DNA from: Anaerolineae bacterium
Lineage (GTDB): Bacteria; Chloroflexota; Anaerolineae; B4-G1; DUEL01
Length of the DNA: 35,309 nt
Direction of reading: 5' to 3'
Assembly (NCBI GenBank): GCA_041082215.1
Contig: JBDOIF010000066.1
Coordinates: 1-35,309 of the forward strand
Part shown: positions 1 to 35,309 of the stretch, piece by piece
How positions within the stretch are numbered: position 1 is the stretch's first letter
Layout of the letters: each line of letters opens with the position of its first letter
The notes under the pieces: generated by a model
Seen by the model: only the letters and a program-made list of their open reading frames with translations
What the model was told of the DNA's origin: nothing
Databases searched by the model: none
Translations under genes and position numbers: made by a program

Positions 1-3000
1 GAGGATGTGGAAGCCTGCCAGGGTCACGGTGGCGGGGCCGGTGATGAGGACCGGGCGGGCGGTGCCCTCTCCGTCCAGGTGGGTGGGGTAGGCTTCCGGG
101 TTGCAGGTCCAGGTGGTGGAGGTGTAGCCGCCGATGAGGGAGATGGAAGTGGAGAGGCTGACCACCTGTCCGGCGCCGAGGGTGTCGGTGTAGGTTCCTG
201 TTGCCACGCGGACCTCATCTCCGGCCAGTGCCTGGTCTGCGCCCCACTGCACCGTCCGGCAGGGCCGCCACGCCATCAGGCAGTTGTTATCGGTGTCCTC
301 GCCCGTCACCGCCACATACCGAACACCGGGGAGCGCGTTGACGCTCGTCGTCACCGCGTCGGTCGCGCCGTGATCCACCCAGGCCTGGTTGGCGATAGCC
401 GTTCCGGCGGCCACCCAGTCGGTGATGCGGGCGGTGAAGGTGATGTAGGCCGTGCTGTTGCCCGCCACCGGGCCGGTCCAGGAGACGGTGTGAGCGGCGG
501 TCACGTACTCCCCGGATCCCACCGTCGAGGTGAGGGAGACGAAGTCCAGATAGGGGTGAAGCGGATCGGTCACCGGGATGGTCCACTGGAAGGGGCCGAC
601 GTTGGTCACGGCCACCGTGCAGGTGATCAGCCCGCCGGGGTCGGCAGCGGCTGGCGCGTGGACGGTCCCTATCAGTCCGTACTCGTAAGCGCCGATGTCG
701 TAGCCCCCAAGCTGCGGGCGGGGCGCTCCGTCCCGGTCCTGGCTCAGCGGGGTGGCGGGGTCGCCGGCGTTAATGCAGGGGGAGGCGCGGGTGAGGTGGA
801 GGTCGGGGGCCGTCGGGTCGGTGAAGCGGGGATCGGCGGAGATGCTGCCGGGGCCGGCGGAGGCTCCGAAGTAGTTGTTGGGGACGTTGCCCCAGACGTC
901 GTTGTAGGCAAGCGCCGGCGAGCCGCCGTCCTGATAGAGGCCGCCGCCGGTCGCCGTGGCATAGTTGTTGGCGACGATGGTATTGCTTACCACCGGCGCG
1001 CCGCCGAGGAGGTAGAGGCCACCGCCGTCCTCCGCCGTGTTGGAATACAAGGTGGAGTTCCACACCTGGGGGCTGCCGCCCGCGTAGAGGCCGCCGCCCT
1101 GTTTGGTGGCTGTGTTCCCGTAGAGGACGTTGTTCCACACCTGGGGGCTGCCGCCCGCCAGGTAGAGGCCGCCGCCGTCCTCCGCTGTGTTGGAGTAGAT
1201 GGTATTCCCTTCTATCAGGGGGCTGCCCGTTCCGCCATAATATACCCCACCGCCTTTGCTCTCGTTGCCTGCGGCGGTGTTACTGTAAATCCAGTTCCAG
1301 CGGATCGTCGGCGCCACGCCGGCGGCCACGTACAGGCCAGCTCCAGCGTTGTCCATCCCCCCTGCATACCCGTGCCGCAGGTGGAAGCCTTCGAGCGTGA
1401 CGGTGATCTCTGTCCCGATCAGATAGACCACCCGGCCCTGTCCGCCCGCGTCCAGCACCGTCGGATGGGCGACCGGATCGGGAGCGTTCCAGTCTTCGGG
1501 CGTGTATCCCCCCCGCAGGGTGAGGCTCTTATCCACCCGGACCACCTGGGTGATGCCGTTGAGGGCGTGGACATCGGTGTAGACCCCCTGGGCGACCCGG
1601 ACCTCATCGCCGCTGCTTGCCTGGTCCACGGCGTGCTGGAGCGTGGCGCAGGGGCCGTAGTCAATGGGGATGGTGCAGTTGTTGTTCTCATTTGTCCCGC
1701 CGGGTGCGACGTACCGGGTGCCGGTGATCGGGTTGACCTGGGTGAAATCCAGCGCCACCGCCTGCTGGCCAGCGAAGGAGACGATCGCTTCCGTCTTTTC
1801 GATCTCCCCGGCTGCCGCGTGATGGGGGAGGAGGACCGTGACGACGACAGGACTGTACGCCTCCCCTGGCCCCAGCTCTACCATAGCTGGCTCTACCAGG
1901 GCGTTGCCGAATTCGCTCCAGGTGCTCAGGTAGAAGGTGTCGGTATAGTTGCCGGTGTTCGTGAGGGTATGGGTGTAGGAGGTGAAGCCGCCCGCATCCG
2001 CCTGGCCGCTCCGGTCCGGCGCCAGCACCGCGCCGGGGAGGTAGGCGGCGGTTGTCCGGTCGCGGGCGGTGTCGAAGATGGTGTCGGTGTACTGGGAGGT
2101 GGCGGTGATGACCAGGAGGTCAGAGGTGTTGCTCATCACCATCGGCACGGTGACCCTCGCGGTGACCAGCGTGGCCGACCCCGGTGGGAGGCTGTAGACG
2201 GTGGTCGGCGTGACCGAGGCGGACCACCCCAGGCTGGAGCTGTAGGTAAGGGTGTAGGTGTCGGTCACTGCGCCGCTGTTGCTGAGCACGTGGGTGTAGG
2301 TGACGACCGTGCCCGGCATCCCGCTCAGGTTGTAGTCGGGGAAGAGCGTCACGGCCGGGCGAGTGACCCGGGTGGTGTCCACTGCAAAGTCGAGCGCACG
2401 GCAATAGAACACCGTGGTGGCGGTGATGACGGTCTGGTTCGTCGCGTCGGTGATGCCGGACGGGACGGTGACCTCCACCTCGACCGTCGCCGTGTCCCCC
2501 GGCCCGAGGTTGGAGATCGAGGATGGATTCACCTTGACCTTCCACCCATCCAGGTTCGACCAGTCCAGGTCAATCGTGTTGGTCTCCTCACCCGTGTTGG
2601 TGACCGTGTGGGTGTAGCGGATGGTGTTGCCCACGATGAGGTTGCCGGTCCGGTCCGGCTCCAGCGCCACGCTGACGTTCCAGTTGACGCGGGTGGTATA
2701 GGAGGCATCGTCCCGGACGGAGTTATCAGCCCGCGAGGTGGCGGTGACGACGGTGACATCCGTCAACCTTTCGGTCGTGCTGGGCACATCCAGCCAGGCG
2801 ATGATTCCTGTCCCCTGCGCGGGGGCCAGCGTCGTCTCCGGGGGGGTGAGCATCAGGCCCCACCCCTGGCTGCTGGCCCCGGTCAGGTCGAAGGTGTCGG
2901 TGTAGTTGCCGGTGTTGGTCAGGACGAATAGGTAGCCAAGCGTGGTGGAGGGAGGGGAGGTCACACAAAGCCCCAGGCAATCGGTCGCCCGTCTGAACAG

Positions 3001-6000
3001 CAGGCCGGGGGCCTGCCGGACAGTGGTGGTGTCCACTACGCGGGCGGCGATGGCGGGGCTGATGGCGGAGGTGGCGGTGACGACGGTGGTGTCCACTGTG
3101 TTGCTGAGCGTGCCGGCAGGGACCGGGATGGTCACCCACACGGTGGTAGAGAGGCCGGGGCCCAGCGTCTGCGGAGTCGGGACCTGCACGTTCCAGCGCT
3201 GGCTGCTGGAGAAGGTGAAGGTGAAGGTATCGGTGGTGTTGCCGGTGTTGGTGAGGGTATGGCTGTAAGTAACGGCCTGGCCCGGTGGGACAGTGGCTGT
3301 CCGGTCGGGCGTCAGCGCCACCCCTGGACGCCGGTTGATGCAGGTGGTATCGGTCACCGTGTCGGAGAGGGTGATGACCGTCCGGGAGGTGGCGGTGACC
3401 AGGGTGGTGTCTATCAGCACGGTGTCGGTGGGGATAGCCGGGACAGTGACGGTGACATGGACGGTGGTGGATACCCCGCTGCCGAGGGTGGCGACCGTCG
3501 GGGCGACCGAGACCTCCAGGCCCTGGCTGCTGGTCCCGGTCAGGTCGAAGGTGTCGGTATAGTTGGCTGTGTTGGTCAGGAAGTGGGTGTAGACCACGGC
3601 GACGGTCTCCGGTGGGGCCGAGGCCACCTCGCGGGCGCGGTCCGGCTCCAGCAGTAGGCCGCCGAGCAGGCCGACGGTGGTGCTGTCCACAACGGTATCG
3701 AAGACGGCGGGATGGATGGTGGAGGTGGCGGTGAGCACGGTGGTGCCCACCGTGCCGCTGAGGGCCCCGGTGGGGATGCTGACCCGCACCTGGACCGTCC
3801 GGGTGAAGCCTGCACCGAGGGCGAACTGGGAGGGGCCGACGATGGAGCCCCAGCCGGAGAGGGAGAGGTGGAAGGTGTCGGTGTAGGTGCCGGTGTTGGT
3901 CACGGTGTGGGTGTAAAAGAGGACCTCACCCGGCAGGCCGGTTCCGGCGCGGTCCGGCTCCAGGGCCACACCGGGCCGGACGAACTCGTCCAGCCCCATA
4001 TCGGGGGCGTCCCCCATCGTGCGCGGCTGTCCGTCCACATCCTGCGCCACTGCTGTCCTGTCCCCCCTGTCAATGCAGGGGGAGCCTTCCTGGAGGTGGA
4101 AGTTGGCCGCCAGCGCGTTCACGAAGAGGGGATCGGCCGAGATGGAATGGGGACCGCCGTCGAGGCCGGCGTAGTCGCCGCCTGCATTGCTCCAGACATC
4201 GTTGTAATCCACCCGTGCGCTGGCTGTCTGGCTGTAGATGCCGCCGCCGGTGATGAGGGCGGTGTTGGAGACGACGACGGAGTTGCTTACCACGGCACTT
4301 CCGCCTGCCAGGAAGACCCCTCCGCCCCGGCCAGCGGAGTTGTCATAGACCGTGTCGTGCCAGATGCGAGGGCTGCCGCCCGCAGCGTAGACGCCCCCAC
4401 CGTCCGACCCGGCCATATTCCCGTACACCGCGTTGTTCCAGAAACCCGGCTGACCGGACGCGCTGGCGAACCCGCCGCCCCGGTCGGCGACGTTGAAGGC
4501 CAGCACGTTTCGATCTATGATGGCGTTCCCCTGTTCGTTATAGATGCCGCCGCCGTAGATGCTGGCGGAGTTGCCGGTAATGATGTTGGATCGGATGATA
4601 GGGGAGCCGAGGCTGAAGATGTAGATTCCGCCGCCGGAGCCGGCCGTCGAGCCTCCCCGGAGCGTAAATCCCTCCACCGTCGGCTGGCCGAAGATGTAGA
4701 GCACGCGCCCCAACCCCTGTGCGTCAATGATGGTGGGGTTTGCCTGAGGGTCGGAACGCTCCCAGTTGGTGGTCAAATACCCGCCCCGCAGCACCACGTT
4801 CTTGTTGAGTGTCAGGTCGTGTTCATAATAAACGCCTGCCGCCACTTTGACCACGTCGCCGCTGGCCGCCTGTTCCACCGCGTGGGCGATGGTGCGGCAC
4901 GGCGTGGTGTAGACCCGGCAGTTGTTGAGCGTATCGTTGCCGAGCGTGGAGACGTACCGATCGCCCACCGTGTGGTTCGACTCGAACGTGTCGGTGATCA
5001 CCGTGCGGACGCCGCTGGTGGGGCTGGAGAGGGTGATGACCGTCGTCTCGGTCAGGCCGCCAGGGGCAGTGGCCGGGATCACCACGCGGACCCACAGGGA
5101 AGCGGTCCCCTGCGGCCCGAGGTTCGCAAACAGGGTGGGGGTCACCGCCTCCGTCCATCCCCGGCTGCTGGTCCAGGCCACGTTGAAGGTGTCGGTGGCG
5201 TTGCCGGTGTTACGGACCGTGTGCCCGTAGGTGACGACGGAACCGGGGTTGAGATGTTCGGCGTAGGTCGGCGTCACCCCTACTCCCGGGTTCCAGTTGA
5301 CGACGGTGGTATTGGTCACCACGTCGTAGATGGTCGGGTTGATGCCGGAGGTGGCGGTGAGGACGACGAGGGCATAGGTGCCGCTGATCGCCCCGGCGGG
5401 CACGCTGACGGTGACCGGCACAGGGGTGCCTGCGCCGGGGGCGAGGGTGAGGACGGGGGGATATGCCACGCTCCATTCCCCTGTCCCGCTCACCGTAAGG
5501 GAGTGGGTGAGGTCGAAGGAGCTGGTGACGCTGCCGGTGTTGGTCAGGAAGTGGATATGGACGACGGCAAGGCCAGGGGTGCCGCTGGCCTGCCGGTCGG
5601 GTGTAAAGAGCACGTCGGGGTAGCTGGCGCTCTCATCGGCGCCGACATCGTACCCCCGTCCCAGCGGACGTGGATCCCCTTCGACATCCTGCGTTACCCC
5701 CGTGTTCGGGTCGCCGGTGTGGATGCAGGGGGAGTCGGCCCGGAGGTGGAAATCCTCCCCGGCGGGGTCCTGAAACAGCGGGTCGGTGGAAAAGTCAGTC
5801 GCGCCGGGGGATGTGCCCACATACCCCCCGCCCTGGTTCTGCCAGACGTCGTTGTAGGCCAGGGAAGGGGTGGCGCCGCTGGCCCAGATGCCGCCCGTGC
5901 TGTTGCCGACGAAGATGGAGTTGCTGATGATGGGGCTGCCGCCGGAAAGGTAAACGCCACCTCCGGCCACCGTCCCGGTGTTGGAGACGAAGGTGGCGTT

Positions 6001-9000
6001 GAAAATGCGCGGGTTGCCCCCCACAGTGGCCAGCCCGCCGCCGTAGGAGGCGGTGTTACTGTAGAAGATGAGGTTCTGGACCGTGGGGCTGAGGGGGGCA
6101 GCGATGTAGAGGCCGCCGCCTGAGATGCCACTACCGCCACGGATCAGGAACCCCTCGACAGTGATGGCGTCGGTGCCGGTGATATAGACGCCCCGTCCCG
6201 CTCCCTGGGGATCGAGGGTGGTGAGGGCGGTGGGGCTGATCCAGTTGGTAAGGGTGTAGCCGCCCCGGAGTGTGAGAGCACCGCTGAGGTAGACGGTCTG
6301 GCTCATGCCTTCCCGTTCCTCCACCCCGGCGCAGTAGCCCGCCACCATGACCAGCCCCGCCGTACCCGCTTCGTCCACTGCCTCCTGGACCGAGGTATAG
6401 ACCCGGCTGGCGCCGGCGATCTGGGCAAAACAGGCGCCGGTGTAGAACTCATAGGCCCCCATGTCGGCGCGGGTGCCGAAGGGACGGGCGTAGCCGTCGT
6501 GGTCCAGCAAGGAGTAGTTATCTGGATCGGCCGTGTCCCGGCAGGGGGAACCGGCCTGGAGGTGGAAGTCCACGCCGGGACTCATAAAGAGGGGATTGGC
6601 GGAGAAAGAGCCTGTTCCGGCAGATGCCCCTCCTCCGTAGTTGCCGCTCCCGTTCCCCCACACATCGCAGTAGGTGCAGGAGACGGAGCCATACAGGCCA
6701 TAGCCGGTGTTGCTGACGACGATGTTGTTGCGTACGGTTGGGGAGCCCAATACACGGCGGATGCCGTTTCCCGTGTTCCCATAGACGGTGTTGTTCTGTA
6801 CCAGCGCGGTGTAGCCGAGATAAATCCCGCCGTTGGCGGTGTTTCCGTAGATCAGGTTGTTCTGAATCGTCGCCTGATCGTTGCTCCCGGTCCAGATACC
6901 CCCTCCGGCCGTACCAGCGGAGTTTCCATAGACCCGGTTTCGCTCGATGGCAGGCCCCGGATTGCCGTCAACGGCTGTAGTGACAGCGATCCCGCCGCCG
7001 TTGGTGGCCGAGTTGTTGAAGAGGACGTTGCCCTGGATCAGCGAGTACTCTCGCGCATAGATGCCGCCCCCGTCCAGACTGGCCGTGTTGCTGCTGATAG
7101 TGTTGTATCGGATCGCCGGTCCGTGGGAGGTATTCCCTTCGGAGTAGATGCCTCCTCCGCCTCTCGTGCCTCCCTGGGATGTATTGCTGTAGATCGTGTT
7201 ATACTCGACCACCGCCCCTGTTGAGAGGAGCCGTACATAAAGGCCACCCCCCTCTCCGTTTGCCACGTTCCTGTAGACGGCGTTCCACCGCACCGTGGCG
7301 GCTGCATCGTAGACGAAGATGCCGCCTCCATAAGTGGACTGATTGCTGTAGACGGTGTTATTCCATACTGTGGCATCAGCTCTTATGCAGATCCCACCGC
7401 CGCCGTCATCCCCCCCGGTGGACCCGTTGGCGTAGATGTCGTTATCGTGCACCAGCGCGCTGGCGTTCCCGATGTACAGGCCGCCGCCGCCGCCGCTGGC
7501 GAAATCGTTGCCCCTGGCGGTGTTGCTGTAAACCCGGTTCCCGTACACCTCGGCAGCGCTGGCGATGTAGACGCCCCCGCCATTGCCGCTGGCCACGTTG
7601 CTATAGATGTCGTTATATCGGATCGTGTGGCGGCCTCCAGCAACGTACAGGCCGCCGCCGTTGTCGGCTATGCCGAAGGAGTCGCCGGTATCGCCGTTAG
7701 AGAGGCGAAACCCCTCCACGGTCACCGGGTTCGGGCTGTTCACGTAGATCACCCGTCCCAGCCCCTGGGCGTCCAGGGTGGTGGGATTCTGGCCTGGGTC
7801 GGGGTCCGACCAGTTGGTGAGGGTATAGCCGCCCTGAAGGGTGAGCCCCTTGCTGATGTAGACGGTCTGGCTGATCCCGGCCCGCACCTCCACCCCCGCG
7901 CAATAGCCGGCCACACGGACGATCCCGCCGTTGCCGGCCGCGTCCACCGCCGCCTGGACAGCGGTGTAGACCCGCCCGGCGTTCACCCGGGCAAAGCAGG
8001 TGCCGGTGTAAAACTCGTGGGCGCCGATGTCGGACCGCTCTCCGAAGGGGCGGGCCCGGCCCTCGTAGTCCAGGCTCACCGTCTGGGTGATCGGCACCTG
8101 GTCTATGCAGGGCGAACCGGCCTGGAGGTGGAAGTCCGCCCCCGGCGGGTCCACCAGGAGCGGGTCGTCGGAGATGCTGTGGCTTCCCGGGGAGACCCCC
8201 ACGTAGTCCTGGTTGAGGTTGCCCCAGACATCGTTGTAATCCAGGAGCGGCGTGCCGCCATAGACGTAGAGGCCACCGCCGGCCGCAGCGGAGTTGCTGA
8301 CCACGATAGTGGCGCTGATCACCGGTGCACCGCTGGCGATGTAGATGCCGCCCCCCTCGCTGCTGGCCTGGTTGCCATAAAGGAGGCTGTGCTGGAGCAG
8401 CGGCGTCCCTCCGGCGATGTAAAGGCCGCCACCCCGTTTGCGGTCTGCCACATTGTTGTAGATGAGGTTGTTCTCCAGCGTCGGCCCGCCCCCCGCGATG
8501 TAGACACCACCGCCGCTGTTACGCGCCGTGTTGCTGTAGACCTGATTGCGGCGCAGGATGGACGTGCCTCCTGCGATGTAGACCCCCGCGCCGTCGGTGA
8601 TGACGTACCCGTTGCGGATGTGGAATCCCTCAACAACGGCAGTGGCCCCCTCTTCGATGTAGACTACCTGGGCACTGCCTTCCCCATCCAGCAGCGTGGG
8701 GTAGCGGGCCGGGTCCGGATAGGACCAGTTGGTGAGGGTGTAGCCTCCCTGGAGGGTGAGGTTCCCGGTGATATGGACGACATGCCCGCTGCTATCGGTA
8801 TCTGTATAGACCCCCTGGGCGACCTTAACGATGCCCCCGGGGGCGACAGCACTCACGGCTGCCTGAACGGAGGTGTAGGGGCAGCCGCTATTGCAGACGG
8901 TGATGACTGCGCTGGCCTGAAATAAAGGAGCGGCAGGGGGAAACCCCTGCCTCTCCTGATCCAGGCCGTAGAGGGCAGCAGGAGGGGGTGCAGCAGGCCC

Positions 9001-9129
9001 CCCGGAGGGAGAGGTCCAGGCTGCATGGACTTCTCCCTGGGGGCCGGCCAGCAGTCCCGAAAGCGTCAATACGCCAACGAGCGCCAATCCCAATGCGAGA
9101 ACAAACCTCCAGACCCCACGCTCAACCAT
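1..9129 (-). CDS. Giant secreted/surface protein, partial (>3043 aa, no stop in window): right-handed parallel beta-helix modules alternating with Ig-like repeats
   Basis: ATG at 9129 after GGAGGGCGGAG; N-terminus MVERGVWRFVLALGLALVGVLTLSGLLAG is signal-like. The same frame reads ...RPVLITGPATVTLAGFHIL at position 1. Repeated GGG(I/L/V)Y and N-x-(I/V)YxN beta-helix motifs; modules end in xFHLxxxSPCI...D(I/M/V)GxxE; nine HxxTNTGxxTDTF-type repeats. Absent from the ORF track because it lacks a stop; the long plus-strand ORFs here are all its antisense frame. Confidence 0.9.
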   Translation of the reverse strand, partial: MVERGVWRFVLALGLALVGVLTLSGLLAGPQGEVHAAWTSPSGGPAAPPPAALYGLDQERQGFPPAAPLFQASAVITVCNSGCPYTSVQAAVSAVAPGGIVKVAQGVYTDTDSSGHVVHITGNLTLQGGYTLTNWSYPDPARYPTLLDGEGSAQVVYIEEGATAVVEGFHIRNGYVITDGAGVYIAGGTSILRRNQVYSNTARNSGGGVYIAGGGPTLENNLIYNNVADRKRGGGLYIAGGTPLLQHSLLYGNQASSEGGGIYIASGAPVISATIVVSNSAAAGGGLYVYGGTPLLDYNDVWGNLNQDYVGVSPGSHSISDDPLLVDPPGADFHLQAGSPCIDQVPITQTVSLDYEGRARPFGERSDIGAHEFYTGTCFARVNAGRVYTAVQAAVDAAGNGGIVRVAGYCAGVEVRAGISQTVYISKGLTLQGGYTLTNWSDPDPGQNPTTLDAQGLGRVIYVNSPNPVTVEGFRLSNGDTGDSFGIADNGGGLYVAGGRHTIRYNDIYSNVASGNGGGVYIASAAEVYGNRVYSNTARGNDFASGGGGGLYIGNASALVHDNDIYANGSTGGDDGGGGICIRADATVWNNTVYSNQSTYGGGIFVYDAAATVRWNAVYRNVANGEGGGLYVRLLSTGAVVEYNTIYSNTSQGGTRGGGGIYSEGNTSHGPAIRYNTISSNTASLDGGGIYAREYSLIQGNVLFNNSATNGGGIAVTTAVDGNPGPAIERNRVYGNSAGTAGGGIWTGSNDQATIQNNLIYGNTANGGIYLGYTALVQNNTVYGNTGNGIRRVLGSPTVRNNIVVSNTGYGLYGSVSCTYCDVWGNGSGNYGGGASAGTGSFSANPLFMSPGVDFHLQAGSPCRDTADPDNYSLLDHDGYARPFGTRADMGAYEFYTGACFAQIAGASRVYTSVQEAVDEAGTAGLVMVAGYCAGVEEREGMSQTVYLSGALTLRGGYTLTNWISPTALTTLDPQGAGRGVYITGTDAITVEGFLIRGGSGISGGGLYIAAPLSPTVQNLIFYSNTASYGGGLATVGGNPRIFNATFVSNTGTVAGGGVYLSGGSPIISNSIFVGNSTGGIWASGATPSLAYNDVWQNQGGGYVGTSPGATDFSTDPLFQDPAGEDFHLRADSPCIHTGDPNTGVTQDVEGDPRPLGRGYDVGADESASYPDVLFTPDRQASGTPGLAVVHIHFLTNTGSVTSSFDLTHSLTVSGTGEWSVAYPPVLTLAPGAGTPVPVTVSVPAGAISGTYALVVLTATSGINPTIYDVVTNTTVVNWNPGVGVTPTYAEHLNPGSVVTYGHTVRNTGNATDTFNVAWTSSRGWTEAVTPTLFANLGPQGTASLWVRVVIPATAPGGLTETTVITLSSPTSGVRTVITDTFESNHTVGDRYVSTLGNDTLNNCRVYTTPCRTIAHAVEQAASGDVVKVAAGVYYEHDLTLNKNVVLRGGYLTTNWERSDPQANPTIIDAQGLGRVLYIFGQPTVEGFTLRGGSTAGSGGGIYIFSLGSPIIRSNIITGNSASIYGGGIYNEQGNAIIDRNVLAFNVADRGGGFASASGQPGFWNNAVYGNMAGSDGGGVYAAGGSPRIWHDTVYDNSAGRGGGVFLAGGSAVVSNSVVVSNTALITGGGIYSQTASARVDYNDVWSNAGGDYAGLDGGPHSISADPLFVNALAANFHLQEGSPCIDRGDRTAVAQDVDGQPRTMGDAPDMGLDEFVRPGVALEPDRAGTGLPGEVLFYTHTVTNTGTYTDTFHLSLSGWGSIVGPSQFALGAGFTRTVQVRVSIPTGALSGTVGTTVLTATSTIHPAVFDTVVDSTTVGLLGGLLLEPDRAREVASAPPETVAVVYTHFLTNTANYTDTFDLTGTSSQGLEVSVAPTVATLGSGVSTTVHVTVTVPAIPTDTVLIDTTLVTATSRTVITLSDTVTDTTCINRRPGVALTPDRTATVPPGQAVTYSHTLTNTGNTTDTFTFTFSSSQRWNVQVPTPQTLGPGLSTTVWVTIPVPAGTLSNTVDTTVVTATSAISPAIAARVVDTTTVRQAPGLLFRRATDCLGLCVTSPPSTTLGYLFVLTNTGNYTDTFDLTGASSQGWGLMLTPPETTLAPAQGTGIIAWLDVPSTTERLTDVTVVTATSRADNSVRDDASYTTRVNWNVSVALEPDRTGNLIVGNTIRYTHTVTNTGEETNTIDLDWSNLDGWKVKVNPSSISNLGPGDTATVEVEVTVPSGITDATNQTVITATTVFYCRALDFAVDTTRVTRPAVTLFPDYNLSGMPGTVVTYTHVLSNSGAVTDTYTLTYSSSLGWSASVTPTTVYSLPPGSATLVTARVTVPMVMSNTSDLLVITATSQYTDTIFDTARDRTTAAYLPGAVLAPDRSGQADAGGFTSYTHTLTNTGNYTDTFYLSTWSEFGNALVEPAMVELGPGEAYSPVVVTVLLPHHAAAGEIEKTEAIVSFAGQQAVALDFTQVNPITGTRYVAPGGTNENNNCTIPIDYGPCATLQHAVDQASSGDEVRVAQGVYTDVHALNGITQVVRVDKSLTLRGGYTPEDWNAPDPVAHPTVLDAGGQGRVVYLIGTEITVTLEGFHLRHGYAGGMDNAGAGLYVAAGVAPTIRWNWIYSNTAAGNESKGGGVYYGGTGSPLIEGNTIYSNTAEDGGGLYLAGGSPQVWNNVLYGNTATKQGGGLYAGGSPQVWNSTLYSNTAEDGGGLYLLGGAPVVSNTIVANNYATATGGGLYQDGGSPALAYNDVWGNVPNNYFGASAGPGSISADPRFTDPTAPDLHLTRASPCINAGDPATPLSQDRDGAPRPQLGGYDIGAYEYGLIGTVHAPAAADPGGLITCTVAVTNVGPFQWTIPVTDPLHPYLDFVSLTSTVGSGEYVTAAHTVSWTGPVAGNSTAYITFTARITDWVAAGTAIANQAWVDHGATDAVTTSVNALPGVRYVAVTGEDTDNNCLMAWRPCRTVQWGADQALAGDEVRVATGTYTDTLGAGQVVSLSTSISLIGGYTSTTWTCNPEAYPTHLDGEGTARPVLITGPATVTLAGFHIL

Positions 9130-9284
9130 CTCCGCCCTCCGGCATCACAGCTCCTTGTGTGTGATGATGCCTTAAAGTAAGGATTCGATCCGTATACATA
9201 AAGAATGCCCGTAGCAGGCAGGCGATGAATGCAACCGGAGTACGGGCGACTGACCGGAAATACGGTGAAGGAAAGGTTACATTC

Positions 9285-9313
9285 AGTATAACATGGCCGC
9301 AGGAGCCTATCAA
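9285..9313 (-). promoter_or_regulatory. Sigma70-type promoter of the giant surface protein gene
   Basis: Minus strand TTGATA-17 bp-TATACT with an extended -10 TG, about 155 bp upstream of the ATG. Confidence 0.65.
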
Positions 9314-9424
9314 GGGGTACTAAGGTACTAGTGAGAGGGGGCGCCCGCCGCAGGCGGGCGGGGGTGGGTGAGTGTCACTCCCGCCGCGCGGGGGAGGGGA
9401 GGGGTGAGGGTTGCTCCCCACAGG

Positions 9425-10921
9425 CTAGCGACTCCGCACCCAGACCGTTGCCAGGTTATCCCGGTAGGCGAGGGACCATCCCCCCAGGCAGCCCAGCTTC
9501 CGGCTCAGCCCGTCGTCGGTAGCTGTGACCACGAAGGAGATGCCGTACTGATCCAGCAATGCCAGGGCACGTGGTCCTCCGCTCTGGATCTCCAGGTATT
9601 CACGTAGAAAGGCATCCCCGTAGAGGTCCGTCCGTCCGTCCACGAAAACCCGGTATTCGGGCCACAGCCGCCAGATCAGATACCCGCCCCAATTGTAGTG
9701 GTTGAACATCTTCCCTTCGGGGCGGTTTTCCTGGATCCACGCCACCGCTCCTGCTGGCAGGCTCTCCTGCTGCTGCCGCTGGTTGAAGGCGGCCGTCAGC
9801 GGGATGCGCACCTTGACCACGGCCAGCCCGATGAGCAGGAATAGCAGCCAGAGATTGACCGCCCCCAGGACAGTGCGGGCGCGGAGGTCGAGGAGGGCGC
9901 GGCGGGGGCCTTTCCATCCCCAGCGGGCCAGGGCGGCAGCGGCGTGGCGGCTGAGGACCGGCGCGGTCACCAGCGCGAACGGCGCGATGTTCCGCCCGGC
10001 AAGGAGCGCCGCGTAGGCGAACAGCCCCACCATCGCCAGATCGGTCCCATCTATGCGACGGCCGGAGAACCCCACTGCTGCCAGCGTGGCCAGAAGCAGC
10101 CAGATAAAGGGCTGGGTGTGGAGAGGATGGAAGTCCGGCGACTGCCACTCCTGGATAAAATCCTGCAGAACCCCGATCCGCACCGTCTCCAGATAGTAGG
10201 TCCACATCCGGGTGGTGTTCGGGTTGACTGCCAGAAGCAGCGCCGAGAGGAGCGCCGCTCCGACCACCCACCCGATCCCCCGCCACCCCACTGTGGGATC
10301 GTCGCCAGGGGCGAACCGGGCCAGCAGCAGGTTGAGCGCCTCCCCGGCGACGAAGGCTGCCAGCAGCATAAAGCCCAGCGCATACCCGGCGTGGAGGTTG
10401 ACCCAGAGGACGAAAAGCGGGGGGAGGAGCCAGAGCCGATTGACCCCTCGCCATTTGTAGAGGTAGAGGAGGTAGCCGACGGCGGCGGTCAGGAGGAAGG
10501 AGAGGAGCTGGGGCCGGGCCACCCAGATCACCGCCGATGTCGCCGCTGCCAGGACGACGATAAAGGACCTGGTGAAGGGGTCCCCCTCCATCTGCAAATA
10601 GACGAGCACAAACGTTCCGGCCACCACTGCTCCCATCCACAGCCCCAGCCCGGCGTAGGAGAAGCGGTCGAACAGCCAGTAGAGGATGACCTGGCTGAGC
10701 CAGCTATGGTTGACCCAGGGAGAGCCGTACCGGGTGTGGGAGAAGGGATCGGCCTGGAGGATGTGGCCCTCCTCCAGGGTCAGCTGGCCGGCTGCCAGAT
10801 GCCACCAGGTGTCGGTGTCGGTGGGGGCACGGACTGCCATCGCGAACAGCCCCACAAAAAGGATCGCCACCGCCAGATGGCGGGTGTCCAGCCAGAGCAG
10901 AGCCTTCTGCACAGCCTTCAT
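9425..10921 (-). CDS. Polytopic membrane protein, probable GT-C-fold glycosyltransferase (498 aa)
   Basis: True start MKAVQKALLWLD at 10921 overlaps the upstream stop (ATGA). First loop TDTDTWWHLAAG...DPFSHT...WVNHSWL, many TM segments, C-terminal soluble FNHYNWGGYLIW...FVDGRTDLY. The GT-C call is an inference from topology. Confidence 0.7.
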   Translation of the reverse strand: MKAVQKALLWLDTRHLAVAILFVGLFAMAVRAPTDTDTWWHLAAGQLTLEEGHILQADPFSHTRYGSPWVNHSWLSQVILYWLFDRFSYAGLGLWMGAVVAGTFVLVYLQMEGDPFTRSFIVVLAAATSAVIWVARPQLLSFLLTAAVGYLLYLYKWRGVNRLWLLPPLFVLWVNLHAGYALGFMLLAAFVAGEALNLLLARFAPGDDPTVGWRGIGWVVGAALLSALLLAVNPNTTRMWTYYLETVRIGVLQDFIQEWQSPDFHPLHTQPFIWLLLATLAAVGFSGRRIDGTDLAMVGLFAYAALLAGRNIAPFALVTAPVLSRHAAAALARWGWKGPRRALLDLRARTVLGAVNLWLLFLLIGLAVVKVRIPLTAAFNQRQQQESLPAGAVAWIQENRPEGKMFNHYNWGGYLIWRLWPEYRVFVDGRTDLYGDAFLREYLEIQSGGPRALALLDQYGISFVVTATDDGLSRKLGCLGGWSLAYRDNLATVWVRSR

Positions 10922-13041
10922 CTTACCCGTCCCCTGTGTCTTGCCCAGAGCGCCGCCACACATACCCATCCCGCCGCCGTCAGGGCGATGCCCGGCCCCA
11001 GCCCGCCCGGCCAGTAGGTGAAGACGACCCGGTGCAGTCCTTCTTCCAGGTAGACCCCCCGAAGGATGCCGTCGGTGCGGACCACCTCCGCCGGTTGCCC
11101 GTCCACCTCGGCCCGCCAGTCGGGGTCGTAGACCTCGCTCAGCACCAGCAGCCCCGGCCCCTCCGCCTCCACCTCGATACGGTTGGGACTCCACCAGGCA
11201 AGGCGTGCCTCTCCCTCTCCGTCTCCGCGTCCCAGCGCCCCTCTCACAAAGGCCCGGGGGAGCGCCCGTTCGTTCCGGTAGAGGTACACGCCATCCCGCT
11301 CCCCCAGCGGCGTCAGCCCTTCCGCCTCCATCGGGTAGGCTGCTGCCAGGTAGCGGACGTTCAAAAGCCCGAGCAGTTCGAGGTCGGGTATCACATCCCG
11401 GTGGGCCAGGAGCATCTCCTCCGGGGGTAACCCCTCTGGAAATGGCGGCACGGTGACGCTGTAGCCCGGCAGGGCGACCCCGGTGGCGGCCTGCATGAAG
11501 GTAACGTAATCGGCCAGCTGGAAGGGGTCCACTCCGTCCACCGTCTCGATCCCGTAGGTCGCCCCGGTCTGCTGGGGGATGGAGTAGCTGGGGGAATACA
11601 CCCGGAAGGGACGGGGCTGGGCTGCGAGCCACGCTGCCGCCGCCCGTCCCTCTGCCAGCACCTCCTCCGCCGGGCGGACCCGGTAGAGGGTGAAGCCCAC
11701 AACCCACAGGTCGGCCAGGGCCAGGAGGAGGGTCAGGCTGGCGAAGAGGGAACCGCGCAACCGGCCGCTGGCCCGGAGCAGGATGAGCAGCCCGCCCACC
11801 GGCCAGACTACCGCTGCCGCCACGACGCTGGCTGGCAGACGGAGGACCAGTCCGCCGACCCCGCCGGCCGCCGCTGCTGTTGCCAAACCCACCGCCGCCA
11901 GGCCACAGGGGCGACCCTTGTGGCCGCCCTCCAGTGCCGTCAGCCCCTGGGCGGCAAGCATCCCCACCGCTGCTATCACCAGGAACCAGGCCCGCGCCGG
12001 CCCCCGCAGCCAGGCCAGCGGGGGGAGCAGCCGGTAAAGCAGGCCGTAGAGGGGGGTGTAGATGCCCAGGGAATAGACGGCCGCCGCTGCTGCAAGCCCG
12101 AACCACCACCGCTCCCGAACCCGCCACCGGGCCAGGCCCACCCCTGCCAGCAGCAACCCGACCGCCCCCACGTAGGTCATCCACTCCTGGAACCCCCCGT
12201 GGTCGGCCACCAGCAGTCCCAGCAGATAACGGGGCGGCAGAGAGGCGACCCCGCTCTCTTCCAGGCTCAGCCCGCCCCTGTTGAGCCGACCTGCCACCGC
12301 CGCCAGAGGCACCATCTGCACCGCCACCAGCGCCCCCGCCAGCAGGGCCGCGCCCAGGGCGAACGACAGGCCACGCAACACGCTATACGGAACCCGTTTT
12401 GCATACTGTGTATGGTGTAGCAACCAGTACCCCGCCGCGGCGATCCCCCCGTAAAATCCCAATCGCACGTCGGCCAGGATCAGCATCGCCGTCGCCACCG
12501 CCGTCGTTGCCATATCCACCGGCCCGGCCCGTTCTGCCAGCCGCCGGACCGCCCAGAGGGTCCACGGCAGCCAGGCCCAGGCGCAGTACAGCCCCACGTG
12601 GCCTGCAGCCAGGTGGGCCAGCCCCTTAGGGGCGAACATCAGGATCAGCGCCGCCAGCATCCCCCCGGCCGACGAGGCCCCCATCGCCCGTGCCAGCCGG
12701 TAGGCGCCCCATCCCGCCCAGGCGGTGTGGAGGACGAAGAGCAGGTTGAAAGCGGGGGTCAGCGGGAGAACCAGAAGCAACCAGCAGGGAGGATACCAGA
12801 GGCCGGAGAGAGGGTTGGCGGCAAAGGGCTGTCCGCCGAGAATCAGCGGTCGCCAGAAGGGGAGCTGGCCCCATTCCGCCAGCGAGCGGCGGATGAAAAG
12901 CGCGTTGGGCCAGTGGGTGATGGTCAGGTCGGAATAGAGGCTGTTGGGACGGTAGATGAAGCCGTCCGGCATGACCAGCACGCGCCAGAAGAAGCCGGCG
13001 GCCAGGATCAGAAGGATCAGGGAGGGCCTCCTCCAGCTCAC
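10918..13041 (-). CDS. YfhO-family membrane protein (GT-C-like), 707 aa
   Basis: GQLPFWRPLILGGQPFAANP...YPP N-terminal loop, many TM helices, C-terminal YRNERALPRAF...LVLSEVYDPDWRAEVDG...G.HRVVFTY typical of YfhO; GTGA overlap with the Lon-like gene. Confidence 0.8.
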   Translation of the reverse strand: MSWRRPSLILLILAAGFFWRVLVMPDGFIYRPNSLYSDLTITHWPNALFIRRSLAEWGQLPFWRPLILGGQPFAANPLSGLWYPPCWLLLVLPLTPAFNLLFVLHTAWAGWGAYRLARAMGASSAGGMLAALILMFAPKGLAHLAAGHVGLYCAWAWLPWTLWAVRRLAERAGPVDMATTAVATAMLILADVRLGFYGGIAAAGYWLLHHTQYAKRVPYSVLRGLSFALGAALLAGALVAVQMVPLAAVAGRLNRGGLSLEESGVASLPPRYLLGLLVADHGGFQEWMTYVGAVGLLLAGVGLARWRVRERWWFGLAAAAAVYSLGIYTPLYGLLYRLLPPLAWLRGPARAWFLVIAAVGMLAAQGLTALEGGHKGRPCGLAAVGLATAAAAGGVGGLVLRLPASVVAAAVVWPVGGLLILLRASGRLRGSLFASLTLLLALADLWVVGFTLYRVRPAEEVLAEGRAAAAWLAAQPRPFRVYSPSYSIPQQTGATYGIETVDGVDPFQLADYVTFMQAATGVALPGYSVTVPPFPEGLPPEEMLLAHRDVIPDLELLGLLNVRYLAAAYPMEAEGLTPLGERDGVYLYRNERALPRAFVRGALGRGDGEGEARLAWWSPNRIEVEAEGPGLLVLSEVYDPDWRAEVDGQPAEVVRTDGILRGVYLEEGLHRVVFTYWPGGLGPGIALTAAGWVCVAALWARHRGRVR

Positions 13042-15461
13042 AATAGCTTCCCCGTCTCCTGTTCCCCTGCCTCTTCCTCTTTTTTCCTCTTTTCCCCCCC
13101 CTGCTCCAGCCCCCGGGCCAGTTCCTTCAGCCGGGCCAGCGCGCGGGCGTGGACCGTGCCTTCGGGAAATTCTCCCCTCTCGTCCCGTTCTCCGGCTGGC
13201 ACTCCTGTAAGCAGCTCGATCCCCTCGTCCACCCTGGAGATGGGGTAGATGTGGAACTTCCCTTCCGCCACAGCCTGGACCACTTCTTTGTGCAGCATCA
13301 GGTTGCGACAGTTGGCGGCAGGGATGATGACCCCCTGATCGCCGGTGAGTCCCCGCTCTTTACAGACCCGGAAGAAGCCCTCGATTTTATGGGTCACTCC
13401 GCCTACCGGCTGCACCTGTCCCTGCTGATCCACCGATCCGGTGACGGCGATCCCCTGCCGGACCGGCAGGTCGGACAGGCTGGAGAGGAGGGCGTAAAGC
13501 TCTGCCAGGGAGGCGCTGTCGCCGTGAACCTCGTCGTAGGTCTGCTCGAAGCTGAGGCTGGCGGAGAGGGTGAGGGACTGTTGGGTGGCATACTGGCCGC
13601 CCAGGTAGCCAGCCAGGGTGAGCACCCCCTTGCCGTGGGTGGGGCCGCTCAGCTTGACCTCCCGCTGGATATCCACCACGCCGCTGCGGCCTACGTAGGT
13701 GCGGGCGGTGATGCGGGTCGGTCGCCCAAAGACGTGGTCGCCGGCGGTATGGAGGGCCAGCCCGTTGACCTGCCCCACAACGGCTCCCTCGGTGGCGATG
13801 AGCAGCGTCCCTTCGGTGATCACCCGTCGGACCTCTTCCTCCACCCGGCTGGCCCGGTAGGTTCGCTCCTCGATCGCCCGTTCCACATCCGCAGCGGTCA
13901 CCACGTTCCGCCCCGCCTCCCCGGCCCAGTAATCGGCCTCCCGGAGGATGTCGGCGACTTCTCCGAAGCGGGTGGAGAGCCGGGCCTGATCCTCGGCCAG
14001 CCAGGAGCCGAACTCCACCACCTGGGCCACGCCGGTCCGGTCGAAGGGGCGCAGCCCTTCCTCCTCGCAGCGGGCGCGGATGAAGAGGGCATAGAGCTGC
14101 TCATTCTCCGGTGTCCGCTCCATATCGGTGGAGAAGTCGGCCTTCACCTTGAAGAGCTTGCGGAAATCCTCGTCGGCGGCGTAGAGGTAGTAGTAGAGGG
14201 TGGGGCTGCCCAGGAGGATCACTTTGGCGTCCAGCGGGATCGGCTCGGGATCGAGGGTGACGACGGAGACGAAGGCAGCCCCCTGTTCTTCCAGGCGGAT
14301 CAGCCCGTCGGTCAGGGCACGCTTGAGGGCGTACCAGGCTGCAGGGTCGGCCAGCACGTCCCGGGCCCGCAGTACCAGATAGCCGCCGTTGGCCCGATGG
14401 AGAGCGCCCGGCCGGATCATCGTGAAATCGGTGCTCGTGGCCCCGAGTCGCACCTCGTGCTCGATCCGCCCAAAGAGGTTGGCGTAGGTGGGGTTGGGCT
14501 CCACCAGGACCGGCGCTCCCTGCTGTTCCTGGTTGTCCACAAACAGGTTGACCAGGTACCGCCGGAAGACATCTACCGGGGGCGCTCCTGGTTCAGGCGG
14601 GGGCTGCTCATCCTGCGGCTGCTTGAACTCCTCCACCCGGGCGATGATGTCGGCCCGCACCTCCTCCAGATATTCGCCGATCTCCTCCTGGTCGGCGTAG
14701 CGGGCCTTCAGCTCGTCCACAGCGTGGCCAACGACGTAGGTCGCCACCTCCTGATCCAGCCTGCGGAAGGCCTCCCGCGCCTCCCGCTCCCGTTCCCGCA
14801 ATCGGCGCAGCACCTCCTCGGCCAGCTCTGCCAGCTCCTGATGGACGGCCTGCAGCCGCTTCTGTTCCTCGGTGGGCAGTTGGGAGAAGACCTCGGGGGG
14901 AATGGGCTGCCCGTCCTTTGTAGGGACCAGCGCCAGGCCGGAGGCGGTGCGGAGGATGGCGAACTCCCGTTCCTGCGCTTTCTGCTGCAACCCCTCGAGC
15001 AACGTCTCCTGCTCTGCCTGGAACCTCCGCTCGATCCGGCTCCGGTCCTCCTGGTAGGTTTCTCCCTCAAAGGCGCGGGGTACGGCCTGGCGGAGCTCCC
15101 GCACCAGGGCGGCCATGTCGTCCCGGAAGCGGGAACCCAACCCTTTGGGGAGGCGGATGGCCCGGGGCTGGCGGGGCTGGCGGAAGTTGTGGACGTAAAC
15201 CCAATCATCGGGCGCGGGCCGCTGCGACGCCCGTTGCGCCAGGAAACGCTGAATGGTGGTGGTCCGCCCCGTACCCCCTGGACCGAGGACGAAGATGTTG
15301 TAGCCCGGCCCTGAGATGTCCAGGCCGAACTCGATCGCCCGCGTGGCGCGTGGCTGGCCGATGATCTCCGGCGTCAGAGGAAGCTCGGCCGTGGTTTCAA
15401 AGGAAAAGCCTTTCGGGTCGCAGGCGCGGCGGAGCCGGTCGGGTGGCAATTCCAGGGACAT
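13038..15461 (-). CDS. Lon-like (LonC-type) Ser-Lys protease with degenerate AAA-like domain
   Basis: Probable start MSLELPPDRL at 15461 with a purine-rich RBS. IIGQPRA, GPGGTGRT, PGALHRANGGYL; catalytic GDSAS serine and VGGVTHKIEGF lysine. Confidence 0.88.
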   Translation of the reverse strand: MSLELPPDRLRRACDPKGFSFETTAELPLTPEIIGQPRATRAIEFGLDISGPGYNIFVLGPGGTGRTTTIQRFLAQRASQRPAPDDWVYVHNFRQPRQPRAIRLPKGLGSRFRDDMAALVRELRQAVPRAFEGETYQEDRSRIERRFQAEQETLLEGLQQKAQEREFAILRTASGLALVPTKDGQPIPPEVFSQLPTEEQKRLQAVHQELAELAEEVLRRLREREREAREAFRRLDQEVATYVVGHAVDELKARYADQEEIGEYLEEVRADIIARVEEFKQPQDEQPPPEPGAPPVDVFRRYLVNLFVDNQEQQGAPVLVEPNPTYANLFGRIEHEVRLGATSTDFTMIRPGALHRANGGYLVLRARDVLADPAAWYALKRALTDGLIRLEEQGAAFVSVVTLDPEPIPLDAKVILLGSPTLYYYLYAADEDFRKLFKVKADFSTDMERTPENEQLYALFIRARCEEEGLRPFDRTGVAQVVEFGSWLAEDQARLSTRFGEVADILREADYWAGEAGRNVVTAADVERAIEERTYRASRVEEEVRRVITEGTLLIATEGAVVGQVNGLALHTAGDHVFGRPTRITARTYVGRSGVVDIQREVKLSGPTHGKGVLTLAGYLGGQYATQQSLTLSASLSFEQTYDEVHGDSASLAELYALLSSLSDLPVRQGIAVTGSVDQQGQVQPVGGVTHKIEGFFRVCKERGLTGDQGVIIPAANCRNLMLHKEVVQAVAEGKFHIYPISRVDEGIELLTGVPAGERDERGEFPEGTVHARALARLKELARGLEQGGEKRKKEEEAGEQETGKLL

Positions 15462-15518
15462 CCTTTCCCTCCCGTGAAATGCGGAATGGTTGAGGCTGGG
15501 GAGCGACAAGCCTCCGGG

Positions 15519-16652
15519 TCACCGTCCCAGGTGCATTGGCATCACCACGTGGATGAAATCCTCTTCCCCCACCGGCCGAATCACGCCCGGGGTGGAGGAG
15601 GTGATGGTATCCAGGGCTACCTGGGGGGTGGTGATCACCGAGAGCACGTCAATCATATAGCGGACGTTAAAGGCGATTTCGACAGCCTCCCCTTCGACGG
15701 TGGCGTCCAGCTGGGTCACGTCGTCCCCTGTCTCGGCGGAGGTGGCGGAGACGACCATCCGTCCTGGCTCCAGCTCCGTACCCGGATGGATATGGAACAG
15801 GACGATGTGGGCGCCGTCCCGGGCGAAGATCTGGGCGGTCCTGCACGCCTTCAGCAGGTCGGCGGTCCCCACCACGGTCCGGGTCTTCCGCTCCCGGGGG
15901 ATGATCTGCTGATAGTCGGGGAAGTTGCCGGGGGTCAGTTGGGAGGTGAATACCACGTCTTTCAGTTGGAAGAGGATGCGGTTCTGATCGGGGGTGGTGG
16001 TGATCAATACTGGCTCCTCCTGGTCGGCGCAGAGGCGGCCCAGCTCCGTCATTGCCCGGGCAGGGACGATGACGCTGAAAGGCTCGCCCACCGGCTCCGG
16101 GAGGGTTGTCGTCCGCACCGAGAGCCGGTAGCCGTCTGCCGCCGCCAGCGTCAGCCGGTCCTCCTGGAAGCGGACCAGCACGCCGGTGAGGATAGGGCGG
16201 GCCTCGTCAGTAGCGGCGGCGAAGGCTACCTGGGCGATGCCGGTGCGGAGTATCTCCGGGTCGAGCAGGATGCCTCCCTCTCCCTCCGGCACGGGGATCG
16301 GAGGGAAATCCACCGCGTCCATCCCTTTGATGTTGGCTTCGCTTCGTCCGCAGCGGAGGTTGAGGGTCATTGTCCGTACCACCCCTTCCATATCCACCCG
16401 GTCGGGCGGCAGGGCGTTGACCAGATCAATGATGGTGCGGCCAGGGACGGCGATGGTCCCTTCTTTCTCAACGCGGGCCCCGATCCAGCAATGGATGCCG
16501 ATCTCCTGATTGGTCGCCGAGAGACGCAGGCGGCCCTCATCGGTGGTCAGGAGGATGTGGCTCAGGATGGGAAAGGTGGAGCGAGGCGAAACCGCCCGCC
16601 CGACGATGCTGAGGCCCCTGGCCAGGTTCTCTTGCAGGCAGGAAACTTTCAT
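15519..16652 (-). CDS. dnaN: DNA polymerase III subunit beta (sliding clamp), 377 aa
   Basis: Start MKVSCLQENL after GGGGAGGAG; RSTFPILSHILL, LSATNQE, DEARPILTGV, AADGYRL, GNFPDYQQIIP, IAFNVRY, C-terminal VVMPM. Confidence 0.97.
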   Translation of the reverse strand: MKVSCLQENLARGLSIVGRAVSPRSTFPILSHILLTTDEGRLRLSATNQEIGIHCWIGARVEKEGTIAVPGRTIIDLVNALPPDRVDMEGVVRTMTLNLRCGRSEANIKGMDAVDFPPIPVPEGEGGILLDPEILRTGIAQVAFAAATDEARPILTGVLVRFQEDRLTLAAADGYRLSVRTTTLPEPVGEPFSVIVPARAMTELGRLCADQEEPVLITTTPDQNRILFQLKDVVFTSQLTPGNFPDYQQIIPRERKTRTVVGTADLLKACRTAQIFARDGAHIVLFHIHPGTELEPGRMVVSATSAETGDDVTQLDATVEGEAVEIAFNVRYMIDVLSVITTPQVALDTITSSTPGVIRPVGEEDFIHVVMPMHLGR

Positions 16653-16694
16653 CGGCGCTTCTCCTCCCCACGTGGACTTGCCGTTCGTGGAGAA

Positions 16695-16723
16695 AGTATA
16701 CACCACTATGGGCAGAGGGACAA
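16695..16723 (-). promoter_or_regulatory. Probable sigma70 promoter of the dnaN operon
   Basis: Minus strand TTGTCC-17 bp-TATACT, 42 bp upstream of the dnaN ATG. Confidence 0.55.
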
Positions 16724-16819
16724 GCAGTTAACCCCACCCCATCTCCCGGAAGGGGGCAGGGGGTATAGGGGTGAGGTTTGCTCTGCCGCCCTGTCCGAAC
16801 TCTTGTCCAGACCCCAGGG

Positions 16820-17011
16820 GGGCGTATTTCAATTTCGGGGCGAGTGGTCCTCTCGCCCGCCGGTGGATCGCGAATCCCACGAATGGCCCGAATACAGCGA
16901 ACAGGAGGGATACCTGCTCCATTCGCAGTATTCGTTTCCATTCGCGCCATTCGTGTTTCCCCAGGTCCGGCCCGGGCCAGGGACATCTCGCCCCCAAACT
17001 GAAATACACCT
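16820..17011. mobile_element. MITE-like element, copy 1 (~190 bp)
   Basis: 24-bp imperfect terminal inverted repeats (16821-16844 GGCGTATTTCAATTTCGGGGCGAG; 16987-17010 CTCGCCCCCAAACTGAAATACACC; 21/24 match), flanked by ACCCCAGGG at 16811-16819 and 17012-17020; second copy at 31183-31373; no transposase. Confidence 0.82.
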
Positions 17012-17027
17012 ACCCCAGGGAAGCACC

Positions 17028-17056
17028 TTGACAAACAGGACGGGTTGTGGTAACAT
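17028..17056 (+). promoter_or_regulatory. Sigma70 promoter of the arsR-cadA operon
   Basis: TTGACA (17028-17033)-17 bp-TAACAT (17051-17056) with an extended -10 TG. Confidence 0.75.
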
Positions 17057-17091
17057 TTGAGCAAGCCTTCAATTGAATAGACGCTCAAATG
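17054..17091. promoter_or_regulatory. ArsR/SmtB-type operator (two abutting TGA-N8-TCA boxes)
   Basis: CATTTGAGC...TTCAATTGAA...GCTCAAATG dyad between the -10 box and the start codon; resembles SmtB/CzrA operators. Confidence 0.7.
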
Positions 17092-17466
17092 AAAAAGACT
17101 GACTGTTATCAGGAAGGACCGTTCCCTGAAGGGGAGAGGAGAGGGAGGCTGGTGGACCCCGCGACCGCGGACCGAATGGCCTCCATTTTCAGGGTGCTGG
17201 CCGACCCGACGCGGGTCCGTATCCTTTCCGCCCTGGCGCGATCGGAACTGTGCGTGGGGGAGCTGGCCGCCTGCCTGGAGATGACCGTCTCAGCCATCTC
17301 CCATCAGCTCCGCCTCCTGCGCAGGATGCGGCTGGTGCGCCCCCGCCGCGAGGGAAAGCATGTATACTACGCGCTGGACGATGACCACGTCGAGAAGCTG
17401 TTCCATCAGGCGATGGAGCACGTGGAGGAACAGGTAGAGGATGGAGCAGGGCAAACAGAGCTATGA
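17089..17466 (+). CDS. ArsR/SmtB-family metal-sensing repressor (SmtB/CzrA/ZiaR-like)
   Basis: FRVLADPTRVRIL, ELCVGELA, SAISHQLRLLR, and alpha5 metal site DDDHVEKLFHQAMEHVEE. Confidence 0.93.
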   Translation: MKKTDCYQEGPFPEGERRGRLVDPATADRMASIFRVLADPTRVRILSALARSELCVGELAACLEMTVSAISHQLRLLRRMRLVRPRREGKHVYYALDDDHVEKLFHQAMEHVEEQVEDGAGQTEL

Positions 17467-19663
17467 GGATGCGCGGGGCGAGTTGACTTTCCGCGTGGAC
17501 GGGATGGACTGCGCCGATTGCGCGCTCCATCTGGAACGGGCCGTGGCCCGCCTGGAGGGCGTGGACCGGGTCGAGGTCTCCTTTGCCACGGGACGGATGC
17601 GGCTGGCCGCCCGGGACGCGGCGTCTGTGGTGCCCCGGGTGCGGAGGCTGGCCCGCAGGATGGGATATGAGGCCGTGCCGGATCGCGGGACACAGGCACC
17701 CCCGGCCGGCCTCTGGGCTTTCCTCCGTCGCCATCGGTCCATCTGGCCGTCGGCGGGGGCGGGGCTGCTGTTGCTGACCGCCTTCGCGCTCCGCCTGCTC
17801 GGCGGGCCGGCCCTGGCGGCGGACGGGCTTCTGGTGGCGGCAACGCTGGTCGCCGGCTTTCCCCTGGCCCGCGCGGCGTGGGCCACCCTGCGCTCCGCCC
17901 GCACGGTGGATATGAACGGCCTGATGACCATCGCCGCCGTGGGGGCGCTGGCCATCGGCGAATACGCTGAGGCGGCCGTCGCCACATTTCTGTTCACGGT
18001 GGGGGAGGCGCTGGAGACCTATACGGCCGACCGAGCGCGGGGGGCGGTCCGGGCGCTGATGGACCTCCGGCCCGCCGAGGCGACGCGGCTGACGGAGGCG
18101 GGGGAGGAACGGGTCCCGGTAGAGGCCCTGGCGGTGGGGGACCGGCTCCTGATCCGCCCCGGCGAGCGGGTGCCGGCCGACGGGCGGGTGCTGGAGGGAC
18201 ACTCGGCGCTGAACCAGGCGACCATCACCGGCGAGGGGATGCCGGTGGACAAGGGGCCGGGAGATGAGGTCTTCGCCGGGACGGTGAACGGGGCAGGGGC
18301 GCTGGTCGTCGGGGTGACGCGCGTTGCCGAAGACTCCACCCTGGCCCGCATTGTCCGGCTGGTGACGGAGGCGCAGGAGCAGCGCGCGCCCAGCCAGCGG
18401 TTCGTGGACCGCTTTGCACGCATCTATACCCCGGCGGTGGTGGCTGTGGCGGCGCTGGTGGCCGCGGTCCCTCCGCTGGTGGGGTGGGGGGCGCCGCTCG
18501 ACTGGGTGTACCGGGCGTTGACGCTCCTGGTCATCGCCTGCCCCTGTGCACTGGTCATCTCGACTCCGGTAGCGATGGTGAGCGGCCTGACCGCCGCTGC
18601 GCGGGCGGGGGTGCTGATCAAGGGAGGGGTCCATCTGGAGCAACTGGCCCGGGTTCGCGCCGTCGCCTTCGACAAGACGGGCACCCTCACCCGGGGCGAG
18701 CCGCGACTGGTGGACGGTCAGTGTGCGGACCATGATCCCCGGCTGGCGCCCCGTGAATGCGTGGCCTGCCTGGATATGCTGGCCAAGGCGGCGGCTGTGG
18801 AGCGGCGCTCAGAGCACCCGCTGGCGCAGGCCGTGGTGGAGGCGGCGGATGCGCTGGGGGTAGGCGAGCGGTATCGGCCCGCCGAGGCGGTCGAAGCGGC
18901 TGCGGGCCAGGGCGTGCGGGGCCGGGTGGAAGGGCACGAGGTGGCGGTGGGGAGCCACGCCTTCGTCCACGGAGCGGGCGAGCCAGGGGAGTTCTGCCGT
19001 CTGGTGGAAGCAGCGGCCGCGAACGGGCAGACCGCCGTGGTTGTGGCCGATCTCTGTTGTGGCCAGCGGGCATACGGCCTGATCGCCGACACCCTGCGGG
19101 AGGAGGCCGCCTCTGTCCTGGCCGAGCTGAAGCGGCTGGGAGTGCGACAGACGGTGATGCTCACTGGCGACAACCCGGCCACGGCTGAGGCCGTCGCGCG
19201 GGCGGTGGGAGTGGACGAGGTGCGGGCGGGGTTGCTGCCCCAGGAGAAGGTAGCGGCTGTGGGGGAGCTGCTCGCAGCCTACGGGACAGTAGCGATGGTC
19301 GGGGATGGGGTGAACGACGCCCCGGCGCTGGCCCGGGCCTCTGTCGGCATCGCCATGGGGGCGGCCGGCTCCGACGTGGCGCTGGAGACGGCCGACGTGG
19401 CGCTGATGGGGGATGACCTGAGAGGGCTGCCGGCGGCGGTGCGGATCAGCCGCCGGGCGCTGCGGGCCGTCCGCCAGAACGTCGCCCTGGCCCTGGCGAC
19501 CAAGGGCCTCTTCCTGGCCCTGGCTGTGGCAGGGCTGGCTACCCTCTGGATGGCCGTCTTCGCCGACGTGGGGGTGTCGCTCCTGGTCATCCTCAACGGA
19601 ATGCGGGTGATGGGGCGGGAAAGAGGACTCTCCCGGCAGCATGGTGTAAGTCCCAGCTCTTAA
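17441..19663 (+). CDS. cadA: Heavy-metal-translocating P1B-2 ATPase (Zn/Cd/Pb; ZntA/CadA-like)
   Basis: N-terminal HMA GMDCADC, TGE, CPC, DKTGT, SEHP, MLTGDN, GDGVNDAPALA; the Lys in ALATKG and Asp in AVFADVG fit P1B-2. Confidence 0.93.
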   Translation: MEQGKQSYEDARGELTFRVDGMDCADCALHLERAVARLEGVDRVEVSFATGRMRLAARDAASVVPRVRRLARRMGYEAVPDRGTQAPPAGLWAFLRRHRSIWPSAGAGLLLLTAFALRLLGGPALAADGLLVAATLVAGFPLARAAWATLRSARTVDMNGLMTIAAVGALAIGEYAEAAVATFLFTVGEALETYTADRARGAVRALMDLRPAEATRLTEAGEERVPVEALAVGDRLLIRPGERVPADGRVLEGHSALNQATITGEGMPVDKGPGDEVFAGTVNGAGALVVGVTRVAEDSTLARIVRLVTEAQEQRAPSQRFVDRFARIYTPAVVAVAALVAAVPPLVGWGAPLDWVYRALTLLVIACPCALVISTPVAMVSGLTAAARAGVLIKGGVHLEQLARVRAVAFDKTGTLTRGEPRLVDGQCADHDPRLAPRECVACLDMLAKAAAVERRSEHPLAQAVVEAADALGVGERYRPAEAVEAAAGQGVRGRVEGHEVAVGSHAFVHGAGEPGEFCRLVEAAAANGQTAVVVADLCCGQRAYGLIADTLREEAASVLAELKRLGVRQTVMLTGDNPATAEAVARAVGVDEVRAGLLPQEKVAAVGELLAAYGTVAMVGDGVNDAPALARASVGIAMGAAGSDVALETADVALMGDDLRGLPAAVRISRRALRAVRQNVALALATKGLFLALAVAGLATLWMAVFADVGVSLLVILNGMRVMGRERGLSRQHGVSPSS

Positions 19664-19688
19664 GATTCAGTCCTGAATATTTAATGGT

Positions 19689-19718
19689 TTGACAAAACCC
19701 CTCAACCGGTAGTATAAT
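19689..19718 (+). promoter_or_regulatory. Consensus sigma70 promoter of the PadR-fusion gene
   Basis: TTGACA-18 bp-TATAAT. Confidence 0.75.
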
Positions 19719-19857
19719 TTCACGAGAACGCTGAGGACGCTGAGAATGCTTCGTGCCCCTGTGCCCTCCGTGCCTTTCTGGTTCTTCGCCTGAGCGGTAA
19801 AGAATGGGGGCCGAAGGGACGCCGGATACCTTCTGTTGGAACACCCTTGGAGGGGGA

Positions 19858-21324
19858 ATGCTGACAAAAAACGACGTCCTGGTTCTCGGGCTGCTGCTCG
19901 ATCGGCCGATGCACGGCTATGAGATCGGTCAGCTCATCAAGAGCGAGGGCATTGACCAGTGGATGGACGTCAGCGTGCCCGCGGTCTATTATTCCCTCAA
20001 CAAATTGCATCGTCTGGGCTATCTCTCCGCTGCCCGTTCCCGCCTGGGCGGAGTCGAGAAAAGCGTCTATCACCTCACCGAGATGGGGCGTCAGGCCTTC
20101 CTTGAGAGCATGGAGGGGATCCTTGGCTCTGAGGAGCCGGTCCGTTTCGACATTGATCTGGGGATTTTCCTCCTGAGCCGTTTCCCTCAGGACCGGGCCG
20201 TTGATCTTTTGGGGAAGCGGCTGTCGTTTCTCCGCCAGCGCTCCGCCGAGCTGGAAAAGCGCATTCAGAAAGCGCAGAGCAGCGGCGAGTTGCTCCGGGC
20301 TGCCATTCTCGAGCACAGCGCTGCATGTACCCGTATGGAGTCGGAGTGGCTGGATGGGATCATCCAGCGGCTGCGGGGTGAGGGGCGGGAAGTGGAGGGG
20401 GAAGCCGGACTGGTACGGCTTGTCGGCGACCTGCGCGACTTCCACCTCCCCGGCCTGATCAGGTTGATCGTTACAGGCAGGCTGAGCGGCACTCTTGTCG
20501 TCACCGATGGCATCTTCACCCGCACCCTTACTTTCCAGGAGGGCCGTCCCGTCTGCGCTACTTCCCGGCGACCGGAGGGGGAGGTGCGCGATCCGGGGCA
20601 GATTCTGAACGACATCTACGACCTTTTTCGCTGGCAGGAGGGAGCGTTTACCTTCGACCAGCAGGTGGCGGCCCAGGAAGGCTGCCTGGTACTGCAGTTA
20701 AGCCCGGAGAGCCTCATCCTGAACGGGGTCCGGTGGGTGGACAATTGGGCCGTCATCCAGCGCGTCATTCCGTCGGCAGATGTGGTCTTCGAACGGCGGG
20801 AGGGTGTGCAGTGCCCCACCGACCTGGAGCTGACCGAGGAGGAATGCCAGGTGCTGGGGGCGGTTGACGGGGTACGGGACGTATCCGACGTGGCCCGGAA
20901 ATGTGGCCTCACCGAGTTCGAGACCAGCAAGGTCCTCTACGGCCTCCACGCCGTCGGCCTGGTCCAGCCGGGCGATCTGGAAAAAATCCGCCTGCGCCGC
21001 CTCTTCCGGGAGTTTGCCGAACTGATGTGCCAGTCTACCAAACCCTACCGGGCTGGCCCCGACGACTTTTCCTGCGAGGAAGCGATCAACCAGCGGTGTG
21101 CCGACCTCCCGGTCCTGTTTGTCCGCAGCCGGGTTGAGGATCGGACCGATCCCAGCTTGCGGACGGAGGAGCTGGTTGAGATTTACCGCCGGTTTCTCCA
21201 AACACAGATCGCCGTGGTCCGGGAACGGTTCGGCAAAGAGGTCGCCGGGAAGCTCGTCCAGCAGGTGCTGGCCCAGATCAATCCCAGCCTTCGATCCGTT
21301 CTGGAACGTTACAGCCTCGCTTGA
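19858..21324 (+). CDS. PadR-family regulator fused to a DUF4388 (PatA_N-like) domain and C-terminal helical domains (488 aa)
   Basis: ATG at 19858 after GGAGGGGG. LGLLLDRPMHGYEI...SVPAVYYSLNKL...YHLTEMG is a PadR wHTH; GDLRDFHLPGLIRLI...SGTLVV...FQEGRPVCA...WQEGAFTF resembles DUF4388. Confidence 0.8.
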   Translation: MLTKNDVLVLGLLLDRPMHGYEIGQLIKSEGIDQWMDVSVPAVYYSLNKLHRLGYLSAARSRLGGVEKSVYHLTEMGRQAFLESMEGILGSEEPVRFDIDLGIFLLSRFPQDRAVDLLGKRLSFLRQRSAELEKRIQKAQSSGELLRAAILEHSAACTRMESEWLDGIIQRLRGEGREVEGEAGLVRLVGDLRDFHLPGLIRLIVTGRLSGTLVVTDGIFTRTLTFQEGRPVCATSRRPEGEVRDPGQILNDIYDLFRWQEGAFTFDQQVAAQEGCLVLQLSPESLILNGVRWVDNWAVIQRVIPSADVVFERREGVQCPTDLELTEEECQVLGAVDGVRDVSDVARKCGLTEFETSKVLYGLHAVGLVQPGDLEKIRLRRLFREFAELMCQSTKPYRAGPDDFSCEEAINQRCADLPVLFVRSRVEDRTDPSLRTEELVEIYRRFLQTQIAVVRERFGKEVAGKLVQQVLAQINPSLRSVLERYSLA

Positions 21325-21438
21325 GACAAGGCCGCACGGCGGGGGCGAGGGTGAAAGGACTCCTCTCCTGTTCGGCGCGGTCTCCTGCGCGTGCCGAATC
21401 CCGGCCTGCCTGATCGGAATGCCCCCGGTTTCCCCTGC

Positions 21439-21467
21439 TTGACAACTACTGCAATCCATAGTATAAT
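21439..21467 (+). promoter_or_regulatory. Consensus sigma70 promoter of the cytochrome/rhodanese operon
   Basis: TTGACA-17 bp-TATAAT; RBS GAGGAGG before the ATG at 21536. Confidence 0.82.
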
Positions 21468-21535
21468 TTTACTATAGATACAGGAATAAATATTCAACCC
21501 TGAATACTATTGGATTCTCTTTTTGAGGAGGCAGG

Positions 21536-22192
21536 ATGGATAGATCCACGCTCTCCCGCCGCCGATTTCTGGGGCTGGCGGCTGCTGGCGCCGCGGCTGC
21601 TTTGGGCCTGCCGTTGTTGAGGGACATCCCCTCCGTTGCGGAGGGGCGCCCTGGTGCCCGCTATGCCCTGGTGATTGACACCACCAGGTGCACGGGCTGC
21701 GGGGCGTGTATCGAGGCCTGCCGCCTGCGTAACCATCTCCCCGAAGGGGTCAGTTACATCCGCCGCATCGTCAAGGGGAACAGCCGCAACCCCTGGTTCC
21801 TGATGATCCAGTGCCAGCACTGTGCCAACCCCCCCTGCGCCACCGTCTGCCCCACCAACGCCACCTACCGGCGGGAGGACGGGGTGGTGCTCATTGACGA
21901 GCGGCTCTGCGTGGGCTGCAGGTACTGCATGCAGGCCTGCCCCTATCAGGCCCGCGTCTTTGACGAGGAGCGGGGGGTGGCTGATAAGTGCTGGCTCTGC
22001 CTCCCCTGGGTCCTGGGCGGGGGGCTTCCGGCCTGCGTGGAGGCCTGCATCCCCGGCGCCCGCTTCTTCGGCCGCGCCGACGACCCCAGTAGCGGGGTCG
22101 CCCAACTGATCGCCTCGGGCCGGGCCAAACCTCTCCATCCCGAATTTGGCACCGAGCCATCTATCCTGTCCTACATCATTGAAGAAGAGTGA
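21536..22192 (+). CDS. Tat-exported 4Fe-4S ferredoxin-type subunit (NrfC/PsrB/TtrB-like)
   Basis: SRRRFL twin-arginine signal; CTGCGACIEAC, CQHCANPPCATVCP, CVGCRYCMQACP, KCWLC...PACVEAC. Confidence 0.92.
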   Translation: MDRSTLSRRRFLGLAAAGAAAALGLPLLRDIPSVAEGRPGARYALVIDTTRCTGCGACIEACRLRNHLPEGVSYIRRIVKGNSRNPWFLMIQCQHCANPPCATVCPTNATYRREDGVVLIDERLCVGCRYCMQACPYQARVFDEERGVADKCWLCLPWVLGGGLPACVEACIPGARFFGRADDPSSGVAQLIASGRAKPLHPEFGTEPSILSYIIEEE

Positions 22193-22200
22193 GGTGGTCC

Positions 22201-23172
22201 ATGCAGACAGCCTGGGGCTGGCTTCCGGCCATTTACCTCTTCCTGGGCGGCATGGGCGCAGGCGCGCTGATGGTCGCCGCCACCTTTGAGTTCTACGGCA
22301 AGCGCTACCAGTACGACTTCTGCCCCACCGCCCTGGTGGGTGCCACCGTCTCCGGCCCCCTGGTCATCCTGGGCACGATCCTGCTCATCTTTGACCTGGG
22401 GGCTGGCCTGCGGGAGCCCTGGCGCATCCTCTATATGTTCACCCACTTTTCCTCGGTGATGACCTGGGGCGTCTGGCTCCTCACCCTCTTCATCCCGGTC
22501 TCCATGGTCTACGGCTTCCTGGAATACCTGGACTCCTTCCCGGCGGCGCGGGAGTGGCTGAGGGCCCGACAGTGGCTGGGCTGGACGAAGTTCCTCTGGA
22601 TCCTCCCCCTCCGCCGGACCAAGCGGGTCTTCGCCGGAATCGGCGTGGTGCTGGCCGTCGGTGTTGCCATTTATACGGGCATCCTGCTCAGCGCCGTGGG
22701 GCCGGCCATCCCCTTCTGGTCCACCCGCGTCCTGCCCTTCATCCCCATCCCGATGATGCCGGTCCTCTTCCTGGTCTCCGCCCTCTCCACCGGCCTGGGG
22801 CTGACGGTGGACCTGGCGGCGACGCTGGCGGTCGGCCCGATGGAGCAGCGGGTAAAGAGTTTGCCCTGGATTCATATGGCCTTCATCGGCGTGGAGACGC
22901 TCCTTCTGGGGATGCTCCTCATCACCGCGCTGGTGGACGGCGGCTCGGCGGCTCAATCGGCCCGGGAGATTATCGCGGGCAGCCATGCTGTCGTCTTCTG
23001 GGTGCTCATCGTGATCCCCGGCTTCATCTTCCCCTTCGTCGTCCACGCCTACGCAGCCGGGCTGGGGCGTCACTCTCTGGTCTCCGGCGTGGGTTCCGGG
23101 ATCGGCATCGTCGTCGCCGGATTGTTCCTGCGCTACCTGATCCTGGTCAGCGGCATCCCCGCCGCCTTGTAA
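22201..23172 (+). CDS. nrfD: NrfD/PsrC-family quinol-interacting membrane anchor
   Basis: Probable ATG at 22201 after GAGGTGG; WGWLPAIYLFLGGMGAG, LIFDLG, SSVMTWG, YTGILLS, PFW, LFLVSALSTG, LFLRY. Confidence 0.9.
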   Translation: MQTAWGWLPAIYLFLGGMGAGALMVAATFEFYGKRYQYDFCPTALVGATVSGPLVILGTILLIFDLGAGLREPWRILYMFTHFSSVMTWGVWLLTLFIPVSMVYGFLEYLDSFPAAREWLRARQWLGWTKFLWILPLRRTKRVFAGIGVVLAVGVAIYTGILLSAVGPAIPFWSTRVLPFIPIPMMPVLFLVSALSTGLGLTVDLAATLAVGPMEQRVKSLPWIHMAFIGVETLLLGMLLITALVDGGSAAQSAREIIAGSHAVVFWVLIVIPGFIFPFVVHAYAAGLGRHSLVSGVGSGIGIVVAGLFLRYLILVSGIPAAL

Positions 23173-23182
23173 GGAGACGCCA

Positions 23183-24064
23183 ATGTTACCTGCCCACTGG
23201 CCCAAATGGACGGTCATCCTCATCGGCCTGGCGCTGGCAGTTTTCACCATCCTGCTGGCGCTGGTGCTGGAGCCGGCGGCTCAGGCGCTGATGCCAAAAC
23301 CTACCCCCATTTCCACCCCGCCGCTCCTTCCTTACGCCGCACCCCAATCCCGCGAATGTATCCTCTGCCACACGGACGAGGCGGCTCTGGGCCAGACCGT
23401 ATCCGATGTTGAGGAGCTGGGGCGGCTCTGGATTGACCCGGCGGACGTCATCTCGGTCCACGGTCGGTTGGGCTGCGTCACCTGCCATCGGGGGAGCGGC
23501 GGCACGACCGACCTGGCTGCTGCCCATCAGGGGTTGGTGAAGGACCCCACGCTGCATTTTGAGGAGGAATGCCTCCTTTGTCACCGGAACCTGCCGGACG
23601 AGATCCCCGACGACCGGCTGCGCACGCCCCACTCCTCGGTGGTCCACGGCCAGGCGCAGGGAGTGACCTGCAGCGATTGCCACGGTGGGGTGGGGCACGG
23701 TTTTGACCCGGTTTCCGGCAAAGTGACCTGCTCCATGCACGTCTGCCTGGAGTGTCACCAGGCCCGCGGTCTGAGCGCCGAGCTACAGGGTTGCAACGCC
23801 TGCCACATCGGCCCGCATGATGTCTCGGCGGCCCTTTCCTGCAGCGACTGCCACACCTCCACCGAGCGCTGGAACGAGACCCATCTGGCGGTCCATCCGG
23901 TGGAACTGGTGGGATGGCATGCGCAGATAGATTGCTTTGACTGCCACGACTGGCCGAACTTCAGCGGCCTTCGCTACGTCTGTAGCGACTGCCACCAGCG
24001 TCCCCACGACTTCGGGAGCGATAATTGCGAGGAGTGCCATAGCCCGGAGGGGTGGGGCAAGTAG
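23183..24064 (+). CDS. Membrane-anchored decaheme c-type cytochrome (293 aa)
   Basis: N-terminal hydrophobic helix, Pro-rich linker and ten CxxCH motifs; RBS AAGGAG. Confidence 0.92.
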   Translation: MLPAHWPKWTVILIGLALAVFTILLALVLEPAAQALMPKPTPISTPPLLPYAAPQSRECILCHTDEAALGQTVSDVEELGRLWIDPADVISVHGRLGCVTCHRGSGGTTDLAAAHQGLVKDPTLHFEEECLLCHRNLPDEIPDDRLRTPHSSVVHGQAQGVTCSDCHGGVGHGFDPVSGKVTCSMHVCLECHQARGLSAELQGCNACHIGPHDVSAALSCSDCHTSTERWNETHLAVHPVELVGWHAQIDCFDCHDWPNFSGLRYVCSDCHQRPHDFGSDNCEECHSPEGWGK

Positions 24065-24125
24065 AGCAGGATTGCAAAATCAAGAAGGCGAAAGCCGATA
24101 AAATCTCAACAGGAGGAACTGAAGA

Positions 24126-25190
24126 ATGAAGCGTTCGCTCTATCCCATACTGGTCGCAATGACCATCGTCGCTACGCTGCTGGCGGGCTGTGCACAGCCC
24201 ACGCCGGCCCCCACGGCAACGCCGATGCCGCCGACGGCGACCCCTGTCCCGCCAACGGCAACGCCGGTGCCGCCCACGCCGACACCAGAACCCACTCCGG
24301 TGCCCGCTTCCGTCGTCATCCTGGATGCCGCAGCGTCCTACTTCACCGAGGGGATGAAGCTGATCGGCGCCGATGCGGTCTACGAGAACCTCAACGACGG
24401 CGATGCGTCCAACGACCCGATCATCATTGATATCCGCAGGCCGGAGGACTACGCCCTGGGGCACATCACGGGCGCGGTCAACATCGGCGCGGGCGCGCTC
24501 TTCGCCCCGGAGACGCTGGCGAAGCTGGACCCCGACCGTCAGATCGTCGTCTACTGCTACACCGGGCAGGCTTCAGGGCAGGTGGTGGCGGCGCTGAACA
24601 TGCTGGGCTACGACGCCTACAGCCTCAGGTTCGGCATGCCCTCCTGGGCGCTGGTGGAGGGAGTCTCCGCTGGCCCCTGGAAGGATAGCATGAGCCAGGG
24701 TTACCCTGTGGATATGGAGCCTGCCGATCTGGCCGGCAACTACCCCGCGCCGGAGCCTCCGGGGACGGACATAGCCTCTGCCGCGCTGGCCTACTTCACC
24801 GAGGGGATGAAGCTGATCGGCGCCGATGCGGTCTACGAGAACCTCAACGACGGCGACGCGTCCAACGACCCGATCATCATTGATATCCGCAAGCCGGAGG
24901 ACTATGCCCTGGGCCACATCACGGGTGCGGTCCACATCGGCGTGGGTGGCATCTTCAATCCGGAGACGCTGGCGAAGCTGGACCCCGACCGTCAGATCGT
25001 CGTCTACTGCTACACCGGGCAGGCTTCAGGGCAGGTGGTGGCGGCGCTGAACATGCTGGGCTACGATGCCTACAGCCTCAGGTTCGGCATGCCCTCCTGG
25101 GCGCTGGTGGAGGGAGTCTCCACACCTCCGTGGAACGACGAGATGACTCTGGGCTATCCGGTGGATATGGAGCCTCACGAGTTGCCGTAA
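24126..25190 (+). CDS. Lipoprotein with two tandem rhodanese (sulfurtransferase) domains
   Basis: Lipobox LLAGC, PTATP linker, two copies of IIDIR.PEDYALGHITGAV and the active-site loop VVYCYTGQ. Confidence 0.92.
   Translation: MKRSLYPILVAMTIVATLLAGCAQPTPAPTATPMPPTATPVPPTATPVPPTPTPEPTPVPASVVILDAAASYFTEGMKLIGADAVYENLNDGDASNDPIIIDIRRPEDYALGHITGAVNIGAGALFAPETLAKLDPDRQIVVYCYTGQASGQVVAALNMLGYDAYSLRFGMPSWALVEGVSAGPWKDSMSQGYPVDMEPADLAGNYPAPEPPGTDIASAALAYFTEGMKLIGADAVYENLNDGDASNDPIIIDIRKPEDYALGHITGAVHIGVGGIFNPETLAKLDPDRQIVVYCYTGQASGQVVAALNMLGYDAYSLRFGMPSWALVEGVSTPPWNDEMTLGYPVDMEPHELP
24337..25121 (+). repeat. 332-bp intragenic direct repeat (24337-24668 and 24790-25121)
   Basis: Offset 453 bp; about 15 mismatches by manual count (~95% identity). 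Confidence 0.93.
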
Positions 25191-25203
25191 TCCCGGGGAG
25201 GGG

Positions 25204-25239
25204 AGAGCCTCCCGCAGGTTGACCCCTGCGGGAGGCTCT
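25204..25239. other. Perfect 15-bp intergenic stem-loop
   Basis: AGAGCCTCCCGCAGG-ttgacc-CCTGCGGGAGGCTCT; no U-tract on the plus strand. Confidence 0.8.
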
Positions 25240-25259
25240 ATCTCACCGAAGGAGGTCCG

Positions 25260-26648
25260 ATGCGGACAAAGGGGATCTGGCTGTTTCTCAGCGGCCTGCT
25301 GGGGCTGGTTCTGGCTGGCTGTCTGGCCCGGCCCGAAATCACCCCCCTGCCGCCCAGCCCGATGCTCCCGGCCGTCCCCACCCGCGCAGCGACCCCGATA
25401 CCCTCTACGGAAACCCCCGCCCCACAGGCCGATAGCAGTACCTGTATCGCCTGCCACACCGACGAGGAGACGCTGAAGGCGCTGGCCGTGGAGCCGGAGG
25501 AGGCCGAACACCTCTCCGAGGGGGAGGGCTGAGGGGGGTCGTTGCCTCCGGTGGAGGCTTGGGAGAAGGTCTTCTTAGATGACCAGGCGCTGGGCAGGGT
25601 GCATGCCGAACTGGGCTGCATCGCCTGCCATGGCGGCGTCGGGGGTGTCACGGATATGGCCGCCGCTCACGAGGGGGTGGTGCGCGACCCCGACCCGGCC
25701 CAGACCTGCGCGTCCTGCCACCAGGAGACGGTGCAGACCTACGGCGACAGCCTCCATGTGACGCTGGCTGGCTACTACACGGTGCTTCAGATGCGGAGCG
25801 ACGAGGAGCACTGGCCCCAGTTGATGGTCGCCTTCGATAACCACTGTGATGACTGCCATGCTTCCTGTGGTCAGTGCCACGTAAGCCGGCCCACGATCAA
25901 CGAGGGGGGCCTGCTGGCGCAGCACGAGTTCAAACAACTTCCCCCGATGAACCTGACCTGCACCGGATGCCACGGCAGCCGCGTCAACGACGAGTATAAG
26001 GGCAAGAACCAGACCGCCGACGGCGAGAAGGTCCCTGCCGACGTCCACTTCAACCCCGGCGGCATGGCCTGCTTTGCCTGCCACAGCGGGGACCAGATGC
26101 ACGGTGCGCTGGGAGTGGAGGATCACCGGTACGACGGCCCGCCCACTCCGTCCTGCACCCAGGAGGGCTGTCACGAGGAGATCGGGCCAGGGGACGGGAT
26201 CGCTTACCACACTGAGGAGCACATCGCCAGGGTGCAGTGCCAGGTCTGCCACGCGGCCCCCTACAAGCACTGTTACAACTGCCACGTCCAGCTCTCTGAT
26301 GAGGGCGTCCCGTTCTTCCGGACAGAACCCTCGGAGATCTTCCTCAGGATCGGGCGCAACCCCATCCAGAGCCCGGACCGGCCGTGGGAGTATGTGCTGG
26401 TGCGGCATGTGCCGGTGGCGCGGGATACCTTCGCCTACTACGGCGAGAACCTGCTAGCCAACTTCGATGCGCGGGAGACCTGGACCTACGCCACGCCCCA
26501 CACCATCCAGCGGCGCACCCCGCAGACGGCGTCCTGTGATTCCTGCCACGGCAACGCGGAGCTGTTCCTGACGGAAGCGTTCGTCCGCCAGCGGACGCCG
26601 GACGAGGTGGAGGCGAACCGCCGGGTTATCGTAGAGGAGGTTCCCTAG
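25260..26648 (+). CDS. Putative selenocysteine-containing multiheme c-type cytochrome lipoprotein (462 aa; Sec at codon 91, TGA 25530-25532)
   Basis: ORFs 25260-25532 and 25542-26648 are in frame: SEGEG-TGA-GGSLPPVEAWEK. The lipobox LAGC lies only in the first part. Ten CxxCH plus one CX4CH in total. SECIS-like hairpin downstream; homology to the neighbouring decaheme spans the TGA. Confidence 0.82.
25533..25558 (+). promoter_or_regulatory. Candidate bacterial SECIS element of the cytochrome
   Basis: GCCTCC-GGT-GGAGGC hairpin (25544-25558); the G-initiated loop starts 18 nt after the UGA. Confidence 0.68.
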
Positions 26649-26669
26649 AGGGGCGTAACGAAAATAGAG

Positions 26670-26707
26670 CAAAGCGGCGCGTCCTCTTGCAGAGACACGC
26701 CGCTTTG
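26670..26707. terminator. Probable bidirectional intrinsic terminator
   Basis: CAAAGCGGCG...CGCCGCTTTG inverted repeat between convergent genes, with short A/T flanks. Confidence 0.68.
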
Positions 26708-26718
26708 ACTATCCCGTT

Positions 26719-28455
26719 TCAACCCTCCGCTACTGCTGCTTCCGCTATGGCCGGTTTGCGCCACTTCCGCAGCCCCCAGCCGATCAACACCCCCAGCGGC
26801 GCCAGGATCACGCCCAGAAGTCCTGTCGGTATCATCTGCAGGAGGTCCATATAGTACTTGAAACCCAATTTCAGGTCGGGGATAGCCCAGGAGAAACGGA
26901 CGTTATATAGCCAGTAGAACAGGTCCACCTGGATCAGGAGGAGGTAGCCCACAAAGAAGGAGAAGGTGACCATCCGTTCCAGGGCCTGCAGCGGGGGCCG
27001 TTTCCAGGAGACCAGGGCCAGCAGAAGCCCTGCCACGACAAACGAGATGGCCGCGTCCAGCAGTCGCCCGTTGAAGAAGGCCTGGATCTGGGCCTCGGAG
27101 TTGAAGGCGGAGAGCGACCATGTGTGCCCCCGCCCGAAGAAGAGGCCGTTGTAGAAAGCAAAGTAAAGGAGGGCGAAGCCCAGCGGAAGCAGGGTCTGGC
27201 GCATCCGTCGCCGGAAGAGGAAGAGGTAGAGAAGGGGAACCAGGGCGATAGCCAGAGCGATGGGCAGTCGGGCGAGCCGTTCCCCCCAGAATCGCTTTGC
27301 CCGGGCCGACTGGGCCTGCCGGGTCAGCGCCTGCCAGAAGTTGGAGAGAGCCCCCTCTTCCCCCCGGGCCAGGCGCTCCCGATAGGCGCTCAGCAGGCCG
27401 CCGGCGAACGGTTTGACTCCCAGAGTCTGGGCATAGGCATCGTAGAACCCTGTCAGTTGCAGGCCGGCGTTCAGCCCAATGCGCCCTTTGGTTTCGGCGG
27501 ACGCCTCCAGCATTTCCACCAGTGGGCGGCCCTGGGCATGGACGGGGATGGGAAGGCCCAGCAGGGCAGCGATGGTTGGGGCAATGTCGGCCTGGAGCCG
27601 CTCCGTATAGAGCCCGGGGCGGATCGCCTTCCCCACCATCACCAGAGGGACGTGGAGGACGGAGGGCTCCCAGCCGCCATGCCCGCCGACGTCCACATGC
27701 CCGTGATCGGCGGTGACCAGCAGGACATCGGTCTCCCTGTTCAGCCGCTCCGCCACCCGGGCGGTATAACCGTCCACCCGCCGCACCTCATCCAGGTACT
27801 GGGAACTGACGCCGCCGTACAGGTGGGCCAGTTCGTCCGTCCCTCCAAAGTAGATCACGATGAGGCCTTCGGGATACTCGTCCAGCGCCTCCAGGCCCAG
27901 GCGAAGGCTCTCCTCGTCCATTTTGGCCCACTCTTCCGGTGGGACGTCCTCGTCCTCCGGACCGGGGACCCGGATGAAGTCGGTGAGGTGGGGACCGTAG
28001 AGCTTTTCCCACCCCTCGGTTCCCACAACGACGGCGGGCATTCCGGCATCCCGCGCAACCTTAAAAATAGTATCCACCTGAACCGGCCCTTCGTACCAGT
28101 TGGTGGTCACCCCGCTGATCTCCTGCCACACGCCCGATACAATGACCGTCCAGGAGGGGTAGGAGAGGGACGGCTGCCCTACCCGCACGGACAGATCGGC
28201 CCCTTGCTGACGGAGTCCCTCCAGCTCGGGCATCTGGCGGGATGCATCCAGCCGGAGGCCATCCACCAGGACCAGGACGACCCGTCGGGCCAGGGGCTCG
28301 GCTGCACTCCCCCGGGGGAGGCTGGTCAGGTAGGGGGTCTGGTACTCCACCACCGAGTCCCACCCCATCATGGCGAAGCCCTGGGCCTGGTAGCCGATGC
28401 CCGCCAGAATCAGGAGGACCAGCGCCAGAATCAGGATTTTTCCAACGCGAGCCAT
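26719..28455 (-). CDS. Alkaline-phosphatase-superfamily membrane protein (phosphodiesterase/phosphoester-transferase-like), 578 aa
   Basis: N-terminal TM/signal; LVDGLR, PSLSYP nucleophile loop, DELAH, TADHGH, GGHGG, QADIAPTIA; several C-terminal TM helices. Confidence 0.85.
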   Translation of the reverse strand: MARVGKILILALVLLILAGIGYQAQGFAMMGWDSVVEYQTPYLTSLPRGSAAEPLARRVVLVLVDGLRLDASRQMPELEGLRQQGADLSVRVGQPSLSYPSWTVIVSGVWQEISGVTTNWYEGPVQVDTIFKVARDAGMPAVVVGTEGWEKLYGPHLTDFIRVPGPEDEDVPPEEWAKMDEESLRLGLEALDEYPEGLIVIYFGGTDELAHLYGGVSSQYLDEVRRVDGYTARVAERLNRETDVLLVTADHGHVDVGGHGGWEPSVLHVPLVMVGKAIRPGLYTERLQADIAPTIAALLGLPIPVHAQGRPLVEMLEASAETKGRIGLNAGLQLTGFYDAYAQTLGVKPFAGGLLSAYRERLARGEEGALSNFWQALTRQAQSARAKRFWGERLARLPIALAIALVPLLYLFLFRRRMRQTLLPLGFALLYFAFYNGLFFGRGHTWSLSAFNSEAQIQAFFNGRLLDAAISFVVAGLLLALVSWKRPPLQALERMVTFSFFVGYLLLIQVDLFYWLYNVRFSWAIPDLKLGFKYYMDLLQMIPTGLLGVILAPLGVLIGWGLRKWRKPAIAEAAVAEG

Positions 28456-28483
28456 GGTGCACCTCCAGAAGTGGCAAATTTTG

Positions 28484-31027
28484 TCAGATTAACTCGACGC
28501 GCTCCGTCGTCAGAGAGCGGGCCTCATCGAGCGCGACCGGGCGGATGGTGATGGGGAAGCGCCCGTGCAGGGGGCTGATGCGCGCCCCCAGCGCGCTGGC
28601 TCCCCAGAAGAGCCAGGCCAGCGGCCGCACGAAGCCCGTCAGGTCTACCGCCCGCCGGACCTCCCTGAGCGTCTCCTCGTCCCATCCGCCGAAGAGGGCG
28701 TAGAAGAAGGCGAAAAGCGGGAAGGAGGGAAGGATACCGATGAAGAAGATGAGCACGCTGGTCACCTGGTCGCCCTGCCAGACCAGACCCGTGAGCCAGC
28801 GCAGGACCAGGTAGTGGGCCGCCCCTGCCAGGAGCGGCGCCCCCAGCGACTGCCAGAAATAGAACCGCTGGGGGAAACAGAGCCGGTCGCTGACGAAGTA
28901 GGCGACGATGTCTTTGGTCAGGAGGGCCACAAAGTAGGCGAAGATGAGGGCGTTGATCTGGTAGCGCCGCAGCAGGATGAGGGCCAGGAGGATGCGGATG
29001 AACTGCTCGCCTCCCACCAGGATGGACTTCAGGTAGGGACGGTTGGCCCCCAACTGGACGTTGTCCCCCACCCACGACGGATACTGGATGGCGCCCCAGA
29101 TGATGAGGGGGACGGCGTACGCGGCGGCGCGGACAAACTCCGGGCCCGAAGCGCCCAGGATGAACCGGTCGGCCACGGCGAGAAGCACCGCGCCAATGAA
29201 GGCGCTCATGATGCCGCCCCACTTGTAGGCCATCACCGAGTAGTACTGGCTCAGCACCTTCCGGGCGTGGGAGATGGCCTCGGAGATGGAGGACATCAGG
29301 TTGGAGTAGAGGGTTTGCAGGACATTGTAGGCGAAGATGAAGTTCTGGGCCAGGGTCCAGTTCCCCCAGACCTCGTTGTAGTTGACCAGCCGGGTCTGGG
29401 TGATGAGGATCTCCAGCGCCTGGCCCGCCGCCCAGGCGATGGACCCCAGCATCTCAAAGACGCCGAAGCGGAAGGCCTCTTTGACGATGCCCCAGTCAAA
29501 GTGGGCCAGGAAGAGGAGACGGGCGTTGTAGCCCAGACGACGGTAGAGCCACAGTCCCAGCAGGAAGGTGAGGAGTTCGGAGGCGTAGGCGGCCATCCCC
29601 AACCCCAGGACGCCGCCCATCGGCCCGCCGAAGATGGGGTGCGCCGCCCCCCATCGCACCATCAGCGTGACCAGCACCGGCTGGGTGACGATGGGGAAGA
29701 CGAGGTTCAGGGCGATATCCAGCATCTGGGCATAGTCAAACCGTTGCCAGGCCATCAGCCCGTGCCGCATCACCTGGTAGAAGCCGGGAATCTGGATGAA
29801 GGTGTGGATAATGACGCTCCAGGTATAGAGGGCGTAGGGGGTTTTCGGGAGGAACGTCCCCGCCAGCGCTGTCACCATCGCCACCTGGAACGCGCCGGAG
29901 AGGGCCTGCCACCAGACGAAGACCTGCCCGTACTGAATCGCCCGGCGGGGGTCGTGGACCCGGTACTGGGCGAAGAACTTGATGAAGGCGGAGCTGGTAC
30001 CCAGGTCGAAGAGGAGCCAGAGAAAGTTGAAGAACTGGACCACCCGCCCCCAGATGCCCAGCGCCTGGGCGGAGGGGAGGATGTAGACGGGGAGGACCAG
30101 GTTCTGGTAGATGATGAGGGGGATGAAGAGGACCAGCCCCATCATCAGGGCGACGAAGAAGCCCGCCAGGGGGCGGTGGAAGCCCACATCCTCCCAGGCC
30201 GTCCCGGCCTCCCGGGCGACGAAGTCCTGCCGGTCGGCCACCAGCACATCCAGCACCTCAGGGTGCGCACGGCTGTACCGTCGGACGGCCCAGAAGGCCA
30301 GCGCCGCCACCGCCAGCATCCCCGCCAGCAAAAGGTAGAGGACCAGCCGGTCCCGCGCATGGGGCACGGGAGAGGCCGCGTAGTCGGCAAAGGAGAGGGG
30401 CATCCGGCCTGCCGCCCGCATCGTCAGGTGGTAGATGAAGTAATTGAAATATGTCCAGCTCTGGAACTGAGGATTGGCCTCGTCCAGGAAGGCGTTGAAA
30501 ATGCAGGCCCGTCCGCCCAGGGCCGACCAGAGGACCCAGGAACCGTCCTCGAAGCCCACGACCAGCGGCGTGAGGGCCGAGACAGGCGTATCCACCTGGT
30601 AGCGCCCGCGGACCTGCGGCGCGCTGGTCCAGACGATCTCGGTCAGGACGGGGTCATCTATGCCTTCCACGGCGACCAGGCTGAGCGGCTCCTCCCGCGT
30701 CTCCAGCGTCACCGGGAAGCCCAGCAGGGTTTCCACCTTCCCGGCCGTCAGGTCTGGACCCAGGATGAGCACCAGCCCCGCGCCTTCCCGAACGCGGGCG
30801 CCGATCCCTTCGGGGTCGGGGACCACGCCGTTGAGGACGAAGACGTCGGCCTGAGCGGGGTCGGAGACGAGGTGAAAGCCGGGGTGCAGGGTGAGGGCGG
30901 TGAGCACTCCGCCTTCAGGCCCGGTGTAGTAGACCCGGATGGCATCGTCGGCGGCGGCGGGGAAGGCCGGGAGGAAGAGCAGGTGGGAAAGGAAAAGCGC
31001 GATCAAAACGGCACGGCATTTTGGCAT
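28484..31027 (-). CDS. Membrane protein: exported N-terminal domain fused to a MOP/Wzx flippase-like domain (847 aa)
   Basis: Start MPKCRAVLIAL at 31027 after GGAAAGGAG; signal peptide ending AFPAAA, soluble domain of roughly 200 aa, then many TMs with LPSAQALGIW...FDLGTSSAFIKFFAQYR resembling polysaccharide flippases. Confidence 0.65.
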   Translation of the reverse strand: MPKCRAVLIALFLSHLLFLPAFPAAADDAIRVYYTGPEGGVLTALTLHPGFHLVSDPAQADVFVLNGVVPDPEGIGARVREGAGLVLILGPDLTAGKVETLLGFPVTLETREEPLSLVAVEGIDDPVLTEIVWTSAPQVRGRYQVDTPVSALTPLVVGFEDGSWVLWSALGGRACIFNAFLDEANPQFQSWTYFNYFIYHLTMRAAGRMPLSFADYAASPVPHARDRLVLYLLLAGMLAVAALAFWAVRRYSRAHPEVLDVLVADRQDFVAREAGTAWEDVGFHRPLAGFFVALMMGLVLFIPLIIYQNLVLPVYILPSAQALGIWGRVVQFFNFLWLLFDLGTSSAFIKFFAQYRVHDPRRAIQYGQVFVWWQALSGAFQVAMVTALAGTFLPKTPYALYTWSVIIHTFIQIPGFYQVMRHGLMAWQRFDYAQMLDIALNLVFPIVTQPVLVTLMVRWGAAHPIFGGPMGGVLGLGMAAYASELLTFLLGLWLYRRLGYNARLLFLAHFDWGIVKEAFRFGVFEMLGSIAWAAGQALEILITQTRLVNYNEVWGNWTLAQNFIFAYNVLQTLYSNLMSSISEAISHARKVLSQYYSVMAYKWGGIMSAFIGAVLLAVADRFILGASGPEFVRAAAYAVPLIIWGAIQYPSWVGDNVQLGANRPYLKSILVGGEQFIRILLALILLRRYQINALIFAYFVALLTKDIVAYFVSDRLCFPQRFYFWQSLGAPLLAGAAHYLVLRWLTGLVWQGDQVTSVLIFFIGILPSFPLFAFFYALFGGWDEETLREVRRAVDLTGFVRPLAWLFWGASALGARISPLHGRFPITIRPVALDEARSLTTERVELI

Positions 31028-31182
31028 GGGGCTCCTTTCCGGCAAGGGTAAGCGGGAATATTTTATCCCAAACTGGAGCGGGAGCAACCTGGAGGGCCTG
31101 GAGCGATTGGGGAAGGGGACAGGGGGGAGGGGGGAGGTCGGCTCTCCCACCCTGTCCGAACTCTTGTCCGAACCCCAGAGCG

Positions 31183-31373
31183 GGGCGTATTTCAATTTCG
31201 GGGCGAGTGGTCCTCTCGCTCGCCGGTGGATCGCAAATCCCACGAATGGACCGAATATAACGAACAGGAGGGATCCCTGCTCCATTCGCGGTATTCGTTT
31301 CCATTGGCGCCATTCGTGTTCCCCAGGTCCGGCCCGGGCGGGGGACATCTCGCCCCCAAACTGAAATACACCT
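31183..31373. mobile_element. MITE-like element, copy 2
   Basis: Same TIRs (31184-31207, 31349-31372) and interior as copy 1; flanked by CCAGAGCG (31175-31182) and CCATAGCG (31374-31381). Confidence 0.82.
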
Positions 31374-31388
31374 CCATAGCGATCCGGT

Positions 31389-31416
31389 TTGACAGGACCA
31401 CGAAGTAGGCTATAAT
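31389..31416 (+). promoter_or_regulatory. Sigma70 promoter of fdhE-fdnG
   Basis: TTGACA-16 bp-TATAAT. Confidence 0.75.
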
Positions 31417-31446
31417 ACTTAACCTGTAGGCTATAATACTTAGCCT
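31405..31446 (+). repeat. 21-bp tandem duplication containing the -10 box
   Basis: GTAGGCTATAATACTTAACCT followed by GTAGGCTATAATACTTAGCCT (20/21). Confidence 0.9.
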
Positions 31447-31458
31447 GGGAGAAAAGAG

Positions 31459-32388
31459 TTGTCCTCCTATCCCGTACCTGAGGGTACTCTTCCTCACGGA
31501 CTTCCTTCGGTGCCCGCTGGAGCGGGGGTGCTGGCGGATGCACTGCGTCGCCGGATCGCCGGGCGGCCCGAACTGAAAGGGATGGTTACCCCTTATCTGG
31601 CCTTCCTGGAAGCACAGGCTGTGGTGGAATCCGCTCTTGTTCCGTCCGCGTCGGACGGAACCGAGGTGCGCGCCCGCCTGGATCGGGGTATCCCCGCGCT
31701 GGCCCCCGAGGACTTCCGGGCCGACCCGGAGGCCCTGCTGCGGCTGTGGGAGGAGGTCTGCGCGATTGCATCCCGTCACTTCCCCGACCTGGCCCCCGCG
31801 CTGGAATCCATCCGCCGCTGGCCCGACGGCCGGGAGGACGGCCTCCTCTCCGCCACCATCTACTACCTGCGGGGCGAGGCCGGTCTCCTGGCACAGGAGG
31901 CGGAGTTGGACGAATCCCTCTTCCAGTTCGTGCTCAACAACACCCTCCACCCCTTCCTGCGCCGCTATGCATCGGCCCTGGCCCCGCTGGTCAACCTGGA
32001 GACCTGGTATCGTCCCTATTGCCCGGTCTGCGGTGGGGAGCCGGACTTTGCCGCGCTGACCAAACCCCACGGCGCCCGTCGCCTCCTCTGCTCCCGCTGC
32101 GACTTTGAGTGGCCCTACCGGCGGACCTCCTGTCCCTTCTGCGGCAACGACAACCCCGACCAGTATCTGTACGTTCCCTCGGAGGACGGCATCTACCGCC
32201 TCTATCTCTGCGACCGTTGCCGCCGCTACCTGAAGGTGATAGACCTGCGGGAACTGGTGGAGGAGCCGCCGCTTCCGGTGGAGCGGATCCTCACCCTGCC
32301 GATGGACCTGGCAGCCCGGCGGGAGGGGTACGGAGTACGCAATACGCAACACATGACAGGAGGTGCCTATCGGAAAAACCGCCCCTGA
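31459..32388 (+). CDS. fdhE: Formate dehydrogenase accessory protein FdhE
   Basis: CPVCG, CSRCDFEW.YRR..CPFCG and CDRCRRYLKVID motifs; adjacent to the FDH alpha gene. The TTG start is uncertain. Confidence 0.9.
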   Translation: MSSYPVPEGTLPHGLPSVPAGAGVLADALRRRIAGRPELKGMVTPYLAFLEAQAVVESALVPSASDGTEVRARLDRGIPALAPEDFRADPEALLRLWEEVCAIASRHFPDLAPALESIRRWPDGREDGLLSATIYYLRGEAGLLAQEAELDESLFQFVLNNTLHPFLRRYASALAPLVNLETWYRPYCPVCGGEPDFAALTKPHGARRLLCSRCDFEWPYRRTSCPFCGNDNPDQYLYVPSEDGIYRLYLCDRCRRYLKVIDLRELVEEPPLPVERILTLPMDLAARREGYGVRNTQHMTGGAYRKNRP

Positions 32389-32438
32389 AGACCGGGAAAC
32401 CCTGACCGCTGAAACTCTGATTTCAGGAGGGTACAGCA

Positions 32439-35309
32439 ATGAAAATCAGTCGTAGAGAATTCCTCAAGCTGACGGCTGCGGCCAGCGGGAGCCTGCTCTT
32501 CCCGACCTCCCCGACCCTGGCGACCACCGAAGGGCCGGTCTTCCCGCTCCACAAGAAGGTCAAGGAGGCGGTCACCATCTGCCCCTACTGCTCCTGCGGC
32601 TGCGGCCTGATCATCGCTACCGGGCCGGACGGCCACATCGTCAACTCCGAGGGCGACCCCGATAACATCACCAACCGGGGCGCTCTGGACCCCAAGTCCA
32701 TCGCCGTCCGGCAGCTCTCCCAGAGCCCCCTCCGCCTCAAGAAGCCCCTCTACCGGGCTCCCGGCGCCAGCGAGTGGCAGGAGGTGGAGTGGGACTGGGC
32801 CATCACGGAAGTCGCCAAACGGATCAAGGCCACCCGGGACGCCACCTTTGAGCGCACCAATGCCGACGGCGTCACCGTCAACCGCACCATGGGCCTGGCC
32901 TTCCTGGGCGGCGCGGCCAACAACTCCGAGGAGTGCTACCTGGCGACCAAACTGGCCCGCGCCCTGGGTATCGTCTACCTGGAACATCAGGCCCGTATAT
33001 GACACTCCGCGACAGTGGCCGGTCTGGCCCCAACATACGGTCGCGGAGCAATGACCAACCACTGGGTGGACCTCAAGAACGCCGACTACATCCTCGTCAT
33101 CGGCTCCAACTGCGCGGAGAACCACCCGGCCTCGATGACCTGGATCCACAAGGCGATGAACGAGCGCGAGGCCAAACTGATCGTCGTGGACCCCCGCTTC
33201 ACCCGCACCGCCTCCCAGGCCCACCTCTACGCCCCGATCCGCCCGGGCACCGACATCGCCTTCTTCGGCGGGATGATCAAGTATATCCTGGATAATGAAC
33301 TCTACCACAAGGATTATGTGGTCTACTACACCAACGCTGCCAACCTGATCAACCCCGACTACAAAGGCCCGGACGAACTGGACGGCCTCTTCTCCGGCTA
33401 CGACCCGGAGAAACGGCGCTACGACCGCTCCACCTGGTCCTACCAGACCGGTGAGGACGGGAAGCCCCTGCGGGACGAGACGCTCCAGGACCCCCACTGC
33501 GTCTTCCAGATTATGAAGCGCCACTACGCCCGCTACGACCTGGATACCGTCTCCGGCGTGACGGGCATCCCCAAGGACCTGCTGGAGAAAATCTACAGGA
33601 CCTACGCCGAATCGGGCCAGGTGGGCAAGGCCGGCACCATCCTCTACGCGATGGGTCAGACGCAGCACACCGTGGGCTCCCAGAACGTGCGCGTCCTGGC
33701 CATCGTCCAGTTGCTCCTGGGCAACATCGGCATCCCCGGCGGCGGCGTCAACGCCCTGCGCGGCGAGTCCAACGTCCAGGGCTCCACGGATGTCGGCCTC
33801 CTGGCCCACATCCTGCCCGGCTACCTGCCCATCCCCACGACGGCGGACGTGGACCTCAAGACCTACATTGAGAACAAGACCAAGCCGGGCGGCGCCTGGT
33901 CCGGCGGCTACTGGGCCAACGGCCCCAAGTTCCTTATCAGCCTGCTCCGGGCCTGGTGGGGCCCTTACGCCGTCCAGCGCACCGACTTCGCCTACCAGTA
34001 CCTGCCCAAGGTGGATAGCGCCGCCAACCATTACTGGATCGCCCTCTTTGAGGCGATGTATGCCGGGAAGATCAAGGGCCTCTGGATTATGGGCATGAAC
34101 CCGGCCGTCGGCGGCCCCAACGCCCGCTTTGAGCGGGAGGCGCTGAAGCGGCTGGAGTGGATGGTGGTCCAGGAAATCTTTGATACCGAGACCACCTCCT
34201 TCTGGCGCGCGCCGGGCGAGGACCCCTCCCAGATTCAGACCGAGGTCTTTGTCCTCCCCGCCGCCGACGCGATGGAGAAGGCCGGCAGCATCGTCACCAG
34301 CGGGCGGCTCATCCAGTGGCGGGAGAAAGTCGCTGAGGCCCCGGGCGAGGCGAAGCCCGACCACCAGATCATCAACCTCATCGCGCTCAAACTCAAGGAA
34401 CTCTACGCCGCCGACCCCGGCCCCTTCCCGCAGCCCATCCTGCACCTGGTCTGGGACTACGGGCAGGAACTGGACATTGAGAAGGTGGCGCGGGAGATGA
34501 ACGGCTACGCGGTCAAGGACGTGAAGGACGCCCAGGGCAACGTCCTGGCGAAGAAGGACGCCACGCTGACCACCTTCGCCCACCTGCAGGCCGACGGCTC
34601 CACCGCCTGCGGCGTCTGGATTTACACCGGCTACTTCTCGCTCCAGCCGGACGGGTTCGGCAACATGCTCCCGGCGGCGAAGCGGCGCAACTCCGTCTAC
34701 GACCCCGGCGGCTACGGCAACTACCCGTACTGGGGCTGGGCCTGGCCGGCCAACCGCCGCATCGTCTACAACCGCTGCTCCGCCGACCCCGACGGCAAGC
34801 CCTGGTCGGAGGACCGTAAGTACATCTGGTGGGACGAGGCCCAGAAGAAGTGGGTCGGCTACGACGTACCCGACTTCGTCGTCACCCGCGCGCCCACCGA
34901 CCCCGGCGGTCGCGACCCCTTCATCATGCGCACCGACGGCAAGGGCGGCCTCTTCGCCGCGATGAACGAAGGTCCTCTGCCCGAGCACTATGAGCCGGTG
35001 GAGTCGCCGGTGAAGAACGTCTTCTCCAGCCAGCAGATCAACCCGGTGGTCAAGGTCTGGAAGACGGATGAGGGGAAGGACATCGGCGACAACTGGGGCA
35101 CGCCCGATAAATTCCCCATCGTCGCCACCACCTACCGGCTGGTGGAGCACTGGCAGGCGGGCGGTATGTCCCGCTGGCTGGACTGGCTGGTGGAGGCGCA
35201 GCCGGAGATGTTCGTGGAGATGAGCCAGGAACTGGCCGCCGAGAAGGGCATCAAGAGCGGGGACCGGGTGAAGGTCCGCTCCGCCCGCGGGGAGATTGAG
35301 GCCATCGCC
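32439..35309 (+). CDS. fdnG: Formate dehydrogenase-N-type alpha subunit, selenocysteine-containing (Sec188, TGA 33000-33002), partial at 3' end
   Basis: Tat signal SRREFLK; CPYCSCGC; EHQARI-TGA-HSATVAGLAPTYGRGAMTNHW; AENHP, VVDPRFTRTA, IRPGTDIAF, ALRGESNVQG, PEHYEP, TTYRLVEHW. The frame stays open to the window end. Confidence 0.96.
33003..33048 (+). promoter_or_regulatory. SECIS element of fdnG
   Basis: Apical GGCC-GGTCT-GGCC (33017-33029, loop starts 19 nt after the UGA) on a lower stem CTCCGCGAC/GTCGCGGAG. Confidence 0.8.

Follow-up and report, generated by a model that had tools for sequence, protein, structure and literature searches.

An NrfCD, rhodanese and selenocytochrome operon from an Anaerolineae bacterium as a candidate quinol-linked reductase of sulfane sulfur

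The window analysed is a 35,309-nucleotide stretch of an Anaerolineae genome, in which a plus-strand operon region (21439-26707) runs from a promoter through nrfC, nrfD and the genes for a decahaem cytochrome, a double-rhodanese lipoprotein and an eleven-haem lipoprotein with selenocysteine (Sec). The features of this region and the regulator gene upstream are the following:

19804..21324, plus strand, regulator with PadR and DUF4388 domains (Pfam PF03551 and PF14332)
21439..21467, plus strand, sigma-70-like promoter, TTGACA-17-TATAAT (12/12 consensus matches)
21536..22192, plus strand, nrfC, NrfC-type Tat-exported four-cluster Fe-S protein, 218 aa (PF13247, E 1e-24)
22189..23172, plus strand, nrfD, NrfD-type membrane quinol/quinone subunit, 327 aa (PF03916, E 5e-35)
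23183..24064, plus strand, membrane-anchored decahaem cytochrome c, 293 aa (10 CXXCH)
24126..25190, plus strand, lipoprotein with two catalytic rhodanese domains, 354 aa (PF00581 twice, E 5e-38)
25260..26648, plus strand, eleven-haem selenocysteine lipoprotein cytochrome (selenocytochrome), 462 aa, U91 (translated with TGA=U)
25530..25532, plus strand, UGA selenocysteine codon, motif SEGEG-U-GG (single in-frame TGA)
25543..25559, plus strand, SECIS-like hairpin, stem GCCUCC / GGAGGC with a G/U-containing loop, 13 nt after the UGA
26670..26707, no strand assigned, 15-bp G+C-rich hairpin between convergent genes (terminator scan)

As described in the initial annotation, all five genes are in place on the plus strand, and no molybdopterin or porin-like gene lies between the promoter, which is situated in an AT-rich spacer, and the hairpin. 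The annotation also called the region a promoter-to-terminator unit; the promoter and the existence of the hairpin stand, but the scan scores the latter as a terminator for the convergent minus-strand gene (T-run on the minus strand), and it could serve the operon only as a bidirectional terminator. The PadR and DUF4388 regulator has a promoter of its own (19689-19718, 12/12 consensus), and a homologue is found upstream of nrfC in nine related loci, in divergent orientation there.

NrfC carries an RRRFL Tat signal and 16 cysteines that make up four Fe-S motifs, and its best NCBIfam matches are DsrO, TtrB and NrfC, every one under its cut-off. The nrfC and nrfD genes overlap by 4 nt, and the pair has the composition of an NrfCD-type quinol dehydrogenase: a Tat-exported four-cluster ferredoxin translationally coupled to a PF03916 subunit. 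The decahaem cytochrome has a hydrophobic anchor at its N-terminus, and over its N-terminal part it is paralogous to the same end of the selenocytochrome (35% identity, E 2e-17). Their alignment leaves a 19-residue gap in the decahaem protein at the position of the Sec loop, which by this comparison is an insertion absent from the paralogous relay. The rhodanese lipoprotein (lipobox LLAGC) contains two CYTGQ (CYTGQA) catalytic loops, with Cys opening each six-residue loop, and neither of these residues, C144 and C295, varies among 20 aligned partner sequences. GlpE and PspE models match its domains, and the gene has an internal 300-nt repeat of 94% identity.

Of 47 related loci, 46 keep a TGA at the homologous position of the selenocytochrome gene, and the sequence flanking it is conserved on either side. 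All nine positive genomes in a 301-genome phylum sample likewise carry it (10/10 full matches), and no Cys form was found at this position among the 46 loci; one relative (P0066) has W there, probably a TGA read as Trp. Three of the six pairs of the SECIS-like hairpin show compensatory double changes (RNAalifold, 20 loci), and its codons are fixed across phyla; the single-sequence fold alone is no better than shuffles (z 0.06). The Sec machinery of this genome was also checked, and selA, selB, selD and tRNA-Sec are present, all above cut-offs. Together, the retention of the TGA, the compensatory hairpin and the complete machinery argue that the codon is more than chance and that Sec coding is real. 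The haem motifs of the protein, ten CXXCH and one CX4CH, are all invariant among aligned loci, in contrast to only ten conserved non-motif His, so that one haem would be without a conserved His partner. There is no free Cys besides the lipobox, leaving Sec as the sole candidate nucleophile.

The initial annotation proposed co-occurrence of these genes in other genomes as a check, and they do co-occur: rhodanese and selenocytochrome genes are adjacent (42) or fused (one, L059) in 43/46 loci, and NrfC, NrfD and multihaem genes are linked in 14, mostly from one Anaerolineae/Thermoflexales clade. The rhodanese-selenocytochrome pair spans Chloroflexota, Actinomycetota, Bacillota and Thermodesulfobacteriota, the selenocytochrome family is seen in 936 protein clusters, and on gene content the pair is the conserved core of the system. 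Other feeders take the place of NrfCD elsewhere: L055 combines Fe-S with cytochrome b561, and L058 and L061 have cytochrome b together with a multihaem protein. Such variable feeders around a constant pair are what one would expect if the pair is a terminal enzyme served by interchangeable quinol modules. Two observations count against reading the system as a reductase: no feeder is linked in the Actinomycetota loci (L034-L047 group), and no rhodanese is nearby in L031 and L055. The neighbours of L055 (Rrf2, a PLP-dependent enzyme (PF00291), a hexapeptide/serine-acetyltransferase-like protein and an AIR-synthase-like protein) hint at assimilation rather than respiration. The suggested connection with the nearby formate dehydrogenase does not recur in the related loci (0/47).

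A Mo subunit encoded elsewhere could have been the obligate partner of the operon, a possibility that was not borne out. The five Mo enzymes of the genome are all accounted for outside the operon, whose nrfD is one of only two NrfD genes, and a molybdopterin subunit is absent from the operon and from each of the 14 related NrfCD-linked operons. Because the only TtrA-like enzyme in the genome comes with Fe-S and NrfD genes of its own, the operon, judged by its gene complement, does not need a Mo subunit.

In the structural comparison the predicted fold of the selenocytochrome appears to resemble that of octahaem tetrathionate reductase (OTR), a multihaem reductase that cleaves an S-S bond: in VIA-align the OTR of Shewanella oneidensis (1sp3_A) is the best and only clear match (Z 8.2, rmsd 5.1, 248 residues aligned, model 145-462, mean pLDDT 66.4), and the next row has Z 3.1. 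The profile matches HAO, NrfA and ONR weakly. Foldseek with the model returned no PDB match, and confidence in the Sec loop is below 50 against a model mean of 66.4; both count against the assignment as a reductase. The OTR model TIGR04315 (cut-off 375 bits) does not match the selenocytochrome, and a search of its own genome at E<=1 hits only C10; membership of the OTR family was rejected on this ground.

From the sequence, the models and the analogy with Geobacter discussed below, we consider it probable (roughly 0.58) that the operon encodes an extracytoplasmic, quinol-linked reductase of sulfane sulfur or a closely related chalcogen. The initial interpretation is retained in its co-occurrence, Mo independence and Geobacter analogy, and given up in its layout novelty and formate dehydrogenase link. 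The electron path, direction, substrate and Sec-rhodanese contact that we infer are as follows. NrfD would oxidise menaquinol in the membrane, the Tat-exported four-cluster NrfC would accept the electrons on the outer face, and the anchored decahaem cytochrome would pass them to the eleven-haem lipoprotein, the putative catalytic subunit, whose sole non-haem chalcogen nucleophile would be Sec 91, whose loop is inserted directly behind haem motif one. The double-rhodanese lipoprotein would bind and present the substrate in the form of a Cys-persulfide or polysulfide, whose S-S (or S-Se) bond Sec would attack; the resulting Se-S adduct would be reduced by the haem chain, with release of sulfide. 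Candidate substrates are polysulfide or persulfide, and possibly tetrathionate or selenite. Electron transfer from menaquinol to polysulfide is uphill by redox potentials, which counts against the reductase as drawn and favours tetrathionate, selenite or a different direction. More speculatively, Sec 91 might be the distal axial ligand of the haem without a conserved His, exchanging sulfur in trans with the rhodanese persulfide, and the pair a new sulfur- or selenium-respiring class that evolved independently of the Geobacter enzyme MccSep and spread over at least four phyla. We regard this proposal as doubtful; to our knowledge, a His/selenolate-ligated haem c is a cofactor state not known in nature.

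The same components could run in reverse, as a thiosulfate, sulfide or persulfide oxidase: sulfane sulfur gathered by the rhodanese would be oxidised at the Sec/haem site, and the electrons would return through the haem wire and NrfCD to the quinone pool. NrfD-type modules work both ways in known complexes (Qrc, ACIII), and thiosulfate is a donor for rhodaneses, in keeping with the GlpE and PspE matches. In addition, the MccSep paper relates the reaction of its enzyme to those of TsdA and SoxAX run backwards (PMC13510729). However, the annotated loci show no linked genes for Sox, Sqr or an oxidase. As the characterised precedent for Sec with rhodanese is a reductase, and so is OTR, the best fold match, we find an oxidase unlikely.

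Slightly less likely still is a selenite or tellurite reductase for detoxification or selenide supply, with perselenide carried by the rhodanese. MccSep also reduces selenite, more weakly (apparent K0.5 0.99 mM; PMC13510729), and the ext cluster has been linked to selenite and tellurite reduction (PMC5877670). The NCBIfam matches to ExtM and ExtS, 'selenite/tellurite reduction operon' proteins, are far under their cut-offs (E 0.0025 and 0.0017), and the L055 neighbours that would suit this role, an AIR-synthase-like (possibly SelD-like) gene and two Cys-synthesis-like genes, occur in one locus only, while selenite, as a substrate, is rare for so large a family.

Two large outer-face multihaem cytochromes supplied by NrfCD might also form a general extracellular electron-transfer conduit (Fe(III), Mn(IV), humics) of a cell without an outer membrane, with Sec and rhodanese as accessories. 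The structural row for the S-layer undecahaem cytochrome of Carboxydothermus ferrireducens (6qvm_A, Z 3.1) is nevertheless within noise, and we think a conduit improbable since it leaves the invariant Sec, the near-obligate rhodanese and the L059 fusion unexplained. Finally, a true stop at the TGA, which would leave a pseudogene or two genes, one for a monohaem lipoprotein of 90 aa and one for a decahaem protein of 368 aa, agrees with the split made by gene callers and with 104 of the best 120 database relatives (~354-388 aa, starting after the TGA), but is very hard to reconcile with a downstream part that has only a TTG start and lacks a signal peptide, with unbroken conservation across the TGA in 46 loci, and with the hairpin and Sec machinery.

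As a reductase of sulfane sulfur or a related chalcogen, the system would extend a field in which, before 2026, the sulfur-respiring enzymes known were mainly molybdoenzymes. The operon points to a second multihaem selenoprotein family, unrelated to MccSep but following the same logic, in which Sec and haems are combined with a rhodanese carrier. Hundreds of protein clusters contain it, with uncultured Chloroflexota, Actinomycetota and Bacillota among their sources. The widespread pair is probably an extracellular reductase of sulfur or selenium compounds. Annotation nearly always cuts the selenocytochrome at the UGA, and sulfur-cycle genome inventories would therefore fail to see it as one complete enzyme; we found no paper on the rhodanese-selenocytochrome family. 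The Thermoflexales version provides the fullest wiring diagram so far, from quinol to Sec in one transcription unit, and is therefore a natural starting point for biochemistry.

The Mo-free NrfCD-multihaem layout, initially put forward as new, is not new in itself. E. coli NrfABCD and the MccACD/SirACD sulfite reductase, likewise without Mo, combine NrfD and NrfC with a multihaem relay, and their catalytic multihaem cytochrome belongs to the HAO/NrfA superfamily. In contrast to these, the selenocytochrome has no CXXCK or CX15CH active-site haem motif, uses Sec and has a rhodanese partner, and both cytochromes of the operon are membrane-tethered. PsrABC, PhsABC and TtrABC are molybdoenzymes with NrfC- and NrfD-type partners, and Wolinella Sud is a rhodanese-type polysulfide carrier that feeds a reductase; the operon has similar partners and a similar carrier, without the molybdopterin catalytic subunit. 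Compared with OTR, the selenocytochrome has eleven haems, an extra N-terminal module with two haems and the Sec loop, and a dedicated rhodanese partner. OTR-family members with Sec appear in the table of a 2026 review (PMC13188914).

The closest functional parallel is MccSep (ExtKL, GSU2937-2936) of Geobacter sulfurreducens, and the analogy drawn by the initial annotation with extHIJKL has gained weight because work published in 2026 demonstrated that ExtKL reduces polysulfide in a Sec-dependent manner (PMC13510729). The comparison is apt but not one of homology: hmmscan found no match of the selenocytochrome to NF040886 (MccSep/ExtKL, cut-off 250 bits) at E<=0.01, and a whole-genome search at E<=1 returned only C61 and C10, the selenocytochrome gene not among them. 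With no detectable sequence or HMM relationship the analogy is functional only, which counts against the reductase reading, and membership of MccSep/ExtKL was rejected, as the defining features differ as well. The selenocytochrome has 11 haems and MccSep 5; its Sec lies in an N-terminal GEG-U-GG loop (residue 91) and that of MccSep in a C-terminal D-G-U-P loop; and MccSep has a conserved haem-ligating Cys, whereas the selenocytochrome has none beyond haem motifs and lipobox. The operon uses NrfCD and lacks a porin, whereas the Geobacter quinol module is Rieske/cytochrome b (PMC5877670). Like the selenocytochrome, MccSep is an exported multihaem cytochrome c with one Sec, essential in MccSep, and its genomic setting is alike: it is encoded beside the rhodanese lipoprotein ExtH (PMC13510729; PMC5877670), together with cytochromes of 10 and 12 haems and a quinol module in the membrane (extMNOPQS cytochrome/bc-like genes).

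The initial annotation described a molybdenum-free operon of five genes behind a single promoter, and all of these elements were recovered, the genes tightly packed on the plus strand:

21439-21467, plus strand: promoter, a perfect TTGACA-17-TATAAT (motif scan)
21536-22192, plus strand: nrfC, with a Tat signal (RRRFL) and four Fe-S motifs holding 16 Cys
22189-23172, plus strand: nrfD (PF03916, E 5e-35)
23183-24064, plus strand: decahaem cytochrome, 293 aa, ten CXXCH motifs, anchored by an N-terminal hydrophobic segment
24126-25190, plus strand: double-rhodanese lipoprotein, 354 aa, with a Pro/Thr linker and a CYTGQ loop in each domain
25260-26648, plus strand: selenocytochrome lipoprotein, 462 aa on TGA readthrough, carrying ten CXXCH and a single CX4CH

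As had been noted, neither a molybdopterin gene nor a porin gene lies within the operon. The observation is confirmed, and the interpretation is for the most part correct in its main lines; what is new, though, is the pair formed by the selenocytochrome and the rhodanese rather than the Mo-free NrfCD layout. The hairpin proposed to end the unit (26670-26707) exists, although the scan assigns it to the convergent gene on the minus strand. The best NCBIfam models for NrfC are DsrO, TtrB and NrfC, each under its own cut-off. Neither Rfam at gathering thresholds (zero matches) nor ARAGORN (zero tRNA) reported anything in the window.

Upstream of the operon lies a PadR-DUF4388 regulator (19804-21324), which is co-directional with the operon here, whereas each of the nine related loci possessing a homologue has it in divergent orientation; this difference suggests a local inversion in which adjacency was retained. 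Just 5' of the regulator is an HMA-domain-containing heavy-metal P-type ATPase (17441-19663). A 3,043-codon open frame on the minus strand (1-9129) continues past the window start, and the large plus-strand ORFs opposite to it (7-8925) are without a Pfam match.

The in-frame TGA of the selenocytochrome (25530-25532), without whose readthrough the frame is incomplete, encodes selenocysteine. Among species-representative genomes, 47 related loci were recovered, and in 46 of these a TGA occupies the homologous position within the motif (S)EGEG-U-GG, conserved on both flanks; the remaining locus (L062) is an unrelated match with 27% identity. A GCCUCC/GGAGGC hairpin is located 13 nt 3' of the UGA, and a comparative fold of 20 loci shows compensatory double changes in three of its six pairs. 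Codons near the UGA are almost fixed across phyla, and a single-sequence fold of the region 3' of it is not better than shuffles (z 0.06). The genome encodes the Sec machinery (selA, selB, selD and tRNA-Sec); selD itself carries an in-frame TGA (contig C139 of this genome, G000, 20928-21848). In a sample of 301 genomes of the phylum the selenocytochrome gene is present in nine, the window's genome included, and each full match has one TGA. All nine carry selB, though the support that this lends is weak, since selB passes its cut-off in 218/301 genomes, a tally that takes in five unpublished genomes (0/5 cytochrome-positive).

Conservation of the neighbourhood centers on the rhodanese. When partners were surveyed in the 46 loci by tblastn and Pfam, one to three same-strand rhodanese genes adjoined the cytochrome in 42, and in a Desulfobacterales MAG (L059) two rhodanese domains are fused to the C-terminus of the selenocytochrome, such that the pair is adjacent or fused in 43/46. 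The exceptions are L022, with merely 144 nt of upstream DNA present, and L031 and L055, where no rhodanese was found. Across 20 aligned partner rhodaneses neither catalytic Cys varies, each lying in a CY[TS]G[QH] loop. In the window the two domains form a 300-nt direct repeat of 94% identity (24326-24625 and 24779-25078) and are far more similar to each other than in more distant relatives, which suggests a recent duplication or gene conversion.

Among the prokaryotic selenoproteins tabulated in a 2026 review (PMC13188914) there are three cytochrome entries, namely ExtKL, a protein of the GSU2204 family and an octahaem protein of the octahaem tetrathionate reductase (OTR) family. The corresponding models tested, NF040886 (ExtKL/MccSep) and TIGR04315 (OTR), do not match the selenocytochrome, either by hmmscan (E≤0.01) or in a whole-genome search (E≤1). 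A single-sequence search against PDB sequences gave nothing meaningful. With the family profile, weak matches were obtained to an unnamed cytochrome c (28pb_A, 3e-7), to hydroxylamine oxidoreductases (about 2e-5), to NrfA (0.005) and to ONR (0.009), and the protein is accordingly assigned to the broad HAO/NrfA superfamily. The AlphaFold2 model, built from 36 sequences, has a pLDDT of 66.4, falling below 50 in the Sec loop, and Foldseek returned zero PDB matches for it at E≤0.001; an exhaustive structural scan with this model of modest pLDDT aligned residues 145-462 to Shewanella OTR (1sp3_A, Z 8.2, rmsd 5.1, 248 residues), the next row having Z 3.1. The family alignment contains eleven invariant haem motifs versus ten conserved non-motif histidines, and no Cys beyond the haem motifs and the lipobox. 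At the eighth haem site (26154-26174, residues 299-305) the motif is CX4CH (CTQEGCH) in the window's clade and plain CXXCH in relatives from Actinomycetota, Dehalococcoidales and Bacillota.

The membrane-anchored decahaem cytochrome is paralogous to the three-haem N-terminal part of the selenocytochrome (35% identity across 146 residues, E 2e-17). The decahaem protein has a 19-residue gap exactly at the position of the Sec loop, which marks this loop as an addition specific to the putative catalytic subunit. Many relatives (P0035, P0068, L051:2315-4813) are extended at the C-terminus by more haem motifs and, at the very end, a membrane helix; in these the catalytic cytochrome and the relay are fused.

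In public protein collections the family numbers 936 clusters at E≤1e-5, out of 7,999 candidates scored. Among the best 120 relatives, 104 are 354-388 aa long and start after the TGA, so annotation routinely truncates the family. The one near-full-length entry (P0066) has W at the Sec position, from which we infer that the TGA was probably translated as Trp. The Protein Atlas has only generic 'multihaem cytochrome' clusters, and full-text literature searches, with the supplementary tables of the MccSep paper outside their range, returned no paper on the family.

The electron feeder around the core pair is modular. In 11 loci, and in the contig-cut L048, the nrfC-nrfD-multihaem module precedes the pair with its gene order unchanged; in L049 and L051 it follows the pair, and in L051 the extra cytochrome is fused to the selenocytochrome. 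L058 and L061 have a cytochrome b with multihaem cytochromes, Bacillota loci have ResB/CcsA maturation genes, and tblastn and Pfam analysis of the neighbourhoods recognized no linked feeder in Actinomycetota loci. L055, a Chloroflexota MAG (601-4075, minus strand), has a selenocytochrome without rhodanese, followed by a Tat Fe-S protein and cytochrome b561; its divergent neighbours encode an Rrf2 regulator, a PLP-dependent enzyme (PF00291) and two further proteins, one hexapeptide/serine-acetyltransferase-like and one AIR-synthase-like (possibly SelD-like). Thirty-five of the 46 loci, together with the window, went into a quick maximum-likelihood tree; omitted were near-duplicates (L018, L020, L021, L024, L040), copies that are broken or short (L041, L047, L060, L061) and those cut by contig ends (L044, L045). 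Every row labelled NrfCD-upstream falls in a single 15-row clade (SH-aLRT 98), the sister of which is an Actinomycetota clade.

A nearby formate dehydrogenase had been proposed as a possible source of electrons, but this link is not conserved: FdnG occurs in 0/47 loci, and the window's gene is parted from the operon by opposite-strand genes. This Tat-exported FdnG alpha subunit (32439-35309, plus strand; U188 at an in-frame TGA; TIGR01553, 1136 bits) overruns the window end, and a second, near-identical copy is present on contig C37. A molybdenum subunit encoded elsewhere as the missing partner is likewise rejected. Four of the five molybdopterin enzymes in the genome are formate dehydrogenases (two FdhA-type, two FdnG-type with Sec). 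The fifth, TtrA-like, starts at the edge of contig C9, taken as the continuation of the 2-kb contig C103, which bears the only NrfD gene besides that of the operon. This NrfD gene has an Fe-S gene on one side and a molybdoenzyme's N-terminal Fe4S4 domain on the other, so its product is the partner of that molybdoenzyme. The TtrA-like operon (Fe-S, NrfD, catalytic subunit) is apparently split across C103 and C9 (L071, L070), and its product is possibly a tetrathionate or thiosulfate-type reductase.

In the mechanism proposed as most likely, NrfD would oxidise menaquinol, and the electrons would reach the eleven-haem lipoprotein by way of NrfC and then the decahaem relay. The rhodanese would supply sulfane sulfur, Sec91 would attack the sulfur so presented, and the haem chain would reduce the Se-S adduct; candidate substrates are polysulfide or persulfide, tetrathionate, or selenite.

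The closest parallel is found in Geobacter, where the pentahaem selenoprotein MccSep (ExtKL) is reported to reduce polysulfide and, more weakly, selenite, with U325 beside a Cys-ligated haem, and to be required for S0 respiration (Mihara et al., 2026, PMC13510729). The cluster is described as encoding the rhodanese ExtH, the porin ExtI, ExtJ and ExtKL, together with the 12- and 10-haem cytochromes ExtM and ExtN, the Rieske protein ExtO, cytochrome b ExtP, ExtQ and ExtS (Jahan et al., 2018, PMC5877670). In contrast to Geobacter, the operon in the window has an NrfCD instead of a bc-like module, a Sec cytochrome unrelated to ExtKL and no porin; the two systems share the same logic, realized with different parts.

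Follow-up and report, generated by a model that had tools for sequence, protein, structure and literature searches.

The window, by which we mean the whole stretch of 35,309 nt that was analyzed, comes from an Anaerolineae bacterium (GCA_041082215.1, an assembly of 174 contigs; contig JBDOIF010000066.1). The source bacterium is a member of the Chloroflexota from a hot spring. Within the window, a gene encoding a multiheme cytochrome c lipoprotein, here called P0001, is interrupted by a single in-frame TGA. The features of this locus and of a formate dehydrogenase gene used as an internal reference are the following:

21536..22192, +, 4Fe-4S subunit of the DsrO/TtrB/NrfC type (NCBIfam DsrO 181.6 bits against a cut-off of 200; TtrB 174.7 bits)
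22189..23172, +, NrfD/PsrC-type integral membrane quinol-interacting subunit (Pfam NrfD, 122 bits)
23183..24064, +, multiheme cytochrome c of 293 aa, N-terminus paralogous to P0001, without the Sec loop
24126..25190, +, tandem-rhodanese lipoprotein, putative sulfur-transfer partner (Pfam Rhodanese, two stretches, 130 bits)
25250..25255, +, Shine-Dalgarno sequence AGGAGG, 4 nt upstream of ATG 25260, from the sequence
25260..26648, +, multiheme cytochrome c lipoprotein P0001, 462 residues, from ATG 25260 to stop TAG 26646-26648, by open reading frame and read-through matches
25260..25322, +, signal peptide with lipobox L-A-G-C and lipidated Cys21, predicted from the sequence and aligned likewise in relatives
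25443..25457, +, heme motif 1, C62-I-A-C-H66, 5′ of the Sec codon, invariant in the 20-sequence alignment A1
25530..25532, +, TGA, predicted selenocysteine U91 in the motif G-U-[G/A]-G, by conservation in relatives; flanking Gly codons invariant in 55 of 55 contexts
25533..25543, +, spacer of 11 nt between UGA and hairpin, constant in length in an ungapped alignment of 55 distinct contexts
25544..25558, +, SECIS-like hairpin GCCTCC-GGT-GGAGGC, 6 bp, loop G-N-U, coding for P-P-V-E-A, by covariation
25617..26549, +, ten more heme-binding motifs, C120 to H430, by invariant Cys/His columns in alignments A1 and A2 and by Pfam
26671..26706, no strand, inverted repeat AAAGCGGCG...CGCCGCTTT between convergent genes, putative terminator, read from the sequence alone
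32442..35309, +, alpha subunit of an fdnG-type formate dehydrogenase, truncated by the end of the window, Sec-TGA 33000-33002, internal Sec reference

The first open reading frame (25260-25532) is closed by the TGA and encodes 90 amino acids with a signal peptide, the motif L-A-G-C, which we take to be a lipobox by its consensus, and one CxxCH (residues 62-66). From TGA 25530-25532 to TAG 26646-26648 the frame stays open without a second internal stop; a TTG at 25542 lies in frame four codons 3′ of the TGA. The part after the TGA contains nine CxxCH motifs and C299-x4-C304-H305, which is a CxxCH in many relatives (A1), and no signal peptide can be read from its sequence. A 90-aa lipoprotein piece with one CxxCH, separated by the TGA from a 10-heme piece without an export signal, is also what the sequence-only reading had described, and open reading frames and sequence agree with it. 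Maturation of c-type cytochromes needs export, so the presence of ten heme motifs without an export signal favors one read-through protein.

Taken as one protein, P0001 carries 11 heme motifs, all invariant in A1, behind a lipoprotein signal, as expected of an exported multiheme cytochrome c. Cytochrome_C7 (PF14522), Cytochrom_c3_2 (PF14537), and Cytochrome_C554 (PF13435) all match it above their gathering scores. From these features, we predict that P0001 is a cytochrome c anchored by a lipid outside the cytoplasm, that it binds 11 hemes, and that its single Sec lies in a Gly-rich loop between hemes 1 and 2. RNA runs yielded one or two short contigs (one of 197 nt), all in the part after the TGA and none over it.

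If the TGA encodes an amino acid, homologs of the read-through protein should keep it, with both flanks conserved and the frame unbroken. This check, proposed from the sequence, came out positive. The protein is conserved on either side of the TGA (A1), and in each of the 26 matches that span the site, from 24 other genomes, the TGA falls on one column (16/16 and 10/10). These matches show 45-85% identity in the read-through frame, exactly one TGA each, and an intact frame. Metagenome loci covering the site carry TGA in 37 of 43 cases, TGG in three, and ATA in two. Across the 55 distinct TGA contexts, the codons of Gly-U-[Gly/Ala]-Gly are invariant.

We also tabulated 36 relatives without TGA; their Cys forms come from an exhaustive search of representatives. 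A search with region 45-135, in which U was replaced by Cys, returned only seven proteins and no Cys form. Cys at the Sec column, as the sequence-only reading had predicted, was found in 10 of the 36 (e.g., GEG-C-GG), and four more have Cys one column off, giving 14; the codons TGT and TGC were confirmed in the DNA of two loci (L110 and L111). The same reading had named variable residues at this site as evidence against selenocysteine. On this point, the more distant relatives without TGA do vary at the column, with Trp in 8 of the 36 and residues other than Cys and Trp in 14 (counting the four off-by-one cases as Cys). Those residues include His, Met, and Tyr (6/36) as well as Leu, Val, Ala, and Gly. 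An origin of the Trp forms as artefacts of translation with genetic code 4 was rejected, because the DNA of three such loci (L080-L082) reads TGG. Trp and the other residues, together with TGG and ATA in the metagenome loci, indicate by comparison of sequences that not all members of the wider family have Sec or Cys and that some lineages apparently function without a chalcogen at this column.

The hairpin begins 11 nt after the TGA, and its loop G and T are invariant over the 55 contexts. In this set, 96.1% of the stem cells are paired and all six stem pairs are changed on both sides (25 cells); none of 500 shuffles reached any of these measures, and slid controls were 32-52% paired. One locus (L106) carries a strand-swapped stem, GGAGGA-GGT-TCCTTC, at unchanged distance from the TGA, and coupled residue swaps such as LPPLEA versus VAPLEP preserve the pairing. 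In relatives without TGA the hairpin has decayed, with three of six pairs left in a TGT form, two in a TGC form, and one in a TGG form. Folding of the single sequence 25530-25575 was no better than that of shuffles (z = –1.11), and its minimum-energy fold is a competing hairpin; the evidence for a hairpin beyond chance thus lies in the comparative data and not in folding of its own sequence. A first covariation test with 15 sequences gave one compensatory pair, and 261 of 500 shuffles matched its pair count; it is superseded by the 55-sequence set. Two flanking helices proposed by RNAalifold contain many broken pairs and are not claimed.

In its placement, the element resembles the bacterial SECIS of the fdnG/fdhF type (33000-33030), a hairpin directly 3′ of the UGA inside the coding sequence with a G-G-U loop. 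CCGGT lies at +16..+20 after the cytochrome TGA and at +17..+21 after the fdnG TGA (33000-33002), coordinates first given in the sequence-only reading and confirmed here, so that the two loops are one base apart in position. Stem sequence and stem length, in contrast, are unlike.

The genome itself encodes the functions for selenocysteine insertion: selB (350 bits), selA (565 bits), selD with a TGA of its own, and tRNA-SeC(tca), in addition to three fdh-like genes with TGA. The fdnG gene of the window scores 1134 bits against TIGR01553 (cut-off 814) and contains one internal TGA. The assumption, originally derived from fdnG, that this organism decodes UGA as Sec therefore stands. Among genomes with a TGA-containing cytochrome gene, selB is present in 14 of 15 and 9 of 9 (23/24); the exception, G023, is 72% complete. 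Since 294 of 401 genomes (73%) in the phylum sample also contain selB, this co-occurrence is weak evidence and uninformative as an association test. No cytochrome ortholog was found in a sister family that has selB in none of eight genomes.

These data also bear on how the UGA is read. If a near-cognate tRNA-Trp decoded the UGA in a programmed read-through that the hairpin stimulates, without any Sec, TGG at the column in eight non-TGA relatives and three metagenome loci would be accounted for, and decay of the hairpin where the codon is TGG agrees with this reading as well as with Sec. We nevertheless consider this reading very improbable: the Cys forms share the G-C-G-G context, hairpin spacing and G/U loop are those of the genome's own fdnG element, and both the distribution of selB among the carriers and the failure to find the ortholog in the sister family, where none of eight genomes showed selB, argue for Sec. 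Moreover, keeping TGA down to 45% identity would be pointless if TGG made the identical protein.

The Sec interpretation must also be weighed against two separate genes, with the UGA as a true stop and a restart at TTG 25542 or GTG 25551. The restarted product would carry ten heme c motifs but no signal peptide. Candidate starts are admittedly frequent: 46 of the 55 contexts have ATG, GTG, or TTG as codon +4, and 45 have one of these as codon +7; a G-rich stretch lies 5′ of them, and public gene calls begin at these positions. However, two contexts offer no start codon anywhere from +1 through +13, and in nine the start at codon +4 is replaced by CTG, CTA, TTA, GCG, or GTT, while the codons between TGA and the starts are conserved as Gly/Ala-Gly in all 55. 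The frame is never broken, the forms with Cys, Trp, or Ile are uninterrupted proteins, and a rhodanese fusion (L037) runs on through its TGA, which makes two genes extremely improbable. That the gene is a pseudogene, or the TGA an error of sequencing or assembly, conceivable in an assembly of many contigs, is refuted and has negligible probability, since both halves are conserved and the TGA recurs in 26 matches elsewhere, in 37 metagenome loci, and in contigs from two further runs of a separate study (X2 and X3, spanning 25200-25712 and identical at 25530-25532), whose agreement shows that the TGA is no assembly error.

Taken together, comparative evidence makes it very probable that 25260-26648 is one gene in which UGA 25530 would be recoded to Sec by a SelB-type SECIS hairpin 11 nt downstream; the in-frame TGA of P0001 is, on the same grounds, almost certainly read as selenocysteine.

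Upstream of this gene and on the same strand lie the genes for the 4Fe-4S subunit, the NrfD-like subunit, and the 293-aa cytochrome, the last of which shares 40% identity with residues 13-158 of P0001. The rhodanese gene (24126-25190) contains an internal 300-nt repeat of 94% identity. A rhodanese gene adjoins the cytochrome gene in 12 of 14 loci tested (11/12 plus 1/2 related, the latter a Bacteroidetes locus with a Cys form). In L037, counted among these 12, rhodanese and cytochrome are fused in frame.

This arrangement recalls the Sud-Psr system of Wolinella succinogenes, in which a rhodanese-like transferase passes sulfane sulfur to a terminal reductase that is linked to quinol via the 4Fe-4S protein PsrB and the NrfD-type protein PsrC; its catalytic subunit PsrA is a molybdopterin enzyme. 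Region 21536-25190 encodes these three accessory parts as well. Unlike Sud-Psr, the cluster is without a molybdopterin gene, and the predicted seleno-cytochrome stands in the place of PsrA.

By their NCBIfam models, the P0001 family is, at the level of sequence, separate from ExtKL/MccSep, the GSU2204 family, and the octaheme tetrathionate reductase family. NF040886 (MccSep/ExtKL, cut-off 250 bits) found nothing genome-wide at E ≤ 0.001 and nothing in P0001 at E ≤ 10, which answers the earlier question of whether the protein belongs to ExtKL or to a family of its own in favor of the latter. NF041027 (GSU2204 family CXXCH selenoprotein) did not match P0001 at E ≤ 10, a threshold at which HMMER filters may drop very weak matches, and TIGR04315 (cut-off 375 bits) matched it neither in a six-frame search at E ≤ 10 nor in hmmscan. 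A review lists TIGR04315 among the families with selenoproteins annotated in GenBank (PMC13188914).

Searches against the PDB gave nothing meaningful with phmmer and P0001, and weak matches with the A1 profile (28pb_A, 6.4e-6; NrfA, ∼1e-3 across 44-53 residues). The AlphaFold2 model of P0001 has a mean pLDDT of 67 and falls below 50 at residues 80-100, too poor to place the Sec against any heme. Foldseek of this model found no PDB match at E ≤ 0.001. VIA-align superimposed model residues 113-462 on residues 1-432 of PDB 1sp3 (Z 6.7, rmsd 4.4, 239 residues; next row Z 2.9), where a Z below 8 may mean merely a common arrangement of the heme core. The structure 1sp3 is the octaheme tetrathionate reductase of Shewanella, a multiheme enzyme that reduces a sulfur compound, with 8 hemes versus 11 in P0001. 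Its active heme is Lys-ligated, and P0001 has the nearly invariant K103 after the Sec loop.

A precedent is MccSep, the long-sought sulfur reductase of Geobacter, a multiheme enzyme proven to reduce polysulfide and selenite in a Sec-dependent manner (PMC13510729). MccSep/ExtKL (GSU2937-2936 of Geobacter sulfurreducens) is a soluble periplasmic tetramer with 5 hemes and Sec 325 in a C-terminal Ig-like domain (D-G-U-P), requires the heme-ligating Cys239, and occurs mainly in Desulfobacterota and Nitrospirota; of the supplementary entries, the two from Chloroflexota are of the MccSep type (PMC13510729). What MccSep has in common with P0001 is export, several c-type hemes, a single Sec-UGA at which annotation is split in two, and a SECIS-like hairpin close downstream. 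Both Sec and Cys forms are known in either case, and the MccSep cluster also contains genes for a rhodanese-like lipoprotein (ExtH) and for 4Fe-4S and NrfD-type proteins. In contrast, the two show no sequence relationship and differ in heme number (11 versus 5) and in form (lipoprotein versus soluble tetramer), and P0001 has its Sec near the N-terminus, in a G-U-G-G loop (residue 91). Furthermore, all 22 invariant Cys residues of the P0001 family belong to heme motifs (A1). With no invariant non-heme Cys comparable to Cys239, a Cys/Sec pair as in MccSep cannot be assumed.

Based on the rhodanese linkage and fusion, which point to sulfur chemistry, we propose that P0001 could use its Sec to reduce sulfane sulfur, polysulfide, or a related chalcogen, the substrate being suggested by the gene neighbors only; to this proposal we assign an even chance. 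In that case, a small respiratory module would have P0001 as its terminal catalytic subunit. The NrfD-like and 4Fe-4S subunits would oxidize quinol and deliver the electrons via the 293-aa cytochrome to the heme chain of P0001. The selenolate of U91 would attack sulfane sulfur, either of polysulfide or of a persulfide on the adjacent or fused rhodanese. Related chalcogens, selenite or tetrathionate for example, would be alternative targets. The hemes would cleave the Se-S adduct reductively; the overall direction may be reduction or oxidation. For the scheme as a whole, we likewise regard the prospects as evenly balanced.

P0001 could instead be a real selenoprotein whose Sec is non-catalytic toward sulfur and serves as an axial ligand or redox tuner of a heme in an electron-transfer cytochrome, e.g., for extracellular metal reduction. 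The 11 hemes are set against nine invariant and one nearly invariant non-motif His (A1 and A2), so that one or two hemes need another ligand, and the heme-ligating residues His, Met, and Tyr do occur at the Sec column in six relatives; in addition, there are family forms with additional C-terminal heme domains and a membrane anchor. We regard this function as rather unlikely, because Trp, Leu, Val, Ala, and Gly also occupy the column, Met269 and Lys103, both nearly invariant (A1 and A2), could be the absent ligands, and rhodanese linkage and fusion favor sulfur chemistry.

The proposed sulfur chemistry and heme ligation might also be combined in one residue. The shortage of conserved distal His, the lack of a conserved non-heme Cys, and the occurrence of His, Met, Tyr, and Cys at the column suggest, as a doubtful proposal that we put forward tentatively, that U91 (Cys in the Cys forms) may be the distal axial ligand of one c-type heme, a natural selenolate-ligated heme c, and may detach from the iron to take over sulfane sulfur from a tethered or fused rhodanese. 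If so, a single residue would do the job that MccSep divides between its Cys ligand and a separate Sec, and heme-selenium polysulfide chemistry would have arisen convergently and independently in monoderm Chloroflexota. TsdA, SoxAX, and DsrJ are His/Cys-ligated heme enzymes of sulfur metabolism (PMC13510729). They share with P0001 the exported cytochrome and, if the conjectural ligation by U91 holds, a c-type heme at which chalcogen chemistry takes place; with its DsrO-like and NrfD-like partners, P0001 also resembles the DsrJOP arrangement.

The family is large, with 516 clusters (50% identity) matching at E ≤ 0.001. Its carriers, Chloroflexota-like bacteria among them, come from hot springs, sediments, and other metagenomes. 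Among the matches listed (at least 120), none is named a selenoprotein and 119 cover about 80% of the protein or less. Standard pipelines had been predicted to mis-call this gene, and the truncated database entries are in line with that: the public gene calls are short because gene callers restart after the TGA. In the full text of Creative Commons PMC papers and bioRxiv, we did not find a description of the family.

The restarted gene calls conceal the export signal and the first heme, and such misannotation means that selenoproteins and functional cytochromes are undercounted in surveys of the sulfur cycle and of extracellular electron transfer. The importance of multiheme cytochrome selenoproteins has been shown only lately, through MccSep (PMC13510729). 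As judged from sequence comparisons, the P0001 family is predicted to be a second heme-selenoprotein family, unrelated to MccSep and made of the same ingredients: hemes, one Sec, a rhodanese, and an NrfCD-type module. By the same comparisons, it appears to be widespread, routinely mis-annotated, and genetically tied to sulfur-transfer enzymes. Its Sec, Cys, and Trp forms represent a natural mutational series, and the rhodanese fusion provides a direct, testable hypothesis for how sulfane sulfur may be handed over to a heme enzyme.

The target gene opens with a reading frame encoding a signal peptide with a terminal lipobox (L-A-G-C) and one CxxCH motif (residues 62-66). Past its TGA, the frame stays open to a TAG at 26646-26648 and contains ten further heme motifs, giving a 462-residue read-through product (P0001) in which the TGA-encoded residue, U91, lies in the context S-E-G-E-G-U-G-G-S. 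These elements, read from the sequence, bear out the sequence-only reading of a short ORF, a single in-frame TGA, one CxxCH followed by ten heme motifs, and a hairpin:

25250-25255, + strand: Shine-Dalgarno sequence AGGAGG preceding the ATG
ATG 25260 to TGA 25530-25532, + strand: upstream ORF
25544-25558, + strand: hairpin GCCTCC-GGT-GGAGGC, 11 nt past the TGA

Contigs from two other runs of a different study retain this TGA, and the runs containing the target DNA carry the habitat label hot-springs metagenome. The 69-nt gap between the stop of the preceding rhodanese gene and the cytochrome start contains a strong inverted repeat (25205-25238; GAGCCTCCCGCAGG ... CCTGCGGGAGGCTC), which may serve in attenuation or RNA stability or mark a strain-variable junction; among the contigs of X2, a run from another study, one carries 2 inserted nt at 25219 and a second diverges in this region.

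When 40 related genomes were searched in six frames, 15 of them gave matches across residue 91, 16 in all (53-85% identity), each with exactly one TGA, and a 400-genome phylum sample added ten in nine genomes (45-52% identity), again with one TGA each. Read-through homologs thus keep the TGA between conserved flanks, as had been anticipated (16/16 and 10/10). Scripted placement put it at the identical column in 26/26 distinct loci, the window's own included, within a G-U-[G/A]-G motif. A query with Trp at this column retrieved 54 metagenome loci, 11 of them fragments ending short of the Sec site; the other 43 have TGA (37), TGG (3) or ATA (2), the remaining one, L057, having Trp two residues away from the column in the pairwise alignment.

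Homologs had also been expected to show Cys at this column. Among 36 proteins that span it without a stop, this was true of ten (e.g., G-E-G-C-G-G), with Cys one column off in four more, but variable residues also occur: Trp in eight, Tyr in three, Met and Leu in two each, and His, Val, Ala, Gly, Ser, Glu and Arg once each. Judged by these residues, we therefore regard the family as a classical Sec/Cys family with side branches that have replaced the chalcogen, mostly via the one-step change TGA to TGG. The ATA (Ile) of metagenome loci L098 and L099 is a two-base change. It looks recent, because the L098 hairpin still keeps 5/6 stem pairs, like its TGA sibling L097.

Folded alone, the target region was no better than shuffled sequences (z = –1.11), and the case for a recoding element therefore rests on comparison with relatives. 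We compared 55 distinct TGA contexts of 48 nt, which are related sequences rather than independent events. They align without gaps, so the 11-nt spacer never varies. All 55 have a Gly codon before the TGA and G[G/C]N then GGN after it, and G and T at loop positions 1 and 3 (GTT 43, GGT 11, GCT 1). The 6-bp stem shows standard pairs in 96.1% of 330 cells, with changes on both sides in all six pairs (25 cells). Against five stem measures, 500 column shuffles never reached the observed value of any, and with the 3′ arm shifted by 1-3 columns pairing fell to 32-52%. Despite the kinship of the sequences, several different compensatory solutions are present (GGCTCC/GGAGCC, ACCTCC/GGAGGT, GCCTCA/TGAGGC, GCCGC/GCGGC and the strand-swapped GGAGGA/TCCTTC). 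The encoded residues change in a coupled manner over the stem, e.g., L-P-P-L-E-A versus V-A-P-L-E-P, which in this alignment marks constraint on the RNA and not on the protein. In TGT, TGC and TGG relatives, where the TGA is gone, the stem is lost as well: pairing is 3/6 (TGT, L110), 2/6 (TGC, L111) and 1/6 (TGG, L080). In metagenome loci L106 and L107 the strands are swapped (GGAGGA-GGT-TCCTTC) at unchanged 11-nt distance, encoding V-E-E-V-P-S in place of L-P-P-V-E-A. The window's fdnG (32442-35309; 1134 bits to TIGR01553) has one TGA, at 33000-33002, and its CCGGT lies one base farther from that TGA than in the target, the spacing already proposed. Directly upstream of fdnG, an ORF (31459-32388, + strand) weakly matches the FdhE central domain (26.9 bits, cut-off 27).

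The inference that this organism decodes UGA as Sec was borne out by its genome, which encodes selA (565 bits), selB (350 bits, cut-off 242), selD (330 bits) and tRNA-SeC (anticodon tca), as well as three fdh-like genes that contain a TGA in frame. The organism has a multi-member selenoproteome, because besides fdnG the two fdh-like genes elsewhere in the genome and selD itself contain an in-frame TGA; these three occupy the following loci of the window's own genome (G000):

C139, 20928-21848, – strand: selD or fdh-like gene with in-frame TGA
C37, 4148-7228, – strand: selD or fdh-like gene with in-frame TGA
C83, 45941-46684, – strand: selD or fdh-like gene with in-frame TGA

SelB was detected in 14 of 15 related genomes carrying the TGA gene, the exception being 72% complete, and in 9/9 carriers of the phylum sample. 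This co-occurrence lends weak support, since 294 of 401 genomes have selB, a tally that includes four flagged unpublished (G267, G078, G185, G213), none with the cytochrome.

Eleven heme motifs are invariant in the family, and they contain all of its 22 invariant Cys. Outside the motifs, nine His are invariant and a tenth nearly so, so that one or two hemes lack a conserved His as distal ligand. Two other residues, K103 and M269, are close to invariant. Pfam matches of P0001 are limited to generic cytochrome domains, and its sole listed NCBIfam match is ExtM (16 bits). Whether it belongs to ExtKL or a separate family had been left to a search, which separates them: even at E ≤ 10, P0001 matched neither ExtKL (NF040886), the GSU2204 family (NF041027) nor the octaheme tetrathionate reductase family (TIGR04315), and six-frame genome searches with NF040886 and TIGR04315 gave no match touching the target. 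No solved structure was matched by sequence, and Foldseek with an AlphaFold2 model (76 sequences; mean pLDDT 67, Sec loop <50) gave no match at E ≤ 0.001. With the same model, an exhaustive VIA-align search singled out 1sp3, the Shewanella octaheme tetrathionate reductase (Z 6.7, rmsd 4.4, 239 residues aligned; next row Z 2.9), a modelled likeness that we treat as a lead, not proof.

As predicted, standard pipelines miscall the gene: 119 of the 120 best matches in public protein sets extend over no more than about 80% of the query, the truncated entries listed start with L-P-P-L-E-A-W or M-E-A-W immediately past the TGA, and for 32 of the best 150 cluster representatives the alignment starts at query positions 95-101 and within the first five residues of the representative. 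Longer members of ∼485-770 aa (P0035, P0041, P0065, P0068, P0079, P0108), which carry additional heme domains and a membrane anchor at their C-terminus, are likewise all called from just past the TGA. One source names many C-terminal fragments lacking any rhodanese domain “thiosulfate/3-mercaptopyruvate sulfurtransferase”, probably carried over from fused forms such as metagenome locus L037. There (3-2336, + strand; product P0275), at least three rhodanese repeats are fused in frame to the seleno-cytochrome, reading on through a retained TGA with no intervening signal peptide; the locus begins at a contig end, and its N-terminus may lie outside.

The target is preceded by the following genes:

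17441-19663, + strand: heavy-metal P-type ATPase (TIGR01525, 598 bits)
19804-21324, + strand: PadR-DUF4388 regulator
21536-22192, + strand: 4Fe-4S protein, DsrO/TtrB/NrfC-like
22189-23172, + strand: NrfD-type membrane protein
23183-24064, + strand: 293-aa multiheme cytochrome, N-terminus paralogous to the target, without Sec loop
24126-25190, + strand: tandem-rhodanese lipoprotein

The first two lie immediately 5′ of the run from 4Fe-4S protein to seleno-cytochrome, and the regulator may control this cluster. The rhodanese gene halves (24326-24625 and 24779-25078) form a 300-nt direct repeat (94% identity, spacing 453 nt), which points to recent tandem duplication or gene conversion. At the window's edge, an open frame longer than 3043 aa (1-9129, – strand) continues past the window and, with NosD, FixG_C-type Ig, HYDIN/VesB-like Ig and DUF5123 domains, probably encodes a giant surface protein. 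Of 12 related loci scanned, 11 have a rhodanese gene next to the target homolog; it lies upstream in the closer relatives and downstream in a different family. A rhodanese gene also adjoins the Cys form in an assembly labelled Bacteroidetes; the other Cys-form locus has none within 2 kb.

None of three heme-related selenoprotein families listed in a review (PMC13188914) matches the target, and full-text searches of Creative Commons PMC papers and bioRxiv gave no account of this family. The main text on MccSep (PMC13510729) does not mention Chloroflexi, and its supplement has two Chloroflexota entries, both MccSep-type proteins. We rate the target cytochrome as representing a new family, though one of an already known kind.

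The cluster's parts list mirrors that of the Sud-Psr system. It also mirrors the ext cluster of Geobacter, which encodes the selenoprotein MccSep, a polysulfide reductase that depends on Sec (PMC13510729). What the analysis shows is how the gene is built, its recoding element and its linkage to rhodanese genes; the substrate, the direction of the reaction and the part played by Sec belong to the proposed function. From this context we infer, at about an even chance, that the target protein is a quinol-fed terminal enzyme: quinol would feed electrons to the seleno-cytochrome, the U91 selenolate would attack sulfane sulfur delivered by the rhodanese, and the heme chain would reduce the resulting Se-S adduct.
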